In this document: one piece after another, positions 1-64,000 of the stretch | How positions within the stretch are numbered: the stretch's first letter is position 1 | Layout: the number at the start of each line of letters is the position of its first letter | The notes under the pieces: generated by a model | Told to the model about the DNA's origin: nothing | Database searches by the model: none | What the model saw: the letters and a program-made list of their open reading frames with translations, nothing else | Made by a program: the position numbers and the translations under genes | NCBI GenBank assembly: GCA_964513995.1 | Contig: CAZEOQ010000008.1 | Span: 8,759-72,758, forward strand | Reading direction: 5' to 3' | Length of the DNA stretch: 64,000 nt | Origin: an uncultured Desulfobacterales bacterium | Lineage (GTDB): Bacteria > Desulfobacterota > DSM-4660 > Desulfatiglandales > JALVZP01

Positions 1-557
1 GTTATTGGTTCTGAGTATGTAAATGCTATAAATCTTAAACCAAATCTTTTTACTGCACCTATTACATCTTCTGGAAAAAGCTCCTGGAAGTCTACATCCT
101 CTGGTCTTCTCTGAGATATCTCCCAGTTCTGACAGTTAAGACAGCGAAAATTACATCCTGTTTCTGCAATAGAAAATATCCAGCTTTTTGGATAAAAGTG
201 AAAAAGAGGCTTTTTTTCAATTGGATCTATGTGAACCGCACATGGATTTCCATATGCAAGTGTATAGAGTTTTCCATTGATGTTTACCTTTGATCTGCAT
301 ATGCTCCTGTCTCCAGGCTCAAGAACACATTCATTTGGACATATAAGACACTGGACAGTGCTGTCTGCTTTTGCATAATAATATGCCTCTTTTGACCATT
401 TCCAGAGCCTTTTTGGTGCATCTCCTTTAAATATCTTTCCTTTTATGCTTCCCCTGCATACTGTTTCCCAAAAAAAAGGAAATGCATCAGAAGGAAAAAA
501 AAGTCCAAAAAATCCAAGACATATGCTCTTTAAAAACTGTTTTCTTGTAATTTTCAT
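1..557 (-). CDS. Radical SAM enzyme, AmmeMemoRadiSam/PflA-activase-like (N-terminal part; C-terminus lies beyond the window edge)
   Basis: The minus-strand frame is open from the window edge to the ATG at 555-557. It is absent from the ORF track because it runs off the window. The translation MKITRKQFLKSICLGFF...DPIEKKPLFHFYP...ETGCNFRCLNCQNWEISQ carries the CxxxCxxC radical-SAM motif. The N-terminus resembles a Tat-type signal (TRKQFLK). Confidence 0.7.
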   Translation of the reverse strand, partial: MKITRKQFLKSICLGFFGLFFPSDAFPFFWETVCRGSIKGKIFKGDAPKRLWKWSKEAYYYAKADSTVQCLICPNECVLEPGDRSICRSKVNINGKLYTLAYGNPCAVHIDPIEKKPLFHFYPKSWIFSIAETGCNFRCLNCQNWEISQRRPEDVDFQELFPEDVIGAVKRFGLRFIAFTYSEPI

Positions 558-586
558 AATGTTACCTGCTCCAGCTTTTTTGTATT

Positions 587-811
587 TTAGAAAATCAAGT
601 AACTGTTAACAACCTTCAGCATGTGCTTCCTTACTTTACGGATACTGTAAACATCTTCTTTTTCCATATCTATTACTATTCTCCAGGCTTGCATCGTCTT
701 AGCCCCTATGATCACTTCTTCTGTTGCAATATCATCCTGGACAACAAGGAATTCGTCTGAAAGTCTATCTCCATCAAGATAAAAATCAAGCCTTACAGCC
801 TTGTTTACCAC
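587..811 (-). CDS. Hypothetical 74-aa ORF (possible remnant of a retropepsin-like protease C-terminal half)
   Basis: The ORF has a GTG start and no obvious RBS, and lies downstream of larE in the same frame. The segment EEVIIGAKTMQAWRIVIDMEKEDV weakly resembles the C-terminal dimerisation half of clan-AA proteases, but there is no DTG motif. It may be non-coding. Confidence 0.25.
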   Translation of the reverse strand: MVNKAVRLDFYLDGDRLSDEFLVVQDDIATEEVIIGAKTMQAWRIVIDMEKEDVYSIRKVRKHMLKVVNSYLIF

Positions 812-880
812 TATCTCTTCTCCTGACTTAGCTGTCTCAAACCGAAGTGGTCTCCTTAGAGGTTTTCTCCCTTAGATCCC

Positions 881-1678
881 TCAAGCCTTATCTTTTTTAC
901 AATAACCCCCATTTTTTCTAAATCCCTCCAGATCTAAACTTACATAAGAAAATCCAATCATTTTGAATCTCTCCAGAATGTATCCTCTTTTTCTAAAAAG
1001 CTCTTCTATCTCAGATTCAGATACCTTTATCTTTGCCATGTCTCCATAGACCTTTACCCTGAATATTCTGAATCCCATATCTTCTAATATGTCCTCTGCT
1101 TTTTCTATTATCTTCAACTTCTCTTCAGTTATCCTTTCACCATATGGAATCCTTGTTGCAAGACATGATTCTGAAGGTTTGTTCCAAAAAGGAAATCCCA
1201 TCTTTTTCAAAAAAGCCCTTATTTCATCCTTCTTAAAACCTACCTCTAAAAGTGGAGACATGACTCCCAGCTGCTGAGCTGCCATCCTTCCAGGTCTGAA
1301 CTCTTTTAGATCGTCCAGGATCGTTCCATCTGCTACATGAAATATCCCGTATTCTGATGCTATTTTTTTTATCTTTGTAAAGAGATTTTTCTTACATATG
1401 TAGCATCTGTCTTCTCTGTTTTCCAAAAAATTTTCAATTGAAAGCTCACCAGGATCAAATAAAATGTGTCTTACTTTTAAAAACTCTGCTATCTTTTTTG
1501 CTTCTTCTATTCTTCTTTTTTTGTGTATGGGTGAAGCAGAGGTTACTGCTATAAGATTCTTTACTGATTCTTTTGCAACGGCTAAAAGAAAACTGCTGTC
1601 AGTTCCTCCTGAAAAAGAAATGGCAAGTGAAGGAAGATCTTTCAGGAATTCAACGAGTCTTTTGTATTTTTCGTTCAT
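881..1678 (-). CDS. larE: ATP-dependent sacrificial sulfur transferase LarE-like PP-loop ATPase
   Basis: It has the PP-loop SFSGGTDSS and a SCLATRIPYG block that matches the LarE Cys motif. I moved the start to the internal ATG at 1676-1678 (MNEKYKRL), because the longer 324-aa ORF extension is hydrophobic junk antisense to tmk. Confidence 0.75.
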   Translation of the reverse strand: MNEKYKRLVEFLKDLPSLAISFSGGTDSSFLLAVAKESVKNLIAVTSASPIHKKRRIEEAKKIAEFLKVRHILFDPGELSIENFLENREDRCYICKKNLFTKIKKIASEYGIFHVADGTILDDLKEFRPGRMAAQQLGVMSPLLEVGFKKDEIRAFLKKMGFPFWNKPSESCLATRIPYGERITEEKLKIIEKAEDILEDMGFRIFRVKVYGDMAKIKVSESEIEELFRKRGYILERFKMIGFSYVSLDLEGFRKNGGYCKKDKA

Positions 1679-1706
1679 CTTTAGTATTATAAAAGGAAAA
1701 AAGAAG

Positions 1707-2318
1707 ATGAAAAAGGCTTTTTTTATTACATTTGAAGGAATAGATGGATCAGGAAAGACAACACAGGCAAAAAGACTATATCTGAGACTAAAAAAACAAG
1801 GAATACCTGTAATTCTTACTTCAGAACCAGGAGGAACATCTGTTGGATCACACATAAGGAAGATACTGCTTTCAGAAAACTCTATTTCTTCACTTTCAGA
1901 ACTTTTCTTATATGCTGCTGATAGAGCTCAGCACATAAAAGAGGTCATAGAGCCTCTTCTAAAAAGTGGATTCTGGATAATAAGTGATAGATTTTCTGAT
2001 GCAACTGTTGCCTATCAGGGATATGGAAGAGGGATAGATCTTGAATTTATAAACATGATCAACAAAAGGATATGTGGATATATAAAGCCTGACATAACAT
2101 TTTTACTTGATTGCAGACCAGAAATAGCCTTAAGAAGACTGAAAAGAAAAGATAGATTTGAAAGAGAAGATCTTTCTTTTCATTATAGGGTAAGGGATGG
2201 TTATCTTTCAATTGCAAAAAAAGACAGGGAAAGGATCGTTGTAATTGATGCAGAAAGGGATGTGGAAAAGATAGAAGAGGAGATATTCTTTAAAGTAAGA
2301 AATATTTCTGGAATATGA
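1707..2318 (+). CDS. tmk: Thymidylate kinase
   Basis: MKKAFFITFEGIDGSGKTTQ carries the P-loop, and the DRFSDATVAYQG block is present. The start is trimmed from the 1464 ORF to the ATG at 1707. The stop overlaps the holB start. Confidence 0.9.
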   Translation: MKKAFFITFEGIDGSGKTTQAKRLYLRLKKQGIPVILTSEPGGTSVGSHIRKILLSENSISSLSELFLYAADRAQHIKEVIEPLLKSGFWIISDRFSDATVAYQGYGRGIDLEFINMINKRICGYIKPDITFLLDCRPEIALRRLKRKDRFEREDLSFHYRVRDGYLSIAKKDRERIVVIDAERDVEKIEEEIFFKVRNISGI

Positions 2319-3322
2319 AGTTTTCAGAAATAATAGGGCAGAAGACAGCAAAGAATATCCTCATGAAGGCAGCAAAAGGAGGGAGGCTTCCCCATGCACT
2401 TCTTTTTTCTGGAATTTCTGGGACAGGAAAAAAGACAATGGCAAAAGCACTTGCCATGTATCTGAACTGTGAAGATCCAGATGATGATGGTGGATGTGGA
2501 GGATGTAAATATTGCAGACAGATTGTTTCAGGAAATTTTCCAGACTTCTGGATAATAAAGACAGAAGATCCAAAACAGAAGATCTCTATAGAATACATAA
2601 GAGAGATTATAAGAAGGACGAGCTTTTCTCCATTAAGGAACTACAGAATTTTCGTGATTGATGAGGCAGAAAAGCTTACAGAAGAAGCAGGAAATGCTTT
2701 TTTGAAGATTTTAGAAGAACCTCCTGAAAGAAATATCTTTATCCTTAATGTAGTTGAACAGCTAAACCTTCTTCCTACGGTTGTCTCAAGATGCCAAAAG
2801 ATCCCTTTTTATCCTATTCCAAGAAGTGAAATGGTAAAATGGCTCGTAAAAAACAGATCTGTTGATACTGATACGGCTTCTGTCCTTTCAAAGATAAGTG
2901 GAGGAAGTCTTGGAAGGGCTATAAAACTTCTTGAAAGAGATTTTTTTGGAAAAAGGGAAGAATGGATAATGTCTATTATAAAGCTTCCTTCATTTGAAAG
3001 AGAAGAAGTTTTTGGGCTTATAAATAAATACATGGAAATGGATCTTGAAGATATAAAAGACATGTTTACAGTATGGCAAAGCTGGCTAAGGGATATGATG
3101 GTGATAAAGGAAGGAGGAAAAAAGGAGGATATGATAAACAGTGATCTGAGCAGATTGGCAGAAAAAGTAGCAGAAAGGTATTCTTTAAAGACTCTGACAG
3201 ATTCAATAATGCTTATATATGCAGCTGAGCAGGATATTCAAAGGAACAGAAATCTTTTTCTTCTTTTAGAAAGACTTGTCTTTCAGCTTTGGAAACTTCT
3301 TAAAGACTATAGATGCTCATGA
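2315..3322 (+). CDS. holB: DNA polymerase III delta-prime subunit
   Basis: It has GRLPHALLFSGISGTGKKT (AAA+ P-loop), the zinc module CGGCKYCRQI, VIDEAEKLT and SRCQKI (sensor). There is an ATGA overlap with tmk. Confidence 0.85.
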   Translation: MKFSEIIGQKTAKNILMKAAKGGRLPHALLFSGISGTGKKTMAKALAMYLNCEDPDDDGGCGGCKYCRQIVSGNFPDFWIIKTEDPKQKISIEYIREIIRRTSFSPLRNYRIFVIDEAEKLTEEAGNAFLKILEEPPERNIFILNVVEQLNLLPTVVSRCQKIPFYPIPRSEMVKWLVKNRSVDTDTASVLSKISGGSLGRAIKLLERDFFGKREEWIMSIIKLPSFEREEVFGLINKYMEMDLEDIKDMFTVWQSWLRDMMVIKEGGKKEDMINSDLSRLAEKVAERYSLKTLTDSIMLIYAAEQDIQRNRNLFLLLERLVFQLWKLLKDYRCS

Positions 3323-4023
3323 GGAATATCTCCTGCAGGATGATAATGGATATGTTGATGAAGGAAAGATCTTTTTATCTCAACGATCTTCCTGTTTTCA
3401 ATCGTATAATACCTTTCTGTTGTCTTTACTATAAAATCCCAATCATGAGAGACAACAAGTAGTGAAATGTCAAAACTTCTTAAAAGATCAATAATCCTTT
3501 TTCTTGTTTCAGGATCAAGTCCTGTAGAAGGTTCATCTAAAAGAAGTGCTTTTGGTTTCATGGAAAGGACTGTTGCAATAGATACAAGCCTTTTTTCTCC
3601 TCCAGAAAGCTTATAAGTAAGTCTTTCTTCAAATCCTTTAAGTCCTACGAGTTCAAGTGCTTCTTTTGCCCTCTCTATTGCCTCTTCTTTACTCAATCCA
3701 AGATTGAGTGGACCAAATGCAACATCTTCCAGGACAGTTGGGCAGAAAAGCTGATCATCAGGATTCTGAAAGACAAATCCTACATTTCTTCTCATCTCTA
3801 TTAGATCCTTTTCAGAGTCTATAGGTCTTCCATTAAAGAATACTTTTCCTTTTTCTGGCTTAAGTATCCCCATGCATATGTAAAGAAATGTCGTCTTTCC
3901 ACATCCATTAGGTCCAACAAGACCAATCTTTTCTCCTTCATTCAGCTCAAAGTCTATATCCTCAAATATCCTCCTTTCTGAGTCATATGAAAATGAGACT
4001 GATTTAAGACTTAATATAGCCAT
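3307..4023 (-). CDS. cbiO: ECF/cobalt-type ABC transporter ATP-binding protein (CbiO/EcfA family) with His-rich C-terminal tail
   Basis: It has Walker A GPNGCGKTT, the signature LSGGEKRLVSIA and Walker B LLLDEPSTGLD. The C-terminus is HQHIHYHPAGDIPHEHL. It overlaps cbiQ by 13 nt. Confidence 0.85.
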   Translation of the reverse strand: MAILSLKSVSFSYDSERRIFEDIDFELNEGEKIGLVGPNGCGKTTFLYICMGILKPEKGKVFFNGRPIDSEKDLIEMRRNVGFVFQNPDDQLFCPTVLEDVAFGPLNLGLSKEEAIERAKEALELVGLKGFEERLTYKLSGGEKRLVSIATVLSMKPKALLLDEPSTGLDPETRKRIIDLLRSFDISLLVVSHDWDFIVKTTERYYTIENRKIVEIKRSFLHQHIHYHPAGDIPHEHL

Positions 4024-4766
4024 CTTTCAGCAAAATGTATAGCCAATGATATAAGAAAGGCAGATAAAAGTATAAGGACATCAGATACATTTAATGAAAA
4101 CTCCTTGAGACTGTAAAATCTTCCCTTGAATCCTCTAAGAAGCATTGCATTATATATCCTTATTCCCCTTTCATAGCTTCTTATAAATACCATTGCAATA
4201 AGATATGCATATGTCCTGTATGTATGAAGATCTGTTTTTGGAGAAAAGCATCTAAGTCTTGCAGCCTGCATAAGTCTGCTGTATTCATCTTTTATAACAG
4301 TTATGTATCTGTAACTCATAAGAAAGATTAATACAAGTTTGTTTGGAAGACCAATTTTGTTTAATGCATGTCCTAATGAATGGATGGGGATTGTTGCAAC
4401 AAATAGGATTATTATTATAAGAATTGCGTTGCACTTGAGTGTTATTAAAGTAGCAAGCTTTATCCCTTCTTTTGTTGCTTTTAGTTTCCATATTTGAAAC
4501 AGGGTATCTCCTGGAAGAGAAAAAGGGACAAATAGCCAGAGGAATCCTATGAAGAAATTTGCAAAAAAAAGAGACTTAATGACCTTCCTGAAAGGGATCT
4601 TTGAAAGAAAAAGGAGGAAAAAAGAAAAAAATAGGAAAAAAAGAGATACTTCTATTTTTTTTAATAAAGCCGTTGAAAAGGAAAGGAGAAGTCCTGAGAG
4701 AATCCTGATTCTTGGATCTGCTCTGTGTATAAATGAATCTCCTTCCTGATACTTGCTTTCAAACAA
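4011..4766 (-). CDS. cbiQ: ECF transporter transmembrane (T) component, CbiQ/EcfT family
   Basis: This is a polytopic membrane protein with CbiQ-like features (ADPRIRIL near the N-terminus and RLRCF/ERGIRIYNAMLLRGF-type coupling helices). It lies immediately upstream of cbiO. Confidence 0.75.
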   Translation of the reverse strand: MFESKYQEGDSFIHRADPRIRILSGLLLSFSTALLKKIEVSLFFLFFSFFLLFLSKIPFRKVIKSLFFANFFIGFLWLFVPFSLPGDTLFQIWKLKATKEGIKLATLITLKCNAILIIIILFVATIPIHSLGHALNKIGLPNKLVLIFLMSYRYITVIKDEYSRLMQAARLRCFSPKTDLHTYRTYAYLIAMVFIRSYERGIRIYNAMLLRGFKGRFYSLKEFSLNVSDVLILLSAFLISLAIHFAERWLY

Positions 4767-4817
4767 GACTGCTTTTTCCTTCTTGTCTTCTGACCTTCAT
4801 ACACCTTCATGGTGCAA

Positions 4818-5651
4818 TTAATATTCAGGAGGAAGTTCATTCAGTTCTGCAAGAGAAAATACTGGTCCATCCTTGCACACAAATTTGTGTCCAATATTGC
4901 ATCTTCCACACATCCCAATTCCACATTTCATCCTCATCTCAAGAGAAAGAAATATGTCTTCAGGAGAAAAGCCTATCTTTTCAAGAACAGGTCTTGTAAA
5001 TCTTATCATAACAGGTGGACCACAAACAAGTGCTATAGTATTTTCTGCACTTTTTATCTTCTCCTCCACTATATTTGGAACAAGCCCAACATTGTATTTC
5101 CAATCTGGATCATCTGTTGCATCTACGGTTATATGCATATCTATGTCAGATCTTTTTTCCCATTCAAAGATCTCTTTTTTATAAAGAAGAAGTCCTGGTC
5201 TTCTTGCACCATATACGACCGTTATCTTCCCAAACTTTCTTCTGTTTTCAAGCATATATACTATGCTTGATCTGAGTGTCGTAAATGCAAATCCTCCTCC
5301 AACTATAAGTATATTCCTTCCTTCCATCCTTTCCCATGGATATGGTCTTCCAAGAGGTCCTCTTATTCCAATGATATCTCCTTCTTTCATGTTATGCAGA
5401 TAAGATGTAACATATCCTGCTTTGTTTACTGTAAAAAGAAGATATCCCTTTTCTGTTGGAGATGATGCAATACCTATAGGAACTTCACCTCTTCCAGGAA
5501 CAGAAATCTCTGCAAACTGACCTGGAAGAAATTGAAACTTTTTTTCATGTTCTGGATAAAGGAAACTTAGCCTGTATGTCCTTATGTTTCTGTCATCTGT
5601 CTCAACAATTATCCTTTCAATCCTTGCAGGATAAGGAAGATATGGATTCAT
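4818..5651 (-). CDS. FAD/NAD(P)-binding 2Fe-2S oxidoreductase, sulfhydrogenase-gamma (HydG)/AsrB/FlxA-like
   Basis: It has RTYRLSF (an RxYS-type FAD motif), LIVGGGFAFTT (NAD(P) binding) and the C-terminal CGIGMCGRC...C 2Fe-2S motif. Confidence 0.8.
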   Translation of the reverse strand: MNPYLPYPARIERIIVETDDRNIRTYRLSFLYPEHEKKFQFLPGQFAEISVPGRGEVPIGIASSPTEKGYLLFTVNKAGYVTSYLHNMKEGDIIGIRGPLGRPYPWERMEGRNILIVGGGFAFTTLRSSIVYMLENRRKFGKITVVYGARRPGLLLYKKEIFEWEKRSDIDMHITVDATDDPDWKYNVGLVPNIVEEKIKSAENTIALVCGPPVMIRFTRPVLEKIGFSPEDIFLSLEMRMKCGIGMCGRCNIGHKFVCKDGPVFSLAELNELPPEY

Positions 5652-6684
5652 TCCTTTTCTCCTCTGCCAACATGTTTATTATTCTTCTTATATCCATATT
5701 TGTTGGACAATACATTATGCACCTTCCACATCCAGAACACTGTATCCCTTTCTTGTATCTTTCAGGATAATACTTCAGTTTGTGCATAAATCTCTGTCTT
5801 ACCCTTCTGAACTTCTCTCCACGCGGATTATATCCTGATGCATGAAGTGTAAATATCGGAAACATACATGAATCCCAATTCCTAATTCTATCTCCTCTTT
5901 TTCCATACACCTCATCCTGTATGTCAAAACACCAGCATGTTGGACAAAGAAATGTGCAGATCCCACAAGTTATACAGGGAAATGATACAGAATTCCAGAT
6001 ATCTGATTCAAAAACAGAAAGGACTGGTCTTTTAAGAAGATCCTCAATCTTAAGATCTACTTTTATCTTTTCTTCTGCCTCTTTTTTTAACTTTTCTGCC
6101 TTTTCTAAATGCTCCTTTTTTGCTTCATCTCCTCCAATCTTATCCAGAAAATCCCTTCCCTTATCTGTTATGTCCTTTATGAGAAACCCTTCTCCAAGAT
6201 CATACATAATTGCATCAAGTCCTTTTTCACTAAAAGGACCTCCTCCTACTTTCAGACAAAAACAGCTGCTTCTTGGACTATTACATGCAAGTCCAATAAA
6301 TGTCGTAAGACTGTATCTTTTTGTCCACCATGGATCTTTGTATTCAGGAGTGTCAAAATTCTGTTTTACTATCTGAAATGCATGTGCATCACATGGTCTT
6401 ATTCCAACAATTATCTGAGGAGAAAAATCCTTTTTTGCTTCTTTAAGTATGTATGCATCAGGATCATCCTTATCAAGACTGTATTCAAACATCCTTTCTG
6501 ATTGAGGAAAGAGTATGCTTTTTGGAGAAAGCTTTGTGTTGAAAAATGAAAAATCTGGTAAAATGTCATCTTTTAGCTCCTGAAATAAATGGAAGTAATC
6601 CTTTTTTACAGGAACAAATACCTTATAATTTTTAGAAATCTCTCTTAGCTTTTTTAAAAAATCATCCTTCAGAACAAACCTCAT
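5617..6684 (-). CDS. Iron-sulfur protein, sulfhydrogenase-beta (HydB)/AsrA/FlxB-like
   Basis: It has the motifs CITCGICTFLCPTCWC and CSGCGRCIMYCPTN. It overlaps the FlxA-like gene by 35 nt. Confidence 0.75.
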   Translation of the reverse strand: MRFVLKDDFLKKLREISKNYKVFVPVKKDYFHLFQELKDDILPDFSFFNTKLSPKSILFPQSERMFEYSLDKDDPDAYILKEAKKDFSPQIIVGIRPCDAHAFQIVKQNFDTPEYKDPWWTKRYSLTTFIGLACNSPRSSCFCLKVGGGPFSEKGLDAIMYDLGEGFLIKDITDKGRDFLDKIGGDEAKKEHLEKAEKLKKEAEEKIKVDLKIEDLLKRPVLSVFESDIWNSVSFPCITCGICTFLCPTCWCFDIQDEVYGKRGDRIRNWDSCMFPIFTLHASGYNPRGEKFRRVRQRFMHKLKYYPERYKKGIQCSGCGRCIMYCPTNMDIRRIINMLAEEKRNESISSLSCKD

Positions 6685-6696
6685 CTCTTTCTCCTC

Positions 6697-7641
6697 TTAG
6701 ATAAAATCATCATAGTCATCTCTTCTGTATGTAGAAAGAAGCTGCCCTTTTTCCAAAGACATACCTGACTGCCATGAAAAAAGCTCAAATGCATCCTTGT
6801 TAAGTTTCTTTACAAATATCCTTATAGGAATTCCCATAGGACATACCCTTTCACATGAACCACAGTCTGTGCATCTTCCTGCAAGATGCATTGCACGGAT
6901 AATGTGAAATGTAAGCGTATCTACGAAGTCTATACTCTTTCCAAAATACGGGATCTTTTCGTCAATGAAACATGTAGGACAGTAGCAGTGAGGACATACA
7001 TTTCTGCATGCATAACAGCGAATGCATCCTTCTATAGCCTGCTCAATGTAACTTCTTTTTTCCTTCGGTGACTTTTTTTCTATCTCTTCTACATCCTTAT
7101 AAACAGGTCTTTCAGATCTTGGAGTTACAGGATCTGCTACAAGTTCGTCATATATAACAGGATTTGGATGTGTGCAGCTTAGGCAGTTTTCCTGAAGGAA
7201 ATCTTCTTTTTTAAACCTTTCTTCAAATCCATCACAGATTACCTTAAAACTTTCTCCTTCTTCTTCTATCCTTAGGACTTCTTTTCCTTCAATCCTTCTC
7301 AGGACCTTCCTATAGTCAATTATTCCTTTACATGGAATTCCTACAATATAGATCTTTTCCCTCTTTATCTGATTCTCAATTATATGATTCACGATACTTC
7401 TTGATACACATCCTGTTGCAACAATTCCTATCCTTTCCTTTCTTCCTGTAAGATACGTGCAGAGATTCAGTCCACAGTTGCTGTTCCATATGAGTTTTTC
7501 TACTTCTTGAGGATCTGATATAAGTGTTGGTCTTGGAAAAAATGGATTTGTTCCTTTTTCATATCCAATAAAGATGTCTATCCTTTTTTCTTCAAAAAGC
7601 CTTTTTGCTATCTGCCTTATCTTTTCTGTATATCCTTCCAT
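6697..7641 (-). CDS. Iron-sulfur protein, FlxC-like (FrhB/FdhB-like N-terminal domain plus two 4Fe-4S motifs)
   Basis: It has the motifs CIRCYACRNVCPHCYC and CTDCGSCERVCPMG. The N-terminus is similar to the N-terminus of the 1027-aa HdrA-like protein. Its start abuts the mvhD stop. Confidence 0.65.
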   Translation of the reverse strand: MEGYTEKIRQIAKRLFEEKRIDIFIGYEKGTNPFFPRPTLISDPQEVEKLIWNSNCGLNLCTYLTGRKERIGIVATGCVSRSIVNHIIENQIKREKIYIVGIPCKGIIDYRKVLRRIEGKEVLRIEEEGESFKVICDGFEERFKKEDFLQENCLSCTHPNPVIYDELVADPVTPRSERPVYKDVEEIEKKSPKEKRSYIEQAIEGCIRCYACRNVCPHCYCPTCFIDEKIPYFGKSIDFVDTLTFHIIRAMHLAGRCTDCGSCERVCPMGIPIRIFVKKLNKDAFELFSWQSGMSLEKGQLLSTYRRDDYDDFI

Positions 7642-8069
7642 CAGGGAACCTCTGCTCTTCTTTTTACAAAGAAATCAGAAGGACCAAGTTTTTTTACTTT
7701 TTCTGCAATAAGCTTTGCTGTTTCAGCAAACTTTGTTCCTTCTGCTGAGGATATCCATGAAAAGAAGATCCTTTCTGGTTCTATTCCGATAAATTCAAGG
7801 AGTCTTTTAAGAAGAACGAATCTCCTTCTTGCATACATATTCCCTTCTATATAATGACAGTCTCCTGGATGACATCCTGATACCCATACTGCATCTGCAC
7901 CATTTCTGAATGCCTGAATAATGAATCTCGTATCAACTCTGCTAGAACATGGAACCCTTATTATCCTGAAATAAGGAGGATACTGAAGACGGCTTACTCC
8001 TGCAAGATCAGCAGCACCATAACTGCACCAATTGCAAAGAAATGCAACAATCTTTGGTTTCCATTCCAT
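7641..8069 (-). CDS. mvhD: MvhD/FlxD-type hydrogenase iron-sulfur (2Fe-2S) subunit
   Basis: IVAFLCNWCSYGAADLAG...RVPCSSRV...VSGCHPGDCHY is the canonical MvhD cysteine pattern. Confidence 0.85.
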   Translation of the reverse strand: MEWKPKIVAFLCNWCSYGAADLAGVSRLQYPPYFRIIRVPCSSRVDTRFIIQAFRNGADAVWVSGCHPGDCHYIEGNMYARRRFVLLKRLLEFIGIEPERIFFSWISSAEGTKFAETAKLIAEKVKKLGPSDFFVKRRAEVP

Positions 8070-8073
8070 CTCT

Positions 8074-11000
8074 TTATTCTCCTATTCTCCTTATTTCATC
8101 AATCATGCTCATTATCTGTTCTGTCCTGAATCCATTAAGATTTATTGCTCCTGACCTGCAAGATGCAACACAAAGACCACATCCTTTACATAGAACCGGA
8201 TTTATTGCTGCCTTTCCTTTAAATGGACCTTCTTCAATAAAGTATGGTGCACCATATGGGCATATCTTTATGCATGTTCCACATGATGAACACAGCATTG
8301 GATTCACTTCTGCTACATATCCTTCTGTAAGTATCTTGTCCTTTGTAAGAAGGACTGTTGCTCTTGATACTGCTGCCTTTGCCTGAGATATTGCTTCATC
8401 AATCGGTTTTGGATAATGACACATCCCACAAAGGTATATTCCATCTGTTGCAAATTCTGCTGGTGCAAGCTTTGGATGTGATTCTACAAAAAATCCGTCT
8501 TCATTCAGTGGGACTTTGAAGAATTTTGCAATCTGCTCACTTTCTTCATTAGGAACTATTGCTGATGCAAGAATGATAAGATCTGGCTGGATAATAATAT
8601 CTCTTTCAAGGATATGATCTTTTACCTTTACCTTGAGGACTCCATTCTCATTTGAAACCTCTGGCTTCTTTTCAAGATCATATCTTATAAAAAGAACACC
8701 CTTTTTTCTTGCCTCAAGATAAAGATTCTCTCTTTCTCCATATGTCCTTATGTCCCTGTAAAGTATGTATATGTCCATTTCAGGATTCAGCTCTTTCAGA
8801 TAAAGAGCACTCTTTATAGAATGAGTACAGCATACCTTTGAACAATAAGGTCTTTCCTTATCTCTTGAACCAACACACTGTATAAATACAACACTTTTTA
8901 GTCTTTTAAGAGAAGGATCTCCTTTTATGAACCTTTCATCAAGCTCAAGACCTGTAATAACCCTTTGATCTTTTCCATAAAGATATTCATCAGGCTTATA
9001 TTCCTTTGCTCCAACAGCAATTATTACTGCTCCATGTTCAATAATGTATTCTTTTCCATCTGATAGGATCTTTGTCTTAAAGTTTCCAACAAATCCCTCA
9101 ACTGAAATTATCTTTGCCTTAAGAAATACTTCTATGTTCTTATCATTTCTTACATCTTCTATAAGAGCTTTAAGTCTTTCCTGAACATCCTCTCCTTTCC
9201 ATGTCTTATAAATCCTCCTTGCCTGTCCTCCAAGCTCCTTTTCCTTTTCAACAAGAAATACCTTGTATCCCTGCATTGAAAGTGATCTTGCTGCTGTCAT
9301 CCCAGCTATTCCACCACCTATAACAAGGACATTCTTGTTTATACTTATCTTTTCTTCTTTAAGTGGTTCCATAAGAGAAACCTTTGCTACAGCCATCCTT
9401 ATAAGATCCTTTGCAATATCTGTTGCATCTTCTGGAAAATCCTTATGAACCCATGAATCCTGATTCCTTATATTTGCCATCTCAAAAAGATACTTATTAA
9501 GTCCTGCACTGATAAGTGTTTCCCGAAAAAGAGGCTCATGTGTCCTTGGAGAACATGCAGCAACAACAATCCTATTCAGACCTTTTTCTCTTATAACCTG
9601 AGCTATCTTTTCCTGTGTCTCCTGAGAGCATGTATATAGGTTGTCTTCTACATGTTCAACAAAAGGAAGGGTTTTTGCATATTCCTTAAGTTCAGAAATG
9701 TTTATGACTCCACCAATATTTATTCCACAATGACAGATAAATACACCAACTTTTGGTCTCTCTCCTGATACATCCCTTTCAGCTGGAAGAGTCTTTTCTT
9801 TTACAGCAGTTCCCCTTACATCACTTAAAAGGATTCCCACTTCACAAGCAGAAGCAGATGCATCTATTACAGAAGATGGAATGTCTTTTGGACCAGAAAT
9901 CGTTCCGCATACAAAAATGCCTTTTTTTGATGTAGATACAGGAGAGAATGAATCCGTATAAACAAACCTTCCTTTTGTAAGCCTTATTCCAAACCTCTTC
10001 AGTATCTCTTCCATCTCTTCCCTTATCTCAAATCCAACAGAAAGGACAACAATGTCAAAAAGCTCACTTTTTGGCATCCCTTTATCATCAAGATATCTTA
10101 TAAGAAGATCACCATTTTCTTCCTCTATCGTATGTATCCTTGCTCTTATAAATCTTACACCATCTTTTCTTGCCCTTTCATAGTATCTTTCAAATTCCTT
10201 TCCATATGTCCTCATATCCATATAGAATATTGCACAGTCAACTTCTGGATTATGCTCCTTTGCAACAACAGCCTCCTTTATTGCATACATACAGCATACA
10301 GAAGAACAGTATTGATTTGTCTTTATTTCACGAGATCCAACACACTGAATCCACGCAATCTTTTTTGGCTCTTTTCCATTAATAAGAAGTCTTCCTTGTG
10401 TTGGACCTGATGCAGAAAGTATCCTTTCAAATTCCATTGAAGTCATTATATTCTTATGATTCCTGTAGTTATAATTTGGAATAGATGATGGATCAAATAC
10501 CTTAAGACCTGAAGCAAATATTATTGCCCCTACCTCTATCTGTTCTATCCTTTCTGTATCATCAAGCTTTATGGCACCTGCCTGACATACCCTTTCACAT
10601 CCCTTGCAATCAAGTATATCATTTATCTTAAGACATGCATCTGGATCTCTTGCTGCCTTAAGTGGAACAGCCTGTGGATACTTTATGTATATTGCTTTTC
10701 TGTATGAAAGCCCTTCATTGTATTCATCAGGAACAACAACAGGACATACATTTATCCTTCTTATTGCTCCTTCTTTGCATGCCTCAATACAGCTCCAGCA
10801 ACCTGTGCATTCAAATGTATTGTATATAGGCTTTTCGCAGTTGCACTTTATTGCCTGCTCTAAGGAACATTCAATCCCTATGAATCTTAATCTTCTTAGA
10901 TCAACCTCCTCTTCAAACTTCCTCAAAGCCCTTATATCACATCCTCTCATAACAGCAGCAAGCTTTATATCTGGATCTTTTTTCAGTATCCTCTTTACTA

Positions 11001-11157
11001 TACCTGCAAGACTGTATCTTGGCTCTGTCTCAAGATATTCTATCTCTTCTTCTTTCCTGAAAAGATAAGGACCAACATGCCCCCATCTTTTTCTGAGTCC
11101 AAGGACAAGATATCCTTCTCTTATAGCAGATATTGCCTCTTTCTTTATCCTTTCCAT
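8074..11157 (-). CDS. Giant HdrA-like flavoprotein: N-terminal FrhB-like domain, an HdrA body lacking its own N-terminal Rossmann strand, then a complete second HdrA module
   Basis: The first half has AIYIKYPQAVP, IQCVGSREIKTNQYCSSVCC and GIFVCGTISGPKDIPSSV, but no GxGxxG upstream. The second half has NVLVIGGGIAGMTAA, IQCVGSRDKERPYCSKVCC and the terminal ferredoxin motifs CSSCGTCIKICPYG and CKGCGLCVASCRSG. Confidence 0.85.
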   Translation of the reverse strand: MERIKKEAISAIREGYLVLGLRKRWGHVGPYLFRKEEEIEYLETEPRYSLAGIVKRILKKDPDIKLAAVMRGCDIRALRKFEEEVDLRRLRFIGIECSLEQAIKCNCEKPIYNTFECTGCWSCIEACKEGAIRRINVCPVVVPDEYNEGLSYRKAIYIKYPQAVPLKAARDPDACLKINDILDCKGCERVCQAGAIKLDDTERIEQIEVGAIIFASGLKVFDPSSIPNYNYRNHKNIMTSMEFERILSASGPTQGRLLINGKEPKKIAWIQCVGSREIKTNQYCSSVCCMYAIKEAVVAKEHNPEVDCAIFYMDMRTYGKEFERYYERARKDGVRFIRARIHTIEEENGDLLIRYLDDKGMPKSELFDIVVLSVGFEIREEMEEILKRFGIRLTKGRFVYTDSFSPVSTSKKGIFVCGTISGPKDIPSSVIDASASACEVGILLSDVRGTAVKEKTLPAERDVSGERPKVGVFICHCGINIGGVINISELKEYAKTLPFVEHVEDNLYTCSQETQEKIAQVIREKGLNRIVVAACSPRTHEPLFRETLISAGLNKYLFEMANIRNQDSWVHKDFPEDATDIAKDLIRMAVAKVSLMEPLKEEKISINKNVLVIGGGIAGMTAARSLSMQGYKVFLVEKEKELGGQARRIYKTWKGEDVQERLKALIEDVRNDKNIEVFLKAKIISVEGFVGNFKTKILSDGKEYIIEHGAVIIAVGAKEYKPDEYLYGKDQRVITGLELDERFIKGDPSLKRLKSVVFIQCVGSRDKERPYCSKVCCTHSIKSALYLKELNPEMDIYILYRDIRTYGERENLYLEARKKGVLFIRYDLEKKPEVSNENGVLKVKVKDHILERDIIIQPDLIILASAIVPNEESEQIAKFFKVPLNEDGFFVESHPKLAPAEFATDGIYLCGMCHYPKPIDEAISQAKAAVSRATVLLTKDKILTEGYVAEVNPMLCSSCGTCIKICPYGAPYFIEEGPFKGKAAINPVLCKGCGLCVASCRSGAINLNGFRTEQIMSMIDEIRRIGE

Positions 11158-11158
11158 C

Positions 11159-13189
11159 TTACTTCCTCTTTACATTTACTGCACATGCCTTAAAGTTTGG
11201 TATCTTTGAAAAAGGATCAAGCTTTCTTGATACAAGCATGTTTGCAGGAGATTCCTTAAAGTGCATTGGAATAAAGATTACTCCAGGTTCTATTTCTTCA
11301 GAAACATAAGCCTTTATCTCAATCTTTCCTGTCTCTGAGATTACCTCTACAGTATCACCTTCTTTTATACCCAGCCTTTCTGCATCCCTTCTGCTTATCT
11401 CAACATATCCTTCATTTACTTCATTTTCCAGTCTTTCTATCTTCCTTGTTATGCTTCCTGTGTGAAAATGAAAAGGACATCTTCCTGTTATAAGGATAAA
11501 TGGATACTTGTCAGAAGGTTTTATCTGAGTATGTTCAACTGAAAAGAATCTTGCCTTTCCTATAGGAAATCCGTCTTTGTAAAGAAATGGTGTTCCTGGA
11601 TGATCTTCTGAAGGACATGGCCACTGAATTGTTTCTCCACTTTCAAGCCTTTCATATGTTATTCCTGCATAGGATGGTGTAAGCCTTCTTATTTCATCCA
11701 TTATCTGCTTTGGAGAAGAATAGTTAAATCCTTTTGCTCCAATCCTTTCTGCAATCTCACATACTATCTTCCAATCTGGCATTGAATTTCCAACAGGATC
11801 TATAGCCTTTCTTACTCTCTGGACTCTTCTGTCCGTATTCGTAAACGTTCCATCTTTTTCTGCAAAGCTTGATGCAGGAAGGACAAAATGTGCAAGCTCT
11901 GCTGTCTCAGTAAGGAATATGTCAACTACTACGAGAAGTTCTAAAGAACTCAATGCTTTTTTTACATGACTTATGTCAGGATCAGAAATTGCTGGATTCT
12001 CTCCAAATATTATCATTGCCTTTAGAGAACCTTTTTCTGCCTCATTCATCATCTCAACCAAAGTAAGTCCTTTTTTTTCTGGAACAGGAACTCCCCATTC
12101 CTTTTCAAAGACCCTTCTTGCATCCTCATCATCTACTCTTCTATATCCTGTAAGCACATCTGGAAGAGCACCCATATCACACGCACCCTGAACATTGTTC
12201 TGTCCGCGAAGAGGATTTACTCCTGTTGCTGGCTTTCCTATGTTTCCTGTTGCAAGTGAAAGATTTGCTATTGCCTTTACATTATCTGTTCCGTTTATGT
12301 GCTGTGTTATTCCCATTGCATAAAAAAGCATTGATCTTGATCTTGCATAAAGGATGGCTGCTTTTTCTATAAGCTCCTTAGATGCTCCTGTAATGCTGCT
12401 TACATAATCTGGATCATACCTTTTTACGGTCTCTTCAATTTCCTGAAATCCCTGTGTCCTTTCACTTATAAAACTTCTGTCTATGAGTCCTTCTTTTATT
12501 ATCACATGAAGAAGACCATTAATAAGTGCAATATTTGTTCCTGGCTTTATCCTCAGATATATATCAGCATATCTGCTTATAGGAATACTTCTTGGATCAG
12601 CTACAATAAGCCTTGCTCCTTTCTGCTTTGCACTTATTATCCAGCTTGCAACAAGAGGGTGCTGACTTGTTGTATTGCTTCCTGTAATGAATATGCATTC
12701 AGCCTGATCTATCTCTGTTATAGAATTCGTCATTGCACCTGCACCAAATGCCTGTCTAAGTCCTTCTACTGTGCTTGAATGACAAAGTCTTGCACAGTGA
12801 TCTATGTTGTTCGTTCCTACAGCTGCTCTTGCAAATTTCATTATAAGATAGTTTTCTTCATTTGTGCATTTTGCACTGGAGATTATTCCAACAGAATCAG
12901 GTCCGTATTTTTCTATTATCTTTTTAAGCCTTTCTGATATCTCCTTTAAGGCAGTATTCCAGTCTGTCTCAAAGAACCTTCCATTCTTTTTTACGAGAGG
13001 ATTCTTCAGTCTTTCAGGATGCTGAACAAACTTATGTGCACTTCTTCCAAGGACACAAAGCTTTCCTCTGCTTACAGGATGTGTCTTGCACGGAACAACC
13101 CCTTTTATCTCACCATCTTCTACTTCAAGATAAAAATTGCATCCTGTTCCACAAAAAGGACATGTTGTAAGGACAAAATCAGAGTTCAT
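11159..13189 (-). CDS. fdhA: Formate dehydrogenase catalytic subunit (molybdopterin/tungstopterin oxidoreductase), Cys-type
   Basis: It has an N-terminal CPFCGTGCNF 4Fe-4S motif and the active-site block HCARLCHSS, with Cys where E. coli FdhH has Sec, followed by His. LRGQNNVQGACDMGALPD is typical of the FdhF/FdhA family. Confidence 0.85.
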   Translation of the reverse strand: MNSDFVLTTCPFCGTGCNFYLEVEDGEIKGVVPCKTHPVSRGKLCVLGRSAHKFVQHPERLKNPLVKKNGRFFETDWNTALKEISERLKKIIEKYGPDSVGIISSAKCTNEENYLIMKFARAAVGTNNIDHCARLCHSSTVEGLRQAFGAGAMTNSITEIDQAECIFITGSNTTSQHPLVASWIISAKQKGARLIVADPRSIPISRYADIYLRIKPGTNIALINGLLHVIIKEGLIDRSFISERTQGFQEIEETVKRYDPDYVSSITGASKELIEKAAILYARSRSMLFYAMGITQHINGTDNVKAIANLSLATGNIGKPATGVNPLRGQNNVQGACDMGALPDVLTGYRRVDDEDARRVFEKEWGVPVPEKKGLTLVEMMNEAEKGSLKAMIIFGENPAISDPDISHVKKALSSLELLVVVDIFLTETAELAHFVLPASSFAEKDGTFTNTDRRVQRVRKAIDPVGNSMPDWKIVCEIAERIGAKGFNYSSPKQIMDEIRRLTPSYAGITYERLESGETIQWPCPSEDHPGTPFLYKDGFPIGKARFFSVEHTQIKPSDKYPFILITGRCPFHFHTGSITRKIERLENEVNEGYVEISRRDAERLGIKEGDTVEVISETGKIEIKAYVSEEIEPGVIFIPMHFKESPANMLVSRKLDPFSKIPNFKACAVNVKRK

Positions 13190-14129
13190 ATCTCATTCTC
13201 CTGTTTTTATCCATCCTTTTTCTTACAAAATCTATTATCTTTCTCTTTGCCTCTTCGCTGAGACCTGGAACAAGCTTGAAGGCATCTTCTGGTGAGAAGA
13301 ACTGTGTTATATCCTGGAGGGTCTTGAGGGGTATTCCTGCTGGACATGTCTCCTCACATTCACCACAAAGTATACATCTATCCCATACCTGATATGCCCT
13401 TATGAGGTGAAATTCAGGATATCTTGGAGGGACTTCTCCCTGTTTTATCCATTCTGAAATCCTAAGCTCATCTTCTTCTTCCTCTCTTACAGGACACTGA
13501 TCAATACATCCATAACACTTTATGCATCTTACAAAATGTGAATCCCAGAATCTCTTCCTCTCTTCTAAATCCATCCTTATGAGCTTTTGCAAAAGATTTG
13601 GTTCTTTTTCCTTTTTTGCTTCACGGATAGCTTTTTGAACCACATTTGTAAGAGCATTCCTTTCTTTGTTTTCCTCTGTGCACGCCTTTACACATTCACC
13701 ACAGTGGATGCAGGCTACATCATCTATGATGATCCTGTCTACCCAAAGTCTTCCATCTTTTTCTTCTGGCTCTTTTTCCAAAAAAATAGAACAGCATTCA
13801 CCACATCCAGTGCACTTTTCTGCATCTACATATCTTGGTCTTATCCTCAGCTTTACCCTGAAATTCCCCTCTTCCCCTTCTATTTCTTCTATCTTTGCAA
13901 GTGTTATTATCTTTATATTTGGATGCCTTCCAACCTCAACCAGGTTGGGAGAAAGTATTCACATAGAGCAGTCATTTGTAGGAAATGTCTTATCAAGCTG
14001 ACTCATTATTCCTCCAACAGCAGAAGTCTCTTCAACCAGATATACAAAATATCCTGAATTTGCAAGATCAAGTGCTGACTTTATCCCAGATATACCTCCA
14101 CCAATTACCATAACAGACCCTTTTTTCAT
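13179..14129 (-). CDS. Selenocysteine-containing HdrA N-terminal (FAD Rossmann) domain fused to a poly-ferredoxin domain; in-frame UGA at 13959-13961
   Basis: The ATG at 14127-14129 has GGAGG 7 nt upstream. The translation is [15 protein letters not shown]...[31 protein letters not shown]..., continuing in frame with no other stop into the 200-aa ORF listed at 13179-13781. The UGA is codon 57 and sits at the second Cys of the Hdr[12 protein letters not shown] motif. Ferredoxin motifs [23 protein letters not shown] and [12 protein letters not shown] follow. Confidence 0.75.
13930..13948 (-). promoter_or_regulatory. Candidate bacterial SECIS hairpin
   Basis: In the mRNA sense the sequence is CCAACCU-GGUUG-AGGUUGG: a perfect 7-bp stem with a 5-nt G/U-rich loop. 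It starts 11 nt after the in-frame UGA. Confidence 0.55.
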
Positions 14130-14248
14130 AATCTCCTCCTTAAATTGTCTGGATCTTTAACTTCTTAGAATAAAAAAGGATTTGTGTCAAGAATTGCTTT
14201 TTTTTTAGCTTTTATTAAAATGATTGAAAAAACTAAAAGAGGTAAAAT

Positions 14249-14719
14249 ATGACAAAGATATTTATACACGGTCTTGAAAGTAGCAGTCAGGGAGTAAAGG
14301 CAAGATTTCTTAAGGAGAGATTTCCTGACATGATCATCCCTGACTTTTCTGGATCATTTGATCAGAGGATGGAAAAGCTGAGAAAAGTCCTTGAAGGAAA
14401 AGATGACATAAGGATTGTTGGATCAAGTTATGGTGGGCTTATGGGAACTGTATTTGCAATGGAAAATCCAGAAAGAGTAGTAAAGCTTGTTCTTCTTGCT
14501 CCTGCCATAAACTTCCTTCACATGGTAATAAAAGAACCAAAAAAACTGGATATTCCTGTATGGATATATCATGGAAAGAATGATGAGCTTATTCCAATTG
14601 ATGAAGTAAAAAAGATTGCAGAAGAGATATTTTCAAACCTCTCTTTTAACATCGTTGATGACGATCACTATCTACACAAGACTTATCCTTCCATTCCCTG
14701 GGAAAAAATTCTTTCATGA
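14249..14719 (+). CDS. Small alpha/beta-fold hydrolase (YqiA-like esterase)
   Basis: It has IFIHGLESS, the nucleophile elbow GSSYGG, and HGKNDELIP plus DDDHYL (acid/His). It is divergent from the redox operon. Confidence 0.7.
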   Translation: MTKIFIHGLESSSQGVKARFLKERFPDMIIPDFSGSFDQRMEKLRKVLEGKDDIRIVGSSYGGLMGTVFAMENPERVVKLVLLAPAINFLHMVIKEPKKLDIPVWIYHGKNDELIPIDEVKKIAEEIFSNLSFNIVDDDHYLHKTYPSIPWEKILS

Positions 14720-17106
14720 AAGAAAGATTTGTAGAGGTTGCTGTAGGTCTTCCAATAAGGAAGACATTTACGTATCTTCTTCCAGAAGAGCTTCCTCTGA
14801 AAGATTATACAGGATACAGGGTCCTTGTTCCTTTTAAGAATCAGGAAACTGTAGGATACATCCTGGGAGATACAGAAAAGATAGAGAATGTGAAGGAGAT
14901 TCTGGAAATACTTGATTCAGGACCTATTTTTACGAAAAAGATGGTAAGCTTTTTCAGATGGCTTTCTGATTATTATTTTTACCCAATAGGTCAGATAATT
15001 CAGACTGCGCTTCCTCCTGGGATAAATGTTATAAGATACAGGGTTGCAAGGATTACGAAAAAAGGAGAAAAGGCACTGGATGAGCTTCCTGAAAATAGTC
15101 CTGAAAAAAAGGCTCTTCTCTGGATAAAAGAGAATCCTTATAGAAGAATAGAAGACATTCCTCAAAGGATTCTTGATAAGCTTTCAGAAAAAGGCTGGAT
15201 AAAGGTAAAAAGGAAGATAAAGAAAAAAGAAGGAAAAGATCCTCTTATAAGGAAATTTGCAAAGATAAAAGAAGGGGTTATTAATGTTGAAGGGCTGAGT
15301 GATGAAGAAAAGGAATTTCTGAATGAGATAAAAAAAAACATACCGCTTTGCAGGCTCATAGGAAAGTTCAGAAATGTTTATTATCTTGCAAGAAAGCTTG
15401 AGAAAAAAGGAATAATAAAGACTGAATATCTTCCTATTCACAAAGCAGTGGATGGTCAGATCATTGGACCTGTATCTATTCCAGAAAGACTTCATCCTCA
15501 GCAAGAAAAAGCCCTTTCTGAAATATATTCCTCACTTAAGGAAGGAAAATTCTCTGTAAAGCTTCTTTTTGGTGTTACAGGAAGTGGAAAGACAGAAGTT
15601 TACAGAAGAGCTGCAAAGATGGCTATAAGTATGGGAAAAAAAGTAATATTTCTTCTTCCTGAAATATCTCTTGTCTTATACATGGAAAGCATATTCAGAC
15701 AGACATTTGGAGAAAGGGTTGCGGTATATCACAGCAGAATGAGTCCTGGAGAAAGATATGATCAGTGGATGAGGATGATAAAAGGTGAGGTGGACATAGT
15801 TATTGGTGCAAGATCTGCCATATTTTCTCCTCTTCCAAATGTTGGTCTCATAATAGTAGACGAAGAACATGATCCTTCATACAAGCAGGAAACAGCTCCA
15901 TATTATCATGCAAGGGACTGTGCTGTGATGAGAGGAAAGATTGAGGATGCTCTGGTTATTCTTGGTTCTGGAACTCCTTCTGTCCAGTCATATTATAACA
16001 GTCAGATAGGCAAATACACACTTATAGAGATGCCAAAAAGAGTTGAGGATCGTCCTCTTCCAGAAATGGAGATAGTTGATATGAGAAAGGAAAGGGCAGG
16101 GACGATCTTAAGCAAAAGGCTTCTTTCTTCCATAAAAGAAGAGCTGGAAAAGGGAAATCAGGTCATCCTTTTTTTAAACAAAAGAGGATTTTACAGACTC
16201 TGCGTATGCTCTGTATGTGGAACATCCATAAAATGTCCTAACTGTGACCTAAGCCTTGTATATCACAAAGACGGAAAGCTAAGATGTCATTATTGTGGAT
16301 ATTATTCTGAAAGACCAGAAAGATGTAAGATCTGTGGATATATGAGCTTCAGACTTATGGGTTTTGGGACAGAAAGAGTAGAAAGAGAAATAAAGAGGCT
16401 TTTTCCAGAAGCAAAGGTAGAAAGGATGGATGCAGACAGTGTAAGAAAAAAAGGAAAAATTGCAGATATACTAAAAAGATTCTCTGAAAAAAAGATAGAC
16501 ATACTCATAGGGACACAGATGATAACAAAAGGCTATCATTTTCCTTCTGTTACACTTGTAGGAATCATTTCTGCTGATATAAGCCTTTCTTTTCCAGACT
16601 TCAGAGCAGCAGAATGGACATATCAGCTTCTCTGTCAGGTTGCAGGAAGGGCAGGAAGGGGTGAGCAGAAAGGTAAGGTAATAGTTCAGACATTTAATCC
16701 TGATCATTACTGTATAAAAGCAGCTATAAGACACAGTTTTTTTTCTTTTTATGAAAAAGAAAAAACCTTTAGAGAATGTCTGAGATATCCTCCTTTTTCT
16801 CACTTAAGCTGTATAAGGATCCAGGGAAACAGTGAAAAGAATGTGTGTGAATCAGCAAAGATGATGGAAGAGGAGATAAAAAAAATTTTAGAAAACTATC
16901 CTTTTAAGGATCAGATCCAGATTCTTGGACCAATAGAGTCTCCCATAAAGAAGCTTAAAGGGAAATACAGATGGCAGATAATAATAAAAAGTTCAAGGCA
17001 CTATATACAAAAGCCAATATTTGAACAGATTGAAAAGATGTCAGAAAGATTAAAGACAAAAGGAGTAAGCATATCTATTGATGTTGATCCATATTATATG
17101 CTTTAA
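14716..17106 (+). CDS. priA: Primosomal protein N-prime (replication restart helicase PriA)
   Basis: It has Walker A GVTGSGKTEVY, the DEEH box IVDEEHD, and the Cys-rich zinc region CSVCGTSIKCPNCDLSLVYHKDGKLRCHYCGY...CKICG. Confidence 0.9.
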   Translation: MKERFVEVAVGLPIRKTFTYLLPEELPLKDYTGYRVLVPFKNQETVGYILGDTEKIENVKEILEILDSGPIFTKKMVSFFRWLSDYYFYPIGQIIQTALPPGINVIRYRVARITKKGEKALDELPENSPEKKALLWIKENPYRRIEDIPQRILDKLSEKGWIKVKRKIKKKEGKDPLIRKFAKIKEGVINVEGLSDEEKEFLNEIKKNIPLCRLIGKFRNVYYLARKLEKKGIIKTEYLPIHKAVDGQIIGPVSIPERLHPQQEKALSEIYSSLKEGKFSVKLLFGVTGSGKTEVYRRAAKMAISMGKKVIFLLPEISLVLYMESIFRQTFGERVAVYHSRMSPGERYDQWMRMIKGEVDIVIGARSAIFSPLPNVGLIIVDEEHDPSYKQETAPYYHARDCAVMRGKIEDALVILGSGTPSVQSYYNSQIGKYTLIEMPKRVEDRPLPEMEIVDMRKERAGTILSKRLLSSIKEELEKGNQVILFLNKRGFYRLCVCSVCGTSIKCPNCDLSLVYHKDGKLRCHYCGYYSERPERCKICGYMSFRLMGFGTERVEREIKRLFPEAKVERMDADSVRKKGKIADILKRFSEKKIDILIGTQMITKGYHFPSVTLVGIISADISLSFPDFRAAEWTYQLLCQVAGRAGRGEQKGKVIVQTFNPDHYCIKAAIRHSFFSFYEKEKTFRECLRYPPFSHLSCIRIQGNSEKNVCESAKMMEEEIKKILENYPFKDQIQILGPIESPIKKLKGKYRWQIIIKSSRHYIQKPIFEQIEKMSERLKTKGVSISIDVDPYYML

Positions 17107-18262
17107 GAAGTTTAAGATAAAATTCTTCAAGGCTCTTTGCAGCATCTTCTATAAGAAAATTCCTTAAAGCATATTCCCTTGCCTTTTTTCCAAAAGACCT
17201 TCTTTCTTCTTCATTTTCTATAAGTCTTTTCCATGCCTCTTTAAGTGAAATGATATCCTTTACTACAATTGCACTGTCTTTTACAATCTCTGGAAGCATT
17301 CCAAAATCAGATACAACACATGCCTTTCCCATAGCCATTGCCTCTCTAAGAGCCCTTGCAGTTCCATCAGATCCTGGCATAAGAAGAGTAAATATGTCCA
17401 TGCAGTTTATTGTATCAACATAATCTTCTCTTCTGTATCCTGCAAGTATGACATTTCTTTCTATTCCAAGTCTTTTTACTGGTCCTATAACCGTCTCATT
17501 TATCTTGCTTGATCTTCCTACAAGAAGAAAATATACATCACTTCTTTCTTCAAGGATAAGCTTTGCTGCTTTCAAAAACCAGTCCATCCTCCTGTATCTC
17601 TGAAATCTTGCAACAGTTCCAATAACTACTGCATCTTCTGGAATACAAAACTCTTTTCTCATATCCCTGAATCTCTTCTCAGGATTAAATCTTTCAAGAT
17701 CAATCGTCATTCTCTGAATGGCTGTCCTTTCTGGATCAAGACCAAATCTTTCTATGTATTCCCTTCTGAATCCTTCTGTAAAAAAGAGAAATCCGTCTGT
17801 ATGTCTCAGGAGCCATCTGTTAAAAAGATTCTCCTTCATAGGAACTCTTTTGTGAAATGTCCTTACAAGGACTGGTCTCTTTTTTCCAAGAAACATTGAA
17901 CAGATCGTTCCAATTGCATGATCATGAGATAGGTGCATGTGAACTATGTGAAATCTCTCTTTTTTAAGATATGCTGGAAGATAAATGAGATCTTTCAGGG
18001 TATTTATAAGACCTATGTTTCTGTCAAGACTGAATCTCGTAACCCCTTCTATACCTTCTTCTTTTACCTTTTTTTCAATCGTAAGATTCTCTGTCTTTAC
18101 AGGATCTTTCCTAAAAGCAATCTTTACATCATGTCCTCTTTCTTTAAGACCTCTGCATATCTGGAGCACAGGTTCTGCAGGACCTGTCCATCTCCAGTCA
18201 CTATAAAGATGAAGAACTTTAAGGGAAGATCTTTCCTGGATTGAGTATCCCATTTGGATCAA
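17075..18262 (-). CDS. Glycosyltransferase family 4 (GT-B, GT1/GT4-type)
   Basis: It has a GT-B architecture with an N-terminal WRWTGPAEP block and a C-terminal E(x7)E-like region (ALREAMAMGKACVVSD). The start is uncertain (M1 or M4). Confidence 0.75.
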   Translation of the reverse strand: MIQMGYSIQERSSLKVLHLYSDWRWTGPAEPVLQICRGLKERGHDVKIAFRKDPVKTENLTIEKKVKEEGIEGVTRFSLDRNIGLINTLKDLIYLPAYLKKERFHIVHMHLSHDHAIGTICSMFLGKKRPVLVRTFHKRVPMKENLFNRWLLRHTDGFLFFTEGFRREYIERFGLDPERTAIQRMTIDLERFNPEKRFRDMRKEFCIPEDAVVIGTVARFQRYRRMDWFLKAAKLILEERSDVYFLLVGRSSKINETVIGPVKRLGIERNVILAGYRREDYVDTINCMDIFTLLMPGSDGTARALREAMAMGKACVVSDFGMLPEIVKDSAIVVKDIISLKEAWKRLIENEEERRSFGKKAREYALRNFLIEDAAKSLEEFYLKLLKAYNMDQHQ

Positions 18263-19604
18263 AAAGCTTTTTTATTTTTTTCATAAAAGAAATTGCTTCT
18301 CCATGTTCTATCTTCATATACTTCCTTTTTCCAATCCCTACTCCATGTTCTCCAGTAGCTGTTCCTCCAAGAAGGATCGCCTTTTCTACTATCCTGTCCT
18401 TTATCTCCTCTATCCTTTTCCACTCCTCTTCATCCTTTTTTCCCATAAATGCAAGATGAAGATTTCCACTTCCTGCATGAGCAAATATATATGAAGGTAT
18501 CTTATATCTTTCTGTCTCCTTTTTTGCAAAAGATACGAGCTCTGGAAATGAGGATATAGGGACAGCAACATCAAGGACTGTATGAATCCTTCCAGGATTT
18601 GCCTTCCTTATTGATTCTCCAAGTGAATATCTTGCTTCCATAATCCTGCTGTATTCCTCTTTTTGAAGTCCTTTTCTGAAGCTTTTGCATCCAGAAGAAA
18701 AGCATATCTCAGAGCAGATCTCCATCTCTTCTTTTATCTGAGAGCTGCTTCCTCCATGAAGTTCAAGAAGGAGTGTAGGAAGGACTGAAAGACCAATTCC
18801 TTTTATCTTGTTTATAACCTTTATACACTCCTGATCCATTATCTCAAGACATGCTGGAATTATCCCTGCTTTTATTATCTGAGTTACTGCCTCTGCACAT
18901 TCTTCTATCTTTTCAAAAGAGGCTATAGCAGATCCTGTATATTCTGGAATCCCTCTAAGTCTTACAGTTGCTTCAACAAATATCCCGAGTGTTCCTTCTG
19001 AACCAACAAAAAGTCTCAGAAGATCATATCCAGATGAACTTTTATTTGCCCTTGTTCCAACATCTATTATACTTCCATCTGCAAGAACAACCCTCAGTCT
19101 CAATACATTATCCCTTGCAGAACCATACCTTAAACTCCTTATCCCACTTGCATTATTTGCTATTATTCCACCAATTGTTGCCCTTGCACCTGGATCTGGT
19201 GGAAAAAAAAGACCTCTGTGTCTCAGTCTATAATTCAGATCCTGATATATTACACCAGGCTGAACATCTGCCTGAAAGTCTTCTTCCCTTATTCTAAGGA
19301 TCCTGTTCATAAGAGTAAAATCAAGGACAATTCCACCAAAAAGAGGAATAGGATTTCCTTCAAGACTTGTTCCTGCTCCCCATGCAGTAACAGGAATCAT
19401 TTTTTTGTTTGCATAAGAAAGTATCTCTGATACTTCTTCTTCTTTTACTGGCCATATAACAACATCTGGAAGACTTTCCCTGTGATGTGATTGATCTAAG
19501 GAATGTAGCTTCAGATTTGACATACCTTGAGAAATCCTTTCTTTTCCAACTATCTTTGAAAGCCTTTTTATGTCTTCCCTGTCTATCTTTTTAAACCTCA
19601 TCAA
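18219..19604 (-). CDS. FAD-linked oxidase (GlcD / D-lactate dehydrogenase family)
   Basis: It has an FAD_binding_4-type N-terminal half (VTAWGAGTSLEGN) and a C-terminal GTATGEHGVGIGKRKYM block typical of GlcD/Dld. Confidence 0.8.
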   Translation of the reverse strand: MMRFKKIDREDIKRLSKIVGKERISQGMSNLKLHSLDQSHHRESLPDVVIWPVKEEEVSEILSYANKKMIPVTAWGAGTSLEGNPIPLFGGIVLDFTLMNRILRIREEDFQADVQPGVIYQDLNYRLRHRGLFFPPDPGARATIGGIIANNASGIRSLRYGSARDNVLRLRVVLADGSIIDVGTRANKSSSGYDLLRLFVGSEGTLGIFVEATVRLRGIPEYTGSAIASFEKIEECAEAVTQIIKAGIIPACLEIMDQECIKVINKIKGIGLSVLPTLLLELHGGSSSQIKEEMEICSEICFSSGCKSFRKGLQKEEYSRIMEARYSLGESIRKANPGRIHTVLDVAVPISSFPELVSFAKKETERYKIPSYIFAHAGSGNLHLAFMGKKDEEEWKRIEEIKDRIVEKAILLGGTATGEHGVGIGKRKYMKIEHGEAISFMKKIKKLFDPNGILNPGKIFP

Positions 19605-20688
19605 AGATAAACCTTCTTATCCTTATACTCATAAGAATTCCTGCTGATATCATTGAAAAAAGAAGAGAAGATCCTCCATAGCTCATAAAAAGAAGAGGTG
19701 TTCCTACAACAGGAAGTATTCCTGTAACCATTCCTATGTTTATAAAGATCTGCCAGAATATCATACAAGTTATGCTAATTGCAAGATATCTTCCAAATCT
19801 GTCTTTTGAAGTCTTTGCTATATCTATTCCCTTAAGGACAAGAAGGGTATAAAGAGAAAGGAGAAAAAGTGAACCAAAAAATCCCCATTCTTCTGCAAAT
19901 ACAGAAAATATAAAGTCTGTATGCTGTTCTGGAAGGAAATGAAGTCTTGTCTGTGTCCCTTTCATATATCCTTTTCCAAAGAGCATACCAGATCCTATAG
20001 CAATCTTTGACTGTGTTATGTGATATCCTGCTCCAAGAGGATCAGAATCTGGATCTATAAAAGCCATTATTCTTTTTTTCTGATATTCCTTCAGATTCAT
20101 CCACAAGAAAGGACTTAGCAGAAGTGAGGATAATATTAAAAAAACGAGTGTCCTTTTTCTTATTCCTGCAATAAGGATCACATTGAATGAAAATATAAGG
20201 ATTATGATGGCTGTTCCTAAGTCTGGTTCTTTTAAGATAAGAAGAGAAGGGAAGATTATAAGAAGAAGAAGTTTCCAAGATTCCTTCAGTCCATACTCCT
20301 TTCTTGAATCTTCACTGAAAAAACTAGAAATAGTTATTGCCAAAGACAGCTTTGCAAATTCTGATGGCTGAAAAGAAAAAGGACCAAATCTTATCCATCT
20401 TTGAGAACCAGATATTACCTTTCCCAGAACAAGGACTGCTATAAGCAATATGATGGATAAGATGTAGATATAAGGACTCCATCTTTTAAGTATCCTGTAA
20501 TCAGAAAGGCTCGTGATAAAAAAGCAAAAAAATCCAAGTATATACCAGCATATGTGTCTCTTAAATATTGTCTCTGATACAGACCTCGTTGCACTATACA
20601 TGTTGATTATACTTATTGCTGATATTGCCAGAAGCAAAAGAAAAAATGATGTATCAAAGTTCTGGAAGATCCTTCTTTCTGAAAACAC
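19591..20688 (-). CDS. rodA: Rod shape-determining protein RodA (SEDS family)
   Basis: This is a 10-TM SEDS protein with FQPSEFAKL and TDFIFSVFAEEWGF motifs, located downstream of mrdA. Confidence 0.85.
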   Translation of the reverse strand: MFSERRIFQNFDTSFFLLLLAISAISIINMYSATRSVSETIFKRHICWYILGFFCFFITSLSDYRILKRWSPYIYILSIILLIAVLVLGKVISGSQRWIRFGPFSFQPSEFAKLSLAITISSFFSEDSRKEYGLKESWKLLLLIIFPSLLILKEPDLGTAIIILIFSFNVILIAGIRKRTLVFLILSSLLLSPFLWMNLKEYQKKRIMAFIDPDSDPLGAGYHITQSKIAIGSGMLFGKGYMKGTQTRLHFLPEQHTDFIFSVFAEEWGFFGSLFLLSLYTLLVLKGIDIAKTSKDRFGRYLAISITCMIFWQIFINIGMVTGILPVVGTPLLFMSYGGSSLLFSMISAGILMSIRIRRFIFDEV

Positions 20689-22387
20689 GAAAATACTCCT
20701 TTATAATTTCTCTTGCAACAGGAGCAGCACTCTCTCCTCCATGTCCTCCATTTTCTATAATAACAACCACTACAACAGTTGGATCTTCTGCAGGTGCTAT
20801 TCCAACAAACCAGGCATGATCTTTTATACTTATCTCCTCATCTCTTCTGTGTTCTATCAGTTGAGCTGTCCCTGTCTTTCCTGCAACAGTTATTCCTCTT
20901 ATCCTTGCTCTTCTTCCAGTCCCATTAGCTTCATTTACAACGGCTACAAGAGCTTTTCTTATCTCTCTCACATGTCTTTCATCTAAGTTGAGTCTTCTTT
21001 TTATCTCTGGTCTGAATCTGTAAAGGACTTTTCCATCAGCTGTCTTTATAAGCCTTGTTATTCTGGGCTTATAAAGGATTCCACCATTAAAAAGTGCTGA
21101 ATACATTACTGCAATCTGTATAGGAGTTACTAAAAGATAGCTCTGACCAATGGACACAGAAAGTGTTTCTCCTGATTGCCAAGGAATACCAAACCTCTTT
21201 TTTTTCCATTCAGCTGTAGGAACAATCCCCTTTTTTTCCCCTCCTATATCAATCCCTGTCTCTTCTCCAAGTCCAAACATCTTTGCATAATAGGCTATCT
21301 TTTTTATGCCTAACATCTTTCCTAAGTTGTAAAAATAAATATCACACGACTCCTTTATTGCCCTATGAAGATTTACATTTCCATGCCCTCCTTTTTTCCA
21401 GCACCTGTATTCCCTGTCTCCATAAAAGAAGGATCCTTTACAGAAAAAAGTTTTTTTTGGTGTTATTATTCCTTCCTTAAGTCCTGCATATGCAACAATG
21501 ACCTTAAACAGAGATCCAGGAGGATAAAGCCCACTTATTGCCCTGTTTTGAAATGGACAGTCTTTTGAATTTCTGAGTCTATTCCATGTCTTTATGTCTA
21601 TTCCATCTATAAAGAGATTTGGATCAAATGAAGGACTGCTTGCTATTGCAATTACTTCTCCATCTTTTGGATTCATCACAACAATAGCTCCTTTTTTTCC
21701 TTTAAGAAGCTGCTGAGCCTTTTTCTGAATCCTGATGTCTATATTCAAATAGACATCTGCTCCTGGAACAGGCAATCTCTTTGATATAACTTTTACTGTT
21801 CTTCCTACTGCATCTGCTTCTATCTGCATTCCACCAGGAATCCCTTTCAAAAATTTATCCCATCTTTTTTCTATTCCACATCTTCCCTTTCCATCAGAAG
21901 ACATATATCCAAGGACATGTGCCAGCATTTCATGATATATGTAATTCCTCCTTTCTTCTACTTTTATCATAACCCCTGGCAGAAGAAATATGTTGCTTTC
22001 TATCTTTGCTACTTCATCTAAAGTAAGCCCTTTTTTTATACAGACAGGTTTAAAGGGAAGTGTCTTTTTTTTGAAAAATATTTTTTTCAGTCTCTCTGAA
22101 GGAATGTCTATTATCCTTGAAAGCTTATTAAAAAGCTCAGAGACATCTGGAACCTCTTCTGGAATTACACACAGACTGTAAAATGGTCTGTTGTCAACCA
22201 GAACCATACCATTTCTGTCAAGGATCCTTCCTCTGTATGCAGGTATTTCTTTAAGTCTTATCCTGTTTTTTTCTGACTTTATCCTGTAAAGCTTTCCATT
22301 TATTACCTGAAGACAGAACAGTCTCACAGTAAGAATGAAAAAACAGACAAGGAAGAATATTTTCAGATAAAAGATTCTTTTCTGCAT
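20654..22387 (-). CDS. mrdA: Penicillin-binding protein 2 (elongasome transpeptidase)
   Basis: The transpeptidase motifs are PPGSLFK (SxxK), SCD (an SxN-like position) and KTGTAQ. It sits in an mreBCD-mrdA-rodA context. Confidence 0.9.
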   Translation of the reverse strand: MQKRIFYLKIFFLVCFFILTVRLFCLQVINGKLYRIKSEKNRIRLKEIPAYRGRILDRNGMVLVDNRPFYSLCVIPEEVPDVSELFNKLSRIIDIPSERLKKIFFKKKTLPFKPVCIKKGLTLDEVAKIESNIFLLPGVMIKVEERRNYIYHEMLAHVLGYMSSDGKGRCGIEKRWDKFLKGIPGGMQIEADAVGRTVKVISKRLPVPGADVYLNIDIRIQKKAQQLLKGKKGAIVVMNPKDGEVIAIASSPSFDPNLFIDGIDIKTWNRLRNSKDCPFQNRAISGLYPPGSLFKVIVAYAGLKEGIITPKKTFFCKGSFFYGDREYRCWKKGGHGNVNLHRAIKESCDIYFYNLGKMLGIKKIAYYAKMFGLGEETGIDIGGEKKGIVPTAEWKKKRFGIPWQSGETLSVSIGQSYLLVTPIQIAVMYSALFNGGILYKPRITRLIKTADGKVLYRFRPEIKRRLNLDERHVREIRKALVAVVNEANGTGRRARIRGITVAGKTGTAQLIEHRRDEEISIKDHAWFVGIAPAEDPTVVVVVIIENGGHGGESAAPVAREIIKEYFRVFRKKDLPEL

Positions 22388-22390
22388 GGT

Positions 22391-22786
22391 TTATCCAATC
22401 CTGTCAAGAAACACAGCAATAAAAGGAAAAGCTGCTGTTGTGAGAATGACATGAGAAAGAAAAAAGCTGTAATTTATAAAAATCCTGTGCAAGAAGAGGT
22501 ATATGAGTATAAAGAAAAGGAGAGTTTTTGCAATCAAGGTTACAGAAAAAAGGATCACAGAAATAAGTAATTCTTTTAAGTCAAATGCTTCTGAGAATAT
22601 ATCTGCCAGGATGCAGACAAAAAGATAAAGAAAAGGAGAGATTCCGTATATGCTACTTGAGTATATATCCATGATGATTCCCTGTAAAAATGCAAAAATA
22701 GCTGACATGTATCTTCTCTTTCTTGCTGAAAGATAAAATACTATAACTGCTACAAGGTCTATAATATGCTCTCCACACAGAAGCAC
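22391..22786 (-). CDS. mreD: Rod shape-determining protein MreD (probable)
   Basis: This is a small polytopic membrane protein lying between mreC and mrdA. The call is by position and hydrophobicity only. Confidence 0.55.
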   Translation of the reverse strand: MLLCGEHIIDLVAVIVFYLSARKRRYMSAIFAFLQGIIMDIYSSSIYGISPFLYLFVCILADIFSEAFDLKELLISVILFSVTLIAKTLLFFILIYLFLHRIFINYSFFLSHVILTTAAFPFIAVFLDRIG

Positions 22787-22800
22787 AAAAAAAGAAGTCC

Positions 22801-24662
<1,862 letters not shown>

Positions 24663-24682
24663 TTATCAGTATTTCTTTCAGC

Positions 24683-24711
24683 TTGACAAAAATATGTAAG
24701 AGTGGTTTTAT
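24683..24711 (+). promoter_or_regulatory. Possible sigma-70 promoter for rpmH-rnpA-yidD-yidC
   Basis: A perfect -35 TTGACA (24683-24688) is followed by a 17-nt spacer and then TTTTAT (4/6 to TATAAT), about 40 nt upstream of the rpmH ATG. The -10 assignment is ambiguous. Confidence 0.3.
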
Positions 24712-24748
24712 TTAATCTTACTAAATTCTTAGAAAGAGGGAAATATGT

Positions 24749-24886
24749 ATGAAAAGGATTTACAGAAATAGCAACCTCAAAAGAGCAAGGACACATGGTT
24801 TTAGGGCAAGAATGAAGACAAGAGGAGGAAGGAAAGTCCTCAAAAGAAGGAGAGCAAAAGGAAGATGGAGGCTTACTCCTATCTAA
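24749..24886 (+). CDS. rpmH: 50S ribosomal protein L34
   Basis: It is not in the ORF track because it is only 45 aa. The hand translation is [45 protein letters not shown]. It lies immediately upstream of rnpA. Confidence 0.9.
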
Positions 24887-24887
24887 C

Positions 24888-25241
24888 ATGGCTGTCTTTT
24901 CCTTTTCTAAAAAAGAAAGATTATTGAAGAGAAAAGATTTTGTCAATCTAAATAAAAGAGGTATGAGGATAAATACGGAAAATTTTCTGATAACTTTTGG
25001 AAAAAACAACATGCAGATAACAAGACTTGGTGTGTCAGTAAGCAGGAAGATAAAGAAAGCAGTAAGGAGAAACAGGATAAAGAGACTTATAAGGGAATTT
25101 TTCAGATTAAACAAGAGACACATTCCAAAGGGATATGATATACTGATAACAGCAAAGACTGATCTGAGCAGCTTTAAACTTAAGGATGTGGAAAAAGAAC
25201 TGAAGGAGGTATTGATTGAGAAAGCTCATCTTTTCTGTTAG
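24888..25241 (+). CDS. rnpA: Ribonuclease P protein component
   Basis: It has RLLKRKDF...[25 protein letters not shown] (the RNR motif) and follows rpmH. Confidence 0.9.
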
Positions 25242-25446
25242 GTATATTCCGATTTTTTTTATACTGGTTTACAGAAATCTCATCTCACCTCTTTTTCCTG
25301 CAAGTTGCAGATTTTATCCAAGCTGTTCAAAGTATGCGATTGACGCTTACAGAAAATACGGAATAATAAAAGGAACAATATTGACTTTTAAAAGGATCTT
25401 AAGATGTCATCCTTTTCATCCTGGAGGATATGATCCTGTTTTGTAA
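25216..25446 (+). CDS. yidD: Membrane protein insertion efficiency factor YidD
   Basis: [27 protein letters not shown]...[16 protein letters not shown] is the canonical YidD sequence. Confidence 0.88.
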
Positions 25447-25472
25447 AACAAAAATGAAGGTGAGGAATTCTT

Positions 25473-27035
25473 ATGGAAAAGAGGGCTCTTCTTGCATTTA
25501 TACTCTCATTTATGGTACTTATTGGCTGGTCTTTGCTTTTTGCTCCAAAAGGAAACATTCCAGAGAAGAAAAAAATCCTGAAGAAGACAACAAAAAAGGA
25601 ATTACGACCTGTATTTTTAGAAAAAGAAAAAGAGATCATCGTAGATACTCCTCTTTACAGAATAAGATTCAGCAATATTGGTCCTTCTATAAAGCAGATC
25701 CAGTTAAAAAAATATTACAGAACAGCTGAAAAAGAATCTGGCTGGGTAAAACTTATACCATTAGAAGATATAAGACCTATAACCTTAGGAATAGATCTTG
25801 AAGAAAAAAGACCTCTTGTCTACAAAGCAAACAGAGATTTCTTAAAGATAACATCTAAGGAAAGAACTCTTGAATTCAGAGCAGATACAGAAGACTTTTC
25901 CATCTTAAAGCTTTTTAGATTCTATCCAGATTCATATAAGATTGATGTAAAAGTAGAAGTATCAAATCTGAAGAAGGAAAAAAAGGAGGGAGCTTTTTTT
26001 GTAAAGTTAAAAACAGTCATGCTTGATCATAAAAAAATAAAAGGCTATTCACACCTTGGACTCGTAAGTTTCATAAAAGGAGAACTGAAGAAGATCAAAT
26101 TAAAGGAAGGTGAAAGAAAGGTATTTTCAGGAGATGTAAAATGGCTTGCTTATGAAACTAAGTATTTTATCTCTGCTGTTATAACAAATACTGAAGGGAT
26201 TCTTCATGCAAAAAGATTCAAAAAAGGCATCCTTATGGCATATTATAAAGGAGGAGATTTCTCTCTTCCTCCAATGGGAAAGATAAGCCGCAGTTTTATC
26301 TTATATCTTGGACCAAAAGAGATAAATGTCTTGAAAAATATTGGATATCAGCTTGAAAGTGTAGTAAATTTTGGATGGACAGATTTTATAGCAAAACCAA
26401 TACTTTATCTTTTGAGATTCTTCTACAAGTATCTTCATAACTACGGATTAGCAATTATTCTACTTTCTGTTCTTATAAAGCTTATATTCTGGCCTCTTTC
26501 TAAAAAAAGCTATGAATCTATGAAAGAGATGCAAAGGATACAGCCTCTTATAGAAAGGATAAGAGAGAAGTATAAGGATGACAGGGAAAGGATGAACAGA
26601 GAACTCTTGAATCTATATAGGACATATAAAGTAAATCCTTTCAGTGGATGCCTTCCTATAATTATCCAGATCCCCGTATTCTTTGCATTATACAGGGTTC
26701 TTTGTGATGCAATAGAGCTGAGACATGCTCCTTTTATCCTCTGGATAAATGATCTTTCTGCACCTGACAGACTCTTCAGATTCCCATTTCAAATCCCTTT
26801 TATGGAACCTCCATATGGAATCCCTATGCTTACGCTTCTTATGGGAGCTACTATGTATATACAGCAGAAGATGAGTCCTCAACCAGGAGATCCTTCACAG
26901 GCAAAGATTATGATGCTTCTTCCTCTTGTATTTACTGTCATGTTTATCAACTTTCCTTCTGGACTTGTCCTTTATTGGCTTGTAAATAACATACTTTCCA
27001 TCTTCCAGCAGTATATGACACAAAAAGACAGATGA
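25473..27035 (+). CDS. yidC: Membrane protein insertase YidC
   Basis: It has an N-terminal TM segment, a periplasmic domain and the conserved C-terminal core (YGLAIILLSVLIKLIFWPL, GCLPIIIQIPVFFALY, PSGLVLYW). Confidence 0.9.
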   Translation: MEKRALLAFILSFMVLIGWSLLFAPKGNIPEKKKILKKTTKKELRPVFLEKEKEIIVDTPLYRIRFSNIGPSIKQIQLKKYYRTAEKESGWVKLIPLEDIRPITLGIDLEEKRPLVYKANRDFLKITSKERTLEFRADTEDFSILKLFRFYPDSYKIDVKVEVSNLKKEKKEGAFFVKLKTVMLDHKKIKGYSHLGLVSFIKGELKKIKLKEGERKVFSGDVKWLAYETKYFISAVITNTEGILHAKRFKKGILMAYYKGGDFSLPPMGKISRSFILYLGPKEINVLKNIGYQLESVVNFGWTDFIAKPILYLLRFFYKYLHNYGLAIILLSVLIKLIFWPLSKKSYESMKEMQRIQPLIERIREKYKDDRERMNRELLNLYRTYKVNPFSGCLPIIIQIPVFFALYRVLCDAIELRHAPFILWINDLSAPDRLFRFPFQIPFMEPPYGIPMLTLLMGATMYIQQKMSPQPGDPSQAKIMMLLPLVFTVMFINFPSGLVLYWLVNNILSIFQQYMTQKDR

Positions 27036-27709
27036 GGAGGAGTCGTATGGAGCCTGAAACATTTGAATTTGAAGGAAGGACAAAAGAAGAGGCAATAAAA
27101 AAAGCTTGTGAAAAGTTAAATGTGCCTGAAGAGAAATTAGAAGTAGAGGTAATAGAGCGTGGATCTTCAGGTATATTTGGGATTGTAAGGGCAAAAAAGA
27201 TAAGGATAAGAGTAAGGATAAAGGAAGATGGTCTTTCTGTTGCAAAAAAGACCTTAGAAGAGCTTTTAAAGCTTTTTCCTATGGAAAACTTTACTGTAGA
27301 AGCAGAAAGTTCAAATGGAAAAATTCTTCTTCAGATAAAAGGAGAAAAGGCTGGTATTATAATTGGTAAAGGAGGAAGGACTCTTGATGCTCTGGAGTTT
27401 ATAGTGAATAAGATAGTAAATAAAAAATTAGAAAAGAAATTTCGCATCGTTGTTGATTTTGAACAATACAGAAAGAAAAAAGAAGAGTATTTAAAAAAAT
27501 TAGCTCTTAGTTTGGCAGAAAGGGCAAAAAAGACAAAAAAACCAGCCTTGACAATCCCTTTAACTGCAAAAGAAAGAAGGATTATACATCTTGCACTTAA
27601 AGAAGACAGGATGCTGGAGACAAAGACAATAGGAGAAGGAGATTTGAAAAAAGTTATGATAATTCCAAAGTCTGCTAAAAGAAAAAAAGCTGATGAAGCT
27701 AGAAAGTGA
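27032..27709 (+). CDS. jag: Jag/KhpB-type RNA-binding protein (KH + R3H domains)
   Basis: It has a Jag_N-like start (EFEGRTKEEAIKKACEKLNV), a KH block (IIGKGGRTLDALEFI) and R3H (ERRIIHLAL). It lies in a yidC-jag-mnmE context. Confidence 0.8.
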   Translation: MRRSRMEPETFEFEGRTKEEAIKKACEKLNVPEEKLEVEVIERGSSGIFGIVRAKKIRIRVRIKEDGLSVAKKTLEELLKLFPMENFTVEAESSNGKILLQIKGEKAGIIIGKGGRTLDALEFIVNKIVNKKLEKKFRIVVDFEQYRKKKEEYLKKLALSLAERAKKTKKPALTIPLTAKERRIIHLALKEDRMLETKTIGEGDLKKVMIIPKSAKRKKADEARK

Positions 27710-29078
27710 AGATACAATAGCAGCTATCTCAACTCCTATAGGACAGGCTGGAATAGGGATAATAAGGATAAGTGGGCCTCTTTCTCTTTCCATTGCAAAG
27801 AAGATATTTAAACCAAAAAGAGATATAAAAGAATTTGAATCACATCGTCTTTACCTTGGGCATATATTTGATCCAGAGACAGGGGAGACTATAGATGAAG
27901 TCCTTCTTTCATACATGAAAGCTCCAAATTCTTATACAAGAGAAGATGTCGTAGAGATAAATTCTCACAGTGGTTATCTTGTCCTTTCAAAGATTCTTGA
28001 TCTTGTTATTTCTCAAGGAGCAAGACTTGCAAAGCCAGGAGAGTTTACATTAAGAGCATTTCTGAATGGAAGGATAGATCTTACACAGGCAGAGGCAGTC
28101 GTTGATCTCATAAATGCAAAATCAGAAAGGGGGCTTTATCTTGCAACATCTCAGCTTCAAGGAAGACTCAGAGATGAGATAGAAGGTCTGAAGGAGGAAA
28201 TAAAAGACATACTTTCCTATGTAGAAGTTGCTATAGACTTTCCTGAAGAAGAAGACGCAGAGATATCAAGAGATGAGATAGTAAAAAGGATAGAGGGTGT
28301 TATTCCTCATATAGAAGACATAATAAAGCTTCACAGTCAGAAAAAGATCTGGATAGATGGAATAAGCATAGTCATTGTTGGAAGGGTAAATGTTGGGAAA
28401 TCAAGTCTCATGAACAGACTTCTTAATGAAGAAAGGGCAATTGTTACGCCAATTCCTGGAACAACAAGAGACATAATAGAAAGCAATGTTCTTATAAATG
28501 GACTTCCTATAAGACTTATAGACACTGCAGGATTAAGGCAAGTAGAAGATGAAGTAGAAAAGATTGGTATATCTCTTACTACAAAAAAACTAAAAGAGGC
28601 AGATCTTGTCCTTGTAGTAATTGACCAGAGTCAGGGTTTAAAAAGGGAAGACATAGAGATAATTGAAATGAGTAAGGAAAAAAAAGCTATAATTGTCTTA
28701 AATAAAACAGATCTTCCTTCAAAGATAGCAGAAGATGATAAAAAGCTCTTAGAATCATATAGATTTCCGATTGTATGGATCTCTGCACTGAAAGGAGAAG
28801 GAATAGAAAACCTAAAAGAGGTTATATTTAATACAGTTGTAAAAGGAGTAGATCTTACAGAATCAGGAATTGCTCCAAACTTAAGGCATAAAAGGCTTCT
28901 TGAAGAGGCAAAAGAAGGATTAAAAAATGCATTGAAGCTTTTAAAAGAAGGTGGAACAATGGATCTGATAGCATTTGAAATAAGAACTTCACTGAATGCA
29001 CTTGGAGAAATAACAGGAGAGGTTACAACAGAAGACATCCTTGAAAGGATATTCAGTCAATTCTGCTTAGGGAAATGA
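27693..29078 (+). CDS. mnmE: tRNA uridine-5-carboxymethylaminomethyl modification GTPase MnmE
   Basis: It has DTIAAISTP...GIIRISG, the G domain GRVNVGKSSL / DTAGLR / NKTD, and the C-terminal FCLGK. Confidence 0.92.
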   Translation: MKLESEDTIAAISTPIGQAGIGIIRISGPLSLSIAKKIFKPKRDIKEFESHRLYLGHIFDPETGETIDEVLLSYMKAPNSYTREDVVEINSHSGYLVLSKILDLVISQGARLAKPGEFTLRAFLNGRIDLTQAEAVVDLINAKSERGLYLATSQLQGRLRDEIEGLKEEIKDILSYVEVAIDFPEEEDAEISRDEIVKRIEGVIPHIEDIIKLHSQKKIWIDGISIVIVGRVNVGKSSLMNRLLNEERAIVTPIPGTTRDIIESNVLINGLPIRLIDTAGLRQVEDEVEKIGISLTTKKLKEADLVLVVIDQSQGLKREDIEIIEMSKEKKAIIVLNKTDLPSKIAEDDKKLLESYRFPIVWISALKGEGIENLKEVIFNTVVKGVDLTESGIAPNLRHKRLLEEAKEGLKNALKLLKEGGTMDLIAFEIRTSLNALGEITGEVTTEDILERIFSQFCLGK

Positions 29079-29287
29079 GAAGATTTCTTCCTCTTATAAT
29101 CTGGTTTATCCTTTCTCTTTCACTTCTTTATTTTGTAAAAGATTACCTTATATACAAGTTCCCAAAATACAGCCAGCAGATACTAATCTTAGCTGTTACT
29201 GTTGTCCTTGTTTCTTACTTTATTGTCAAAGACTATGTCTTCTTTTATTCCAAAAAGAAGAAAAGTAGAAAGGAACATAGAAGCTGA
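29075..29287 (+). CDS. Hypothetical small 2-TM membrane protein
   Basis: Its ATG overlaps the mnmE stop (ATGA). It has two hydrophobic helices, each followed by VKDY, and a basic tail. It overlaps the 3' end of the opposite-strand MFS ORF by about 100 nt, so both may not be real. Confidence 0.35.
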   Translation: MRRFLPLIIWFILSLSLLYFVKDYLIYKFPKYSQQILILAVTVVLVSYFIVKDYVFFYSKKKKSRKEHRS

Positions 29288-29779
29288 AGCAATATAAAAT
29301 ATGGTCTTTATTCCATAAAGCTCTGCAATATAACTGCTTAAGAAAAGACCTGCTGATGAAGAAATCCCAACAAATGCATTAAATATCCCAACTGATCTTC
29401 CTCTCCTTTCCCTTGTCGTTATATCTCCCAAAAGAGAAGTGCTCATTGTTTGAGCAATACCATTCGTTATTCCAAAGATTCCTTGTAATACATAGAGCTG
29501 GAAATTGCTTTTTATAACCGTATAGAGAAAGATAATCAGGGAATCAACATATCCTGCAAGAAAGAGAAAAGGTTTTCTTCCAATTCTGTCAGAGAATCTT
29601 CCTGCAAGATAGGATGAAAATGCCTGAAAGAATACCATTATGCCAAAAGCAATTCCAAGCTTTTCAAAACTCAGCTTTTCAAAATGAATAACATAAAATG
29701 GTCCTATAAGACCAAATACAGAAGACCATATGGTGTTCAATAATGTAAAAAGAAATAGATTTTTCGTAGAATTATCCAA
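29189..29779 (-). CDS. MFS transporter, N-terminal six-helix half only (probably truncated)
   Basis: It has the MFS signature GRFSDRIGRKP between TM2 and TM3 and about 6 TM segments. It ends after 196 aa with a non-MFS tail that reads antisense into the small ORF downstream of mnmE. Confidence 0.55.
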   Translation of the reverse strand: MDNSTKNLFLFTLLNTIWSSVFGLIGPFYVIHFEKLSFEKLGIAFGIMVFFQAFSSYLAGRFSDRIGRKPFLFLAGYVDSLIIFLYTVIKSNFQLYVLQGIFGITNGIAQTMSTSLLGDITTRERRGRSVGIFNAFVGISSSAGLFLSSYIAELYGIKTIFYIASASMFLSTFLLFGIKEDIVFDNKVRNKDNSNS

Positions 29780-29878
29780 CTTCCTGAGTTAACTTTATTT
29801 TTTTAATTTTTTCAAAAAAATCTCTCTGACAGTCAAGCTTCTTTAAATTTCCGGAGCAGAAGGATATATAATAAGGGG

Positions 29879-31183
29879 ATGAAAAAAATATATCTCGTAA
29901 GTCTTGGATGTCCAAAAAATTTAGTAGATACTGAATATATGGCAGGTATGTTGTGTTCAGATGGTTTTGAAGTTACAGGCAATCCTGAAGATGCATCTTT
30001 TGTATTGATAAATACATGTGCTTTTATTGAGAGTGCAGTAAGAGAATCTGTTGAGACTATCCTTGAGTTTGCTTCTTTAAAAGAAGAGAAGGGATTTGAA
30101 CTTGTAGTAGCTGGTTGTTTGGTTCAAAGGTATGGCTATAAGCTCAGAAGAGAAATACCTGAAGTAGACATATGGCTTGGGACAGGAAAGGTTGGGAATA
30201 TAAATGACATCTTGAAAAAGAAAAAAGGATTTTTTATCTCATCTCCTGGATTTATACCGGAAAGATATATACCAAGGATTCAAAGCACACCACCTTATAC
30301 AGCTTATCTAAAGATAGCAGAAGGATGCTCTCACAGATGCTCATTTTGCATCATTCCAAAACTGAGAGGAAAGGCTAAGAGTATAAAGCCAGAATTTTTG
30401 ATAAAAGAGGCAAAAAAACTTGCAGAAAATGGAGTAAAAGAGCTCAATATTGTTGCTCAGGATATAACAACTTATGGAAAGGACATAGACTTATCCTTAG
30501 AAGACCTTTTAGAAGAGCTTTTAAAAATAAAGGGAATAGAATGGATAAGATTGCTTTATCTGTATCCTAAAGGTATCTCAGAAAGGCTTCTGAAACTTAT
30601 TGAAAATGAAGAAAAGATCTGTCCTTATCTTGATGTTCCTATTCAGCATGTAAATGATGAGATACTTATGCTTATGGAAAGAGGATATGATAAGAGATTT
30701 CTGATGAAGACTATAGAGAAAATAAAGGCTCTGAAGAGAAAGATATATCTGAGGACAACTCTTATGGTTGGATTTCCTAAGGAAACAGAAGAAAGATTTA
30801 AAGAGCTATATGAATTCGTAAAAGAAGTGGAATTTGATCATTTAGGTGTATTTGTATTTAGTCCTGAAAAGGGAACAAAAGCTTACAGGCTAAAGCCAAA
30901 GGTAGAAAAAAAAGAGGCTGAAATGAGAAGAGATGAAATCATGAAACTTCAAGCAGATATCTCAGAAAGGAAGAATAAAGAGATGATAGGAAAAAAAGTT
31001 TCTGTTATTATAGAAGGAGCACATCCTGAAACAGACTTACTTCTTGTAGGAAGGACGCAGTGGATGGCTCCAGAGATTGACTCTCAGGTGATAATAAATA
31101 AAGGTCTGGGAGATATTGGAGAAATAGTTTCCGTTAAAATAACAGAAGCTTATCCTTATGATCTCATAGGAGAGATAGTATGA
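29879..31183 (+). CDS. rimO: Ribosomal protein S12 methylthiotransferase RimO
   Basis: It has SLGCPKNLVDTEYM (the UPF0004 domain), the radical-SAM motif CSHRCSFCIIP and a C-terminal TRAM domain. Confidence 0.88.
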   Translation: MKKIYLVSLGCPKNLVDTEYMAGMLCSDGFEVTGNPEDASFVLINTCAFIESAVRESVETILEFASLKEEKGFELVVAGCLVQRYGYKLRREIPEVDIWLGTGKVGNINDILKKKKGFFISSPGFIPERYIPRIQSTPPYTAYLKIAEGCSHRCSFCIIPKLRGKAKSIKPEFLIKEAKKLAENGVKELNIVAQDITTYGKDIDLSLEDLLEELLKIKGIEWIRLLYLYPKGISERLLKLIENEEKICPYLDVPIQHVNDEILMLMERGYDKRFLMKTIEKIKALKRKIYLRTTLMVGFPKETEERFKELYEFVKEVEFDHLGVFVFSPEKGTKAYRLKPKVEKKEAEMRRDEIMKLQADISERKNKEMIGKKVSVIIEGAHPETDLLLVGRTQWMAPEIDSQVIINKGLGDIGEIVSVKITEAYPYDLIGEIV

Positions 31184-32136
31184 TAGGAGGAGATATTGTA
31201 AAGATAGAAAAGATAACGAATGAACTCGTAAAAAACATAGGTTCAGATCTTCCTCTTATAAGAGAAGCAGGTTTTTATATATTGCTTGGAGATGGAAAGC
31301 TTCTAAGACCTATACTTTTTATTTTGTGCTGTAAACTTTGTGGTTATGAAAAAGAAGACATATATTCCATATCAACTGTGTTTGAATATATTCATGTTGC
31401 ATCTCTTCTTCACGATGATGTCCTTGATAATGCAGAGACAAGAAGAAATAAGCCTTCTGTAAATAACAAATGGGGAAATCATGTTGCTATCTTAGAAGGA
31501 GACTTTCTTTATACCAGATCTATCATAACAGCACTTAAAGCAAAGAATCTGAAATTTATGGAAAAGATTGCTGAAGCTACAAGCGATATGGTAGAAGGAC
31601 AGATCATGGAAATTGCATACTCAAATAAGTTAGATCTGACAAAGGAAGAATATATGAAGATAGTTGAAAAGAAGACTGCTTCCCTTCTTTCAGCTGCTTG
31701 TGCATCTGGTGCAATTATTGCTGGTGCAGGAAAAAGAGCAGAAGAAGCTCTTTCCAGATTTGGATTTTATCTTGGTATTGCATTCCAGCTTATAGATGAT
31801 CTTTTAGATTATATTGCAAAAGAAGAAAGATTTGGAAAACCTGTTGGAAAAGACATAAGAGAAGGAAAGATTACCCTCCCTCTTATATATGCACTTGAGG
31901 AGATGAAAGAAGAAGAAAGGGAAAAGATAGAAAGAATTTTAAAAGAAAAGGCTCCATCATGTCTTTATGAAGAAATAATAGAGAAAGTAAGAAAGACAAA
32001 TGCTATAAGATATACAAAAGAAGAAGCACTTTGCTTTGTAGAAAAAGCAAAGAAGGAGCTTTCATTTTTTGAAGATTCTCCTGTAAAAGAGAGTCTTATC
32101 TGTCTGAGCAATTATATAATAAACAGAGACCGCTAA
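31180..32136 (+). CDS. Long-chain polyprenyl diphosphate synthase (IspB/HepT-like)
   Basis: It has the first aspartate-rich motif LLHDDVLDNAETRR and the second FQLIDDLLDY. Product chain length cannot be inferred. Confidence 0.85.
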   Translation: MIGGDIVKIEKITNELVKNIGSDLPLIREAGFYILLGDGKLLRPILFILCCKLCGYEKEDIYSISTVFEYIHVASLLHDDVLDNAETRRNKPSVNNKWGNHVAILEGDFLYTRSIITALKAKNLKFMEKIAEATSDMVEGQIMEIAYSNKLDLTKEEYMKIVEKKTASLLSAACASGAIIAGAGKRAEEALSRFGFYLGIAFQLIDDLLDYIAKEERFGKPVGKDIREGKITLPLIYALEEMKEEEREKIERILKEKAPSCLYEEIIEKVRKTNAIRYTKEEALCFVEKAKKELSFFEDSPVKESLICLSNYIINRDR

Positions 32137-32897
32137 ATCTTTATCCTGAGAAAATCCTTTGCAATTATAACATTTCCCTTATAATGCCTCTTGCAACTTC
32201 CTATGATATCAGTCTTTAAACACTCAGGATAAAGATGAGTAAGAACTAAGTTTTTTACATTTGCAGAACCTGCTATTCTTCCTGCAGAATCTGGACTGAG
32301 ATGTGTATCTATCTTGTATTTTCTCAGGTATTCTTCAGGAAAAGAGCATTCTAAGATAAGGAGATCTACATCTTTTGAAGCTTCAATTATCTCCTCACAA
32401 AATCCTGTATCTCCTGAATAAACAATCCTTTTACCAGATGCCTCTATTCTGTAACCTACACTTTCAGGGCTGTGTTTTACAGGAAAAGAAATAACTGTAA
32501 CATCATCAAAGTCTCTTCTTGCCTTTTTCCCCATCTCATCAATCCTCAAGATCTCAGCTGGCAGATTAAGAGAATTTCCATAAGCTCTTTGTATTCCCCT
32601 TATAAAATTCCTTATTCCTGGAGGTCCGTGAACAGTAAAAGGAGACTGAAATTCAGAGCCTATGTTTTTCATAAAAAACATAAAATGGATAAGATCAGCT
32701 GTATGATCAGGATGAAAATGTGAAATGAGGATGTGTTTTATTGATATACAAGAAAGACCAGCTTTTTTTATCTGTCTTACAGTTCCAGGACCTATATCCA
32801 AAAGTAAGTAAGTCTTTTCTGTTTTTATTAAAACAGAAGGAGAGGATCTGTCTTCTGTTGGTATAAAACTTCCTGATCCCAAAATAAGAACTTCCAA
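32133..32897 (-). CDS. MBL-fold metallo-hydrolase (RNase Z/BN-like)
   Basis: It has the HFHPDHTADL (HxHxDH) motif, with downstream His/Asp ligands (VKHSPES, SGDTG, THL). Confidence 0.8.
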   Translation of the reverse strand: MEVLILGSGSFIPTEDRSSPSVLIKTEKTYLLLDIGPGTVRQIKKAGLSCISIKHILISHFHPDHTADLIHFMFFMKNIGSEFQSPFTVHGPPGIRNFIRGIQRAYGNSLNLPAEILRIDEMGKKARRDFDDVTVISFPVKHSPESVGYRIEASGKRIVYSGDTGFCEEIIEASKDVDLLILECSFPEEYLRKYKIDTHLSPDSAGRIAGSANVKNLVLTHLYPECLKTDIIGSCKRHYKGNVIIAKDFLRIKI

Positions 32898-32945
32898 TTG
32901 AAACTCACCTCCTGTAAAATATTTTAGAAGAAAGGAGGGGAAAAT

Positions 32946-35303
32946 ATGTCCTATGTTCTTTTTATAGGAAATTCTGAAGAAAAAAGGAATATTTTTTTTG
33001 AGCTATCAAAAGAGCTTCCTATGGAATTTATATCTTCCTTAGACAAACTTCCAGAAAAAAAACCAGATCTTGTTATCTTAGAGGATCTGGAAGTCCTTAA
33101 AAAGATAAGAGAAAAATATAATGACGAACTTCTGCCATTTATTACAGTTGGAAATAATAAGGATCTTATAAAGGAGCAGATAAGGTCTTTTTTAAAGATC
33201 AAAAGATTTTATGATGAGATATTATCTGAACTTAAGCAAAAAAGACAAGAATTACAATGTCTTTTTCAGATCTCAACCCTCAGAGAAAAGACAAATATTA
33301 CCTTGGAAGAAATCACTCAAGAAATAGCAAATATAATATCTTCTTTAAAGCTTTCAGAAGGAAATGAGATATGTGCCAGGATATTTTTGGGATATCAAGA
33401 ATTCAGGTCAGATAATTTCTTTATAACCCCTTGGAAGTATGCAAGTGATATTATCATAGATGGGGAATGGGGAGGAACTATAGAGATTTATTATTCAAAG
33501 AAACCTGAAAGCTTTAAGGAAAAAGACCTTATTGATGCAATAAGTGAAAGGCTTGGAAGGATAGCAGAAAGGTTTAAGGCAGAAGAATCACTGAAATTTG
33601 AAAGCAGAAATATAAAGAACATATTAAATGCAATGAAAGATCTGATCTATAAGGTAAATGAGAATTATGAGATAGAGTATATAAATCCTGCAATGGAAAA
33701 AGAGTTTGGACCTGCAGGTGGAAAGAAGTGTTATGAATATTTTGGAAGAAGAAAGATTTGTGAATCTTGTCCTCTTCCAGAGGTCTTAAAAGGAAAGACT
33801 TTAAGGAGAGAGAGATACTTTGAAGACAGGAAAAAGATATATGATGTATTAGAGACTCCTGTCAGAAATCCTGATGGAACTGTATCAATGCTTTCTATTC
33901 TCAGAGATCTTACAGAACTGAAACGTGCACATATGGATCTTATGGAAAAGGAAGAGCTTCACAGGAAACTGACAGAATCTGTTGCAGATGGCGTTATTCT
34001 TGTGCAGGATGGAAAGATAATATTTGCAAATAAGGCATTTTCAGAAATATTTGAATTTGAAAATACTCAAGAACTTATAGGAACAGAGATAAAATCCTTA
34101 TTTGATAAAGACTTCCATGCACTATGCAAAAAGGTATTTGATCCTTATCTTCTTCCAAATGCAATAGAGCCAACAAACTGGCTTCTTGGAAAGACAAAGA
34201 GGGGGAAAAAGATCTGGGTAGCAATAAACAGAAGTATTATTACTTTAAAATCAAAACCTGCTATCCTTGCAACTTTCAGAGATGTTACAGAACAGGTAAT
34301 GTGGGAGAGAAAGATTCAAGAAGAAACAGAATATTTCAGAAGAGAAACAATAAAACTCAGATCTACTCTAAAGGATAGATACAAATTCGGAGAGCTGATA
34401 GGAAAAAGCCCTGCAATGCAACAGGTATATGAGCTTATTCTTAAGGCAGCAGATTCTGATGCAAGTGTAGTGATCCTTGGAGAATCAGGGACAGGAAAGG
34501 AACTTGTTGCAAGAGCTATACATAAACTTAGCAAAAGGGCTAATAAGCCTTTTATTGCTGTAAACTGTGGAGCAATCCCTGAACAACTTGTAGAAAGTGA
34601 ATTTTTTGGTCATAAAAAAGGATCTTTTACAGGGGCATATACTGACAAGCATGGATATCTTTATGTAGTAAATGGAGGAACACTTTTTTTGGATGAGGTT
34701 GGGGAACTTAATACAAACATTCAGGTAAAATTCTTAAGAGCACTTGAAACAGGAGAATATTCTCCTATAGGAGACACGAATACATATAAGTCAGACTTCA
34801 GGCTTATCTGTGCAACAAACAGAGATCTTGCACAGCTTGTAAGAGAAGGAAAGATGAGGGAAGATTTTTATTACAGAATAAGCGTGATCCCTATCTTCAT
34901 TCCACCACTTAGGGAAAGAAAAGAAGATATTCCTCTCCTTGTAGAACATTTCTTAAAGGTATACAGCAAAGGAAAACATCCTCCAATACTTCCTGCAAAA
35001 TACATGGATCTTCTTATGAGCTATGACTGGCCCGGAAATGTCAGAGAACTTCAGGCAGTAATACAGAGATATCTTGCTGTTGGAACATTTGATTTTATGA
35101 ATAAAAAACTGAATGAACCTTCTGTAGACATAGAAAACTTTTCTTCAAAGAGCCTAAGACAAGCAGTTGATGAATTTGAGAAACAGATTATTCTGAAGAC
35201 ATTAAATCAAAACAGATGGCATAGAGGAAAAACCGCATCTGCACTTGGAATAGATCCTAAGACATTGTATAGAAAGATGAAGAGATATGGAATTTTAGCC
35301 TGA
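32946..35303 (+). CDS. Sigma-54-dependent transcriptional activator (receiver-like N-terminus, GAF-like, two PAS, AAA+, Fis-type HTH)
   Basis: The AAA+ core has [30 protein letters not shown] (the GAFTGA-type loop), LFLDEVGEL and [10 protein letters not shown], and there is a C-terminal HTH ([22 protein letters not shown]). One PAS region carries [15 protein letters not shown]. Confidence 0.88.
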
Positions 35304-35435
35304 ATATGGTGCAAAAATGCCCTATCTTAAGAATCTTTTTTGATTTTAGAATATTACTTCAAATTCAAGCTTCATATAAGGCACTTTTGCCATAAAGATC
35401 AGAAATCCTCTTCTGGTAACATAAGGCTTCTTAAG

Positions 35436-35451
35436 TGGCATGATTGTTGCA
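35436..35451 (+). promoter_or_regulatory. Sigma-54 (-24/-12) promoter upstream of sat
   Basis: TGGCATG-ATTG-TTGCA matches the consensus TGGCACG-N4-TTGCW with one mismatch and correct GG/GC spacing. It lies about 43 nt upstream of the sat ATG and directly downstream of the sigma-54 activator gene. Confidence 0.6.
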
Positions 35452-35493
35452 TTTTAGAGTAAAAAAAAAGAGAAAAATCTAAGGGGGTAAATA

Positions 35494-36852
35494 ATGTCAG
35501 ATTTACTTATACAAAGACCTCTTCCCCATGGGGGAAGGCTTGTAGAAAGGGTTGTAAGGAACAAGGAAGTAGCAAAGAAGATGATAAAAGGCTGTCCTAC
35601 ATATGAAATAAAGCCAACACTTCACTTTGAAACAGGTGTCCCTGTAAGGAATGTATACAGAGAGATCATGTCAATCTGTTATGGATTTTTTAGTCCGGTA
35701 GAAGGTTCAATGACTCAGGCAGAAGTAGAAAGGGTTCTTAAAGAAAGAAGGCTTCTGAATGACTGGATATTTCCATTCCCACTTGTATTTGACATAAGCA
35801 AGGAGGACTATAAAAAGCTTGGTGTAACATCTGGAGATAGACTCCTTCTTACACTTAAAGGAAAGCCTTTTGCTGTCCTGGACATAGAAGAAGTATGGGA
35901 GATAGATCATCTTGAAGAATTTGCACATAAGGTATTTGGAACACCAGAAGATAATCCAGAAGTAGTAAGACAGCGTTTTGACAAAAAGCATCCAGGATGG
36001 GTAATATACCGCAGTCATCAGCCAGTTGTCCTTGCAGGAAAGTATACGATTATAAACGAACCTAAGTTCCGTCCACCATTTGACAGATTCTGGTATCCAC
36101 CAAGAGAGTGCAGGAAGAAGTTTGATGAGCTTGGATGGCGGACAGTCATTGCTCATCAGACAAGAAATGTTCCACATGTAGGACACGAGTTCCTTATGAA
36201 GAATGCAGCATATACAGGTGATGTTGAGCCTTGTCATGGAATACTTGTAAATGCAATAATTGGTGTGAAAAGAAGAGGAGATTATCCTGATGAGACGATA
36301 GTTGAGGCACAGGAGGCAGTAAGCACAGCAGGATACATAAAGCCTGAAAGAAGACTTGTAAGCATCTGTCTCTGGGACATGAGATACGGAAATCCTCTTG
36401 AATCACTTCTTCATGCAATAATCCGTCAGAATATGGGATGCACTCATCACATGTTTGGTCGTGATCACGCAGCAGTTGGTGAATACTACGACATGTGGGC
36501 AACCCAGATCCTTTGGACAAAAGGAATTCCAAGCTTTGGATTTGACAAACCACCAACAGAAGTTCCATATGGACTCCAGATAAGACCACAGAATATCAGG
36601 GAATTTGCATACTGTCCAGTCTGCAAAGAGATGGCATACAGTGAGACATGTGGACATAAAAGAGAAGGAATAAGTGGAAGTCTTCTGAGGGGACTTATAG
36701 CAGAAGGTGTTCAGCCTCCTGCAATAATTATGAGACCAGAGGTATATAAGGTAGTAGTAAAATGGTGGAAGAAGTTTGGATATCCTTTCTGCAATGAGAA
36801 GTATGTGATGGAAAAGGAGAAGAATCTTGAAGTTGATCTTGAAGACCTATAA
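35494..36852 (+). CDS. sat: Sulfate adenylyltransferase (ATP sulfurylase), dissimilatory type
   Basis: It has LPHGGRL near the N-terminus, HQTRNVPHVGHEFL (QTRN/HxxH nucleotidyl-transferase motifs) and a strong RBS (AAGGGGG). It lies upstream of aprBA. Confidence 0.92.
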   Translation: MSDLLIQRPLPHGGRLVERVVRNKEVAKKMIKGCPTYEIKPTLHFETGVPVRNVYREIMSICYGFFSPVEGSMTQAEVERVLKERRLLNDWIFPFPLVFDISKEDYKKLGVTSGDRLLLTLKGKPFAVLDIEEVWEIDHLEEFAHKVFGTPEDNPEVVRQRFDKKHPGWVIYRSHQPVVLAGKYTIINEPKFRPPFDRFWYPPRECRKKFDELGWRTVIAHQTRNVPHVGHEFLMKNAAYTGDVEPCHGILVNAIIGVKRRGDYPDETIVEAQEAVSTAGYIKPERRLVSICLWDMRYGNPLESLLHAIIRQNMGCTHHMFGRDHAAVGEYYDMWATQILWTKGIPSFGFDKPPTEVPYGLQIRPQNIREFAYCPVCKEMAYSETCGHKREGISGSLLRGLIAEGVQPPAIIMRPEVYKVVVKWWKKFGYPFCNEKYVMEKEKNLEVDLEDL

Positions 36853-36864
36853 AGGAGGAAAAAA

Positions 36865-37221
36865 ATGGGTCATTACATTTTAGTATTTTTGGATGAAAGA
36901 AGGATGGAGAAGATAAAAGGGACTGAGGTTGAAAATAAGATAAAGACGATGTTTGGAGGAGAGCTGAAGTGCATAGAAGTAGATGTTCCTGATGAGCTGA
37001 GTCAAAAGATACTCAAGACATTTGATACAGCTCGTATTGATGCACGTGGTGCAATAACAGACCTTCCCGTAGCATTTATGAGGGAGCTTTTCAACAGTAT
37101 AGCAGAAAAGAAGTCTGTAGGTCCTGAAGTAATAGAAGCTGTTCTTTCCAAAGCTGACGAGATAAAAGAGATGGCAGCAAAAGAATCAGAATATCTTCCT
37201 CCTCCAGACATAGAGGTCTAA
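36865..37221 (+). CDS. Hypothetical acidic 118-aa protein embedded between sat and aprB
   Basis: It has a strong RBS (AAGGAGG 8 nt upstream) and 12/24-nt gaps to its neighbours. I recognised no motif. Confidence 0.6.
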   Translation: MGHYILVFLDERRMEKIKGTEVENKIKTMFGGELKCIEVDVPDELSQKILKTFDTARIDARGAITDLPVAFMRELFNSIAEKKSVGPEVIEAVLSKADEIKEMAAKESEYLPPPDIEV

Positions 37222-37245
37222 AAAATAAAAAAGGAGGTATAAAAG

Positions 37246-37689
37246 ATGCCAAGTTATGTGATTACTGAAAAATGTGATGGTTGCAAAGGTCAGGACAAGA
37301 CTGCATGCATGTACATCTGTCCAAACGATCTTATGGTTCTTGATAAAGAAAGGATGAAGGCATACAATCGTGATCCATCAATGTGCTGGGAATGCCAGTG
37401 CTGTGTAAAGATCTGTCCACAGCAGGCAATGGATGTTCGTGGTTATGCTGACTTTATGCCACTTGGAGCAAGCTGCACACCACTTCGTGGATCAAAGGAC
37501 ATTATGTGGACAGTAAAGTTCAGAGATGGAACAATAAAAAGGTTCAAGTTCCCTATAAGGACAACTGAGGAAGGAACAGCAGATCCAACAGGAGGATTCA
37601 AGACACATGATGATCTAAAAAGTGAAGCACTTGCAGTAGAACCAGATGCACTTGGAATTCCTGAAGTTCCAAAATTTAAATCTTCATAA
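37246..37689 (+). CDS. aprB: Adenylylsulfate (APS) reductase beta subunit
   Basis: It has MPSYVITEKCDGCKG...CMYICPNDLM and CWECQCCVKICPQQA, the two 4Fe-4S motifs characteristic of AprB, plus the C-terminal tail. Confidence 0.92.
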   Translation: MPSYVITEKCDGCKGQDKTACMYICPNDLMVLDKERMKAYNRDPSMCWECQCCVKICPQQAMDVRGYADFMPLGASCTPLRGSKDIMWTVKFRDGTIKRFKFPIRTTEEGTADPTGGFKTHDDLKSEALAVEPDALGIPEVPKFKSS

Positions 37690-37701
37690 GGAGGGAGAAA
37701 G

Positions 37702-39588
37702 ATGGCAAACTTTGAAACAGTAGAAGTCAAGACAGACCTTCTTATCATTGGTGGTGGAATGGCAGCATGTGGTGCTGCTACAGAGGCATCATATTGGGCA
37801 AAAAAGCATGGTCTTAAGGTAGTAATGGTAGATAAGGCAGTTCCAGAAAGAAGTGGTGCAGTAGCACAGGGACTTTCTGCTATAAATCTTTATCTTGGAA
37901 TGAAACATGGAGAAAATACACCTGAAGACTATGTAAGATATGTCCGCAATGACCTTATGGGAATTTCAAGAGAGGATCTCGTATACAACATTGCAAGACA
38001 TGTAGACTCAACAGTCCATCTCTTTGAGAAATGGGGACTCAGGATCTGGACAGATGAAAGTGGAAAGTATGTGCGTGAAGGAAGATGGCAGATAATGATA
38101 AACGGAGAGTCATACAAGTGGATAGTTGCAGAGGCAGCAAGAAATGCAATGAAGGATGCAGGAGGAGAGATATTTGAAAGAGTATTCATTGCAGAGCCAC
38201 TTATAGAAGGAAACAGATGTGTTGGTGCAGTAGGATTCAGCGTAAGAGAAAATAAGTTCTATGTATTTAAGGCAAGGGCAACAATAATTGCTGCAGGTGG
38301 TGCAGTCCATGTATTCCGTCCAAGATCAACAGGTGAAGGATTTGGTCGTTCCTGGTATCCACCATTCAATACAGGATCCAGTGCATACTTTACAATAAAG
38401 TCTGGATGTGAAATGACATGTCAGGAAGTAAGATTTGTTCCTGTAAGATTCAAGGATGCATATGGACCAGTTGGTGCATGGTTCCTGCTTTTTAAGTCAA
38501 GGGCAATAAGTGCAGCTGGTGGAGATTACATGGAGACAAGAAAGGATGTCCTTGAAAAATGGAAGCCATATGGACTTGCAAAACCAATCCCAGCAAACTT
38601 AAGAAACTATCTTGGACAGCTTGACCTTGATGCAGGTCTTGGACCACTTTACATGATGACACATGAGGCAATTGCGAAGCTTGCAGAGCAGTATAAGGAT
38701 GATCCAAAGGCATACAAGAGAAAGCTTAAGGAACTTGAAGCAGAAGCATGGGAAGACTTCCTTGACATGACAATCTCACAGGCACTCCTTTGGGCATCCC
38801 AGAACATAAAACCAGAAGAAAAGCCATCAGAGATTGCAGCAGCTGAACCATACTTCATAGGATCACACTCTGGTGCATCAGGTGCATGGGTAAGTGGACC
38901 AGAAGATCTTCCAACACCATACAAGTGGGGACCAGTAAACATGACAACAGTAGAAGGACTTTTTGCAGCAGGAGATGCATCTGGTGCATCACCACATAAG
39001 TTCTCATCAGGATCTCATACAGAAGGAAGGATTGCAGGAAAGTCTGCTATAAGATACCTCGTGGAGCAGAATCCACCAGAACCACAGATTGATCCAAAGA
39101 AGATAGAAGAACTCAAGAAGAAGGTCCTCTCACCACTTGATCGCTTTGAGAAGTATAAGAACTACACAACAGATCCAACAGTAAATCCAAACTACCTGCT
39201 CTGGCGTCAGTTCCTTGATAGACTCCAGAAGATCATGGATGAGTATGCAGGTGGAGTAAATGTTGGATTTAAGACAAACAAGCATCTTCTTGAAAGAGGA
39301 CTTGAGCTTCTTCAGTTCCTGAAAGAAGACAGTGAAAAGCTTGCAGCTCGTGATCTCCATGAGCTTATGAGGTGCTGGGAGTGCATCCACAGGATGTGGC
39401 AGGCAGAAGCTCATGTAAGAAGTGTCCTGTTTAGAGAGGAAACAAGATGGCCAGGATACTACTTCAGAGCAGACTTCCCAGAAATGGATGAAAAGAACTG
39501 GCACTGCTTCGTAAACTGCAGATGGAATCCAGAGACAGGTGAATGGGAGCTTATGAAGAAGGATGTATGGCATATGCCAGGAGTATAA
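37702..39588 (+). CDS. aprA: Adenylylsulfate (APS) reductase alpha subunit
   Basis: It has an FAD Rossmann fold (LLIIGGGMAACGAA), a fumarate-reductase-family fold and the conserved FREETRWPGYYFRADFPE block. Confidence 0.95.
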   Translation: MANFETVEVKTDLLIIGGGMAACGAATEASYWAKKHGLKVVMVDKAVPERSGAVAQGLSAINLYLGMKHGENTPEDYVRYVRNDLMGISREDLVYNIARHVDSTVHLFEKWGLRIWTDESGKYVREGRWQIMINGESYKWIVAEAARNAMKDAGGEIFERVFIAEPLIEGNRCVGAVGFSVRENKFYVFKARATIIAAGGAVHVFRPRSTGEGFGRSWYPPFNTGSSAYFTIKSGCEMTCQEVRFVPVRFKDAYGPVGAWFLLFKSRAISAAGGDYMETRKDVLEKWKPYGLAKPIPANLRNYLGQLDLDAGLGPLYMMTHEAIAKLAEQYKDDPKAYKRKLKELEAEAWEDFLDMTISQALLWASQNIKPEEKPSEIAAAEPYFIGSHSGASGAWVSGPEDLPTPYKWGPVNMTTVEGLFAAGDASGASPHKFSSGSHTEGRIAGKSAIRYLVEQNPPEPQIDPKKIEELKKKVLSPLDRFEKYKNYTTDPTVNPNYLLWRQFLDRLQKIMDEYAGGVNVGFKTNKHLLERGLELLQFLKEDSEKLAARDLHELMRCWECIHRMWQAEAHVRSVLFREETRWPGYYFRADFPEMDEKNWHCFVNCRWNPETGEWELMKKDVWHMPGV

Positions 39589-39607
39589 GAACAGGGCTTA
39601 AATAAAA

Positions 39608-39651
39608 TAACGCCCTGGGCTTAAAAAGCCCAGGGCGTTATACCGTTTTTT
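39608..39651 (+). terminator. Rho-independent terminator/attenuator between aprA and qmoA
   Basis: A 15-bp perfect GC-rich stem (TAACGCCCTGGGCTT / AAGCCCAGGGCGTTA) closes a 3-nt loop and is followed by TACCGTTTTTT. It starts 20 nt after the aprA stop. Confidence 0.8.
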
Positions 39652-39665
39652 GAAAGGAGGGGAAG

Positions 39666-40919
39666 ATGGCAGCTGAAAATAAATCTATTTTGGTTGTAGG
39701 TGGAGGAATGAGCGGTCTAACAGCAGCTATAGAAGCTGCAGAAGCAGGTTTTAATACATATATTGTTGAAAAGAATCCCTACATAGGAGGAAGAGTAACA
39801 CAGATATATCATTACTTTCCAAAGCTTTGTCCTCCATACTGTGGTCTTGAGATAAACTTCAGGAGAATAAAGACGAATCCAAACATAAAGGTCTTTACAA
39901 TGGCAGAAGTTGAAGAAATAAAGGGAGAAGAAGGGAATTTCCAGGTTACTGTAAAGATAAATCCAAGATATGTAAATGAAAGGTGCACTGCATGTGGAAT
40001 ATGTGAAAAGGAATGCACAGCTCAGATAGAAAATCCATTTAATTATGGAATGGACAAGGTAAAGGCAATATACCTTCCTCATCCACTTGCATATCCTATG
40101 CGCTATGTGATGGAAAGCTCTTATGCAAAGAGCGAAGAGGCAAAAAAACTGAAAGACATATGTCCTTATGGTGCAATTGATCTTGATATGAAAGAAGAAA
40201 GGATTGAACTGAATGTAGGAGCAATAATATTTGCTATTGGATGGAGTCCGTATGATGCAAAAAAACTTGATACATATGGATTTGGAAAGTATAAGGATGT
40301 GATCACGAATGTAATGATGGAAAGGCTTGTAAGCTGGACAGGACCAACAAAAGGAAAGATACTCAGACCTTCGGATGGAAAACCACCAAAAAGGGTAGCA
40401 TTTGTTCAGTGTGCAGGATCTCGTGATGAAAATCATCTTCCATACTGCTCTGGTGTATGCTGTCTTGCTTCTATGAAACATGCAAGATACATAAGAGAAC
40501 AGCTTCCAGAATGTGAAATATACATATTCTTCATAGACATAAGAGCTACTGACAGGATGGAAGACTTTTATAACAGTGTAAAAGATGATGAGAAGATAAA
40601 GTTCTTTAAAGGAAAGGTTGCAAAGATTACAGAAAAAGATGGTAAGCTTCTTCTGAAAGTTGAAGACACTACAGCTGAAGCACTGAAAGAGATAGAAGTA
40701 GATCTTGTTGTCCTTGCTACAGGAATGCAGCCAAATTCTTCCTTAGAATCCCTTCCAATTGATCTTCCAATTGACGAATACGGATTTATAGCATCACACA
40801 ATCCAGCTCCTGGAATATATGCTGCAGGCTGCACAAGAAAGCCTACTGGAGTAGCAGAAGCTGTTCAGGATGGAACAGCAGCTGCTCTTAGAGCAATCCA
40901 ATCTCTTGTGAGGAGGTAA
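39666..40919 (+). CDS. qmoA: Quinone-interacting membrane-bound oxidoreductase subunit QmoA (HdrA-like flavoprotein)
   Basis: It has ILVVGGGMSGLTAA and VQCAGSRDENHLPYCSGVCC. Its size is about 417 aa, and it is followed by qmoB and qmoC downstream of aprBA. Confidence 0.9.
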   Translation: MAAENKSILVVGGGMSGLTAAIEAAEAGFNTYIVEKNPYIGGRVTQIYHYFPKLCPPYCGLEINFRRIKTNPNIKVFTMAEVEEIKGEEGNFQVTVKINPRYVNERCTACGICEKECTAQIENPFNYGMDKVKAIYLPHPLAYPMRYVMESSYAKSEEAKKLKDICPYGAIDLDMKEERIELNVGAIIFAIGWSPYDAKKLDTYGFGKYKDVITNVMMERLVSWTGPTKGKILRPSDGKPPKRVAFVQCAGSRDENHLPYCSGVCCLASMKHARYIREQLPECEIYIFFIDIRATDRMEDFYNSVKDDEKIKFFKGKVAKITEKDGKLLLKVEDTTAEALKEIEVDLVVLATGMQPNSSLESLPIDLPIDEYGFIASHNPAPGIYAAGCTRKPTGVAEAVQDGTAAALRAIQSLVRR

Positions 40920-40924
40920 TTCAG

Positions 40925-43102
40925 ATGGAGAAGAAGATAGGTGTTTATATTTGTGAGGGGTGTGGGATAGGTGAATCTTTGGATATGGAAGCACTTGAAA
41001 AAGTTGCAACTGAAGAAGGAAAAGCAGCAGTTTGCAGACGCCATAAGGCATTCTGTTCTGAAGAAGGACTGGAGATAATAAAGAAGGACATATCAGATGG
41101 AGTAAATGCTTTGATAATTGCTGCATGTTCTCCAAGGGTCATGACAGATGTATTCAGTTTTGAAAACTGTATTCTTGAAAGGGTAAACCTGAGAGAACAG
41201 GTCGCCTGGATACAGGAGCCAAAGAATGAAGACACACAGATGATGGCAGAAGATTATCTGAGGATGGCTCTCGTAAAAGTAAAAAACATGGAACTTCCTG
41301 TTCCTTACATACCTGAGGAAGAGGTTTCAAAAGACATACTTGTTGTAGGAGGAGGGGTTGCTGGACTTAGTGCAGCAATTGAAGGAGCAAAGGCAGGATA
41401 TAACATAATCCTTGTAGAAAAGGAAAAAGAACTTGGAGGATTTCAGAGGAAGGTAAAAAAGATTGCAACAATGCCATATAAGGACATAAAGGATAATGAT
41501 ATAGACAGACTTATTGAGGAAGTAACCAAAAATGAAAGGATAAAGGTATATACAGGAGCAAGGATTGAAAGCACAGAAGGTGGACCTGGTATATTTAAGG
41601 TAAAGATAAATCAGGATGGAAAGACCGTAGAACATAAGATTGGAGCAATTGTTGTTGCAGCAGGATGGGTTCCATATGATCCAGAAAAGCTTGATCCAAA
41701 ATATGGATACGGAAAATCTCCTAAGGTCATAACAAGTGTCCAGTTTGAAGAAAGACAGAAAGAAGGATTAAAGAATGTTGCATTTATTCAGTGTGTTGGA
41801 CAGAGAGATCCAAATCACCTTCCATACTGTTCTACATTCTGCTGTATAGCATCTCTGAAACAGGCAATAGAGATAAAGCAGAATGATCCTGAAGCAAATG
41901 TATACATAGTATTTCGTGAAATGAGAACTCCTGGACATGAAGAAGATCTTTACAGAAGAGCACAAGAGCTCGGTGTAATCTTTATAAGATCACAGCAGAC
42001 AGAGGTAAAGGTTGAGGGAGATAAGGTATCTGTTGTTGCAAAGGATGAAATACTTGGAGAAGATGTCATCCTTGAGGATCTTGACCTCGTTGTCCTTGCA
42101 ACAGGAGCTGTTCCTGTAAGTGCATTTGGTGAAGAGATAATTCAGGAAAAGATAGAATCTGAAGGAGAAGAGATAGAAGTTCCACCAGATCTTATAAGAA
42201 GGAGCAACATACTGAATCTTCAGTATAGACAAGGACCAGAGATGCCTGCCTTAAAATACGACTTCCCTGATTCTCACTTTATCTGCTTCCCATATGAGAC
42301 GAGAAGGACAGGGATATATGCTGCTGGATGCATCAGGAGACCTATGGGAATTGATTCTGCAAAGGATGATGGAGCAGGAGCAATGATGAAGGCTATTCAG
42401 TGTGTTGAAAGGACTGCAAAAGGTCAGGTCGTTCATCCAAGGACCTGGGAAAGAGGCTATCTTGAAATAGATCTTTCAAGATGCACACAGTGTAAGAGAT
42501 GCACTGTTGAATGTCCATTTGGTGCAATTAATGAAGATGAAAAAGCAAATCCTATTCCTATTATTACAAGATGCAGAAGATGTGCGACATGCATGGGAGC
42601 ATGTCCACAGAGGATTATATCATTCAAGGACTATTCTGTAAGCATAATTGGAGAGATGTTAAGGGCTATAGAAGTTCCAGAAGATGAGGAAAAACTGAGA
42701 ATCCTTGTATTTGCCTGTGAAAATGATGCATATCCTGCACTTGATATGGCAGGTCAGTTCAGGCTTAAAGTTAAGCCATGGATAAGGGTCATACCACTTA
42801 GATGTCTTGGTTCACTTAATCTCGTATGGATTGCAGATGCACTTTCAAGAGGGATAGATGGTGTTCTTCTTCTCGGATGCAAGCATGGAGATGATTATCA
42901 GTGTCATTTTGTAAAAGGAAGTGAGCTTGCAAATATAAGGTTGAGCAAGATATCTGAAACACTTGAAAGACTTGCTCTTGAGCCAGAAAGAGTAAAGTTT
43001 GAAATAGTTGCTATAGATGATTATCCAAGGATTCCTGAAATGATTGAAAGCTTTGTAAAGACAATAGAAGAAATAGGACCAAATCCATTCAAAGGATGGT
43101 AA
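40925..43102 (+). CDS. qmoB: QmoB (HdrA-like flavoprotein with ferredoxin and C-terminal MvhD-like domains)
   Basis: It has ILVVGGGVAGLSAA, IQCVGQRDPNHLPYCSTFCC, CTQCKRCTVECPFGA and CRRCATCMGACP, plus the MvhD-like tail FACENDAYPA...LLLGCKHGDDYQCH. Confidence 0.9.
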   Translation: MEKKIGVYICEGCGIGESLDMEALEKVATEEGKAAVCRRHKAFCSEEGLEIIKKDISDGVNALIIAACSPRVMTDVFSFENCILERVNLREQVAWIQEPKNEDTQMMAEDYLRMALVKVKNMELPVPYIPEEEVSKDILVVGGGVAGLSAAIEGAKAGYNIILVEKEKELGGFQRKVKKIATMPYKDIKDNDIDRLIEEVTKNERIKVYTGARIESTEGGPGIFKVKINQDGKTVEHKIGAIVVAAGWVPYDPEKLDPKYGYGKSPKVITSVQFEERQKEGLKNVAFIQCVGQRDPNHLPYCSTFCCIASLKQAIEIKQNDPEANVYIVFREMRTPGHEEDLYRRAQELGVIFIRSQQTEVKVEGDKVSVVAKDEILGEDVILEDLDLVVLATGAVPVSAFGEEIIQEKIESEGEEIEVPPDLIRRSNILNLQYRQGPEMPALKYDFPDSHFICFPYETRRTGIYAAGCIRRPMGIDSAKDDGAGAMMKAIQCVERTAKGQVVHPRTWERGYLEIDLSRCTQCKRCTVECPFGAINEDEKANPIPIITRCRRCATCMGACPQRIISFKDYSVSIIGEMLRAIEVPEDEEKLRILVFACENDAYPALDMAGQFRLKVKPWIRVIPLRCLGSLNLVWIADALSRGIDGVLLLGCKHGDDYQCHFVKGSELANIRLSKISETLERLALEPERVKFEIVAIDDYPRIPEMIESFVKTIEEIGPNPFKGW

Positions 43103-43115
43103 TGGAGGTAGTGCT

Positions 43116-44261
43116 ATGGCGGTAAAAGTAGATCCTAATTTCGTAAAAGAGCTTGAGGATTTTGGGTTAAAGAAAGATGCTTTAAAGTGTTTTCATTGTG
43201 GAAACTGCACAGCAGTATGCCCTCTTTCTACTGAAGAGAATCCTTTTCCAAGAAGATTTGTAAAATACATTCAGCTTGGGCTAAAGGAAAAGATCCTGAA
43301 AAGTCCAGAACCGTGGCTCTGCTATTACTGTGGTGACTGTTCTGACAGGTGTCCAAGAGGAGCTGATCCTGGTGAAACTATGATGGTTCTTCGCAGGTAT
43401 CTTACATCAGTATATGACTGGACAGGATTTTCAAAAAAGTTTTATACATCAAAAAGCTTTGAAATAATGTCTATATTTTTCGTAGCAATATTTACAGGAA
43501 TTGCACTTTGTCTTTTTCACCTTCCAAATCCAAACCTGAAACATGCTGCAATAAATTCTGTCTGGCCTGCTGAAGCAATAGAAATAGCTGATCTTACTAT
43601 GGCAGCCGTCCTTACATTTTTCCTTATAACAAACGCATACAGATGTGCAAAGTTTATAATGGGTGATCTCCTTTTTAAGATTCCTTTAAACATCTATGTA
43701 AGTCAGGCAAAGGAATTTATCGTTCACTTCTTTACACAAAAAAGATTGAGGGACTGCACTGATAAAAGACAGTGGTTGATCCATTTTCTTATAATGACTG
43801 GATACAGCACTGCATTCCTTCTTGTCGTAGGATTTCTTGCTGGTGGAATAAAGGTCATTGGTCTTGCATGGGAACCAATTAAATTTCAGAGAGATGTAAT
43901 TTATCCTTGGTTTCATCCTATGAGACTTTTTGGATATTATGCAACATTTGCACTCCTTTATGGAACAACATATGCACTTATTGGAAGGATAAAAAAGAGC
44001 AAAGCACCATATAAGAACAGTCATGCAACAGACTGGACATTTCTAATACTTCTTCAGCTTACAACTCTTACTGGAATAATTGTTCACTTTTGCAGACTAC
44101 TTGATCTTCCAATTGCAACATATGTCTTTTATGTCCTTCATCTTATGATTGCTGTTCCTATGCTAATCCTTGAAGTTCCATTTGCAAAATGGGCTCATCT
44201 CGTATACAGACCACTTGTCATATATCTGATGAAGGTAAAAGAGGAATATGAAAGAAGATAG
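43116..44261 (+). CDS. qmoC: QmoC (HdrC-like Fe-S domain fused to HdrE/NarI-like membrane cytochrome b domain)
   Basis: It has N-terminal CFHCGNCTAVCP and CYYCGDCSDRCP motifs, followed by about 6 TM helices. Confidence 0.85.
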   Translation: MAVKVDPNFVKELEDFGLKKDALKCFHCGNCTAVCPLSTEENPFPRRFVKYIQLGLKEKILKSPEPWLCYYCGDCSDRCPRGADPGETMMVLRRYLTSVYDWTGFSKKFYTSKSFEIMSIFFVAIFTGIALCLFHLPNPNLKHAAINSVWPAEAIEIADLTMAAVLTFFLITNAYRCAKFIMGDLLFKIPLNIYVSQAKEFIVHFFTQKRLRDCTDKRQWLIHFLIMTGYSTAFLLVVGFLAGGIKVIGLAWEPIKFQRDVIYPWFHPMRLFGYYATFALLYGTTYALIGRIKKSKAPYKNSHATDWTFLILLQLTTLTGIIVHFCRLLDLPIATYVFYVLHLMIAVPMLILEVPFAKWAHLVYRPLVIYLMKVKEEYERR

Positions 44262-44360
44262 CAGGATGTGCACAGGAATCCTGCCCCCTAAAAACCCCCT
44301 CAGACCACCCTCCTCTACAGTTTTCTCAAAACTTTCCTTCCTTCTGTGCACATCCTGCTA
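44259..44360. repeat. 102-bp C-rich element bounded by a perfect 17-bp inverted repeat, at the qmoC stop codon
   Basis: TAGCAGGATGTGCACAG (44259-44275) is the exact reverse complement of CTGTGCACATCCTGCTA (44344-44360). The 68-nt interior is pyrimidine-rich and includes CCCCCT twice and CCACCCTCCTC. Confidence 0.7.
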
Positions 44361-44414
44361 TTTATGCAAATTCAGAAAAAAATGTCCAGAAAAAAATAAA
44401 ACTGGAGGCAGGTA

Positions 44415-44687
44415 ATGAAAGTAAAAGAACCTCCAACCTGCCCATACTGTGGTTCAAAGATGAAGAAATGGAGACCTCCTCTTAATTCAACCTGGACAGC
44501 AGAATTCAATTGGGTATGTTTTAATGATGAATGTCCTTATTTTGTAAGGGGATGGGATCATCTTCTTAAGACACAAAATGTAAAGGCATCATACAGATAC
44601 ATGATAGATGCAGATACAGGTGTTGCATCTCCTCTTCCATGCTGGTCATATGATGCTCATAAGGATAAGATTATAGAAGATGATTGA
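44415..44687 (+). CDS. Hypothetical zinc-ribbon protein (90 aa)
   Basis: It has an RBS (GGAGG) and the CPYCGSK...CFNDECPYF four-Cys arrangement. It overlaps the next ORF by 8 nt. Confidence 0.6.
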   Translation: MKVKEPPTCPYCGSKMKKWRPPLNSTWTAEFNWVCFNDECPYFVRGWDHLLKTQNVKASYRYMIDADTGVASPLPCWSYDAHKDKIIEDD

Positions 44688-45321
44688 TGAAGAAAAACTT
44701 ATAGCAAAGGCTCTTAAAGAGATTCCATTTGAAAAGAGCTTTATGATAACAAGCCTTCCAGAAGTTGATTATAAGCCTATAAAGAAAATAAAGAAGAAGT
44801 TGGACATAAGGAAAATAACAGGAAAGGATTTTGGTTTGAGATTTATAGACATAGATTCATATGCAAAGATATTTGGTTTAAAAAAGATACCTGATGCAGT
44901 TATGGTAAATGTTTTAAAGACAAAGATAACAGATCCAAAAAACATATATATTGCAGTAAAAAAAGAAGTAAATGAAAGCACTGTTATTCACGAAATAGCT
45001 CATGCACTTGACTATATTGCAGGATCTCAACTTCTTCCTGCACTTGCTCAGGCTCTCTCTTTTGAGTTTTCTATTCCTGTAGAACACCTTGAACACACAC
45101 ACGAATTTGGATACTGGTTTGACTATTTGAGAAAGAGGCTTCATGTAAAACCAGATCCAGAAGATTACATAATCTGCGTTCTTTATGAAAAAGGTCTTCT
45201 TATAAAAGGAGAGGAGATAAGAAAAAGAGATGGAAGTTTATTAAGGAAGAAGTCTGAAGCTATCATAAGGTTTCTTTTAGAAAATTACAACTCCCTCCTT
45301 TCACGTATAAGATCCAAATAA
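44680..45321 (+). CDS. Hypothetical protein with HExxH metallopeptidase-like motif (213 aa)
   Basis: It has a single VIHEIAHALDY motif plus downstream EHLEHTHEFGYW. It is translationally coupled to the zinc-ribbon ORF. I recognised no family. Confidence 0.55.
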   Translation: MIDEEKLIAKALKEIPFEKSFMITSLPEVDYKPIKKIKKKLDIRKITGKDFGLRFIDIDSYAKIFGLKKIPDAVMVNVLKTKITDPKNIYIAVKKEVNESTVIHEIAHALDYIAGSQLLPALAQALSFEFSIPVEHLEHTHEFGYWFDYLRKRLHVKPDPEDYIICVLYEKGLLIKGEEIRKRDGSLLRKKSEAIIRFLLENYNSLLSRIRSK

Positions 45322-45324
45322 TCA

Positions 45325-45356
45325 CGGACAAATAAAAAAAAAGTCCGATTTTTTTT
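45325..45356 (+). terminator. Weak candidate terminator after the HExxH ORF
   Basis: CGGAC-N13-GTCCG is followed by ATTTTTTTT. The stem is only 5 bp and the loop is A-rich. Confidence 0.35.
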
Positions 45357-45374
45357 AAAAAAAGGAGGAAAAAG

Positions 45375-47516
45375 ATGAAGGTTTCTATAATTATTCCTGT
45401 CTTTAACAAGCTTGAGTATACAAAAAAATGCATAGACGCACTTTACAGAGTAACTCCTAAGTTTCTCTTTGAACTTATTGTCGTAAATAATGGTTCAAAA
45501 GATGGAACAAAGGAGTATCTTGATAGTCTTTCTGCAAAAGTAGAAAATGTGAAAGTCATTCATAACATGAGTAATCTGGGCTTTGCAAAGGCATGCAATC
45601 AGGGAGCAAGGATTGCAAAAGGAAATTATCTTCTATTTTTAAACAATGACACAATCCCTTTAGAAGGATGGCTTGAAGAGCTTATAAAGACTGCTGAGGA
45701 GGAAGAGAAAGTAGGGGTTGTTGGAAGCAAACTCCTTTTTCCAGATGGAAAGATACAGCATGCAGGTGTAGAAGTCTGCGATTATCTTCTTCCTATAACT
45801 CCGTTTCATATATATTACAGAGAACCAGCAGATATTCCTGAAGCAAACATAAAAAAAGAATATCCAGCAGTTACTGGAGCATGTATGCTGACTCCAAAAT
45901 GGCTATTTGATGAGCTTGGAGGATTTGATGAAGGATTCCTTAATGGATTTGAAGATGTAGATTACTGCTTCAGGGTAAAAGAAAAAGGATACAGGATAAT
46001 ATATAATCCAAAAAGTGTTCTGTATCACTTTGAATCAGTAACAGAAGGAAGGTTTAATGCAGTAAAAGAAAATGAGGAAAGGCTTATAAGGAAGTGGAAG
46101 GGGAAGGTAAAAGTCAGAGGGACAAAGGTCTCTGTTGTTATTGTGAATTATAACAGCTGGAAGGATACTGTTCACTGTATAGACTCCCTTGTCAGGAATG
46201 TTGAATATGCAAAGACAAAGATAATTGTTGTAGATAATGGTTCAAAAAAGGAGGATCTTTTGAATCTAAAAAGATGGCTTGAGGAAAAAGGATTTTTAAA
46301 AAGATCAGATTTTGAAAAAGAAGTAGTTCTTTTAGAAACAGGAGAAAATAGAGGATTTGCTGGAGGAAGCAATATAGGGATAAGATATGCCTTAGAAAAA
46401 GGTTCAGAATACATATGGCTGCTTAACTGTGATACTGAAATAGAAAAAAAAGCCTTGGAGAATTCTCTGTATATAGCAGAACTTAAAAAAAATAATGCTG
46501 GAATTGTTGCTTCAAAGATTTACTGCTTTGAAAAAAGAGACATGGTTCAGTTTGATGGAAGATCTGTTCCTTATTATTCAGGAAAAAAAGACAGAAAAGA
46601 TTCTCCTTGCTATATAGAGAAATATGCTCCTTTCTGCAGTGTCCTTATAAGGAGAGAGGTTTTTGAAGATGTAGGTCTTCTGAATGAGGAGTATTTTCTT
46701 TATTTTGAAGATAATGAATTCTGCAAGAGGGTTCTGGAAAAAGGATGGAAAATAATTTATAACCCTTATTCAAAGGTATATCACAAAGGAGGAGCTACAG
46801 TTGGTTCATGGCTGAGGACACCTATAAGCTCATATTATGCAACAAGGAATCTGCTTCTTTTTTATAAAGAAGACATACATGGTTGTTTTGATGCAATCAG
46901 AAGGGACTACTGGAGGGATCTAAAAAAGACAAAGGATTGTTTAAAAGGATTTGTTGAAGGGATTAAGGATTTCCTTGTAGGAAAAAAAGGAAAGGTCGAT
47001 GAAGATGTCTTGCATGTTGATGTATGGAAAGGATGGCCTGATGAAAGATTGAAGGAATCAGCAAAAGGACTTCTTGAAAATCCAACTGAGGAAAACCTGA
47101 CAAGGTTTTTAAGTATGGCTCAGGCTTATCTTATGAAGGACATATCAGAAGAAGATCCAGAATACCTTTATTCTCAAGGAGAAAAACTTTACAGGGAAGG
47201 AAAAACAGAAGAAGCTATAAGTGTTTTTGAAAAGGTTATAAGATTAAATCCAAAACATGCACTTGCATACAACAATCTTGGAGCAATATACTGGCAAAAA
47301 GGAGAAAAGAAAAAAGCTCTTGAGTGCATGATAAAAGCAATGGAAATAGATCCTGAAAATCCTGACATTATATGGAACTCTGGTCAGATACTTATAGGAC
47401 TTGGTCTTGTAAGTGATGCAAGAGAAATTTACGAATTTTATCTGAAAAGGCATTCAGATTCTGAGATGGAAAAATTTATGAAAGTTTTCAACAAATTTTC
47501 AACATCTTTTTGTTGA
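45375..47516 (+). CDS. Bifunctional-looking glycosyltransferase: two tandem GT2 domains plus C-terminal TPR repeats
   Basis: The first GT2 domain has VSIIIPVFNKLEYT...FLNNDT...FEDVDYC. The second has VSVVIVNYNSW...LLNCDT...FEDNEFC. The TPR region has ALAYNNLGAIYWQKGEKKKALECMIKAMEIDP. Confidence 0.85.
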   Translation: MKVSIIIPVFNKLEYTKKCIDALYRVTPKFLFELIVVNNGSKDGTKEYLDSLSAKVENVKVIHNMSNLGFAKACNQGARIAKGNYLLFLNNDTIPLEGWLEELIKTAEEEEKVGVVGSKLLFPDGKIQHAGVEVCDYLLPITPFHIYYREPADIPEANIKKEYPAVTGACMLTPKWLFDELGGFDEGFLNGFEDVDYCFRVKEKGYRIIYNPKSVLYHFESVTEGRFNAVKENEERLIRKWKGKVKVRGTKVSVVIVNYNSWKDTVHCIDSLVRNVEYAKTKIIVVDNGSKKEDLLNLKRWLEEKGFLKRSDFEKEVVLLETGENRGFAGGSNIGIRYALEKGSEYIWLLNCDTEIEKKALENSLYIAELKKNNAGIVASKIYCFEKRDMVQFDGRSVPYYSGKKDRKDSPCYIEKYAPFCSVLIRREVFEDVGLLNEEYFLYFEDNEFCKRVLEKGWKIIYNPYSKVYHKGGATVGSWLRTPISSYYATRNLLLFYKEDIHGCFDAIRRDYWRDLKKTKDCLKGFVEGIKDFLVGKKGKVDEDVLHVDVWKGWPDERLKESAKGLLENPTEENLTRFLSMAQAYLMKDISEEDPEYLYSQGEKLYREGKTEEAISVFEKVIRLNPKHALAYNNLGAIYWQKGEKKKALECMIKAMEIDPENPDIIWNSGQILIGLGLVSDAREIYEFYLKRHSDSEMEKFMKVFNKFSTSFC

Positions 47517-47645
47517 AAAATTCCTTAGCATTTCTAACATGTTATCTTAGTTTTCAACATTTTGACATTCTCTATTATTACTATTATATTTTTTAAAAGT
47601 CTCTATAGAATTATTTTTTTCATAACTGTCAAAATGTTGAAAACT
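47485..47645. promoter_or_regulatory. Cluster of five DnaA-box-like 9-mers and an 18-bp inverted repeat flanking an AT-rich spacer, upstream of dnaN
   Basis: TTTTCAACA occurs at 47485, 47496 and 47551, and its complement TGTTGAAAA at 47511 and 47635. This is 7/9 to TTATCCACA. AGTTTTCAACATTTTGAC (47549-47566) is the exact reverse complement of 47628-47645. Confidence 0.4.
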
Positions 47646-47661
47646 GAAAAAGGAGAAAACT

Positions 47662-51678
<4,017 letters not shown>

Positions 51679-51682
<4 letters not shown>

Positions 51683-52563
51683 TAAAAAGTATGACAGGAT
51701 ATGGAAAGGCAGAGGTTGAAGCAGAATATTTTATTATTCATGTAGAGATAAGGACACTGAATAGCAGATACAGGGACATAATACTCAGGATCCCACAAGA
51801 TCTTTTTCCTTTAGAAGCAGAGATAAGGTCTCTTATTTCAAAAAGACTGGCAAGAGGAAGGATTGAGGTATACATAAAGTTTGAACCTATTCCAGGAAAG
51901 ACAGCATATGAGATCATTTTGAATGAAGCTGTTGCAAAGGCATATATGAACATATTTAAAGAACTTTCAGAGACACTTTCCATTGATCCAACTGTAACAG
52001 TTGATACATTTTGTCATCTGAGAGATGTTATCATACAGAAACCTAAGGAAATAGAGATTGAAAGCCTAAAAGAGAAGGTATTTTCAGCAATAAGTTCTGC
52101 TCTTGATTCTGTTGAAAGGATGAGAAGACAGGAAGGGATGGTTATAGAAAAGGACTTTCTTGATAGGCTTGATTTGATAGAAAAGAGGATACTTCAGATA
52201 AAGGAAAGAGCTCCTGCTTTGATTTCTGAATATAAAGAAAAGCTGAAGGAAAACTTGAGAAGACTTGTGAATGGAGAAGTTCAGCTTGATGAAGAAAGAC
52301 TGAATCAAGAAGTAGCTCTGTTTGCAGAAAGATCTGATATAACAGAAGAGCTTGTAAGGCTTGAAAGTCACATTTTGCAGTTCAGAAAGTATCTTGAAAA
52401 AGATGAGCCTGTTGGAAGAAGACTTGATTTTCTCATTCAAGAAATGACAAGAGAGACAAATACAATAGGAGCAAAATCACAAGATAAGGAGATATCTCTT
52501 CTCGTTGTTGAACTAAAAGGTGAGATTGAAAAATTAAGAGAACAGGTTCAAAATGTGGAATAA
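51679..52563 (+). CDS. yicC: YicC/YloC family protein (stress-induced endoribonuclease family)
   Basis: It has MIKSMTGYG..., an N-terminal YicC_N block, and the C-terminal DUF1732 block GRRLDFLIQEMTRETNTIGAKS. Confidence 0.85.
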
Positions 52564-52584
52564 ATAAAATAAGGAGTATTGGAG

Positions 52585-52848
52585 ATGTGTCCAAAAATGA
52601 TAAACATAGGTTTTGGGAATTCTGTGGCAGCTGAAAGGGTTATAGCTATTATATCTCCTAATGGAGCTCCTATAAAAAGGCTGAGAGATGAAGCAAAGGC
52701 AGAAAAAAGACTGATAGATGCAACACATGGAAGAAAGACGAGGGCTGTTATAATAACAGACAGCAATCATGTAATCCTTTCAGCTATACAATCAGAGACG
52801 CTTGCACAGAGATTTGATCCTGATGCAAAACATGAAAAGCCAAAATAG
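52585..52848 (+). CDS. remA: RemA/YlzA (DUF370) family regulator
   Basis: [29 protein letters not shown]...[28 protein letters not shown] matches the family. The start was chosen at the ATG 8 nt after AAGGAG, but 52597 is also possible. Confidence 0.8.
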
Positions 52849-53437
52849 ACTTTTTATAATATCTGGTCCTTCTGGAGTTGGGAAAAGCACTGTAATAAAA
52901 GAGCTTTTAAAGAAGGTTGAAAATTTAGCTTATTCTATTTCTCATACTACCAGAAAACCAAGAGAGGGAGAAAAAGACGGAGTAGATTATTATTTCGTAA
53001 GCAGAGAGAAGTTTCAAAAGATGATAGAAGATGGAGAATTTATTGAATGGGCAAAGGTATATTCTGACTACTATGGAACTTCTTTCAGAAGTGTAGAAGA
53101 GAAGCTTAAGGAAGGGAAGGATGTTATTTTGGATTTAGACATCCAAGGATCTTTGAACATAAAGAAGAGATTTGATAACTCCATACTTATCTTTCTTCTT
53201 CCACCATCAGTTTCTGAACTGAAAAAAAGGCTTATGAAAAGAGGGACAGAAGATCAAAAAGAACTTGAGGAAAGGCTTTCTAAGGCTATAGAAGAGATAA
53301 AGATGGCAAGATATTATGACTTTATTGTCATAAATGACAGAATAGAAAAGGCTGTGAAAGAAGTGGAGGCTATAATAATTGCAGAAAGATGTAAAAAAGA
53401 AGAAAGGATTTCTTGCATAGAAAGGATAATAAGATGA
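52832..53437 (+). CDS. gmk: Guanylate kinase
   Basis: It has [14 protein letters not shown] (P-loop), [19 protein letters not shown] and [12 protein letters not shown]. The start is trimmed to the ATG at 52832. Confidence 0.9.
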
Positions 53438-54165
53438 TTCCTGTATCTGGAGTAAGAGCTGTAACAGAAATTCTTAGAAACAATCCTGATCAGGTAAAAG
53501 AGATATGGATTGCAAGAAGAAGCCTTTCTGCTTTGGAGGAGATTTTGGAAATAGCAGAAAGGGAAGGGATATCTATAAATTATAAAGATTACAAGGAACT
53601 TTCTCTTCTTGTTCCAAATGTAAATCATCAGGGAATTGTTGCAATAGTTTCTGACTTCAGATACAAAACCCTGGATGAGCTTATCTTGCATGTAAAAGAC
53701 CTGAATGAAAAACCCATAATCATTGCACTTGATCACATTACAGACGAAGGAAACTTTGCCTCAATAATAAGGACATCTGCATTTTTTGGAGTAAACGGAA
53801 TAGTTATTCCTAAGAAAAGGTCTGTAAGTGTTTCTGCACAAGTAATAAAAAGATCTTCTGGTGCTTATCTCTATGTTCCTATCGTAAGAGTAGCAAACAT
53901 GGCAAGTGCATTAAAAAGACTTTCTGATGAAGGATTTTGGATTATAGGAACTTCAAGCAGAGGAAATGTCTCTCTTTATGACTTTGATTGGGACAGGGAA
54001 CTCGTTCTTGTTTTGGGAAATGAAGAAAAAGGGATAAGTCAGCCTGTAGAAAATGTATGTCATGAGATAGTAAACATACCTGTATTTGGAGCAATAGAAG
54101 CTCTTAATGTCTCAGTAGCAACAGGAATTTTCCTTTCAGAAATAATAAGGCAGAGAAAGACCTAA
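53434..54165 (+). CDS. rlmB: 23S rRNA 2'-O-ribose methyltransferase, SpoU/TrmH family (RlmB-like)
   Basis: It has SpoU motifs (LDHITDEGNFASIIRTSAFFG, LVLGNEEKGIS, IPVFGAIEALNVSVATGI). The start was chosen at the ATGA overlap with gmk. Confidence 0.8.
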   Translation: MIPVSGVRAVTEILRNNPDQVKEIWIARRSLSALEEILEIAEREGISINYKDYKELSLLVPNVNHQGIVAIVSDFRYKTLDELILHVKDLNEKPIIIALDHITDEGNFASIIRTSAFFGVNGIVIPKKRSVSVSAQVIKRSSGAYLYVPIVRVANMASALKRLSDEGFWIIGTSSRGNVSLYDFDWDRELVLVLGNEEKGISQPVENVCHEIVNIPVFGAIEALNVSVATGIFLSEIIRQRKT

Positions 54166-54386
54166 CCTCTTCTTTTCTTTTTTATCTGTCTTAAAGCTTC
54201 CTGTATCTGTTCAGGTGTATATCTTTTGTGGCACTTTTTGCACTCAAAAAACTCTTCATTTATCCTGTCATACATAAGCTCATCAGAAAAATTTACCCTG
54301 TGGAATCTAAGAGAAAATGTATAAACAGGAACAAATTCTCTGTTTCCACATTCACACTCAAAATAGTCTCTTATTTCTTCTTTCAT
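54162..54386 (-). CDS. Hypothetical small zinc-ribbon-like protein (74 aa)
   Basis: It has CECGN...CKKCHK cysteine pairs. I trimmed the start to the ATG at 54384-54386, because the listed 128-aa ORF reads through the tRNA gene. Confidence 0.45.
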   Translation of the reverse strand: MKEEIRDYFECECGNREFVPVYTFSLRFHRVNFSDELMYDRINEEFFECKKCHKRYTPEQIQEALRQIKKKRRG

Positions 54387-54412
54387 CTTTTTTCTCCAAA
54401 AAATAAGATAAA

Positions 54413-54485
54413 AGCCACTGCACGGATTCGAACCGTGGACCCCCTCATTACGAGTGAGGTGCTCTACCAGCTGAGCTACAGTGGC
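54413..54485 (-). tRNA. tRNA-Thr (anticodon CGU)
   Basis: The hand-folded cloverleaf has acceptor GCCACTG/CAGTGGC, D stem GCTC/GAGC, anticodon stem CCTCA/TGAGG with loop CT-CGT-AA, T stem CACGG/CCGTG and loop TTCGAAT. CCA is not encoded. Confidence 0.93.
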
Positions 54486-54546
54486 TTTCAAATAAAGTAT
54501 AAAATAAAATTTGACTTCATGCAACAGATTCTCTAATATTTTTTTC

Positions 54547-55248
54547 ATGAAAAAGCCAAAGGACTACATAATATTTCCTCTTGACTTTTCTGAATATGAC
54601 GAAGTCATAAGATATGTAAATCTTCTAAAAGATGCTGTTGGTGTTTTCAAAATAGGACTTGAGCTTTTTATAAGTCAAGGACCAACTATATTAAATGCAA
54701 TAAGGGACATATGCGATAACAAGATATTTCTTGATCTGAAACTTCACGACATCCCAGAAACAGTAAAAAGGGCACTTAAAGCAGCACTTCAATACAATCC
54801 TGACTTTATAACAGTTCATCCAGAGCTTCCAGAAGAGGCATTTAAGGGAATAAAAAAAGGGAAGACAAAAATCCTTGCCGTAACTCTTCTTACAAGTATA
54901 GACAAGGATATGGCAAAAAGGTTTGGATACAGATATTCTGACATAAAAAGACTTGTCCTTCTTAGAGCAGAATGGGCAAAAAAGATAGGATGTCATGGAG
55001 TGGTATGTTCTGGAAGGGAAGTTGCAAGGATAAAAAAAGAGTTTGGAAAAAGATTCCTTACTGTTGTTCCTGCTGTAAGACCTTCCTGGGCTATAAGGAA
55101 AGATGATCAAAAAAGGATAGTAACACCAAAAGATGCCATCCTTTCAGGTGCAGACTACATAGTCTGTGGTCGTCCTATAAGGGAATCAAAAGATCCTCTT
55201 TCTTCAGCAATGAAGATAGCAGAAGAGATAAAGGAGGCACTTCTCTGA
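54547..55248 (+). CDS. pyrF: Orotidine 5'-phosphate decarboxylase
   Basis: It has IIFPLDF...FKIGLELF...FLDLKLHDIPETV (the DxKxxD motif) and IVCGRPI. The start is trimmed to the ATG at 54547. Confidence 0.88.
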   Translation: MKKPKDYIIFPLDFSEYDEVIRYVNLLKDAVGVFKIGLELFISQGPTILNAIRDICDNKIFLDLKLHDIPETVKRALKAALQYNPDFITVHPELPEEAFKGIKKGKTKILAVTLLTSIDKDMAKRFGYRYSDIKRLVLLRAEWAKKIGCHGVVCSGREVARIKKEFGKRFLTVVPAVRPSWAIRKDDQKRIVTPKDAILSGADYIVCGRPIRESKDPLSSAMKIAEEIKEALL

Positions 55249-55319
55249 AATCTCACTTGACACATAAAAGTTCTGGGATTATTTTCAGTCTTCTACGAGG
55301 TTTAAAAAGGAGGAAAGGA

Positions 55320-56123
55320 ATGGAAGACATTCAAAGCTCTGCAGATTACAGAAACATAGACATAGATAAAGTAGGAGTAAAGGGTATATATTATCCAATT
55401 ACTGTTCTTGACAAAAGTATGGGAGAACAGCATACGGTTGCAGAAATAAACATGTATGTGAGTCTTCCAAGGTATTACAAAGGCACACATATGAGTCGTT
55501 TTGTTGAGATACTGAATCAGCACAGCAGAAAGATATCTCTTCAGACATTTTCAGAAGTCCTGAAAGAGATGAAACAGAGACTTGATGCAGAAAGTGCACA
55601 TATGGAGATAAGTTTTCCGTATTTTATAAAAAAAACAGCTCCTGTAACAGGGACTCCTGCACTTATGGAATACAGGTGCACATTTATTGGAACGCTTACT
55701 GACAGGCTTGATCTTGTAGTAAAGGTAGATGTCCCTGTTCTTACACTTTGCCCATGTTCAAAGGAAATAAGCAGTTCTGGTGCACACAATCAGAGGGCAA
55801 GGGTAAGGCTCAGTGTGAGATTTAAGAAATTCATCTGGATTGAGGATCTTATAGCACTCGTTGAAAGAAATGCATCAAGTGATCTTTATTCTGTTCTGAA
55901 AAGAGAAGATGAAAAATATGTAACAGAGCATGCATACAATAAGCCCATGTTTGTAGAAGATGTCGTAAGAGATATTGCACTTGAGCTAAAAGATGATCCA
56001 AACATAACATGGTTTTCTGTAGAATGTGAAAGCTTTGAATCCATTCACAACCACAATGCATATGCGTATGTAGAAAGAGATAAAAGGGGAGGAAGTGATG
56101 GAAGAGATAAGAAAGATGTATAG
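55320..56123 (+). CDS. folE2: GTP cyclohydrolase FolE2/MptA family (type IB)
   Basis: It has IDKVGVKGIYYPI, YVSLPRYYKGTHMSRF, LCPCSKEISSSGAHNQR and ESIHNHNAYA. The start is at the ATG preceded by AAGGAGG. Confidence 0.85.
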   Translation: MEDIQSSADYRNIDIDKVGVKGIYYPITVLDKSMGEQHTVAEINMYVSLPRYYKGTHMSRFVEILNQHSRKISLQTFSEVLKEMKQRLDAESAHMEISFPYFIKKTAPVTGTPALMEYRCTFIGTLTDRLDLVVKVDVPVLTLCPCSKEISSSGAHNQRARVRLSVRFKKFIWIEDLIALVERNASSDLYSVLKREDEKYVTEHAYNKPMFVEDVVRDIALELKDDPNITWFSVECESFESIHNHNAYAYVERDKRGGSDGRDKKDV

Positions 56124-57369
56124 AAGGATCATAGAGGATCATTTTCCTTCTGAGATAAGGATAAGGTTTGGGGAAAGGGAGCTTGTGTATAAAAAGAAGA
56201 GATGGAAGATAAGGGATGAAAAAGGAGAGTTTGTGGAAAGGGGTCTAAGGTATGGTGAAAATCCTGATCAGGAAGCAGCTCTTTATGAGCTTGTAGAAGG
56301 ATCTTTTGAGGGATACATAGGATCAGGAATGGGTCTTGTTTCTTCTATAAAAGAAGAGGACATGATTCAGGCAGGAAAGCATCCAGGAAAGATAAATCTT
56401 ACAGACATAGACAGTGCACTGAACATACTCAAGTATCTTATGAAAAAACCAGCAGTAGCAATAATAAAGCACAACAATCCATGTGGTGTTGCATATGGTG
56501 AAACTCTTTCTTCTGCATACTACAGAGCAAACATGGCAGACAGAATTGCTGCATTTGGTGGATGTGCAGTCTTTAACAGGGCAGTTGACAGAGAGACTGC
56601 AGAGCTTATAAGTCAGAATTATCTTGAAGTTGTCGTTGCACCAGAATTTGAGGAAGGTGTTGTTGACATACTTTCAAAAAGAAAGGATCTGAGGATAATA
56701 AGGATAAGAGGAATAGAAAGGCTTGAGGAATATGCAGAAAAAAGGTTTCTTGATTTTAAGTCACTTATGGATGGAGGAATTATTGTCCAGCAATCCTTTT
56801 TGAACAGGATAAGAAGTAAAGAAGATCTTATTCCTGCAAAAGCGGTCTATAAAGGAAAGGAATACAGGATAAAAAGACTTCCAACAGAAAGAGAACTTGA
56901 AGACATGATATTTGGATGGGCTGTTGAGCAGGGTGTTACTTCAAATTCTATCATATATGTAAAGGATGGTGCTACGATTTCAATAGGAACAGGAGAGCAG
57001 GACAGGGTAGGCTGTGCTCAGATTGCTATATTTAAGGCATACAGGAATTTTTCTGAAAGGCTGTGTTTTGAAAGACATGGGATTTCATATAATGAGCTGA
57101 AACTTTTAGTAAAGGAAGGGAAAAAGAAAAAAGAGCTCTTAGAAGAGATAGACCTTGAGACAAAGGAGAAAAGAGCAGGTCTTCCAGGATCATGCATGAT
57201 ATCTGATGGATTTTTCCCATTCAGAGATTCCGTTGATGTTGCAGCAGCCGAAGGAATAAGTGCAATACTTCAGCCAGGAGGATCAATAAGAGATCATGAG
57301 GTAATAGAGGCATGTAATGAGTATGATATAGCAATGATGTTTACAGGACAGAGGGCATTCAGACACTGA
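56095..57369 (+). CDS. AICAR formyltransferase-domain protein (PurH C-terminal domain only, no MGS/IMP cyclohydrolase domain)
   Basis: It has LRYGENPDQ, IIKHNNPCG, AAFGGCAVFN, EVVVAPEF, IGTGEQDRV, SDGFFPFRD, QPGGSIRD and MFTGQRAFRH. Confidence 0.85.
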   Translation: MMEEIRKMYRRIIEDHFPSEIRIRFGERELVYKKKRWKIRDEKGEFVERGLRYGENPDQEAALYELVEGSFEGYIGSGMGLVSSIKEEDMIQAGKHPGKINLTDIDSALNILKYLMKKPAVAIIKHNNPCGVAYGETLSSAYYRANMADRIAAFGGCAVFNRAVDRETAELISQNYLEVVVAPEFEEGVVDILSKRKDLRIIRIRGIERLEEYAEKRFLDFKSLMDGGIIVQQSFLNRIRSKEDLIPAKAVYKGKEYRIKRLPTERELEDMIFGWAVEQGVTSNSIIYVKDGATISIGTGEQDRVGCAQIAIFKAYRNFSERLCFERHGISYNELKLLVKEGKKKKELLEEIDLETKEKRAGLPGSCMISDGFFPFRDSVDVAAAEGISAILQPGGSIRDHEVIEACNEYDIAMMFTGQRAFRH

Positions 57370-58010
57370 TGCTAAAGGTAAATGAGATATTTTATAGCAT
57401 TCAGGGAGAAGGAACATTTTCTGGAAGACCATGTGTATTTGTAAGACTTACTGGATGCAATCTTAGATGTTCCTATTGTGATACGCGCTATGCATATTAT
57501 GAAGGAAAGGATATGGAGATTGATGAGATAATAGAAAAGGTCATTTCTTACAGGTGTCATGTTGTAGAAATTACTGGAGGAGAACCACTTATTCAGGATG
57601 AGACACCAATTCTCATAAAAAGACTTCTTGATCTTGGATTTCAGGTACTTCTTGAGACAAATGGAACAAAGGATATAAGTGTTGTTGACAGAAGATGTAT
57701 AAGGATTGTGGACATTAAGTGTCCTTGCAGTGGAGAGGAGGAAAAGATGGATTATGAGAACCTGAAAAGACTTTCAGAACATGATGAGATAAAGTTTGTT
57801 ATTGCTGAAAGAAGGGATTTTGATTTTGCAAAAGAAGTCCTAAAAAAGTGGAAAATAGTTCCATTCAAACCAAATCCAGTCCATTTTTCTCCTGTATATG
57901 GAAAGCTTTCTCCTCAAGAGCTTGCAAAATGGATACTTGATGAAAGGCTTGGTGTAAGACTTAATCTTCAGATACATAAGATACTCTGGGGAGAAAGAAG
58001 AGGTGTCTAA
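57369..58010 (+). CDS. queE: 7-carboxy-7-deazaguanine synthase
   Basis: It has [34 protein letters not shown] (the QueE radical-SAM motif) and ITGGEPL. Confidence 0.9.
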
Positions 58011-58686
58011 AAAGGCAGTAATTCTTCTAAGCGGAGGAATAGATTCCACGACAACACTTGCAATAGCAAGATCAGAGGGATATGAGCTTTATGCATTAAG
58101 TTTTAGATATGGTCAGAGGAACAGGTTTGAAGTTGAGGCAGCAAAAAAGATAGCAAAGGCTTTTGGAGTAAAAAAGCATCTTATAATTGACATAGACCTG
58201 AGACTTATAGGAGGATCTGCTCTTACAGGTGATATGGAAGTTCCAAAAGGAAGAAGTGAAGAGCAGATAAAGGAAGGGATTCCTGTAACATATGTTCCTG
58301 CAAGAAATACGATATTTCTTTCATTTGCAATTGCATGGGCAGAAGTTCTTGAGGCAGAGGATGTATTTATAGGAGTAAACAGCATAGACTACAGTGGATA
58401 TCCTGATTGCAGACCAGAATACATAGAAGCATATGAAAGGATGGCAAATCTTGCTTTGAAAAAGACGACAGAAGGAAAGATGAAGATAAGGATAAGGACA
58501 CCACTTATGAGGATGAGGAAATCAGAGATCATAAAAAAGGGAATTGAGCTTGGTGTGGACTACAGTATGACTGTAAGCTGTTATGATCCTCTTCCTGATG
58601 GAAGACCTTGTGGAATGTGTGATAGCTGTATTTTGAGGAAAAAAGGGTTTCAGGAAGCAGGTATTCCTGATCCTCAATCAGGATGA
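58003..58686 (+). CDS. queC: 7-cyano-7-deazaguanine synthase
   Basis: It has [13 protein letters not shown] (PP-loop) and the C-terminal zinc motif SCY...CGMCDSC. Confidence 0.92.
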
Positions 58687-59264
58687 TTCTTTTTGTATAT
58701 CTTTACTGTATAGTAGATCCTGTAAAATGCCGTAAGATGAGTAAATATTGCAAGAAACCAGAGTGTTGGTTTCAGCATGTCAAATATTGAACCTAAGGAA
58801 AGGAATATGATCCTTTCTGCCCTTTCCATAAATCCAACATCACATCTTGGAATTATAAGCTCTGCCTTAGCTCTTATGTAGCTTATAAGGAATGTTCCGG
58901 AAAGGATAAAAAGCATGAGGATACAGTAGGTAAAACTTCCTTTTTTTATGAAATATGCAAAAAGTCCACCAAGTATAAGGAAGTCAGAATATCTGTCAAC
59001 AACAGAATCAGTAAATGCACCTATGTCTGTTGCAATTTTTTTTGCTCTTGCAACAGCACCATCAAGCATGTCAAATATTCCTGCAAAGAGTATGAAAAAT
59101 CCAGCTGCTTTTATGTGTCCCCTGAAGTATAGATATGCTGCTATAAGATTTATTCCAAGTCCTGTAAATGTAAGAATATTTGGAATTATTCTGCTTTCTG
59201 GAAGAAGTGGGACGATATGAGAAGATATTTCTTCTACTTTTTTTCCAAATATCCTCCTGAGCAT
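58674..59264 (-). CDS. CDP-alcohol phosphatidyltransferase family protein
   Basis: It has the DG(x2)AR(x8)G(x3)D(x3)D motif ([30 protein letters not shown]) in a polytopic membrane protein. Confidence 0.8.
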
Positions 59265-59366
59265 CTTTTAAGGATACTATGAGAGCTGAGAAAAAGCAAG
59301 TTGAGTTTCACTTGACAATGTATATCAGAAATAATAGGTTTCAAAAAACAGTGGAGGAGAAAAGGG

Positions 59367-60170
59367 ATGAGGTTGGATGAAAGCCTTATCTCTAAGTATA
59401 TCATAGAATCATTCAAAGAAAAGCTTATAAGTTGCCTGAATCTGGATGTAGCACTTGTTGGTGCAGGCCCATCAAACATGATAGCAGGATATTATCTTGG
59501 AAGGGCAGGAATAAAAGCTGCTATATTTGAAGCAAAGCTTTCTCCTGGTGGAGGTATGTGGGGTGGAGGGATGATGTTTAATGAGATTGTTGTTCAAGAA
59601 GAAGCAATTTCTGTTGTAGAAGAGATAGGGATAAGCTATAAAAAAAGATCAGATGGATATTATGTTATGGACAGCATAGAAGCAACATCTACTTTAATAT
59701 CTAAATGCGTCAAAGCCGGAACACCTATATTTAATCTTATAAAAGTCGTTGATGTGCTTTTTAGAGAGAAAGAGAAAAAGCCAGCAGTAGCTGGAATTGT
59801 CATAAACTGGTCTCCAGTAGAAAGATTAGAACTTCATGTGGATCCAATAGGAATTCAGGCAAGATTTGTAGTGGATGGAACAGGACATCCTGCTGAAATT
59901 TGTCATATTGTAAAAAGAAAGCTGGGTGTAAGGTTAAATACAGAAACAGGAGATCTTATAGGAGAGATGCCTCTTTGGGCAGAAAAAGGTGAAGAATTTA
60001 CTGTTCAGAATACAGGAGAGGTTTATCCTGGACTTTATGTTACAGGAATGGCAGTAAACAATGTATTTGGTGGACCAAGGATGGGTCCTATATTTGGAGG
60101 AATGCTAAGGTCAGGAAAAAGACTTGCAGAGATCCTTATAGAAAGGATCAGGAATGAGGGAAAGGCTTAA
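59367..60170 (+). CDS. thi4: Thi4-family thiazole synthase (His-type, presumably sulfide-dependent)
   Basis: It has DVALVGAGPSN (FAD/NAD Rossmann fold) and GGGMWGGGMMF. VVDGTGHPAE has His where yeast THI4 has the sacrificial Cys. Confidence 0.85.
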   Translation: MRLDESLISKYIIESFKEKLISCLNLDVALVGAGPSNMIAGYYLGRAGIKAAIFEAKLSPGGGMWGGGMMFNEIVVQEEAISVVEEIGISYKKRSDGYYVMDSIEATSTLISKCVKAGTPIFNLIKVVDVLFREKEKKPAVAGIVINWSPVERLELHVDPIGIQARFVVDGTGHPAEICHIVKRKLGVRLNTETGDLIGEMPLWAEKGEEFTVQNTGEVYPGLYVTGMAVNNVFGGPRMGPIFGGMLRSGKRLAEILIERIRNEGKA

Positions 60171-60792
60171 AGAAAGATTTGAGAAAGTAAGGCTTTACTG
60201 TTTTACTCCTGGAAGACTTGCAGATGATCCTATAAGTGTAGCTGAAAAGCAGATAAGAGGTGGAGCAGATGTAATACAGCTTAGAGAAAAACACAGGACT
60301 AAAAGGGAGATCCTGGAAATAGGTCTAAAGTTAAGGGAGATTACAAGGAGGTATGATGTCCTTTTTATCGTAAACGACGACATAGACATTGCACTTATAG
60401 TTGATGCAGACGGAGTTCACCTTGGTCAGGATGATATACCAATAGAGTATGCAAGACCTCTTATGAAGGACAGACTTATAGGAATATCCACTCATTCCTT
60501 AGAACAGGTAAAAGAAGCAGTGGAAAAGGGAGCAGATTATGTTGGATTTGGACCTGTATTTGAGACAAGGACAAAGGAGAATCCAGAAGATACTGTGGGG
60601 ATTGAGAAATTGAAGGTCTTAAAAGAGATCTGTCCTGTTCCATATGTTGCAATAGGAGGTATAGGGATTGGAAATATAGATAAGATTTTGGAAGCTGGTT
60701 GTAAAAGAGTGGCTATAATTTCTGACATAATAAATGCTGAGGATATAGAAGAAAGGTGCAGAAGGATAAAAAAGATCCTTGATTCTTCATGA
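60154..60792 (+). CDS. thiE: Thiamine-phosphate synthase
   Basis: It has VIQLREK, LFIVNDDIDIAL, ADGVHLGQDD, YVGFGPVFET and VAIGGI. Confidence 0.9.
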   Translation: MRERLKERFEKVRLYCFTPGRLADDPISVAEKQIRGGADVIQLREKHRTKREILEIGLKLREITRRYDVLFIVNDDIDIALIVDADGVHLGQDDIPIEYARPLMKDRLIGISTHSLEQVKEAVEKGADYVGFGPVFETRTKENPEDTVGIEKLKVLKEICPVPYVAIGGIGIGNIDKILEAGCKRVAIISDIINAEDIEERCRRIKKILDSS

Positions 60793-61922
60793 AGTTCTTC
60801 CTTATATTCCTGAGTGGAATAGCACTTAATCTTACACCTTGTGTTTATCCAATCTTGCCTCTCACAGTTTCTTATTTTGGAGGGAAAGCTCGTTCTATAA
60901 GAGGAAGCCTATACATTCATGTGGTTTTTTACATACTCGGAATATCCTCTGTAAATTCAATTCTTGCTCTTATATCTGCAGTTACAGGAAACATCCTTGG
61001 ATGTTTCCTGCAGAAGGAATATATAACAGCTGGAATTTCCACAATACTTATAATACTTTCTCTCAGTCTTTTTGACTTATGGGAGATAAGGCTTCCTTAT
61101 AAAGTAAATCAGATAATCTCCAGAAAGTTTTCTGGATACACTGGTTCATTCATCATGGGAAGTCTTTTTGGAGTATTTGCTGCTCCATGTGCAAGTCCTG
61201 TTATCCTTGGTCTTATGAGTTATGCATTAAAAGAAGCAAACCTTTTTTACAGCTTCCTGTATTTCTTTTCTTTGAGTCTTGGAATAGGACTTCCTGTAGG
61301 AGTTCTGGCAACTTTTTCAGGTCTGATTTTAAGGATTCCAAAACCAGGAGAATGGATGTTACTTGTAAAAAAGATTCTTGGTCTTTTGATGATATTTGTT
61401 GCACTTTATCTTATAAGACCAGTCCTTGGAATGGCTGGGGATTATATACTTGTAGCTTTCTCCATTTTTTCAGCATTTTATCTTGTTTTTTTTGAAAAGA
61501 CAGGTGGAAAATTTTCCATTTTAAACAAAGCCTTGTTCATTTTTTTTCTTTTTTTTTCCACTTCTTTTTTATTCCACAAAACACAAAGACTTCCTTCTTA
61601 CAGTAAAGAATTGTTTGAAAAGGCAAAAAAAGAAGGAAAGCTTATTATTTTAGACTTCTCTGCAGAATGGTGTCTTTCTTGTATCAGACTGGAAAAGATG
61701 CTTTTTGATCCAGAGATAAGGTCATTGACAAAGGATGCAGTCCTTATGAAGGTGGATCTTACAGATGAAGATGAGTCAAAAAGGAGTCTTTTAGAAAGAT
61801 TCAAGATAAAAGCAGTTCCTACGGTCGTTTTTTTAAAAAATGAAAGGTTTATAAAAATAGAAGGAGAAATAGAAAAGGAGTTATTCATAAAAAAGCTTAA
61901 AAAAGCCTTAGCTTTAGATTGA
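60789..61922 (+). CDS. DsbD/CcdA-family thiol:disulfide interchange membrane protein with C-terminal thioredoxin domain
   Basis: The membrane core has LTPCVYPILP and AAPCASPV (the two DsbD-beta Cys motifs). The C-terminal Trx fold has FSAEWCLSC. Confidence 0.8.
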   Translation: MKFFLIFLSGIALNLTPCVYPILPLTVSYFGGKARSIRGSLYIHVVFYILGISSVNSILALISAVTGNILGCFLQKEYITAGISTILIILSLSLFDLWEIRLPYKVNQIISRKFSGYTGSFIMGSLFGVFAAPCASPVILGLMSYALKEANLFYSFLYFFSLSLGIGLPVGVLATFSGLILRIPKPGEWMLLVKKILGLLMIFVALYLIRPVLGMAGDYILVAFSIFSAFYLVFFEKTGGKFSILNKALFIFFLFFSTSFLFHKTQRLPSYSKELFEKAKKEGKLIILDFSAEWCLSCIRLEKMLFDPEIRSLTKDAVLMKVDLTDEDESKRSLLERFKIKAVPTVVFLKNERFIKIEGEIEKELFIKKLKKALALD

Positions 61923-62346
61923 TCATGTCTCCTTTTTCAAATCCAAGTCCATCAAAGAATCTTATAAGTTCCCAGTTTCTCCAGTCAACAAATGTATATA
62001 TAGTCTTTACTCCAAGCTTTTTCATCCTTTCTACTATCTCATTAAAAAGAACCTTTCCTATTCCTCTTCTCTGATATTCTGGATCAACTCCAAGTGTATC
62101 TATAAATCCAATGTCTATGTCTTCAGGAACAGTATATCCCCATCCAGCCAGGTCACCTATAATGAACCCTACTACTTTTCCATCCACCTCTGCCACAAGA
62201 GAAAGTGAAGGACTTCTTTTTTCAAGAATCTCTGTTTTGAGTTTCCAGTATCTTTTCCTTTCACGACCAAGAAGTTTCTTATCTATCTCAGCTATTCTCA
62301 AATAGTCATCTCCCTTCATGGGTCTTATTATCAGATTCTCCATCAT
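61897..62346 (-). CDS. GNAT family N-acetyltransferase
   Basis: It has the acetyl-CoA motif QRRGIGKVLF. It is 149 aa and overlaps the ppsA 3' end by 41 nt. Confidence 0.8.
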   Translation of the reverse strand: MMENLIIRPMKGDDYLRIAEIDKKLLGRERKRYWKLKTEILEKRSPSLSLVAEVDGKVVGFIIGDLAGWGYTVPEDIDIGFIDTLGVDPEYQRRGIGKVLFNEIVERMKKLGVKTIYTFVDWRNWELIRFFDGLGFEKGDMINLKLRLF

Positions 62347-64000
62347 GGCTTATCCCTAACTGTTTTTCCTTTTCTGCAATTCTGAGTCTCGTCTCAACCA
62401 CTGTATCAGGTATAAGACTTATAGAATCTATTCCACACTCTACAAGAAATTCTGCAAACTCTGGAAAATCACTTGGTGCCTGACCACATATACCTATCTT
62501 CCTTCCCTTCTTCTTTGCAACATTTATAACCTCTTTTATAAGCCTTTTTACTGCCTCATTTCTTTCATCATAAAGATGAGCAACGAGAGAAGAGTCTCTG
62601 TCAAGACCAAGTGTAAGCTGTGTTAGGTCGTTTGATCCAATAGAGAATCCATCAAATATGTCTGCAAACTGATCAGCAAGTATGACATTGCTTGGAATTT
62701 CACACATTACATAAACCTCAAGACCATTTTTCCCCTGAACAAGTCCAAACCTTTTCATAAGCTCTATTACTCTTTTTCCTTCTTCAGGAGTCCTGCAAAA
62801 TGGAATCATTACCTTTATGTTTGTAAGTCCCATCTCTTCTCTTGCCTTAAGAATTGCTTTGCATTCAAGCTCAAATGCAGGCAGAAACTTCTCATCATAA
62901 TATCTGCTTGCTCCCCTCCATCCTATCATAGGATTGCTTTCAACAGGCTCATATAGATGACCACCAAGAAGGTTTCTGTATTCGTTTGTCTTAAAGTCAG
63001 AAAGCCTTACGATCACATCTTTTGGATAAAATGCTGCTGCAATCCTTCCTATCCCTTCTGCAAGCTTGTCTATAAAGAACTGTTTTTTATCCTTATAAAG
63101 TATCGTCCTTTCTTCTATCTCCTTCACGAGCTTTTCTATTTCAGGATCATCCTTTGCCCTTTCTTTAAGTTTTTCGTATTCAACAAGTGCAAGAGGATGT
63201 ATTCCTATGTGTGAATTTATTATAAACTCCTCCCTTGCAAGACCAACACCATCATTTGGAATCATTGACTGAGAGAATGCCTGTTCTGGAATTCCTACAT
63301 TCATCATTATCTTCGTCTTTGTCTTTGGAAGCTCATCAAGATTTATCCTTTTTACATCATACCTAAGAATCCCTTCATACACATATCCTTCTTCCCCTTC
63401 TGAACAGCAGACAGTAATCTTCTGTCCTGTCTTTATCTTTTCAGTAGCATCTCCTGTTCCTATAACACATGGTATTCCAAGTTCACGAGAGACTATTGCT
63501 GCATGACATGTCCTTCCTCCTTTGTTTGTAACAATTGCTGAAGCCATCTTCATTATAGGTTCCCAGTCAGGATCAGTCATATTTGTTACGAGGATCTGTC
63601 CTGGTTTAAATTTTTCAAGTTCATCTGGAGAAAGGATGACATTTGCTTCACCTTGCCCTATCTTTGATCCTATTGCCATCCCTTTTGTTATAACCTTTCC
63701 TTTTTCAAGAAGTATATACTTTTCATAAGTCCTTTGATTCCTTTGAGAATGAACCGTCTCTGGTCTTGCCTGAACAATAAAAAGCTTTCCTGTCCCTACA
63801 TTTATTCCATCTCCATCCTTTGCCCATTCTATATCCATTGGCATGTATCTTCCTGCTTCCGTGCTATAATGCTCTTCTATAATGCATGCCCATCTTGCAA
63901 GCTGAAGTATCTCGTCATCACTCAGTATGTAACGATACCTTTCTTCATCACTTATAGGAACATTCTTTGTCTTTTCACTTCCTTCAGCATATACAAGCTT
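62306..64000 (-). CDS. ppsA: Phosphoenolpyruvate synthase (C-terminal ~560 aa; N-terminus lies beyond the window edge)
   Basis: It has PMDIEWAKDG, the phosphohistidine domain GGRTCHAAIVSRELGIP and the PEP-utilising TIM barrel (FSIGSNDLTQ). The frame stays open upstream of the listed Met to position 64000. Confidence 0.9.
   Translation of the reverse strand, partial: KLVYAEGSEKTKNVPISDEERYRYILSDDEILQLARWACIIEEHYSTEAGRYMPMDIEWAKDGDGINVGTGKLFIVQARPETVHSQRNQRTYEKYILLEKGKVITKGMAIGSKIGQGEANVILSPDELEKFKPGQILVTNMTDPDWEPIMKMASAIVTNKGGRTCHAAIVSRELGIPCVIGTGDATEKIKTGQKITVCCSEGEEGYVYEGILRYDVKRINLDELPKTKTKIMMNVGIPEQAFSQSMIPNDGVGLAREEFIINSHIGIHPLALVEYEKLKERAKDDPEIEKLVKEIEERTILYKDKKQFFIDKLAEGIGRIAAAFYPKDVIVRLSDFKTNEYRNLLGGHLYEPVESNPMIGWRGASRYYDEKFLPAFELECKAILKAREEMGLTNIKVMIPFCRTPEEGKRVIELMKRFGLVQGKNGLEVYVMCEIPSNVILADQFADIFDGFSIGSNDLTQLTLGLDRDSSLVAHLYDERNEAVKRLIKEVINVAKKKGRKIGICGQAPSDFPEFAEFLVECGIDSISLIPDTVVETRLRIAEKEKQLGISHDGESDNKTHEGR

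Follow-up and report, generated by a model that had tools for sequence, protein, structure and literature searches.

What might an operon do that joins the catalytic subunit of a formate dehydrogenase (FDH) to an HdrA-type flavoprotein and an NAD(P)H-reactive module? We analysed such an operon in an uncultured Desulfobacterales bacterium, using a window of 64 kb, which is the whole stretch of DNA under study. The host is a sulfate reducer that encodes sat-aprA-qmoABC within the same window. We propose that in this conserved operon of seven genes an FDH is wired directly into an NAD(P)H-fed, electron-bifurcating flavoprotein.

A conserved seven-gene operon

Seven tightly packed genes, all on the minus strand, occupy positions 4818-14129. 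Families were assigned with Pfam and NCBIfam profiles and by sequence matches to PDB chains, and the domain types originally predicted for the seven products were all borne out. The genes and the elements discussed below are as follows.

13179-14129, minus strand: g1, 316 codons, of which codon 57 is an in-frame TGA
13959-13961, minus strand: the in-frame TGA, predicted Sec codon 57 of g1; TGA and Cys codons interchange among loci
13926-13952, minus strand: SECIS-like hairpin, 9-35 nt 3' of the TGA
11159-13189, minus strand: g2 (FdhA), 676 aa, TIGR01591
8074-11157, minus strand: g3, 1027 aa, FdhB/FrhB-type N-domain and HdrA-type units
10837-11157, minus strand: predicted FdhB/FrhB-type N-domain, g3 residues 1-107 (AF2 model, Foldseek)
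9820-10833, minus strand: inserted ferredoxin domain and remainder of HdrA unit 1, g3 residues 109-446, aligning to residues 245-494 of 5odc_A and 8rvu_a
8077-9780, minus strand: HdrA unit 2, g3 residues 460-1027, aligning to HdrA residues 2-244 and 465-650
7641-8069, minus strand: g4, MvhD/FlxD-type, 142 aa, PF02662
6697-7641, minus strand: g5, FlxC-like, an FdhB-like Fe-S protein
5617-6684, minus strand: g6, FlxB-like, Fer4_22, HydB/AsrA-like
4818-5651, minus strand: g7, FlxA-like, FAD_binding_6, NAD_binding_1 and DHODB_Fe-S_bind

From g1 to g7, the successive junctions are an 11-nt overlap, a 1-nt gap, a 4-nt gap, a 1-nt overlap, a 12-nt gap and a 35-nt overlap. The spacing of 1-13 nt given in the original prediction thus holds at five of the six junctions and fails at g6/g7. 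The full order is found in 13 of 29 related contigs of sufficient length, and the g1-FdhA-g3 core at 71 related loci. Because the identical order recurs with unrelated flanks in many contigs, the seven-gene block is not a chance juxtaposition. FdhA lies between g1 and g3 in 52 of the 54 loci that carry the g3 N-domain and have upstream sequence at hand, and start and stop codons overlap or abut at the g1/FdhA/g3 boundaries.

A formate dehydrogenase flanked by pieces of FdhB

The product of g2 is predicted to be the catalytic subunit of a cytoplasmic Mo/W-bis-PGD formate dehydrogenase. It scores 894 bits against TIGR01591, for which the cutoff is 666, and matches Molybdop_Fe4S4, Molybdopterin and Molydop_binding in Pfam, the first of these corresponding to the N-terminal [4Fe-4S] domain. 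The Sec position is occupied by Cys, adjoining His (HCARLCHSS), as expected for the Cys-type enzyme that had been predicted, and the Arg is found in NPLRGQNNVQG. Among 71 homologous loci this active-site codon is TGA at 22 and Cys at 48. FdhA has no Tat signal. Its best solved relatives are 9t1s_L (the alpha subunit of F420-FDH in a methanogen Hdr complex; 761 bits), 7qv7_S (FdhF of HDCR) and 7bkb_D.

The operon had been described as lacking FdhB. We found instead that FdhB-type pieces flank FdhA, and FdhB is therefore not absent but scattered. Residues ~190-305 of g1 form an FdhB-type C-terminal 2x[4Fe-4S] domain (residues 282-390 of FdhB chain 7bkb_E, E = 1e-13). On the other side of FdhA, residues 1-107 of g3 are predicted from an AF2 model (pLDDT 83) to adopt the fold of the N-domain of FdhB and FrhB; Foldseek ranks the FdhB-like chain 8rvu_E first (E = 3e-5), with HCAR and FrhB next. 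This domain has four invariant Cys residues (73, 97, 105 and 107), is rare (56 representatives in 1.84e9) and aligns to the N-domain of g5 with 58% hhalign probability (E = 1e-4). The FDH module thus comprises the Fe-S domain at the C-terminus of g1, FdhA, and the N-domain at the start of g3, while g5 holds a further N-domain together with an Fe-S domain. A complete F420-dependent FdhB/FrhB, with N-domain, PF04432 and Fe-S domain in one protein, is not found in the operon, in which Pfam gives no PF04432 match.

A split HdrA core

What do g1 and g3 contribute besides these FdhB-type domains? Residues 1-~125 of g1 are the N-terminal piece of the thioredoxin-reductase (TrxR)-like FAD domain of HdrA, with its GxGxxG motif, and residues 5-125 match positions 141-262 of the NCBIfam HdrA2 model. 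Ferredoxin-type Cys motifs with matches to Fer4 families in Pfam follow at residues ~100-150. HdrA models and PDB chains cover g1 5-125, g3 109-446 and g3 460-1027. The original prediction treated the HdrA N-terminal piece and the double HdrA-like protein as separate modules. The alignments point to a different arrangement, in which g1 and g3 are two pieces of a single, BamE-like 'self-heterodimeric' HdrA: in many related loci, g1 (4-150) and g3 (108-1026) form one in-frame ORF. By this Rosetta-stone argument the two pieces are likely to assemble.

The two HdrA units differ. Unit 1 consists of g1 residues 1-125 and g3 residues 109-446. The g3 part supplies Lys294 in the motif CCMYAIK (equivalent to HdrA Lys409), Glu244 and the [4Fe-4S] Cys residues of the TrxR domain; g1 supplies Cys54-x-x-Sec57, equivalent to HdrA Cys194/Cys197. 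Of 120 homologues, 119 keep Lys294, and Glu244 and the Cys/Sec pair are invariant. The TrxR-like FAD domain with GxGxxG and a [4Fe-4S] cluster (CVGSR...CC motif) is present across g1 and g3, and its Cys residues are invariant. Unit 2 has an N-terminal cluster domain, an FAD domain and a C-terminal 2x[4Fe-4S] ferredoxin domain; in its alignment, a 13-residue HdrA segment stands opposite KTWKGEDVQERL. Both the Cys pair and the inserted ferredoxin domain are missing from its FAD domain, and at position 782, where Lys409 would align, 104 of 120 homologues have Glu. Both the Lys409 equivalent and the Cys194/Cys197 pair are found in unit 1, and neither is found in unit 2. Two HdrA-type flavin modules had been predicted; there are indeed two units, but unit 1 alone bears the hallmarks of bifurcation (Lys294, Cys54/Sec57 and the inserted ferredoxin domain). 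The flavin site of unit 2 is probably structural.

Where is HdrA cut? The break falls at the start of the inserted ferredoxin domain, which is the low-potential exit in solved HdrABC structures and which in BamE feeds BamBC (bioRxiv 10.64898/2026.04.10.717634). Other modules are found at this insertion site of HdrA: NuoE/F-like genes occupy it at one related locus (L010), and HdrL-type proteins carry a GltD/NfnB-like domain there.

A probable selenocysteine in g1

Codon 57 of g1 is an in-frame TGA that appears to be a genuine Sec codon, because it is aligned with an invariant Cys position and has a hairpin downstream. In an alignment of 47 g1 sequences, 24 have Cys at position 57 and 23 have Sec, and 15 Cys residues are invariant among these homologues. 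At 52 related loci where the position is readable, the codon is TGA at 22 and TGC or TGT at 30. A consensus hairpin at the TGA site is shared by 68 Sec-type homologues, and all 74 Cys-type homologues lack it. The hairpin in this window folds at -13.3 kcal/mol (z = -1.26), alone not better than shuffled sequence, and has no match in Rfam. The two features by which bacterial selenoproteins are recognised, a UGA aligned with Cys and a SECIS hairpin, are thus both found in g1, although the window's own hairpin is statistically weak. Genes of the Sec machinery are located beyond the window. The interchange of TGA and Cys codons and the hairpin in Sec-type homologues agree with the selenocysteine of the original prediction.

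The NAD(P)H arm

Downstream of the HdrA core, MvhD, an FdhB-like FlxC and subunits resembling the sulfhydrogenase βγ pair are predicted to form an NAD(P)H arm. The g4 product is an MvhD/FlxD-type [2Fe-2S] adaptor in its Cys form (PF02662, E = 5e-54; VhuD model, 143 bits). The g5 product aligns to residues 29-136 and 285-375 of 7bkb_E (E = 6e-24), so that the N-domain and the C-terminal 2x[4Fe-4S] domain are present and the flavin/F420-binding part between them is missing; in Pfam it gives a weak FrhB_FdhB_N match and no FrhB_FdhB_C match, and it carries an HdrC-like Fer4_8/Fer4_17 dicluster domain. The g6 product is a sulfhydrogenase beta/AsrA-type Fe-S subunit (Fer4_22, E = 1e-30; HydB model, E = 1e-44; 9nez_B, E = 6e-40). 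The g7 product is a FAD/NAD(P)H/[2Fe-2S] subunit of the sulfhydrogenase gamma/AsrB/PyrK/NfnA family (9nez_C, E = 5e-60; NfnI small subunit, E = 7e-12). By domain content this is the composition of an FlxABCD module: a FAD/NAD(P)/[2Fe-2S] protein, two Fe-S subunits and an MvhD-like subunit in the same operon as hdrA. The arm adjoins MvhD, as it does in Flx-Hdr and as BamGHI adjoins BamF. No NuoF-like FMN/NAD subunit or NuoE-like subunit was found in g1-g7 with Pfam and NCBIfam.

The high-potential partner

Neither the CCG motif nor Pfam revealed a CCG-domain protein (HdrB, HdrC or HdrD) in the operon, within 10 kb on either side or anywhere in the 64 kb window, and neither DsrC nor MetFV is encoded in the window. 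Likewise, 12 of 13 Flx-type loci have no CCG protein, DsrC or MetFV nearby. A three-partner scheme is therefore incomplete at this locus, since no high-potential module lies near it. In relatives, such modules adjoin this core. At one locus (L003) FlxA is followed by a Sec-containing HdrD, and DsrC follows FlxA in 16 sister loci. In a second arrangement (Form II), HdrD lies upstream of the core together with NfnAB; loci with HdrD upstream have no MvhD-Flx downstream. In a third (Form III), MetV-MetF lie upstream with an HdrC-like protein, and MobA is also present. The original prediction that HdrBC is missing thus stands for this window, while in some relatives HdrD or DsrC does adjoin the block. 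A DsrC-type high-potential sink is plausible because the host encodes sat-aprA-qmoABC.

Comparison with known systems

Literature searches found no characterised enzyme with this subunit composition, in which HdrA is split, an FDH module is inserted and a FlxCBA arm is present; here our results agree with the original prediction. The closest solved analogue, not named in the original prediction, is the class II benzoyl-CoA reductase BamDEF-GHI, known from a cryo-EM preprint on BamBCDEFGHI of Geobacter metallireducens (bioRxiv 10.64898/2026.04.10.717634). BamE is a fused HdrA dimer in which the first TrxR unit alone has the bifurcating FAD, the Lys and the Cys pair, and the second is non-bifurcating. 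In both systems an MvhD-type adaptor (BamF) lies directly downstream and selenocysteine is present; both also have an NAD(P)H-oxidising input module and, as proposed here for FdhA, a pterin enzyme coupled directly to the inserted ferredoxin domain to receive its low-potential electrons. By numbering only, the residues of the two units line up with BamE Cys59/Cys62, Lys280 (bifurcating FAD) and Gln768 (non-bifurcating FAD). The operon thus has a BamE-like core, with a first unit of the bifurcating type, a second that is not, and MvhD downstream, but its dimer is divided between two ORFs, with the break at the inserted-ferredoxin site. The output differs as well, being Mo/W-bis-PGD FdhA with FdhB-derived adaptors rather than the AOR-type W enzyme BamB with BamC, and the input is HydB/HydG/FdhB-like (Flx-type) rather than NuoEFG-like BamGHI. 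Pfam detects no BamB, BamC, BamD or BamGHI in the operon, FdhA and the Flx-type subunits standing in their places; BamD/HdrD is not encoded at this locus.

The likeness to Flx-Hdr and to methanogen Fdh-MvhD-Hdr that had been predicted is supported by domain content and by the similarity of FdhA. For FlxABCD-HdrABC of Desulfovibrio vulgaris, NADH-driven bifurcation has been proposed (Ramos et al. 2015, as cited in PMC5947623 and PMC10553843). As that system is described in those citing papers, it shares with ours an NAD(P)H flavoprotein with [2Fe-2S], two Fe-S subunits and an MvhD-like subunit beside HdrA, in a sulfate-reducing host. Set against the same description, our operon has no HdrB/HdrC, its HdrA is a split pseudo-dimer, FdhA would replace free ferredoxin on the low-potential side, and the gene order is reversed (DCBA). 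The most similar FdhA proteins are in the methanogen FdhAB-MvhD-HdrABC and Hdr-Fmd/Fwd supercomplexes (7bkb, 8rvu, 9t1s; PMC13580544, PMC13518236), which also have FdhB-derived domains and MvhD. These supercomplexes are a precedent for passing bifurcated low-potential electrons straight to a CO2-reducing pterin enzyme (PMC13580544, PMC13518236). In methanogens, however, FDH donates electrons by way of MvhD and an intact FdhB that binds FAD and F420, and CoM-S-S-CoB is reduced by HdrBC (PMC13580544, PMC13518236). Here FdhB is dismembered and without its flavin/F420 part, FDH is at the inserted-ferredoxin site, NAD(P)H is a partner, and HdrBC is absent.

The soluble FDH HylABC-FdhF2 of Clostridium acidurici (PMC5861303) bifurcates in a reaction requiring formate, NAD and ferredoxin, but does so with a NuoF-like FMN subunit. 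Fused or tandem 'heterodimeric' HdrA of ANME and the HdrL-MvhD-FdhAB clusters of Desulfobacterium and Desulfurivibrio have complementary HdrA units and co-located FDH-like genes; their functions are hypothetical only (PMC9012536, PMC2702500, PMC12142623). The fused ANME HdrA beside FdhAB-like genes has the same Cys197/N-domain complementarity (PMC9012536). Unlike our locus, these clusters have FdhAB after MvhD as separate, complete genes, and none has FdhA inside a split HdrA or a FlxCBA arm.

Proposed function

The idea of a soluble formate/NAD(P) complex working by flavin-based bifurcation or confurcation, put forward in the original prediction, is supported by these results. We tentatively favor, at slightly less than an even chance, a single soluble cytoplasmic complex of all seven gene products in which an HdrA-type bifurcating flavin links CO2/formate to NAD(P)H, low-potential electrons go to the reduction of CO2 and the high-potential partner acts in trans. 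By homology, g7 would oxidise NAD(P)H with its FAD and [2Fe-2S] cluster, and electrons would then move by way of Fe-S clusters in g6 and g5 and the [2Fe-2S] of MvhD to the FAD of unit 1, where Lys294, Glu244 and Cys54/Sec57 would support bifurcation. The low-potential electron would reach FdhA by the inserted ferredoxin domain and the clusters of g1; gene order and the insertion point place FdhA on this branch, and if this path is true, CO2 is reduced to formate without free ferredoxin as intermediate. The high-potential electron would leave through the TrxR-domain cluster to an acceptor encoded elsewhere, for which relatives suggest an HdrD-type CCG protein or DsrC, or MetFV with methylene-H4F. 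The complex should also be able to run in reverse, in which case formate and a high-potential donor would confurcate to give NAD(P)H.

Could electrons instead enter from formate? FdhA might be a mid-potential donor to the HdrA-type flavin, MvhD-FlxCBA the high-potential exit and free ferredoxin the low-potential acceptor, giving 2 formate + NAD(P)+ + 2 Fd(ox) -> 2 CO2 + NAD(P)H + 2 Fd(red), reversibly. The reaction is known from HylABC-FdhF2 and is feasible on thermodynamic grounds (PMC5861303); operon subunits and ubiquitous ferredoxin would close the electron balance, in keeping with the finding that 12 of 13 Flx-type loci have no HdrD, DsrC or MetFV. The HdrC position could be taken by g5, because of its dicluster domain, and Flx and HdrD could be alternative high-potential arms, since loci with HdrD upstream have no MvhD-Flx downstream. 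We nevertheless consider formate-driven bifurcation unlikely. In every solved HdrA-type complex electrons enter by way of MvhD, and low-potential electrons leave by the inserted ferredoxin domain, the very point where FdhA is inserted; the Flx module is the proposed NADH donor in Flx-Hdr; and Form II has HdrD and an NAD(P)H module (NfnAB) together, not as alternatives.

Bifurcation might also be dispensable, the HdrA-like core and MvhD serving as one-/two-electron converter and wire from FdhA to the NAD(P)H flavoprotein in a reversible NAD(P)H-dependent FDH or CO2 reductase. When formate is low and bicarbonate high, the potential of the CO2/formate couple comes close to that of NAD(P)H, and such an enzyme would account for the missing third-partner gene. 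FdhA-HydB-HydG clusters without HdrA in Desulfurivibrio, proposed to be NAD(P)H-dependent CO2 reductases, offer a precedent (PMC12142623). Those clusters, however, exist without HdrA and MvhD, and a simple wire would not need the ~1,500 residues that the two contribute. The strict conservation of the unit 1 hallmarks and the genuine high-potential modules on the same core in relatives also make a non-bifurcating enzyme distinctly improbable. Still less probable is a pair of neighboring enzymes, namely a Flx-Hdr-like NAD(P)H:ferredoxin/DsrC oxidoreductase (g1 and g3-g7) beside an independent, ferredoxin-using FdhA, or an FdhA whose substrate is not formate. Strain NaphS2 has the split g1/g3 and MvhD-FlxCBA with no FdhA between, many sister clusters are entirely without FdhA, and Hdr-linked FdhA homologues of ANME have uncertain substrates (PMC9012536). 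Against this stand the position of FdhA between g1 and g3 in nearly all g3-N-domain loci, with overlapping or abutting start and stop codons, its score above the TIGR01591 equivalog cutoff with the Cys/Sec-His-Arg active site in place, and the FdhB-derived domains on both flanking gene ends, which have no other obvious role.

Operon layout and gene identities

Seven same-direction ORFs lie on the minus strand at 4818-14129 of the window. Counting junctions from g1 to g7, neighbouring ORFs overlap by 11, 1, and 35 nt at the first, fourth, and sixth, and are separated by 1, 4, and 12 nt at the second, third, and fifth. The original prediction described this seven-gene block and named its parts, and both the ORFs and the Pfam and NCBIfam domain matches bear it out. 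Its interpretation, an electron-bifurcating formate module with no FdhB, is supported in part: bifurcation stands as our preferred reading, and the absence of FdhB does not hold.

Genes of the operon
13179-14129, minus strand: g1, HdrA model positions 141-262, then four ferredoxin-type Cys motifs
minus strand: g2, FdhA (TIGR01591, 894 bits vs a cutoff of 666)
minus strand: g3, 1027 aa, matched by HdrA models in three stretches
minus strand: g4, MvhD (PF02662, E = 5e-54)
minus strand: g5, Fe-S protein with a weak FrhB_FdhB_N match
minus strand: g6, HydB/AsrA-like protein with Fer4_22
minus strand: g7, FAD/NAD(P)/[2Fe-2S] protein

Where does the operon begin and end? Its upstream neighbours are a divergent hydrolase gene and priA, and genes for CbiQ and an ABC ATPase lie downstream of g7, 51 nt from its stop codon. 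Because a promoter scan found promoter-like sites to be scarcer than in shuffled sequence, and a terminator scan gave nothing informative, the boundaries are drawn from spacing only. The ECF-type CbiQ and ABC ATPase genes (3307-4766, minus strand) share the strand of the FlxA-like g7 with no terminator-like site in between, and they may be co-transcribed with the operon; this pairing is not kept in related loci. Several of those loci (L003, L085, L086, L112, L113, and others) have a divergent phosphofructokinase gene upstream of the cluster. We rejected it as a conserved neighbour since it occurs in a minority of loci and is missing in the window and most Flx-type loci, in which the core is followed by MvhD-FlxCBA. 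No CCG-domain protein and no DsrC is encoded anywhere in the 64 kb window.

A formate dehydrogenase inside a split HdrA

Alignment to solved HdrA chains shows that g3 carries part of one HdrA unit and a second unit. Residues 109-446 comprise the inserted ferredoxin domain and the remainder of a TrxR-like FAD domain that begins with g1 1-125; residues 460-1027 form the second unit. The equivalents of g1(4-150) and g3(108-1026) make up a single in-frame ORF in many related loci, and thus the two pieces belong to one fold. The Lys of the g3 motif CCMYAIK is equivalent to HdrA Lys409 and is Lys in 119/120 homologues in unit 1; at the matching position of unit 2, 104 of the 120 have Glu. The same pattern has been described for BamE, the fused HdrA dimer of class II benzoyl-CoA reductase (BCRII), in which Lys280 marks the bifurcating FAD and Gln768 the non-bifurcating one (bioRxiv 10.64898/2026.04.10.717634). 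Asymmetry between units has also been reported in fused "heterodimeric" HdrA of ANME archaea (PMC9012536).

Relative to the fused homologues, the window has an insertion made of g1 ~126-316, FdhA, and g3 1-107. The C-terminal region of g1 is matched by the Fe-S domain at the C-terminus of F420-type FdhB (7bkb_E 282-390, E = 1e-13). An AF2 model of g3 1-121 (pLDDT 83) has the FdhB-like chain 8rvu_E as its top structural match (E = 3e-5), followed by HCAR and FrhB. FdhB is therefore not missing; it is dismembered and fused to both HdrA fragments flanking FdhA. The g3 N-domain also aligns weakly with the N-domain of g5 (hhalign 58% probability, E = 1e-4), and g5 itself covers FdhB 29-136 and 285-375, without the flavin/F420 part. 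For the remaining proteins, the matches are the β subunit (g6) and the γ subunit (g7) of P. furiosus sulfhydrogenase I.

In g1, codon 57 reads TGA and lies within the motif TNDC-S-M-U-ILSP. Across related loci this codon is TGA in 22 and TGC/TGT in 30; in a 47-sequence alignment, 23 sequences have Sec at the position and 24 have Cys, and 15 other Cys are invariant. The hairpin 3' of the g1 TGA is not significant by itself. RNAalifold found a consensus hairpin at that site for 68 Sec-type sequences and none for 74 Cys-type sequences, and Rfam at gathering thresholds returned one tRNA only and no SECIS family. Counted along the alignment, Cys54 and Sec57 correspond to Cys194 and Cys197 of M. wolfeii HdrA, a pair whose BamE counterpart is Cys59/Cys62 (bioRxiv 10.64898/2026.04.10.717634). 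Position 57 is Sec in all 12 readable Flx-type loci (L001-L003, L085, L088, L090, L091, L096, L102, L112, L113, and L161); the HdrD/Nfn-type and MetFV-type loci have Cys there.

Relatives and partner modules

A homology search found a protein identical to g3 on contig JBMXHN010000062 of GCA_053987455.1, which identified this as the source contig. A genome scan with the g3 family, run on the conserved HdrA core, returned mostly sister architectures; a metagenome scan with the g3 N-domain, which is rare (56 representatives among 1.84e9), recovered the true relatives. The genome scan outlines a modular superfamily in which a double HdrA is followed by MvhD. Its forms include fused HdrA with FlxCBA, HdrL with a GltD/NfnB-like domain at the same insertion site, NuoE/NuoF-like genes at that site, and a core followed by FdhB and FdhA. 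FdhA lies directly upstream of an N-domain-bearing g3 in 71 loci, and g1 precedes FdhA in 52 of the 54 with enough upstream sequence on the contig.

What lies downstream of the core varies. Among 29 loci with at least 7.3 kb of downstream sequence, 13 have the window's form, MvhD-FlxC-FlxB-FlxA, and 12 of these 13 have no nearby CCG protein. The exception is L003, where FlxA is followed by an HdrD-like gene that contains Sec. This gene (16737-17966 of L003) and its counterparts in L037-L039, L041, and L067 have an in-frame TGA, read as LPE-U-GHAYY where L083 has Cys (TECGHAF), and apparently encode a selenocysteine-containing HdrD. NfnA/NfnB-like genes are found downstream in 8/29 loci, with HdrD directly upstream of g1 in seven of the eight (Pfam CCG). 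In about 11 core loci the core is directly preceded by MetV-MetF and an HdrC-like gene, which ties it physically to the methyl branch of the Wood-Ljungdahl pathway; mobA is near this type of core in two loci only, L119 and L132. At 2807-14346 of L119, HdrA-MvhD-MetV-MetF and an HdrC-like gene directly precede g1-FdhA-g3-MvhD, and L115, L132, L134, L139, L016, L159, L160, and L166 are arranged alike.

Sister clusters bring in DsrC. In 16 sister loci without FdhA, a bona fide DsrC gene follows FlxA; its product has 105 aa and the C-terminus ...CKMAGLPKPTGCV. The dsrC gene directly follows the FlxA-like gene in L005, L009, L010, L012, L014, L015, L018, L019, L021, L025-L027, L033, L035, and L045, and the DsrC-bearing double-HdrA/MvhD/FlxCBA clusters have no CCG protein. 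NuoE-like and NuoF-like genes occupy the HdrA split site in L010 (6889-13003), L013, L015, L018, L019, L021, and L025, where the rest of the double HdrA carries a fused NuoG-N-like 2Fe-2S domain. All of these except L013, which has neither MvhD-FlxCBA nor DsrC, carry MvhD-FlxCBA and DsrC downstream and so have two NAD(P)H modules per cluster. Strain NaphS2 has the split g1/g3 and no FdhA: its locus (L086, delta proteobacterium NaphS2, ADZZ01000479, 1019-8745) holds g1 (Sec), g3, and MvhD-FlxCBA, with no FdhA between the HdrA pieces.

Proposed mechanism and alternatives

[quoted passage not shown] In the operon, FdhA and the FdhB-derived adaptors sit at the inserted-ferredoxin, low-potential exit of HdrA, and the NAD(P)H module adjoins MvhD, as in Flx-Hdr. 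Because of this placement, bifurcation driven by NAD(P)H is the reading most consistent with homology, and we favor it tentatively, at just short of an even chance. Electrons from NAD(P)H would pass through g7, g6, g5, and MvhD to the FAD of unit 1, the low-potential electron would go to FdhA for reduction of CO2 to formate, and the high-potential electron would go to a partner encoded outside the operon; the overall reaction would be reversible. The absent high-potential partner is the chief weakness of this scheme. The company kept by the same or sister cores suggests HdrD, DsrC, or MetFV as candidates, and the host has DsrC-based sulfur metabolism, since sat-aprA-qmoABC lies within the same window.

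Bifurcation driven by formate, with NAD(P)+ and ferredoxin as acceptors, is the reaction of HylABC-FdhF2 (PMC5861303) and would need no extra gene. The operon differs from HylABC-FdhF2 in having no NuoF-like subunit, and we consider this alternative unlikely. Another reading is an NAD(P)H-dependent formate dehydrogenase working without bifurcation; unit 1 carries bifurcating hallmarks, and we judge this reading improbable. Lowest in our ranking, and very improbable, is that the block encodes two unrelated adjacent enzymes or acts on a substrate other than formate. FdhA has its nearest relatives in methanogen Hdr complexes (their FdhA subunits) and in HDCR (FdhF), and the active-site Cys-His and Arg residues are present.

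Could the split site have a more general role? FdhA in the window, NuoEF-like genes, a GltD/NfnB-like domain, and BamBC all occur at the start of the HdrA inserted ferredoxin domain. This site may be a socket at which plugged-in catalytic modules receive bifurcated low-potential electrons directly. NAD(P)H-driven reduction of CO2 to formate would then proceed without free ferredoxin, and the second electron would go to DsrC, the thiol/disulfide hub of sulfate reduction, paying for CO2 reduction. The Cys54/Sec57 pair might reduce DsrC directly, without a CCG subunit. Taken jointly, a general socket, an operon that is a bacterial counterpart of the Hdr-Fmd supercomplex of methanogens, and payment by DsrC make a doubtful proposition. 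If true, it would mean that carbon fixation or formate cycling is mechanistically coupled to dissimilatory sulfur metabolism.

Relation to known systems

The literature searched yielded no characterised enzyme of such composition and no description of FdhA inside a split HdrA with a FlxCBA arm. Related clusters have been put forward as hypotheses only: HdrA/HdrL-MvhD-FdhBA in Desulfobacterium (PMC2702500), HdrBCA-MvhD-FdhBA in Chloroflexi (PMC5736913), HdrL-MvhD-FdhAB and FdhA-HydB-HydG in Desulfurivibrio (PMC12142623), and an Hdr/Flox cluster in S. fumaroxidans (PMC5947623). For the last, Sfum_1969-1977, the paper names two hdrA, Flox, and HdrD, and does not name Sfum_1975/76 (PMC5947623); none of the other papers searched contains these tags. 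Unlike HdrABC, the operon has no HdrBC; unlike BCRII, it has no BamB, C, D, or GHI; and unlike F420-FdhAB, it has no complete FdhB. We class it as a variant within the HdrA-type flavin-based electron-bifurcating complexes, built from the same parts.

How do energy-poor anaerobes use NAD(P)H to reduce CO2 to formate, or regain the energy released when formate is oxidised? The E0' of CO2/formate is about -430 mV, and the problem recurs in Wood-Ljungdahl autotrophy, complete oxidation by sulfate reducers, and syntrophy. The operon suggests an uncharacterised solution, in which a formate dehydrogenase is built directly onto the low-potential arm of an HdrA-type bifurcating flavin. Many uncultured Desulfobacterota retain the module, and relatives combine it with HdrD, NfnAB, MetFV, or DsrC. 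The recently solved BamE architecture is thus not restricted to aromatic ring reduction and appears to be a modular platform.

Other features of the window

A dissimilatory sulfate-reduction set lies at 35494-44261 on the plus strand: sat (ATP-sulfurylase), aprA (37702-39588, whose cluster mates bear the name adenylylsulfate reductase alpha), and genes resembling qmoA, qmoB, and qmoC. Of these, the qmoB-like one resembles HdrA and ends in an MvhD domain, and the gap upstream of aprA (36852-37702) has room for an aprB-sized gene. One member of the AprA 90%-identity cluster, RLJ03267.1, is labelled "Candidatus Aenigmatarchaeota archaeon", and the GyrB of the window's contig is Desulfobacterota-like, with its nearest named proteins at about 65% identity; a public MAG with a mis-binned contig is the probable source of the archaeal label.

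The window probably takes in the replication origin region (~24000-27000, 47662-51161). Cumulative GC skew reaches its lowest value near 24-26 kb, next to yidC (25473-27035). The dnaN-gyrB pair lies 20 kb from this minimum with no adjacent dnaA, and the gene before dnaN encodes a glycosyltransferase/TPR protein.

Follow-up and report, generated by a model that had tools for sequence, protein, structure and literature searches.

Fused or tandem 'heterodimeric' HdrA proteins have been described from ANME (HdrA3/4, HdrA5+6 and HdrA12+13), and the HdrA of the MetFV-HdrABC-MvhD complex of Moorella thermoacetica is of the same tandem type (Chadwick et al., 2022; PMC9012536). In these proteins one module carries an N-terminal cluster domain and lacks Cys197, the other module shows the reverse, and every module explicitly has FAD-binding residues of its own (PMC9012536). 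FdhA-like genes are frequent in such clusters. In HdrL of Desulfobacterium autotrophicum and Syntrophobacter fumaroxidans, and in HdrA9-11 of ANME-1, an NfnB/GltD-like insertion, a foreign redox module, occupies the tandem-HdrA junction considered below. In the methanogen complexes FdhAB-MvhD-HdrABC(-Fmd) (7BKB, 9T1S) and Elp-Hdr (8RVU), FdhB is a single intact FAD/F420-binding subunit that feeds HdrA via MvhD, and the inserted-ferredoxin junction is the electron exit site of HdrA. A paper from 2006 mentioned the arrangement "hdrA_N-unknown-hdrA_C", in which a further gene comes between the parts of certain deltaproteobacterial hdrA genes (PMC1794560). That mention is a single sentence about how genes are ordered in operons linked to hydrogenases; the case of fdhA lies outside it, and it is silent on the junction, the structural consequence for the FAD site and partner fusions.

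The window, a 64,000-nucleotide stretch of DNA from an uncultured Desulfobacterales bacterium, contains seven genes on the minus strand (14129..4818) that overlap or abut and thus fit a single operon:

13179..14129, minus: 316-aa selenoprotein gene, an HdrA N-fragment with an FdhB C-terminal ferredoxin domain (translation, Pfam, NCBIfam, PDB profile)
11159..13189, minus: fdhA, cytoplasmic Mo/W-bisPGD formate dehydrogenase alpha subunit
8074..11157, minus: gene for a 1027-aa protein, an FdhB N-domain followed by a Rossmann-less HdrA module 1 and an HdrA module 2
7641..8069, minus: MvhD/FlpD-type [2Fe-2S] connector, 142 aa, Cys form (PF02662, E 5e-54; VhuD-like)
6697..7641, minus: FlxC-like short iron-sulfur protein of the FdhB/FrhB family, 314 aa (FdhB matches)
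5617..6684, minus: FlxB-like/HydB/AsrA-like iron-sulfur protein, 355 aa (PF17179; HydB/AsrA models)
4818..5651, minus: FlxA-like/HydG/AsrB-like FAD-NAD(P)H-binding [2Fe-2S] protein, 277 aa

As in the tandem HdrA clusters, an FdhA-like gene is present, here between the genes for the 316-aa and 1027-aa proteins. The FdhA subtype, FdhB-type domains, MvhD and a presumed HdrA flavin are shared with the methanogen complexes. From its sequence, the operon probably encodes a soluble formate-dehydrogenase/HdrA/Flx-type flavin-based electron-transfer complex in which the flavin domain of the first HdrA module is split and composite. Since HdrA is divided into two chains, the flavin pocket apparently needs two proteins.

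FdhA has Cys (CARLCHS) at the Sec position. It scores 894 bits against TIGR01591 (cutoff 666) and matches the Hdr-associated FdhA 9t1s_L with E 8e-228; CARLCHS aligns with CARLXHS of that chain and the catalytic Cys-His pair is kept. On this alignment FdhA is of the Hdr-associated type.

The domain content of the downstream genes is compatible with a FlxABCD module, as judged from domain and HydB/HydG-type models, none of which is Flx-specific. In the FlxC-like protein aa 10-111 match FdhB 29-136 and aa 198-290 match FdhB 285-375, and orthologues of the FlxA-like protein bear PF00970, PF00175 and PF10418. The assignment is based on what we take to be the make-up of Flx: FlxD is MvhD-like, FlxA carries FAD/NAD(P)H and [2Fe-2S] sites, and FlxB and FlxC are iron-sulfur proteins. 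Sulfate reducers reportedly possess a FlxABCD-HdrABC, or 'Hdr-Flox', NADH dehydrogenase-heterodisulfide reductase, as described by Ramos et al. in 2015. There too hdrA has as neighbours the genes for an MvhD-like protein, for two iron-sulfur proteins and for an FAD/NAD(P)H-binding one (see PMC5947623); here, in contrast, a tandem HdrA is split and accompanied by an inserted formate dehydrogenase. The operon also lacks, unlike both FlxABCD-HdrABC and the methanogen complexes, hdrBC, and it contains no gene for another high-potential acceptor, so that the overall reaction is uncertain.

The 316-aa frame is preceded by an AGGAGG ribosome-binding site and contains a single in-frame TGA; three more Cys motifs come after its N-terminal stretch. 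Its coordinates and content agree with the first-pass annotation, which gave 317 aa by counting the stop. Its parts are as follows:

13827..14129, minus: HdrA N-part, aa 1-101, about HdrA 142-245 (profiles, family alignment)
14085..14102, minus: GxGxxG dinucleotide-binding motif GGGISG, aa 10-15 (invariant in family alignments)
13959..13961, minus: in-frame TGA read as selenocysteine, aa 57, at the HdrA Cys/Sec197 position
13926..13952, minus: candidate bacterial SECIS hairpin, GGUUG loop, 9-36 nt 3' of the UGA
13680..13826, minus: short HdrA inserted ferredoxin domain, aa 102-150, CTGCGECC... (profile reaches HdrA 307)
13233..13682, minus: FdhB C-terminal 2x[4Fe-4S] domain-like region, aa 150-299 (hhalign, PDB profile)

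It had been proposed that this protein holds only the N-terminus of an HdrA, with GxGxxG and DCSM-U (aa 53-57), and the profiles bear this out and set the extent: the NCBIfam HdrA2 model matches just aa 5-125 (model 141-262, E 1.5e-49), and the family profile matches HdrA 142-307 of the solved chains (E 7e-57). The N-part runs beta1-GxGxxG-alphaA-beta2, GG motif, loop, helix and three-stranded beta-meander, according to the AF2 secondary structure of the homologue P0041. Its parallel with QmoA of the same window (about 39666-40919) also stands, at 43% identity to the HdrA N-fragment. Among 45 members of the family, with about 50% identity, GxGxxG, GG and DKTFPTxDCxxC are invariant (G10, G12, G15, G39, G40, D46-T51, C54 and C57), as are the ferredoxin cysteines 106, 109, 112, 140, 143, 146 and 150. 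The remainder, earlier read as an unrelated polyferredoxin, is instead the C-terminal ferredoxin domain of F420-type FdhB: aa 150-299 match the FlxC-like family (hhalign probability 99.8%, E 1e-29), and the profile matches residues 274-381 of the FdhB chains 9t1s_M, 7bkb_E and 8rvu_E (E 4e-28). Could the protein fold independently, like a thioredoxin reductase (TrxR)? Only about 90-107 columns of a homologue align with TrxR-type enzymes, which in that comparison have 300 residues or more, and its pTM is 0.51. To judge from the models, it is not a self-contained flavoprotein.

Sec197 has been described in the HdrA of Methanococcus maripaludis (PMC13518236). TGA occurs at the same site in loci L008, L009, L091 and L092, and within each architectural class it alternates with Cys at about 1:1. 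The energy of the candidate SECIS hairpin does not differ significantly from that of shuffled sequences (z = -0.78), and no genes of the Sec machinery were found in the window.

The 1027-aa protein is composed of the following regions:

10843..11157, minus: FdhB/FlxC N-terminal-domain-like region, aa 1-105 (hhalign, PDB profile)
10558..10836, minus: module 1 inserted ferredoxin domain, aa 108-200, first residues EKPIYNTFECTGCWSC (HdrA alignment)
9793..10557, minus: module 1 remaining TrxR/FAD domain, aa 201-455, with no beta-alpha-beta
9358..9762, minus: module 2 HdrA N-terminal [4Fe-4S] domain, aa 466-600 (C474, C476, C509, C534)
8338..9357, minus: module 2 TrxR/FAD domain, aa 601-940, with its own GGGIAG (nt 9304-9321)
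8077..8337, minus: module 2 C-terminal ferredoxin domain, aa 941-1027

Solved HdrA structures are matched over residues 245-490 by aa 109-375, over 4-244 by aa 460-699 and over 470-650 by aa 835-1020; the matches of both proteins to HdrA, and that of the small one to QmoA, are far above chance level, and the domain content of the pair is established. The N-terminal region is PF04422-like, has four invariant cysteines (C73, C97, C105 and C107) and matches the FlxC-like N-terminus (hhalign probability 98.9%), and FdhB chains are the only PDB matches of its profile (E 2e-6). A regular-expression scan finds GxGxxG once, at 613-618 in module 2, and aa 1-108 are unrelated to the Rossmann part of HdrA (hhalign probability 1%). 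The first module thus has no GxGxxG of its own, as the first-pass annotation held, and no cryptic dinucleotide-binding motif. Its second claim, that the other half of the protein is a complete HdrA, is right as to GGGIAG but not as to completeness: module 2 has neither Cys197, the position of which reads KTWKGEDVQ, nor an inserted ferredoxin domain. Against the NCBIfam HdrA/HdrA2 whole-protein cutoff of 1100, the small protein reaches 168.8 and the large one 823.6 bits, and neither is an equivalog of methanogen HdrA.

The two proteins are complementary, and this is established: the small one covers HdrA 142-307 and the large one HdrA from 245 onward, with the Rossmann segment of module 1 absent in cis. 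Alignments to solved HdrA and motif scans agree with the earlier view that one HdrA flavin module is divided between the genes that flank fdhA, and GxGxxG is present for module 1 only when both chains are taken together. That the large protein starts where the HdrA of the small one stops is correct as to complementarity; there is no clean cut, the whole inserted ferredoxin domain being duplicated. Since both pieces have that domain, some autonomous role is possible for each. The FdhB C-domain on the small protein and the FdhB N-domain on the large one make the flanking genes reciprocal HdrA/FdhB chimeras, from which an obligate heterodimer is expected. Pfam finds no match to the middle FAD/F420-binding domain of FdhB (PF04432) on either protein; with the FdhB halves on separate chains, the pair is not an FdhB, though made of FdhB parts.

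These features set the locus apart from its relatives. In the tandem proteins of Chadwick et al. (2022) each module has its own FAD-binding residues, whereas here the Cys197-bearing module comes first and has its Rossmann strand, with the Cys/Sec197 loop and the meander, on another chain, and FdhB halves are found on both polypeptides. Cys/Sec197 lies on the module 1 side, in the small protein, and the N-terminal cluster domain occurs in module 2 only. In contrast to the intact FdhB of methanogens, the flavin/F420 middle is absent and the N- and C-domains are grafted onto the HdrA pieces at the inserted-ferredoxin junction. HdrL-type proteins are close relatives by sequence, with 62-71% identity across 83% of the 1027-aa protein; their insert is in-frame and the polypeptide whole, whereas here separate genes break the junction.

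It could be argued that module 1 is a flavin-free scaffold, a relic or adaptor, and that the N-fragment delivers Sec/Cys197 to module 2 or acts alone, perhaps as an 'FdhB' domain, small and independent, for NAD(P)H/FAD binding, as the literature on related clusters reads it. A related fused protein has been read as FdhAB with such a domain (PMC12142623), both pieces hold their own ferredoxin domain, and module 2, having no Cys197, must on this reading obtain one from elsewhere. We consider this unlikely. A beta-alpha-beta and meander of 100 residues amount to no more than the opening third of an FAD domain of TrxR type, and the FAD-binding motifs are invariant on both pieces and conserved no less than in intact genes. 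In 60 split and unsplit sequences E243, K293, CxGSR..CSSVCC and G412..PKDIP426 of module 1 are invariant, and the CxGSR...CSxxCC cluster site and G..G..PKDIP FAD motif are likewise invariant in both modules. E243 and K293 correspond to E356 and K409, a pair suggested to be the hallmark of bifurcating HdrA proteins (PMC12054007); in module 2 the HdrA alignment places D739 and K787 there, with Asp at the first position. The remainder of module 1 further retains an ATG-type strand, CVGSR..CSSVCC and GIFVCG..GPKDIP. AF2 gives it a pLDDT of 76-93 without the missing strands, and gives below 50 for the inserted ferredoxin domain, in which eight cysteines are invariant; these values have no direct bearing on assembly.

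The locus L001 also argues against a flavin-free module 1, since its only HdrA, a single canonical one, is split likewise. A 460-aa protein (N-domain, Rossmann and FdhB_C) is followed by fdhA and a 560-aa protein (FdhB_N and HdrA 251-650), and no further Rossmann is available in that locus. Unsplit relatives, for which the first-pass annotation suggested a search, also exist: P0192 (Cys) and the L008 gene (Sec, 1010 aa) are colinear through the junction, with 55-59% identity to the 1027-aa protein. Elsewhere the same junction is occupied by NuoE/F-like genes or by an in-frame NfnB-like insert.

Conservation and synteny of the split are established. In all 11 assessable cases a free HdrA N-fragment is followed within 7 kb by a Rossmann-less HdrA on its downstream side, the converse holds in 11 of 11, and orphan pieces beside intact genes number 0 of 81. 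The partner of the N-fragment might be encoded elsewhere, adjacency reflecting co-regulation only: QmoA and QmoB are also in the window, and related genomes have many HdrA paralogues. This is very improbable, because Rossmann motifs of their own are present in QmoA, in QmoB and in the other HdrA paralogues seen, every Rossmann-less module seen has a free fragment at most 7 kb away, and the FdhB halves give a second, independent reason for pairing. The strict pairing in related loci supports the earlier suggestion of an FAD site made from two polypeptides, and we strongly infer that the HdrA pieces would assemble in trans.

An uncultured source genome, and an in-frame TGA that could pass for a nonsense mutation, might suggest a frameshift, misassembly or decaying pseudogene confined to one genome. 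Such an artefact has next to no probability and is ruled out by conservation: the split architecture has intact frames in L001-L005, L011, L091 and L092, whose samples and lineages are unrelated, full-length homologues form more than 120 clusters, and the TGA, at about 1:1 with Cys, falls precisely on the known Sec197 site. With a mean identity of N-parts of 0.60-0.71 in split and 0.59 in intact genes, the pieces show no sign of decay.

In the proposed two-chain complex, the 316-aa selenoprotein would give the beta-alpha-beta that binds FAD-ADP, together with the Sec197 loop and the beta-meander. The 1027-aa protein would give the other strands of the FAD domain, the [4Fe-4S]-bearing TrxR subdomain and the pseudo-dimeric second HdrA module, and the N-terminal cluster domain in that module would require the Sec197 of the partner. 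The two chimeras would form an obligate heterodimer clamped around FdhA. The iron-sulfur chain of the small protein would carry electrons between the pterin site of FdhA and the flavin of module 1, and the FlxA/B/C-like proteins together with MvhD would provide the link to NAD(P)H. That FAD is bound, which way the electrons run and whether the reaction bifurcates are likewise matters of inference. Proteomics of S. fumaroxidans detected only one of the two 'hdrA' products that a possibly equivalent cluster encodes (PMC5947623). Detection of a single product counts against two chains, the equivalence of that cluster being only possible.

Many anaerobic bacteria show this layout, and its mis-annotation is routine. 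Proteins of the 316-aa type are usually annotated as 'FdhB', 'ferredoxin' or 'HdrA-like polyferredoxin', and the public annotation of the selenoprotein is shortened to 200 aa.

HdrA is the core of a main family of flavin-based electron-bifurcating enzymes. An HdrA-like protein is encoded in the window among seven minus-strand genes that run from 14129 to 4818 and overlap or lie at most about 12 bases apart. Domains were assigned with Pfam and NCBIfam:

14129..13179, minus strand: small protein, 316 aa, with one in-frame TGA and an AGGAGG ribosome-binding site upstream
13189..11159, minus strand: fdhA
11157..8074, minus strand: large HdrA-like protein, 1027 aa
8069..7641, minus strand: MvhD/FlpD protein, a continuous 142-aa Cys form
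7641..6697, minus strand: FlxC-like iron-sulfur protein, 314 aa
6684..5617, minus strand: HydB/AsrA-like protein, 355 aa
5651..4818, minus strand: HydG/AsrB-like FAD/NAD(P)H-binding protein, 277 aa

Neither HdrBC nor another high-potential partner is encoded in this operon. In three related loci the MvhD/FlpD gene is broken into ORFs of 57-66 aa (L008:10907-11332, L009:11284-11715 and L092:5326-5526), presumably by a Sec codon.

The first-pass annotation had proposed that pieces of one HdrA are divided between the two genes flanking fdhA, and the extent of the HdrA matches bears this out. The HdrA2 NCBIfam model covers only residues 5-125 of the small protein, at model positions 141-262 (E 1.5e-49), and a profile of 45 members of the small-protein family matched residues 142-307 of solved HdrA chains (E 7e-57). 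In the large protein, residues 109-375 correspond to 245-490 of solved HdrA, 460-699 to 4-244 and 835-1020 to 470-650; its sole GxGxxG, in a motif scan, lies at 613-618. The alternative, a cryptic dinucleotide-binding motif elsewhere in the large protein, found no support in the motif scan, in hhalign comparisons or in a profile search of the PDB. A hidden Rossmann fold in residues 1-108 was rejected, as hhalign gave it a probability of 1% against the Rossmann part (49-sequence profile).

Two details of the earlier description need correction. The second half of the large protein had been taken for a complete HdrA; this second module has KTWKGEDVQ instead of DCSMC and is without the inserted ferredoxin domain, its beta-meander running directly into the next sheet strand. 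The first HdrA module of the large protein had also been said to start where the HdrA part of the small one stops. The HdrA pieces are collinear, but they overlap through the inserted-ferredoxin-type domain: a (K/R)P(R/I)Y...CxGCxxC segment and the full domain are common to both proteins. Because the ferredoxin domain is duplicated, partial duplication followed by complementary loss is suggested, rather than clean fission. All eight cysteines of this domain in the first module of the large protein (window 10558-10836) are invariant. Split forms have some 11-14 extra residues (ACKEGAIRRINVC) after the first ferredoxin Cys motif of this module, which are missing from intact forms.

The remaining parts of the two proteins are related to FdhB. 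Beyond its HdrA part, translation of the small protein through the TGA at 13961-13959 gives three further Cys motifs. This polyferredoxin region, earlier regarded as unrelated, is in fact the C-terminal domain of FdhB: residues 150-299 match FdhB 274-381 directly (E 4e-28) and the C-terminal part of the 314-aa protein of the operon (hhalign 99.8%, E 1e-29). For residues 1-108 of the large protein, hhalign finds a match in the N-terminus of this 314-aa protein (98.9%, E 1e-17). Against all PDB sequences their profile retrieved only 7bkb_E, 9t1s_M and 8rvu_E, all F420-type FdhB chains (E 2e-6 to 4e-5), at FdhB residues of about 80-130. The 314-aa protein (6697-7641) aligns at residues 10-111 with FdhB 29-136 and at 198-290 with FdhB 285-375, the FAD/F420 middle being missing; by its sequence it is a shortened relative of F420-type FdhB/FrhB, and both grafted FdhB halves are its paralogues. 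The FdhB matches on both flanking proteins identify the genes around fdhA as reciprocal chimeras. In terms of sequence homology, the small protein is the HdrA N-part (Rossmann strands, Cys/Sec197 loop and beta-meander) joined to the FdhB C-terminal domain, and the large protein is the FdhB N-terminal domain joined to the rest of HdrA. Formally this is a swap of the 5' parts of fdhB and hdrA in an fdhB-fdhA-hdrA operon, a gene order reported for Desulfobacterium autotrophicum (PMC2702500). In the FdhB N-terminal-like domain (10843-11157; aa 1-105), C73, C97, C105 and C107 are invariant in 12 aligned sequences and may form an extra iron-sulfur site at the fusion point.

Structure predictions were made for each side of the split. 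The large protein modelled alone, from 60 sequences, gave pLDDT 77.8 and pTM 0.76; module 2 and the thioredoxin-reductase-type remainder of module 1 were confident, and the module-1 ferredoxin domain (residues 103-194) had pLDDT below 50. Foldseek with this model returned HdrA chains first, with a TM score of about 0.74 on the target. The model of P0041, a Cys homologue of the small protein from L002, had pLDDT 71 and pTM 0.51; its N-part begins with a beta-alpha-beta unit and ends in a meander of three strands, with the DKTFPT..C loop (poorly predicted) and a helix in between. In Foldseek the model aligned over 165-180 columns to HdrA and 122 to ElpB/FdhB. Alignment to thioredoxin-reductase-type enzymes extended over about 90-107 columns only, from which P0041 is seen to be a fragment of an FAD domain and not, as might have been supposed of the small protein, an independent domain of that type.

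[quoted passage not shown] Orthologous genes in L008, L009, L091 and L092 have TGA at the same site, and in the approximately 105 N-parts whose motif could be read, the ratio of Sec to Cys is close to 1:1 whatever the architectural class. At 9-36 nt downstream of the UGA lies a hairpin with a GGUUG loop; its folding energy was not significant against shuffled sequences (z = -0.78), and no tRNA-Sec was found in the window; the reading as Sec is based on the position and conservation of the TGA. At this codon, public gene calls stop or begin anew (window 13179-14129, L091:3906-4937, L092:1019-1972, L008:7773-10802, L009:5095-5493). The small-protein gene is deposited only as a 200-aa protein starting from an internal TTG (five independent records), and relatives are called as pieces of 59, 55, 174 or 186 aa, with stubs of 55-59 aa and a separate piece downstream, so that the HdrA N-fragment is invisible in annotations. 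A search of 50%-cluster representatives with the Fdh-type small protein gave 9 clusters at E <= 1e-30, which marks a compact family, not a huge one.

Unsplit relatives of the pair were found. Homologues of the large protein, collected by sequence search and sorted by motif scan, fall into several length classes. Those of about 1034 aa have the N-terminus of the large protein and one GxGxxG; those of about 1077 aa have an N-terminal 2Fe-2S domain and one GxGxxG; those of about 904-938 aa start in mid-HdrA (for example '...GNF.V...PRYVD'); and those of about 1290-1400 aa are of HdrL type. P0192 (1021 aa) is a tandem HdrA of the Cys type that is intact: it starts MNDHPIGSVMVVGGGIAG...DCSMC, and another GxGxxG follows at 602. 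In L008 a 59-aa ORF, a TGA and a 933-aa member are in frame, making an intact 1010-aa Sec form. Aligned at the junction, the small protein is collinear with the first 118 or so residues of the intact proteins, and the large protein with their sequence from 'KPRYVD' on. When representative genomes were scanned with the small protein, one locus was found, an unsplit tandem HdrA in a Ca. Desulfofervidaceae MAG (69% identity on the N-part), and no split relatives. In a Ca. Desulfofervidaceae MAG (L010:276-6841), intact tandem HdrA genes of 1013 and 1011 aa follow one another; the N-part of the second, 69.7% identical to the split fragment of the window, is its closest match in a named genome.

HdrA N-parts were classified in 80 metagenomic loci, selected because they resemble the N-part of the window, and in ten loci fetched before.

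Classes of HdrA N-parts in these loci
Intact: 67
In-frame insertion at the same junction: 14 (mostly about 500 aa; HdrL/NfnB-like, cf. PMC9012536)
Split by NuoE/F-like genes: 16
Fused to FdhB C-terminal polyferredoxin: 6 (one, L011, from the 80 scanned loci; five from targeted context look-ups)
Unresolved: 7

The layout of the window, small protein, fdhA, a protein of about 1030-1054 aa and MvhD, recurs in L002, L004/L005 and L091; the contigs of L003 and L011 end, respectively, past the start of the large gene and inside fdhA. In the delta proteobacterium NaphS2 (L092; 1019-5134) the two chimeric genes abut without fdhA between them, hence the split pair exists independently of the interposed gene. 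In L001 the same cut divides a single HdrA of canonical form: a 460-aa protein consists of the HdrA N-terminal domain, Rossmann part, DCAAC and the FdhB C-terminal domain, FdhA follows, and a 560-aa protein joins the FdhB N-terminal domain to HdrA 251-650, so that the only available Rossmann part is on the other chain.

A second version is found in L009 and its relatives (L009:5095-11234; L025, L071, L078, L079 and about 10 shorter contigs). Here a free 132-aa Sec fragment, comprising Rossmann part, DCAM-U, meander and one CxxCxxCxxxCP, is followed by NuoE-like and NuoF-like genes and then by a 1077-aa tandem HdrA in which a NuoG-type 2Fe-2S domain stands in place of the first Rossmann part; in seven loci the HdrA N-fragment is fused to the NuoE-like protein. 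The 14 loci with an in-frame insert (L012, L023, L029, L034, L037, L050, L051, L055, L056, L083, L086-L088 and L090) all have it exactly at the junction where the HdrA of the window is split. Most have a gap of about 1.5 kb, against 1.06 kb in L037 and 0.26 kb in L051, and the HdrL/NfnB-like label derives from the Pfam lists of the 1290-1400-aa homologues. The sequence following N-fragments at L017:1656, L033:4706, L060:2168 and L075:8074 matched no probe and may represent further kinds of inserted modules.

Pairing is strict: for each of the 11 split fragments that are followed by enough sequence (L091 and L092 included), a Rossmann-less HdrA lies within 7 kb downstream, and upstream of every one of the 11 Rossmann-less HdrA genes a split fragment lies no more than 7 kb away. 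In a neighbour-joining tree of the N-parts (about 105 residues), meant to count split events, each class spans the whole tree; that the Fdh and Nuo splits arose independently can be argued only from their different fusion partners.

Across 45 small-protein homologues of about 50% identity, G10, G12, G15, G39, G40, D46-T51, D53, C54 and C57 are invariant. Mean N-part identity is 0.60-0.71 for split compared with split or intact forms and 0.59 among intact forms, and conservation of at least 90% falls on the same positions. In module 1, the ferredoxin cysteines, V208/G209/G216, E243, C271-G-S-R275, C283/C287/C288, K293 and G412/G417/P422-K-D-I-P426 are invariant in 60 split and unsplit sequences. 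Alignment to solved HdrA maps E243 and K293 to HdrA E356 and K409, a pair proposed as the mark of bifurcating HdrA (PMC12054007); module 2 has Asp at the first. This pattern indicates that both pieces are still under selection for FAD binding. The two gene products are complementary, co-inherited and conserved, and it is probable that together the two chains make up a single FAD site.

The assembly can be outlined from the two-dinucleotide-binding-domain flavoprotein fold and published HdrA structures. Strands beta1 and beta2 of the small protein would pair with sheet strands of the large protein to complete the module-1 FAD pocket, and Sec57 would extend to the N-terminal cluster domain of the second module, in the way that Cys197 reaches over the HdrA dimer (PMC9012536). 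The FdhB halves would pack together and hold FdhA, the clusters of the small protein would carry electrons from the pterin site to the module-1 flavin or back, and NAD(P)H would be linked in by MvhD with the FlxA/B/C-like proteins. The inserted ferredoxin domain serves methanogen HdrA as its low-potential exit and as the docking place of the CO2-reducing Fmd polyferredoxins (PMC12350162). Since FdhA is grafted at this position, the analogy suggests that low-potential electrons may be passed directly to CO2 reduction, or taken from formate, with bifurcation and direction both putative.

A wider joint reading is put forward tentatively, the chances being somewhat against it. One hot-spot junction of HdrA, between beta-meander and inserted ferredoxin domain, would accept whole redox modules at the methanogen low-potential exit, and the split forms would be composite, inter-chain bifurcating flavin sites. 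Modules would be plugged in as an in-frame domain (HdrL NfnB-like), as interrupting genes (NuoE/F-like) or by reciprocal gene-level swap with FdhB around fdhA; this last form would be the bacterial equivalent of the Hdr-polyferredoxin-Fmd supercomplex of methanogens, with electrons supplied by NAD(P)H through Flx or, as the L004 context suggests, by H2 through Mvh.

To our knowledge, intradomain gene splits that divide a catalytic pocket are rare. The gene arrangement itself is partly known. Loci 'fdhB-fdhA-hdrA/L-mvhD' have been described in D. autotrophicum (PMC2702500), an 'Hdr/Flox' with 'two hdrA genes' in S. fumaroxidans (PMC5947623), and a fused 'FdhAB with NAD(P)H/FAD-binding domain' adjoining HdrA/MvhD in Desulfurivibrio (PMC12142623); the split flavin site is unrecognised in these descriptions. 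Tandem or fused HdrA of ANME and Moorella show complementary loss of Cys197 and N-terminal domain; in contrast to the present case, all their modules are stated to keep the FAD residues (PMC9012536). [quoted passage not shown] No description of an inter-chain FAD domain, reciprocal HdrA/FdhB chimerism or a common plug-in junction was found in the literature covered.

If the proposal is correct, a catalytic FAD pocket is built from two polypeptides, and the small protein, routinely named 'FdhB', 'ferredoxin' or 'NAD(P)H-binding domain' and usually truncated at the Sec codon in annotations, is part of an HdrA flavin site. Metabolic models of these organisms that assume an NAD(P)H-dependent FdhAB would have to be revised, and HdrL, NuoEF-linked HdrA and Fdh-linked HdrA would be explained by one plug-in principle at a single junction. 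The chimeras would also predict subunit contacts in an uncharacterised but widespread formate-linked complex of sulfate reducers, syntrophs and Wood-Ljungdahl organisms.

In L002:3604-15793, L004:4071-18836 and L005 the Fdh/split-HdrA cluster adjoins MetF, MetV (DUF5981) and another HdrA-MvhD gene. Genes for a [NiFe] hydrogenase adjoin it in L004/L005, the small subunit in both, the large subunit and HycI protease in L004 only, as the L005 contig ends. These neighbours hint at a role of the cluster in the Wood-Ljungdahl pathway in the organisms concerned. Elsewhere in the window, a Qmo region (37702-44261) comprises a 628-aa ORF, QmoA-like (39666-40919) and QmoB-like (40925-43102) genes and a 381-aa ORF (43116-44261), which points to a sulfate-reduction gene region; G+C is 0.41-0.43 at 36-40 kb and about 0.36 elsewhere.

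What the first reader, a model, noticed from the sequence alone, without database searches (positions are those of the whole stretch)
35304..35493. Near-consensus sigma-54 promoter and paired palindromic sites upstream of sat, next to a sigma-54 activator
TGGCATG-ATTG-TTGCA (35436-35451) matches the -24/-12 consensus TGGCACG-N4-TTGCW at all but one base and lies ~43 nt before the sat start. Upstream are two related palindrome-containing sites in opposite orientation: ATGGTGCAAAAATGCCCTA (35306-35324) and TAAGGCACTTTTGCCAT (35377-35393). The reverse complement of the second is ATGGCAAAAGTGCCTTA. The two lie ~45 and ~115 bp from the promoter, which is typical spacing for enhancer-binding-protein UAS elements. 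The gene immediately upstream (32946-35303) encodes a GAF/PAS-containing sigma-54 activator. This suggests that dissimilatory sulfate activation and reduction (sat-orf118-aprBA) is under RpoN/EBP control here, rather than depending on the Rex-type control described for Desulfovibrio sat.
Basis: partly seen in the sequence, partly recalled or inferred. Interest (0 to 1): 0.6.

Follow-up and report, generated by a model that had tools for sequence, protein, structure and literature searches.

The report
Sigma-54 switch for sulfate-reduction genes
An uncharacterised family of sigma-54 activator proteins, found only in uncultured sulfate-reducing bacteria, sits next to the sat-aprBA sulfate-reduction genes with two conserved binding sites and a sigma-54 promoter in between, which implies that these organisms switch this core respiratory pathway on with a dedicated sensor and not with the Rex repressor known from Desulfovibrio.

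Summary
TGGCATGATTGTTGCA (35436-35451) is the only near-consensus -24/-12 element in the window. Two 14-bp palindromes of the form nGGCA-N4-TGCCn (35309-35322 and 35379-35392) lie upstream of it.

With motif matrices trained only on relatives, these three sites are the top-scoring positions in the 64 kb. Five other genomes whose spacers have otherwise diverged to 39% identity keep the same layout at fixed spacing:
- UAS1 centred 12.5 nt after the activator's stop codon
- UAS2 67-70 bp further on
- the -24 GG 52 bp after UAS2 (64.5 bp in one locus)

All 12 full-length members of this activator family that I sampled, down to 52% identity, lie directly upstream of sat-aprBA. None of the 11 loci scanned has a Rex operator, whereas eight other sat loci, mostly labelled Desulfohalobiaceae or Desulfovibrionaceae, do.

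The activator has no GAF domain. It has a degenerate receiver, a domain without a Pfam match, and two PAS domains, with four invariant cysteines. The two sites are palindromes, so "opposite orientation" has no meaning.

rpoN could not be checked. I found no published report of sigma-54 control of sat or apr. Verdict: a real new regulon of a well-known mechanistic kind.

The parts
32946..35303 (+). Sigma-54 enhancer-binding protein (785 aa). Domain order: degenerate, truncated receiver remnant (aa 1-70); long helix; alpha+beta domain with no Pfam match (aa ~120-190); PAS (227-327); PAS (348-449); AAA+ sigma-54 interaction domain (484-650, loop GSFTGA, Walker A GESGTGKE); Fis-type HTH (741-781). 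Invariant cysteines: C105, C262, C272, C275.
   Evidence: Pfam. No GAF domain. No NCBIfam equivalog reaches its cut-off. Loop and Walker A motifs. 53-sequence alignment. AlphaFold model, mean pLDDT 76. Foldseek hits to DmpR, NtrX, ZraR, NtrC1, FlrC, FleQ and PspF.
35309..35322 (.). UAS1: 14-bp palindrome GTGCA-AAAA-TGCCC. Its centre is 12.5 nt after the EBP stop codon and about -146.5 from the predicted TSS.
   Evidence: Top-ranked position in the window with a matrix trained only on relatives. Same position relative to the stop codon in all six close-clade loci. Invariant G-C-A...T-G-C-C columns.
35379..35392 (.). UAS2: 14-bp palindrome AGGCA-CTTT-TGCCA. Its centre is 70 bp from UAS1, 51.5 bp before the -24 GG, and about -76.5 from the predicted TSS.
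   Evidence: UAS1-UAS2 spacing is 67-70 bp in the close clade and 69-72 bp in the receiver branch.
35436..35451 (+). Sigma-54 (-24/-12) promoter TGGCATG-ATTG-TTGCA. GG is at 35437-35438 and GC at 35449-35450. Predicted TSS is about 35462, giving a 32-nt leader.
   Evidence: TGG-AT...TTGCA is invariant in six genomes. An equivalent element is present in six receiver-branch loci.
35494..36852 (+). sat, sulfate adenylyltransferase (452 aa). First gene of the regulated unit. RBS AAGGGGG lies upstream.
   Evidence: Pfam ATP-sulfurylase and PUA_2. NCBIfam sulfate adenylyltransferase above cut-off.
36865..37221 (+).
   Evidence: Pfam PF22271. Present between sat and aprB in all close-clade loci.
37246..39588 (+). 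aprB (37246-37689) and aprA (37702-39588), APS reductase.
   Evidence: Pfam APS-reductase_C plus Fer4 domains; FAD_binding_2 plus Succ_DH_flav_C.
39607..39651 (+). Terminator-like hairpin (16-bp stem, 9 G-C pairs) followed by a T-run. Probable end or attenuation point of the sat-aprBA transcript. qmoA starts at 39666.

Best explanation
The 190-bp spacer between the activator gene and sat is a complete sigma-54 regulatory region.

Proposed mechanism:
1. The EBP encoded at 32946-35303 binds, through its Fis-type HTH, as dimers to two palindromic enhancer sites (nGGCA-N4-TGCCn) centred about -146 and -76.
2. It assembles into an AAA+ ring and contacts sigma-54 RNA polymerase held in a closed complex at TGGCAT-N5-TTGCA (35436-35451).
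3. ATP hydrolysis opens the promoter. Transcription starts near 35462 and runs through sat, DUF6955, aprB and aprA to a hairpin at 39607-39651. Some read-through into qmoABC is likely.
4. Activity is gated by the N-terminal sensor module. In this clade that module is a degenerate, non-phosphorylatable receiver remnant, a domain without a Pfam match, and two PAS domains.
5. Four invariant cysteines, including C-x9-C-x2-C inside the first PAS domain, suggest a metal, Fe-S or thiol-based redox sensor, by analogy with OrpR.

What is shown and what is inferred:
- Shown: the sequence elements, their conservation and spacing, the gene linkage, and the domain composition.
- Inferred: binding, sigma-54 dependence, the TSS, and the nature of the signal.
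For: Motifs:
- The sigma-54 element is unique in the window and top-ranked with matrices trained only on relatives.
- The two UAS sites are the top four positions of 128,000.

Conservation in the six-genome alignment:
- Invariant columns cluster in UAS1, UAS2, -24, -12 and the RBS.
- Half-sites and the TGGYAY/TTGCA bases are 93-96% identical. The other 150 spacer columns are 39% identical.

Fixed geometry:
- Stop codon to UAS1 centre is 12.5 nt in 6 of 6 loci.
- UAS1 to UAS2 is 67-70 bp.
- UAS2 to the -24 GG is 51.5-52.5 bp in five loci. In L084 it is 64.5 bp because of a 12-nt insertion, about one helical turn.

Family-wide linkage:
- 12 of 12 EBP family members lie directly upstream of sat-aprBA, including members at 52-56% identity whose Sat is 404-416 aa, not 452 aa.
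- Four of the six receiver-branch loci scanned keep both palindromes with the same GGGC-N6-GCCC core at 69-72 bp spacing. In five of the six the sigma-54 element lies ahead of receiver-sat.
- The recognition helix differs between branches in step with the UAS variant.
- The UAS motif occurs nowhere else in the fetched loci.

No competing signals:
- No sigma-70-like promoter and no terminator in the spacer.
- No Rex operator.

The EBP looks functional:
- The AAA+ core is intact: Walker A and B, and the F-T-G-A loop residues, are invariant.
- It matches solved sigma-54 activators by fold.

Sensor:
- C105, C262, C272 and C275 are invariant in 53 sequences.
- Precedent: OrpR binds a [4Fe-4S] cluster in its PAS domain through three cysteines (PMC8359166).
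Against: - rpoN is not in the window, and I could not examine the rest of the genome.
- Nothing experimental is available: no TSS, no binding data, no expression data.
- The loop reads GSFTGA, not the canonical GAFTGA. Two other family members share this variant.
- There is no terminator between the EBP gene and sat, so read-through from the EBP promoter could supply some sigma-54-independent sat expression.
- UAS2 at about -76 is closer to the promoter than many textbook enhancers.
- I could not measure Cys-Cys distances in the model, so the metal or Fe-S idea rests on conservation and analogy only.
Confidence: 0.85

Rival explanations
1. The palindromes are RNA hairpins, for example a transcription terminator for the activator gene, and are not protein-binding enhancer sites.
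For: UAS1 begins 6 nt after the stop codon, where a terminator would be expected. Both sites can form short stem-loops.
Against: - The hairpins are weak (-4.7 to -8.9 kcal/mol) and no better than shuffles (z = -0.7 to -1.7; 12-46 of 200 shuffles fold as well).
- No T-tract follows, and the terminator scan finds nothing on the + strand.
- Conservation is at the level of sequence (G-C-A...T-G-C-C invariant). There are no compensatory changes, and some copies have non-pairing positions, e.g. GTGCA/TGCCC.
- UAS2 is not behind any gene.
- The fixed 67-72 bp spacing to a second copy and to the -24 element has no explanation under this reading.
Confidence: 0.03
2. The -24/-12 match is fortuitous. Under this reading sat is transcribed from a sigma-70 promoter in the AT-rich spacer or by read-through from the activator gene, and the palindromes are operators for a conventional regulator. 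The neighbouring EBP would regulate something else.
For: - A single <=1-mismatch match has a 15% chance of occurring somewhere in 64 kb.
- No terminator separates the EBP gene from sat.
- rpoN is unverified.
Against: - The -24/-12 bases are invariant in six diverged spacers. A sigma-54 element is also present in six receiver-branch loci.
- The matrix trained only on relatives gives p = 1.7e-8.
- No sigma-70-like promoter is found in 35200-35600 (0 found against 1.2 expected).
- EBP-sat adjacency holds in 12 of 12 loci across about 50% protein divergence.
- The palindrome variant tracks the EBP branch and its recognition helix.
- No other copy of the motif occurs in the neighbourhoods that could serve as an alternative target.
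Confidence: 0.07
3. The promoter and sites are real, but the EBP here is a decayed, constitutively active or inactive remnant, because its receiver domain is truncated. The locus would then no longer respond to a signal.
For: - In the window's clade the receiver lacks the acidic pocket and about 40 residues, including the alpha4-beta5-alpha5 region.
- Pfam detects no Response_reg domain.
- The stand-alone receiver gene of the other branch is absent here.
Against: - The rest of the sensor module (aa 95-450) is strongly conserved across 53 sequences, including four invariant cysteines and many invariant aromatic and charged residues. This indicates purifying selection on a sensing function.
- In many EBPs a PAS domain is enough for signal gating, for example OrpR (PMC8359166).
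Confidence: 0.05

Closest known systems
NtrC/NifA-type bacterial enhancer-binding proteins acting on sigma-54 promoters (solved examples include Aquifex NtrC1, ZraR, DmpR, FleQ and PspF)
   Same: - Sensor, AAA+ sigma-54 interaction domain and Fis-type HTH in the usual order.
- Walker A and B motifs and a GAFTGA-type loop.
- Paired palindromic upstream sites.
- A TGGCAY-N5-TTGCW promoter with GG-N10-GC spacing.
- The AAA+ core is 40-49% identical to solved activators by fold search.
   Different: - It reaches the curated cut-off of no named NCBIfam equivalog.
- The sensor is unusual: a degenerate receiver, a domain without a Pfam match, and two PAS domains with four invariant cysteines.
- The target is the dissimilatory sat-aprBA operon, not nitrogen, flagellar, stress or aromatic-catabolism genes.
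- The loop reads GSFTGA.
OrpR of Desulfovibrio vulgaris Hildenborough (PAS-[4Fe-4S] redox-sensing EBP; PMC8359166)
   Same: - A sigma-54 activator in a sulfate reducer.
- A PAS sensor with a conserved cysteine triad: C52, C61 and C65 in OrpR; C262, C272 and C275 here.
- Palindromic binding sites next to its targets.
   Different: - Cysteine spacing differs: C-x8-C-x3-C in OrpR, C-x9-C-x2-C here.
- Here a fourth invariant cysteine (C105) lies outside the PAS domain.
- Cofactor binding has not been tested here.
- OrpR controls the orp operons, not sulfate-reduction genes.
- I did not establish orthology.
Rex repression of sat (and qmoABCD, adk, ppaC) in Desulfovibrio (Christensen et al. 2015, PMC4288696, cited in PMC11451228; G20 regulon in PMC4045070)
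   Same: The regulated gene is the same, sat, the first step of dissimilatory sulfate reduction. Both are presumably redox- or energy-linked controls.
   Different: - Rex is an NADH-sensing repressor that acts at a sigma-70 promoter through TTGTGAA-N4-TTCACAA.
- No such operator occurs in the 400 nt upstream of sat here or in any of the 11 EBP-linked loci scanned (best matches carry 3-6 mismatches).
- Eight other sat loci, seven of them labelled Desulfohalobiaceae or Desulfovibrionaceae, have one 82-118 nt upstream.
- The system here is positive control through sigma-54.
The sigma-54 regulome of Desulfovibrio vulgaris Hildenborough (PMC4641369) and the cross-phylum sigma-54 regulon survey (PMC12316311)
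   Same: Both report that Desulfobacterota are rich in EBPs and use sigma-54 for many non-nitrogen functions.
   Different: Neither lists sat, apr or qmo among sigma-54 targets. The words sat, apr, qmo and APS do not occur in the first paper, and 'sulfate' does not occur in the second.

Membership tests
Bacterial enhancer-binding protein (sigma-54 activator, AAA+ group) | AAA+ sigma-54 interaction domain with Walker A and Walker B motifs | tested here: met
   PF00158, E = 2.3e-67, covering profile positions 1-167 of 168. GESGTGKE found. D583 and E584 invariant. Fold matches to NtrC1, ZraR, FleQ and PspF with E about 1e-24.
Bacterial enhancer-binding protein (sigma-54 activator, AAA+ group) | GAFTGA loop that contacts sigma-54 | tested here: met
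   The loop reads GSFTGA. G559, F561, T562, G563 and A564 are invariant in 53 sequences. Position 560 is Ala in more than 90% of members and Ser here, in L003 and in P0026. This is a conservative variant whose function has not been assayed.
Bacterial enhancer-binding protein (sigma-54 activator, AAA+ group) | C-terminal DNA-binding HTH with cognate upstream sites | tested here: met
   HTH_8, E = 9e-14. Two conserved palindromes next to the gene. Actual binding is not testable with these tools.
Sigma-54-dependent promoter | -24 GG and -12 GC separated by exactly 10 nt within TGGCAC-N5-TTGCW, upstream of and in the same orientation as a gene | tested here: met
   11 of 12 specified bases match. 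GG at 35437-35438, GC at 35449-35450, ending 42 nt before the sat ATG. Conserved in 5 close and 6 distant loci.
Sigma-54-dependent promoter | rpoN present in the same genome | not testable with these tools
   No RpoN box in the 64-kb window. The only support is indirect: an intact EBP under purifying selection.
Sigma-54-dependent promoter | Transcription start 11-13 nt downstream of the -12 GC, dependent on the EBP and ATP | not testable with these tools
   Needs 5'-RACE or dRNA-seq, or in vitro transcription.
NtrC-type two-component response regulator | N-terminal receiver domain with an acidic pocket and a phospho-acceptor Asp | tested here: not met
   No Response_reg Pfam hit. The alignment shows that the window clade lacks the DD pocket, has E-D where the acceptor Asp would be, and has lost about 40 residues. 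Distant family members (P0042, P0016, P0020) keep a receiver that Pfam detects.
Rex regulon (sat in Desulfovibrio) | Rex operator TTGTGAA-N4-TTCACAA upstream of sat | tested here: not met
   No match with <=3 mismatches near sat. The best match in the 400 nt upstream has 5 mismatches.
OrpR-like Fe-S PAS redox-sensing EBP | A conserved cysteine cluster in the PAS domain that binds a [4Fe-4S] cluster | tested here: inconclusive
   C262-x9-C272-x2-C275 in the first PAS domain, plus C105, are invariant in 53 sequences. The motif spacing differs from OrpR. Model coordinates are not readable, and cofactor binding is not testable.

The most novel reading that the evidence does not exclude
This unnamed EBP family is a dedicated master switch for dissimilatory sulfate activation and APS reduction in several uncultured Desulfobacterota lineages. 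It would sense cellular redox state or a sulfur intermediate through a four-cysteine metal or Fe-S centre that spans the first PAS domain and a domain without a Pfam match. The core sulfate-reduction pathway is usually regarded as constitutive. Under this reading it would be switched on and off in these organisms, for example between sulfate respiration and syntrophic, fermentative or disproportionating lifestyles. In the receiver-containing branch the switch would additionally be wired to a phosphorelay through the co-transcribed stand-alone receiver.
Probability: 0.3. Interest if true: 0.7.

Novelty: new member of a known kind. Interest (0 to 1): 0.55.

Why it matters
Dissimilatory sulfate reduction drives a large share of anaerobic carbon mineralisation, yet the transcriptional control of its core genes is barely known. 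In the papers I searched, the only regulator reported for sat is the Rex repressor of Desulfovibrio.

This finding gives a second, mechanistically opposite solution: positive control through sigma-54. It is conserved across at least two deep branches of uncultured Desulfobacterota, and it comes with a defined operator motif, a promoter and a candidate sensor.

It makes several things directly testable. It gives a binding motif for EMSA, a promoter for heterologous reporters, and four cysteines to mutate. It also gives metatranscriptome studies of hydrothermal and seep sediments a marker for whether sulfate reduction is being induced. The mechanism itself, an EBP acting with sigma-54, is textbook. 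The advance is a new regulon and regulator family, not a new principle.

Tried and rejected
- **Metagenome scan.** I scanned the metagenome collection with the EBP sensor region to find more orthologous loci. It found no relatives. I used protein search and exact-protein look-ups instead.
- **rpoN.** There is no RpoN box in the window. Among 1.5 Mb of fetched loci, only two MAGs that lack this EBP (L024 and L025) carry it. I found no way to reach the other contigs of this MAG.
- **L061 (Desulfonatronovibrio).** An EBP lies 1.7 kb upstream of sat. It is an ordinary 483-aa NtrC-type regulator separated from sat by an opposite-strand gene, and there is no sigma-54 site. Rejected as an instance.
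- **L071 (Desulfonauticus).** A sigma-like site (TGGCATACATATTGCC) lies 68 nt before sat, with no EBP or palindromes nearby. Left unexplained.
- **GAF domain.** Not found even at E <= 10.
- **Named EBP equivalogs.** PrdR, AtoC, NifA, NorR, NtrC and the others are all far below their cut-offs.
- **Rex operator.** Absent.
- **Hairpin or terminator reading of the palindromes.** Rejected.
- **Weak palindrome at the EBP start codon.** The site at 32938-32951 scores only 8.5 bits, so I treat it as chance and not as autoregulation.
- **Sensor segment against solved structures.** A sequence search of aa 91-330 found nothing. The full-length fold search is dominated by the AAA+ core, so it says nothing about the unassigned domain.
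- **Rfam.** Only one tRNA in the window and nothing in the sat leader.

Full report
**1. The observation**

- TGGCATGATTGTTGCA lies at 35436-35451 on the + strand. GG is at 35437-35438 and GC at 35449-35450, so the spacing is GG-N10-GC. The element ends 42 nt before the sat ATG at 35494.
- ATGGTGCAAAAATGCCCTA lies at 35306-35324.
- TAAGGCACTTTTGCCAT lies at 35377-35393.

The flanking genes are as claimed.
- 32946-35303 encodes a 785-aa sigma-54 activator (Sigma54_activat E = 2e-67, AAA_lid_14, HTH_8, two PAS domains).
- 35494-36852 is sat.

One detail is wrong. There is no GAF domain, even at E <= 10.

**2. Is it more than chance?**

Taken alone, the -24/-12 match is only suggestive. It is the sole match with <=1 mismatch in 64 kb, but 15 of 100 shuffles give at least one such match. 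The loose palindrome pattern is not enriched window-wide. The decisive evidence comes from comparison with other genomes.

I fetched 80 sat loci from representative genomes. Only the two with the most similar Sat, L003 and L004 at 91-92%, have an EBP directly upstream of sat together with a sigma-54-like site. A protein search with the EBP found about 11 close orthologues (64-73% identity) and about 45 more distant ones (50-60% identity, about 855 aa, most with a receiver domain that Pfam detects). Context look-ups gave three more close-clade loci: L083, L084 and L085/L086.

I then built position weight matrices only from the sites in relatives and scanned the window with them.
- The two palindromes take the top four of about 128,000 positions, counting both strands of each. 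They score 15.8-17.5 bits against 11.4 for the next hit.
- The 35436 site is the top sigma-54 score, at 22.4 bits against 17.6.
- Exact p-values are 6-9e-7 per position for each palindrome and 1.7e-8 for the sigma-54 site.

**3. Anatomy and conservation**

Both sites are best read as 14-bp palindromes in the same register, nGGCA-N4-TGCCn. UAS1 is GTGCA-AAAA-TGCCC (35309-35322) and UAS2 is AGGCA-CTTT-TGCCA (35379-35392).

In a six-genome alignment of the spacer, the invariant columns cluster in UAS1, UAS2, -24, -12 and the RBS. The half-sites and the TGGYAY/TTGCA bases are 93-96% identical between pairs of genomes. The remaining 150 spacer columns are 39% identical.

The geometry is fixed.

| Distance | Value |
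|---|---|
| EBP stop codon to UAS1 centre | 12.5 nt in all six loci |
| UAS1 centre to UAS2 centre | 67-70 bp |
| UAS2 centre to the -24 GG | 51.5-52.5 bp in five loci; 64.5 bp in L084 |

The L084 difference comes from a 12-nt insertion, about one helical turn.

The predicted TSS is about 35462, giving a 32-nt leader. That places the UAS centres at about -76.5 and -146.5.

**4. The linkage extends across the whole EBP family**

Every full-length family member I sampled lies immediately upstream of sat-aprBA. That is 12 of 12: the window, L003, L004, P0006, P0008, P0011, P0026, P0040, P0051, P0042, P0016 and P0020. This holds even where Sat is of a different length (404-416 aa) and DUF6955 is absent.

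The shorter outgroup EBP P0061 is not linked to sat.

In the distant branch a small stand-alone receiver gene usually sits between the EBP and sat (five of the six distinct loci; L087 lacks it). I scanned six receiver-branch loci (L087, L089, L091, L093, L095, L097).
- Four of them (L089, L091, L093, L095) have two palindromes, TCGGGY-N6-RCCCGA, right after the EBP stop codon. The core, GGGC-N6-GCCC, is the same as in the close clade, and the two sites are again 69-72 bp apart.
- In L087 and L097 the strict pattern found only one site. L087 has an additional close-clade-type site, TGGGCATTTTTGCCTT, immediately after its stop codon.
- In five of the six loci a TGGCAY-N5-TTGC element follows 86-103 bp after UAS2, ahead of receiver-sat. 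L087 is the exception: it has no receiver gene and its sigma-54-like site lies about 560 bp further on, 310 nt before sat.

The recognition helix reads PKTLYRKMK(R/K)YG in the close clade and PKTLY(T/I/V)KMKKxG in the other branch. It changes in step with the UAS variant.

The motif occurs nowhere else in the fetched neighbourhoods. This looks like a dedicated local regulator.

**5. Rival readings**

*Sigma-70 promoter.* None is found in 35200-35600 (0 against 1.2 expected).

*Terminator or RNA hairpin.*
- The stems are weak and no better than shuffles (z = -0.7 to -1.7).
- They have no T-tail.
- They are conserved as sequence, with no compensatory changes.

*Rex.*
- No Rex operator lies near sat in the window.
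- None of the 11 EBP-linked loci I scanned has one.
- Rex-like operators with <=2 mismatches lie 82-118 nt upstream of sat in eight other loci. Seven are labelled Desulfohalobiaceae or Desulfovibrionaceae, and one (L053) Thermodesulfobacteriota.
- This fits the published Rex control of sat and qmo in Desulfovibrio (PMC4045070; Christensen et al. 2015, cited in PMC11451228).
- In this sample, no locus has both solutions.

**6. The activator**

The AAA+ core is intact.
- Walker A is GESGTGKE and Walker B is DE.
- The loop reads GSFTGA, with G, F, T, G and A invariant in 53 sequences.
- The core matches solved sigma-54 activators by fold.

No named NCBIfam equivalog reaches its cut-off. Source databases call family members "hypothetical protein" or give generic descriptions. 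All members come from MAGs or metagenomes.

In the window's clade the N-terminal receiver is truncated and lacks the acidic pocket. It cannot be a conventional phospho-acceptor.

The AlphaFold model (mean pLDDT 76) gives this domain order:

| Residues | Element |
|---|---|
| 1-70 | receiver remnant |
| 72-114 | long helix |
| 120-190 | small alpha+beta domain |
| 193-229 | long helix |
| 233-321 | PAS |
| 349-446 | PAS |
| 489-712 | AAA+ |
| 737-781 | HTH |

Four cysteines are invariant in all 53 sequences: C105, C262, C272 and C275. C143 is more than 90% conserved. C262-x9-C272-x2-C275 lies in the first PAS domain.

[quoted passage not shown] A metal, Fe-S or thiol redox sensor is therefore a reasonable inference, but it is untested. 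I could not measure Cys-Cys distances in the model.

**7. Extent of the transcription unit**

The genes from sat to aprA are 12-24 nt apart. A 16-bp-stem hairpin with a T-run follows aprA at 39607-39651, and qmoA starts at 39666.

The sigma-54 unit is therefore most likely sat-DUF6955-aprBA. qmoABC would depend on read-through. This part is inferred.

**8. Novelty**

I searched the held literature in eight ways and found no report of sigma-54 or EBP control of sat, apr or qmo.
- The D. vulgaris sigma-54 regulome paper does not mention these genes.
- The 2025 cross-phylum sigma-54 regulon survey never uses the word "sulfate".
- Rex is the only sat regulator cited as of 2024.

The mechanism is a textbook kind. 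The regulator family, its operator and its target are new. I rate it as a new member of a known kind.

**9. What remains open**

- Whether rpoN is present in this genome. It is not in the window, and I could not reach the rest of the MAG.
- The TSS.
- Binding of the EBP to the two sites.
- The signal that the sensor detects.

My confidence that this is a functional EBP/sigma-54 control region for sat-aprBA is 0.85. My confidence that the sensor is a cysteine-ligated metal or redox centre is about 0.3.

Noticed in passing
window 39607-39651: A strong terminator-like hairpin (16-bp stem, 9 G-C pairs, followed by a T-run) lies immediately after aprA. The qmoA ATG is only about 15 nt further on (39666), which leaves no room for a separate promoter. 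qmoABC expression may depend on partial read-through or attenuation.
   Followed up: partly
window 36865-37221: A DUF6955 gene (118 aa) lies between sat and aprB in all six close-clade loci. It is absent from the receiver-branch loci. Its function is unknown and it has no NCBIfam hit.
   Followed up: partly
window 32133-32897 (- strand); also L083-L086, L091-L095, L097-L098: A divergently transcribed MBL-fold gene (Lactamase_B_2, with a weak Apyc1-like hit) is the immediate upstream neighbour of the EBP in 10 of the 12 family members sampled, including members of the distant branch. A MiaB-like radical-SAM gene and a polyprenyl synthase gene are also often syntenic. This may be a functional link or just conserved synteny.
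   Followed up: no
L089 8818-9192; L091 8820-9194; L093 8812-9357; L095 8822-9232; L097 8746-9225: In the receiver-containing branch of the EBP family, a stand-alone receiver gene (124-181 aa) lies between the sigma-54 promoter and sat. This suggests a phosphorelay or feedback component that the window's clade has lost.
   Followed up: partly
L071 9933-9948 (Desulfonauticus sp. MAG): TGGCATACATATTGCC lies 68 nt upstream of sat. No EBP lies within 4 kb and there are no GGGC-N6-GCCC palindromes. It could be an independent sigma-54 promoter or a GGCA-N7-TGCC operator.
   Followed up: partly
L008, L009, L011, L053, L055, L056, L057, L063 (82-118 nt upstream of sat): Rex-like operators (<=2 mismatches to TTGTGAA-N4-TTCACAA) lie upstream of sat in these eight loci. 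Seven are labelled Desulfohalobiaceae or Desulfovibrionaceae, and L053 is labelled Thermodesulfobacteriota. None occurs in any EBP-linked locus.
   Followed up: yes
L024 ~7391 and L025 ~7392: An rpoN gene (RpoN box ARRTVAKYR) lies about 2.6 kb upstream of sat in two related Deltaproteobacteria MAGs that lack the sat-linked EBP.
   Followed up: no
window 35354-35356: An invariant TTA lies near the midpoint between UAS1 and UAS2 in the six-genome alignment. It may be a bending or architectural-protein site, or chance in an AT-rich spacer.
   Followed up: no
window 28436-28451 (- strand): TGGCGTAACAATTGCC is the second-best sigma-54 matrix hit (17.6 bits). It lies antisense inside the mnmE/trmE-like ORF (27693-29078) and is probably chance.
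   Followed up: no
L087 8604-9575: This family member has a 970-bp spacer between the EBP and sat. Both UAS-type palindromes sit right after the EBP stop codon, but the best sigma-54-like site (TGGCATATTTATTGCT, 9249) is about 560 bp downstream of them. The stand-alone receiver gene appears to have been lost or to have decayed.
   Followed up: no

What the first reader, a model, noticed from the sequence alone, without database searches (positions are those of the whole stretch)
44259..44360. C-rich 102-bp element closed by a perfect 17-bp inverted repeat at the qmoC stop; interior complementary to the sat ribosome-binding site
TAGCAGGATGTGCACAG (44259-44275, including the qmoC TAG stop) and CTGTGCACATCCTGCTA (44344-44360) are exact reverse complements. 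They enclose 68 nt of unusually pyrimidine/C-rich sequence (GAATCCTGCCCCCTAAAAACCCCCTCAGACCACCCTCCTCTACAG...). The left arm can alternatively fold locally (CAGGAT/ATCCTG). The interior has two CCCCCU motifs and an anti-Shine-Dalgarno-like CCCUCCUC. The segment AACCCCCUCAGA is complementary to the sat RBS region UCUAAGGGGGUA (35478-35489), giving 10 pairs over the 12-nt duplex. This could simply be a 3' stabiliser or terminator. It could also be a 3'-UTR-derived regulatory RNA that feeds back on SD sequences of the same pathway. The second reading is speculative.
Basis: partly seen in the sequence, partly recalled or inferred. Interest (0 to 1): 0.55.

Follow-up and report, generated by a model that had tools for sequence, protein, structure and literature searches.

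The report
Dead ferredoxin-gene remnant forming a hairpin
The C-rich "element" after qmoC is the decayed remnant of an HdrC-like iron-sulfur gene, left behind when this sulfate reducer swapped its Qmo electron-transfer genes, and its inverted repeat is an RNA stem that already exists inside the intact gene in relatives and outlived the gene.

Summary
There is a perfect 18-bp inverted repeat (44258-44275 / 44344-44361) around 68 nt that is 43% C, starting at the qmoC stop codon.

It is not a dispersed repeat and matches no Rfam family. A covariance model built from it and its one orthologue (L005) hits, at 80-97 bits, inside intact 186-195-aa HdrC-like 2x[4Fe-4S] genes in the closest relatives. 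Those relatives carry qmoA-qmoB-hdrC-hdrB-ogr instead of qmoABC-ogr.
- The arms are the codons of the two Cys motifs (CGMCAGSCP / LLCTSCYSC).
- The "CCCCCU" and "anti-SD" blocks are Ser-Cys-Pro-Leu and Asp-His-Pro-Pro codons.
- The window and L005 copies carry frameshifts, stops and deletions.
- The remnant sits at the junction of a foreign qmoABC cassette and native ogr.

The stem is older than the pseudogene. In intact genes it is 15/15 paired on sense RNA, with G·U wobbles, and shows strong synonymous constraint (p=1.7e-6). In the remnants it became perfect and stayed conserved while neutral sites are near saturation.

The proposed sat-RBS pairing lies in a non-conserved segment and is no better than chance.

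Likely present role, inferred only: an intercistronic 3' stem-loop for qmoABC mRNA.

The parts
43116..44261 (+). qmoC (381 aa, membrane type). It is part of a qmoABC cassette that is foreign to this lineage. Its TAG stop lies inside the left arm.
   Evidence: Window QmoA and QmoB are 61-64% identical to the lineage's own relatives but 76-78.5% identical to L006.
44258..44391 (+). Pseudogene remnant of an HdrC-like ('short QmoC') 2x[4Fe-4S] gene, corresponding to about codons 27-82 of L037. It carries a +1 frameshift (GGAATCC vs GGATCC), a 37-nt internal deletion and a 6-nt insertion in the last Cys motif.
   Evidence: The covariance model hits intact genes at 80-97 bits. Alignments are A4 and A6. 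tblastn places 44266-44388 against L046/L037 HdrC at E = 1e-4, and the shifted frame 44264-44314 reads GCAQESCPLKTPSDHPP.
44258..44275 (+). Left arm of the stem. It derives from the codons C-G-M-C-A-G of the first CxxCxxCxxxCP motif.
44344..44361 (+). Right arm of the stem. It derives from the codons L-C-T-S-C-Y of the second Cys motif.
44280..44289 (+). Conserved block CCTGCCCCCT, which is the codon string (S)-C-P-L. It is invariant in both remnants and in all intact genes examined. Its CCTGC can also pair with GCAGG of the left arm.
44303..44314 (+). Conserved block GACCACCCTCCT, which is the codon string D-H-P-P. It is the 'anti-SD-like' motif. Both remnants share it 12/12; intact genes have GAT-TAC/TTC-CCT-CCT.
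44290..44302 (+). Non-conserved 13-nt spacer.
44319..44333 (+). Small lineage-specific internal hairpin (AGUUUU/AAAACU). The ancestral internal hairpin (CGCCCT/AGGGCG in intact genes, perfect 10 bp in L005) was deleted here.
44373..44397 (+). Direct repeat CAGAAAAAAAT x2 inside the decayed second Cys motif (C-K-F-R-K-K-C-P, against C-x-V-R-C-P in intact genes).
44248..44415 (+). 55-aa ORF spanning the remnant and ending in TAATG, which overlaps the ogr start codon. It is not conserved in L005 and is probably a chance ORF.
44415..44687 (+). Ogr/Delta-like zinc-finger gene, native to the lineage (88% identical to L032). Its GGAGG ribosome-binding site is at 44404-44408.
39607..39641 (+). Canonical terminator-like hairpin between aprA and qmoA. 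It marks the left boundary region of the foreign qmoABC cassette.
   Evidence: Window AprA is 82-87% identical to the HdrC-type relatives.
35478..35489 (+). sat ribosome-binding region proposed as the target. The complementarity is at chance level.

Best explanation
The element is a roughly 135-nt decayed fragment of an HdrC-like 2x[4Fe-4S] ferredoxin gene (a 'short QmoC').

Origin. This lineage's relatives carry aprA-qmoA-qmoB-hdrC-hdrB-ogr. In the ancestor of the window organism and of L005, a foreign qmoABC cassette with a membrane QmoC replaced qmoAB, and hdrC-hdrB was destroyed. Only the stretch encoding the two cysteine motifs survived, between qmoC and the native ogr gene. The two arms are the codons of those motifs. 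The C-rich blocks are Ser-Cys-Pro-Leu and Asp-His-Pro-Pro codons.

The stem. It pre-dates the pseudogene. In intact genes the two motif-coding segments already pair 15/15 (17 contiguous pairs when G·U is allowed) on the sense RNA, using G·U wobbles where perfect pairing would change an amino acid. Once coding constraint was lifted, the two G·U pairs became A-U, giving a perfect repeat.

Inferred, not shown. The retained hairpin now acts on the qmoABC-ogr transcript as an intercistronic 3' stem-loop. It would protect or process the qmoABC segment and uncouple ogr, which in relatives overlaps the upstream gene. It would not act as an sRNA against sat.

My confidence is about 0.9 for the origin and about 0.4 for the present RNA role.
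For: Homology to the intact gene.
- Model R1, built from the window and L005 copies, hits inside the HdrC-like gene of L031/32/33/37/38/41/42 at 80-84 bits. It also hits L043/44/45/46/47, at 83-97 bits. E-values are 1e-17 to 1e-21.
- The alignment runs along the whole element.
- The L037 gene translates as ...CMQCGMCAGSCPLRHHMDFPPRK...LLCTSCYSCMVRCPRG.
- tblastn recovers ACPLRHHMDHPP and TISKSKPILLCISCYSYK from L005 in two frames (E = 3.5e-6). From the window it recovers MCTGILPP...FLLCTSCYLCKFRKKCP (E = 1e-4).
- No HdrB (CCG-domain) remnant is detectable.

Mosaic locus.
- Window AprA is 82-87% identical to the HdrC-type relatives, Ogr 74-88% and p213 (the 213-aa product of the gene downstream of ogr, 44680-45321) 56-60%.
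- Window QmoA and QmoB are only 61-64% identical to them, although those relatives are 84-87% identical to each other.
- Window QmoA and QmoB are 76-78.5% identical to L006, whose Ogr and p213 are only 63% and 42% identical.

The stem in intact genes.
- It is 100% paired in 8 distinct sequences. Four pairs vary on one side (G·U to A-U, C-G to U·G) and one pair changes on both sides.
- A 17-nt contiguous stem is present in all 5 intact genes, against 9-13 nt in six QmoC N-terminal controls.
- Among codons with a conserved amino acid and degenerate codons, 12/13 in the arms are invariant at the nucleotide level, against 17/78 elsewhere (Fisher p = 1.7e-6).
- The predicted folds share one architecture.

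Constraint in the remnants.
- Four-fold sites of qmoC between the window and L005 are 52% identical (63/121). Those of ogr and p213 are 44-48% identical.
- The arms are 14/15 identical on each side with a compensated change. The two blocks are 22/22 identical with a conserved 13-nt spacing. By my count on A3, the rest of the interior is about 43% identical.

Copy number and known families.
- There is a single copy in the window, and the next best model hit is 15 bits.
- The element is identical in all contigs of the species.
- There is no Rfam match and no plasmid or phage match.
Against: No expression, 3'-end or cleavage data exist, so the RNA role is pure inference.

Perfecting and maintenance of the inverted repeat, including the 'compensatory' changes, can also arise without selection. 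Template switching between quasi-palindrome arms during replication does this (PMC8794818, PMC7202029).

Many wobble-compatible synonymous changes in the arms are not seen. The constraint may therefore be on sequence or DNA rather than on RNA pairing.

Only two remnant lineages and five to six distinct intact sequences were available.

The rest of the window organism's genome could not be searched, so a few additional copies cannot be excluded.

Ogr identities (L005-L046 90%, window-L032 88%, window-L005 80%) suggest the two remnant-bearing lineages may not be sisters. The history of the cassette may therefore involve more than one transfer.

The function of the two conserved single-stranded blocks is unexplained by a simple stabiliser model.
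Confidence: 0.6

Rival explanations
1. Neutral scar. The remnant has no present function. Its inverted repeat is kept perfect, and its changes look compensatory, only because replication template switching between the arms homogenises quasi-palindromes. The conserved blocks reflect low local mutation or chance.
For: Template switching is documented to create and maintain hairpins and to make imperfect repeats perfect (PMC8794818, PMC7202029).

Both the outer stem and the L005 inner hairpin became perfect once coding constraint was lost.

The window lost the inner hairpin altogether through a 37-nt deletion.

Other close relatives manage with no spacer at all between the upstream gene and ogr.
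Against: Template switching does not explain the 22/22 identity of the two single-stranded blocks, or their fixed 13-nt spacing, when four-fold sites are 44-52% identical.

In intact genes the arms tolerate only sense-strand wobble variants.

The arms also show synonymous constraint at p = 1.7e-6.
Confidence: 0.25
2. Regulatory RNA with C-rich seeds. The stem-loop, released from the qmoABC 3' end or acting in cis, uses the unpaired CCUGCCCCCU and GACCACCCUCCU blocks to pair with Shine-Dalgarno regions. Candidates are ogr and sat. This would resemble the C-rich sRNAs RsaE/RoxS.
For: The two C-rich blocks are predicted to be unpaired and are perfectly conserved between the two remnants.

CCUGCC is complementary to GGCAGG in the window's ogr ribosome-binding site (8 of 9 pairs).

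CCCUCCU is complementary to AGGAGGG in the L005 ogr ribosome-binding site.

Block 3 resembles the 16S 3' end GAUCACCUCCUU (from general knowledge, not tested here).
Against: The blocks are simply Cys/Pro codons inherited from the gene.

The specific sat duplex lies in the non-conserved spacer and is at chance level.

Any C-rich RNA pairs with purine-rich ribosome-binding sites, and sat ranks 5th of 57.

The cis pairings proposed for the window and for L005 use different blocks.

There is no canonical terminator to define an sRNA 3' end.

No homologue was found elsewhere.
Confidence: 0.1
3. Small protein. The 55-aa ORF 44248-44415 (MKEDSRMCTGILPP...LLCTSCYLCKFRKKCPEKNKTGGR) is translated. It would couple qmoC to ogr through overlapping stop and start codons (TAATG), and the nucleic-acid features would be incidental.
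For: The ORF spans the whole spacer. AGAGGA lies just upstream of its ATG. It ends in TAATG on the ogr start codon and retains a CxxCxxC...CP motif.
Against: It is not conserved. L005 has stops in every frame across the homologous region, and its best frame reads MHRACPLRHHMDHPPS*.

The ORF crosses a frameshift relative to the ancestral protein, so half of it is out-of-frame sequence.

The 18-bp stem would have to be melted for translation.
Confidence: 0.04
4. Mobile miniature inverted-repeat element (MITE/REP-like) inserted at a TA at the qmoC stop.
For: The structure has terminal inverted repeats, and in the window TA flanks both arms (TA-GCAGG...CCTGC-TA).
Against: There is no second copy in 64 kb, even with a covariance model and filters off.

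There are no copies at other positions in about 135 kb of related loci.

There is no TA duplication in L005.

There is full-length homology to a chromosomal coding sequence at the syntenic position.

There is no plasmid or phage match.
Confidence: 0.01

Closest known systems
Alternative Qmo modules: QmoABC (membrane QmoC, an HdrC-like FeS domain fused to an HdrE-like cytochrome b) versus QmoAB-HdrBC/HdrD. Described in Ramos et al. 2012 (PMC3333476) and Neukirchen et al. 2023 (PMC10504309).
   Same: The locus and its relatives show exactly these two known arrangements. The intact homologue of the element is the HdrC-like subunit, followed by a CCG-domain (HdrB-like) subunit. The ISME J paper reports QmoAB-HdrBC in 'some Deltaproteobacteria'.
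   Different: Here both arrangements occur within one narrow clade. A physical scar of the replaced hdrC gene marks the swap. I found no description of such a scar, or of an RNA stem inside hdrC-like genes.
Hairpins created and maintained by replication template switching / quasi-palindrome correction (Monttinen & Loytynoja 2022, PMC8794818; Klaric et al. 2020, PMC7202029).
   Same: An imperfect inverted repeat became perfect. Paired 'compensatory' changes appear in both the outer stem and the L005 inner hairpin.
   Different: Whether template switching or selection did this cannot be decided here. In the intact genes the imperfections are held by amino-acid constraint and are all G·U on the sense strand.
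Intercistronic or 3' stem-loop mRNA stabilisers in polycistronic operons, for example REP hairpins in malEFG and the puf operon hairpins (from general knowledge).
   Same: The stem is stable, sits directly after the stop codon of an upstream cistron, lies within a probable operon and lacks a strong U-tract.
   Different: The stem closes a 68-98-nt loop instead of a tight hairpin. It is single-copy, derives from coding sequence and has no experimental support.
C-rich Shine-Dalgarno-targeting sRNAs (RsaE/RoxS type) and 3'-UTR-derived sRNAs (from general knowledge).
   Same: It has unpaired C-rich motifs at the 3' end of a metabolic operon.
   Different: There is no Rfam match. There is no defined terminator. 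The proposed target pairing is not conserved and is at chance level. The C-runs are inherited codons.

Membership tests
Pseudogene remnant of an HdrC-like / short-QmoC 2x[4Fe-4S] gene | Nucleotide homology to intact genes along the element, not only in the arms | tested here: met
   Model hits are 80-97 bits at E = 1e-17 to 1e-21. The alignment includes the interior blocks and, for L005, the inner hairpin and the distal linker.
Pseudogene remnant of an HdrC-like / short-QmoC 2x[4Fe-4S] gene | Protein-level similarity recoverable in shifted frames, with the reading frame disrupted | tested here: met
   tblastn recovers L005 ACPLRHHMDHPP and TISKSKPILLCISCYSYK, and window FLLCTSCYLCKFRKKCP and SCPLKTPSDHPP. 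There are +1 and -1 frameshifts, stops and a 37-nt deletion.
Pseudogene remnant of an HdrC-like / short-QmoC 2x[4Fe-4S] gene | Syntenic position | tested here: met
   The element lies between the qmo genes and ogr-p213-GT (the large glycosyltransferase gene, 45375-47516), where the intact hdrC-hdrB genes lie in L031-L047.
Intrinsic (Rho-independent) terminator | Short G+C-rich hairpin with a small loop, followed directly by a U-run | tested here: not met
   The scan does not list it, although it lists the aprA hairpin. The loop is 68 nt and the tail is UAUUUAUG.
MITE / REP-like dispersed repeat | Multiple dispersed copies in the genome | tested here: inconclusive
   There is no second copy in the 64 kb window or in related loci outside the hdrC position. 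The genome and metagenome pattern scans returned only chance hits in GC-rich DNA and did not contain this organism.
MITE / REP-like dispersed repeat | Target-site duplication flanking the terminal repeats | tested here: not met
   TA flanks both arms in the window, but it is also part of the palindrome. L005 has AG on the left and TA on the right.
C-rich SD-targeting sRNA / 3'-UTR-derived sRNA | Conserved complementarity to the proposed target (sat RBS) | tested here: not met
   The pairing segment is replaced by TAGGCACCACATG in L005. The window has 3 such matches against 5.5 expected.
C-rich SD-targeting sRNA / 3'-UTR-derived sRNA | A discrete stable transcript with a defined 3' end | not testable with these tools
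   No transcriptome data are available for this uncultured MAG.
Any Rfam family | Covariance-model score at or near the gathering threshold | tested here: not met
   Nothing was found at gathering score. Only spurious miRNA-type hits appeared at E of 0.02 or higher. Nothing was found for the intact-gene version.
Functional RNA structure embedded in a coding sequence | Excess synonymous constraint coinciding with a conserved pairing | tested here: met
   12/13 arm codons are invariant against 17/78 elsewhere (p = 1.7e-6). The stem is 100% paired in 8 distinct sequences with wobble substitutions. Only 5 intact sequences were available.
RNase III-type processing stem / intercistronic stabiliser | About two helical turns of dsRNA, plus evidence of cleavage or a protected 3' end | not testable with these tools
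   The predicted helix is 18-22 bp in the window. No biochemical or transcript data exist.

The most novel reading that the evidence does not exclude
The stem-loop is an autonomous functional RNA module. It evolved inside the coding sequence of HdrC-like genes, with its arms superimposed on the two Fe-S cysteine motifs. It was selectively retained as a free-standing element when the gene itself was destroyed by a Qmo module swap. In this reading its conserved C-rich loops are binding sites for a protein, for ribosome-binding regions or for another RNA. They would control processing or translation of the sulfate-reduction operon and the downstream ogr-p213 genes.
Probability: 0.25. Interest if true: 0.65.

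Novelty: new member of a known kind. Interest (0 to 1): 0.4.

Why it matters
First, it corrects a tempting misreading. A conspicuous C-rich, 'anti-SD-like' hairpin next to a key metabolic operon turns out to be made of old Cys and Pro codons. It is not a designed seed sequence.

Second, the scar pins down the right-hand junction of a recent exchange of the soluble QmoAB-HdrCB module for the membrane-bound QmoABC module, inside one clade that includes hydrothermal-vent metagenome sequences. This gives a natural pair of otherwise similar organisms. They could be compared to study how APS reduction is coupled to the quinone pool, which the literature treats as unresolved (PMC3333476, PMC10504309).

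Third, the pairing between the two cysteine-motif coding segments carries strong synonymous constraint in intact genes and survived the death of the gene. It is therefore a candidate for a coding-embedded RNA structure in bacteria, or a clean example of a self-maintaining inverted repeat.

Tried and rejected
- Rfam. The whole window at gathering score, and the element, L005 and the intact-gene version at E-value thresholds, gave nothing real.
- Dispersed-repeat test. The arm with up to 3 mismatches, and a covariance model with filters off on the window, found only the element itself.
- Public-collection pattern scans with CCTGCCCCCTN{8,18}GACCACCCTCC. Genome contigs gave 2 hits and metagenome contigs gave 15. 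All were chance matches in 51-74% GC DNA, and neither collection held the window organism.
- blastn against the plasmid and phage collections found no match.
- Two independent palindromic operators (TGTGCACA x2). Rejected because L005 breaks each palindrome (TATGCACA / TGTGCATA) while keeping the complementarity between the arms.
- Minus-strand gene or ORF. The 62-aa GTG ORF and the short ORFs after the G-rich SD-like runs are not conserved.
- Rho utilisation site (a C-rich, G-poor loop). Considered, but it does not explain the exact conservation of the blocks, and L005's distal interior is AT-rich.
- Complements of the conserved blocks elsewhere in the window. No enrichment.
- HdrB (CCG-domain) remnant in the spacer. 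None detected.
- Removing 'TA + element' puts qmoC in frame with the ogr TAATG. I judged this coincidental, because the resulting protein would be longer than all homologues.
Full report
**1. The observation**

The sequence is as described. A perfect inverted repeat has arms at 44258-44275 and 44344-44361, which is 18 nt, one more than reported, with 68 nt between the arms. The TAG inside the left arm is the stop codon of the 381-aa ORF at 43116-44261. Its product hits only 4Fe-4S dicluster (Fer4) Pfam families, and sources name close homologues QmoC.

The interior is 43% C and 6% G, in a window of 36.5% GC. The region folds at -36.6 kcal/mol against -13.5 +/- 2.6 for shuffles (z = -8.7). The local CAGGAT/ATCCTG pairing, the two CCCCCT motifs, the CCCTCCTC motif and the 10-of-12 match to the sat ribosome-binding region all check out.

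The surrounding genes run in this order:
- a sigma-54 activator gene
- sat, a DUF6955 gene, aprB and aprA
- a canonical terminator-like hairpin at 39607-39641
- qmoA, qmoB and qmoC
- the element
- an Ogr/Delta-like zinc-finger gene (ogr, 44415-44687)
- a 213-aa gene (p213)
- a GT2-TPR glycosyltransferase gene (GT)
- dnaN

**2. Not a repeat family, and not a known RNA**

The arm occurs nowhere else in the window, apart from one 3-mismatch hit at 18891-18907. Rfam gives nothing, either at gathering score or at permissive E-values. The plasmid and phage collections give no match. All five contigs of the same species carry an identical element.

**3. One orthologue, conserved well beyond neutrality**

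The nearest QmoC (80% identical, Logan contig L005) has a homologous element in the same spacer.
- Its arms are GCAGGATATGCACAGG / CCTGTGCATATCCTGC. This is a compensated G-C to A-U change relative to the window.
- It has identical blocks CCTGCCCCCT and GACCACCCTCCT with the same 13-nt spacing.
- The rest of its interior is unalignable.

Four-fold degenerate sites of qmoC between the two organisms are only 52% identical (63/121). Those of ogr and p213 are 44-48% identical. The arms and the two blocks, with 50 of 52 positions identical, are therefore not drifting neutrally.

In the window, matches of that quality are no more frequent than chance, at 3 against 5.5 expected. In a crude duplex ranking sat is 5th of 57 ribosome-binding sites.

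Other relatives have no element:
- L006-8 have a 3-nt qmoC-ogr spacer.
- L009, L027 and L028 have ordinary terminator-like hairpins.

**4. What it is**

I built a covariance model from the two copies. It found no second copy in the window with filters off; the next best hit was 15 bits. It did hit, at 80-97 bits, inside a protein-coding gene in every locus retrieved through the closest Ogr homologues and through that gene's own homologues.

That gene encodes a 186-195-aa HdrC-like 2x[4Fe-4S] protein. It lies directly after qmoB and is followed by a CCG-domain (HdrB-like) gene and ogr. This is the known QmoAB-HdrCB arrangement (PMC10504309, PMC3333476).

The L037 protein reads ...CMQCGMCAGSCPLRHHMDFPPRKIFALLRAGEIEKVLNSKSILLCTSCYSCMVRCPRG.... 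The element maps onto it as follows:
- The left arm is the codons of CGMCAG.
- CCTGCCCCCT is (S)CPL.
- GACCACCCTCCT is D-H-P-P. Intact genes have D-Y/F-P-P.
- The right arm is LCTSCY.
- The CAGGAT/ATCCTG palindrome is GCA-GGA-TCC-TGC (A-G-S-C).

tblastn recovers the protein similarity from both remnants in shifted frames. The window copy has a +1 frameshift, a 37-nt deletion and a 6-nt insertion. L005 has a -1 frameshift and stops. No trace of hdrB remains. The C-richness and the 'anti-Shine-Dalgarno' motif are therefore fossil Cys, Pro and Ser codons.

**5. Why the remnant is there**

The locus is a mosaic. The figures below are protein identities to the window organism.

| Protein | HdrC-type relatives | L006 (membrane QmoC type) |
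|---|---|---|
| AprA | 82-87% | not compared |
| QmoA, QmoB | 61-64% | 76-78.5% |
| Ogr | 74-88% | 63% |
| p213 | 56-60% | 42% |

The QmoB proteins of the HdrC-type relatives are 84-87% identical to each other, so the low QmoA/QmoB values are specific to the window lineage.

A foreign qmoABC cassette therefore replaced the native qmoAB(-hdrCB). The remnant sits at the right-hand junction, between foreign qmoC and native ogr. The left-hand junction lies between aprA and qmoA. In the window the qmoC stop codon lies within the remnant's left arm, and the window QmoC is 2-6 residues shorter at its C-terminus than L005 and L006.

**6. The stem is older than the pseudogene**

In the intact genes the two motif-coding segments already pair.
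- There are 17 contiguous pairs in all five intact genes, against 9-13 in six QmoC N-terminal controls.
- Pairing is 15/15 across all eight distinct sequences.
- The two positions that are not Watson-Crick are G·U on the sense strand. Making them perfect would change Gly to Arg and Ala to Thr.
- The only variants seen in intact genes (TGC to TGT, twice) give U·G.

Among codon columns with a conserved residue and degenerate codons, 12/13 in the arms are invariant at the nucleotide level, against 17/78 elsewhere (Fisher p = 1.7e-6).

Predicted folds of intact genes and remnants share one architecture: a long closing stem, an unpaired C-rich 5' segment and an inner hairpin. In the remnants both G·U pairs became A-U. 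In L005 the inner hairpin became a perfect 10-bp stem; two of the six ancestral stem pairs carry double changes, and reading the alignment I count a third in the extended stem.

**7. How it most likely works now**

Shown:
- the origin
- the junction position
- the conservation of the stem and blocks
- the single copy in all the sequence available

Inferred: because ogr overlaps or abuts the upstream gene in relatives, and because no promoter-like site lies in the 53 nt before the window's ogr, ogr is probably co-transcribed with qmoABC. The hairpin would then be an intercistronic 3' stem-loop that protects or processes the qmoABC part of the transcript.

It is not a canonical intrinsic terminator.

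The main rival is a neutral scar whose repeat is kept perfect by replication template switching (PMC8794818, PMC7202029). That accounts for the perfecting and for the paired changes. It does not readily account for the two conserved single-stranded blocks, or for the sense-strand wobble pattern.

A generalised 'C-rich seed' RNA remains possible but lacks specific support. A 55-aa ORF spans the remnant (44248-44415, ending in TAATG on the ogr start). It is not conserved in L005.

**8. Comparison and verdict**

The element meets all the criteria tested for a pseudogene remnant of an HdrC-like gene. It fails those tested for an intrinsic terminator, for a target-site duplication and for conserved sat targeting.

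The cautious interpretation is plausible and the sRNA-sat idea is unsupported. The ordinary part is that this is a gene remnant. Three things seem worth keeping:
- the documented QmoAB-HdrCB to QmoABC swap within one clade
- a coding-embedded stem with strong synonymous constraint
- the persistence of that stem after the gene died

**9. Limits**

- Only two remnant lineages and five to six distinct intact sequences were available.
- The rest of this MAG could not be searched.
- The two large pattern scans returned only chance hits and did not include the organism.
- No transcript data exist.

Noticed in passing
window 35436-35451 (and gene 32946-35303): TGGCATGATTGTTGCA is a near-perfect sigma-54 -24/-12 promoter. 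It is the only match to TGGCAYN5TTGCW in 64 kb, against 0.09 expected. It lies about 27 nt upstream of the sat ribosome-binding region (35478-35489). A PAS + sigma-54-activator + HTH_8 gene sits directly upstream. The sat-aprBA operon may therefore be sigma-54-dependent in this organism.
   Followed up: partly
window 47485-47645: Five copies of TTTTCAACA (12 in the window against 2.1 expected) cluster around a perfect 19-nt inverted repeat (47549-47567 / 47627-47645). That repeat brackets a TTGACA-17-TATATT promoter-like site just upstream of dnaN. This may be a DnaA-box-like or origin-proximal control region.
   Followed up: partly
window 45375-47516 vs L001 12206-12508: The 713-aa GT2+TPR glycosyltransferase gene lies between p213 and dnaN in the window and in L002. 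It is absent from L001, a MAG with an identical QmoC. It is a strain-variable gene.
   Followed up: no
window 39607-39641; L031/L032/L033/L037/L043/L046 aprA-qmoA spacers: A G+C-rich terminator-like hairpin follows aprA in every relative. Its sequence differs in each lineage, so it is conserved in position and structure but not in sequence.
   Followed up: partly
L032 4545-4800: The hdrC-like gene of L032 is called only from 4800. The homologous stretch has a C8 run where L031 has C7. This is a frameshift that could be a sequencing error or a real inactivation.
   Followed up: no
L035 1-105, L036 1-107: These contigs encode the Ogr proteins most similar to the window's (89%). The sequence directly upstream of ogr resembles neither a QmoC nor a CCG-protein C-terminus. 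They may represent a third arrangement, but the contigs are too short to tell.
   Followed up: partly
window 44415-45321 and all related loci: An Ogr/Delta-like zinc-finger gene (about 89 aa) plus a gene of about 220 aa follows the Qmo genes in most of the related loci retrieved (L027 has an NDK gene there instead), whichever Qmo module is present. The first often overlaps the upstream gene. In the QmoC-type loci (L006-L009, L028-L030) the second gene carries a SEC-C motif. This looks like an uncharacterised accessory pair of the APS-reduction locus.
   Followed up: no
L005 1320-1328 vs 1386-1394: In L005 the spacer between the qmoC stop and the remnant contains AGGGTGGTC. This is perfectly complementary to GACCACCCT, the conserved block 3. 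No counterpart exists in the window.
   Followed up: partly
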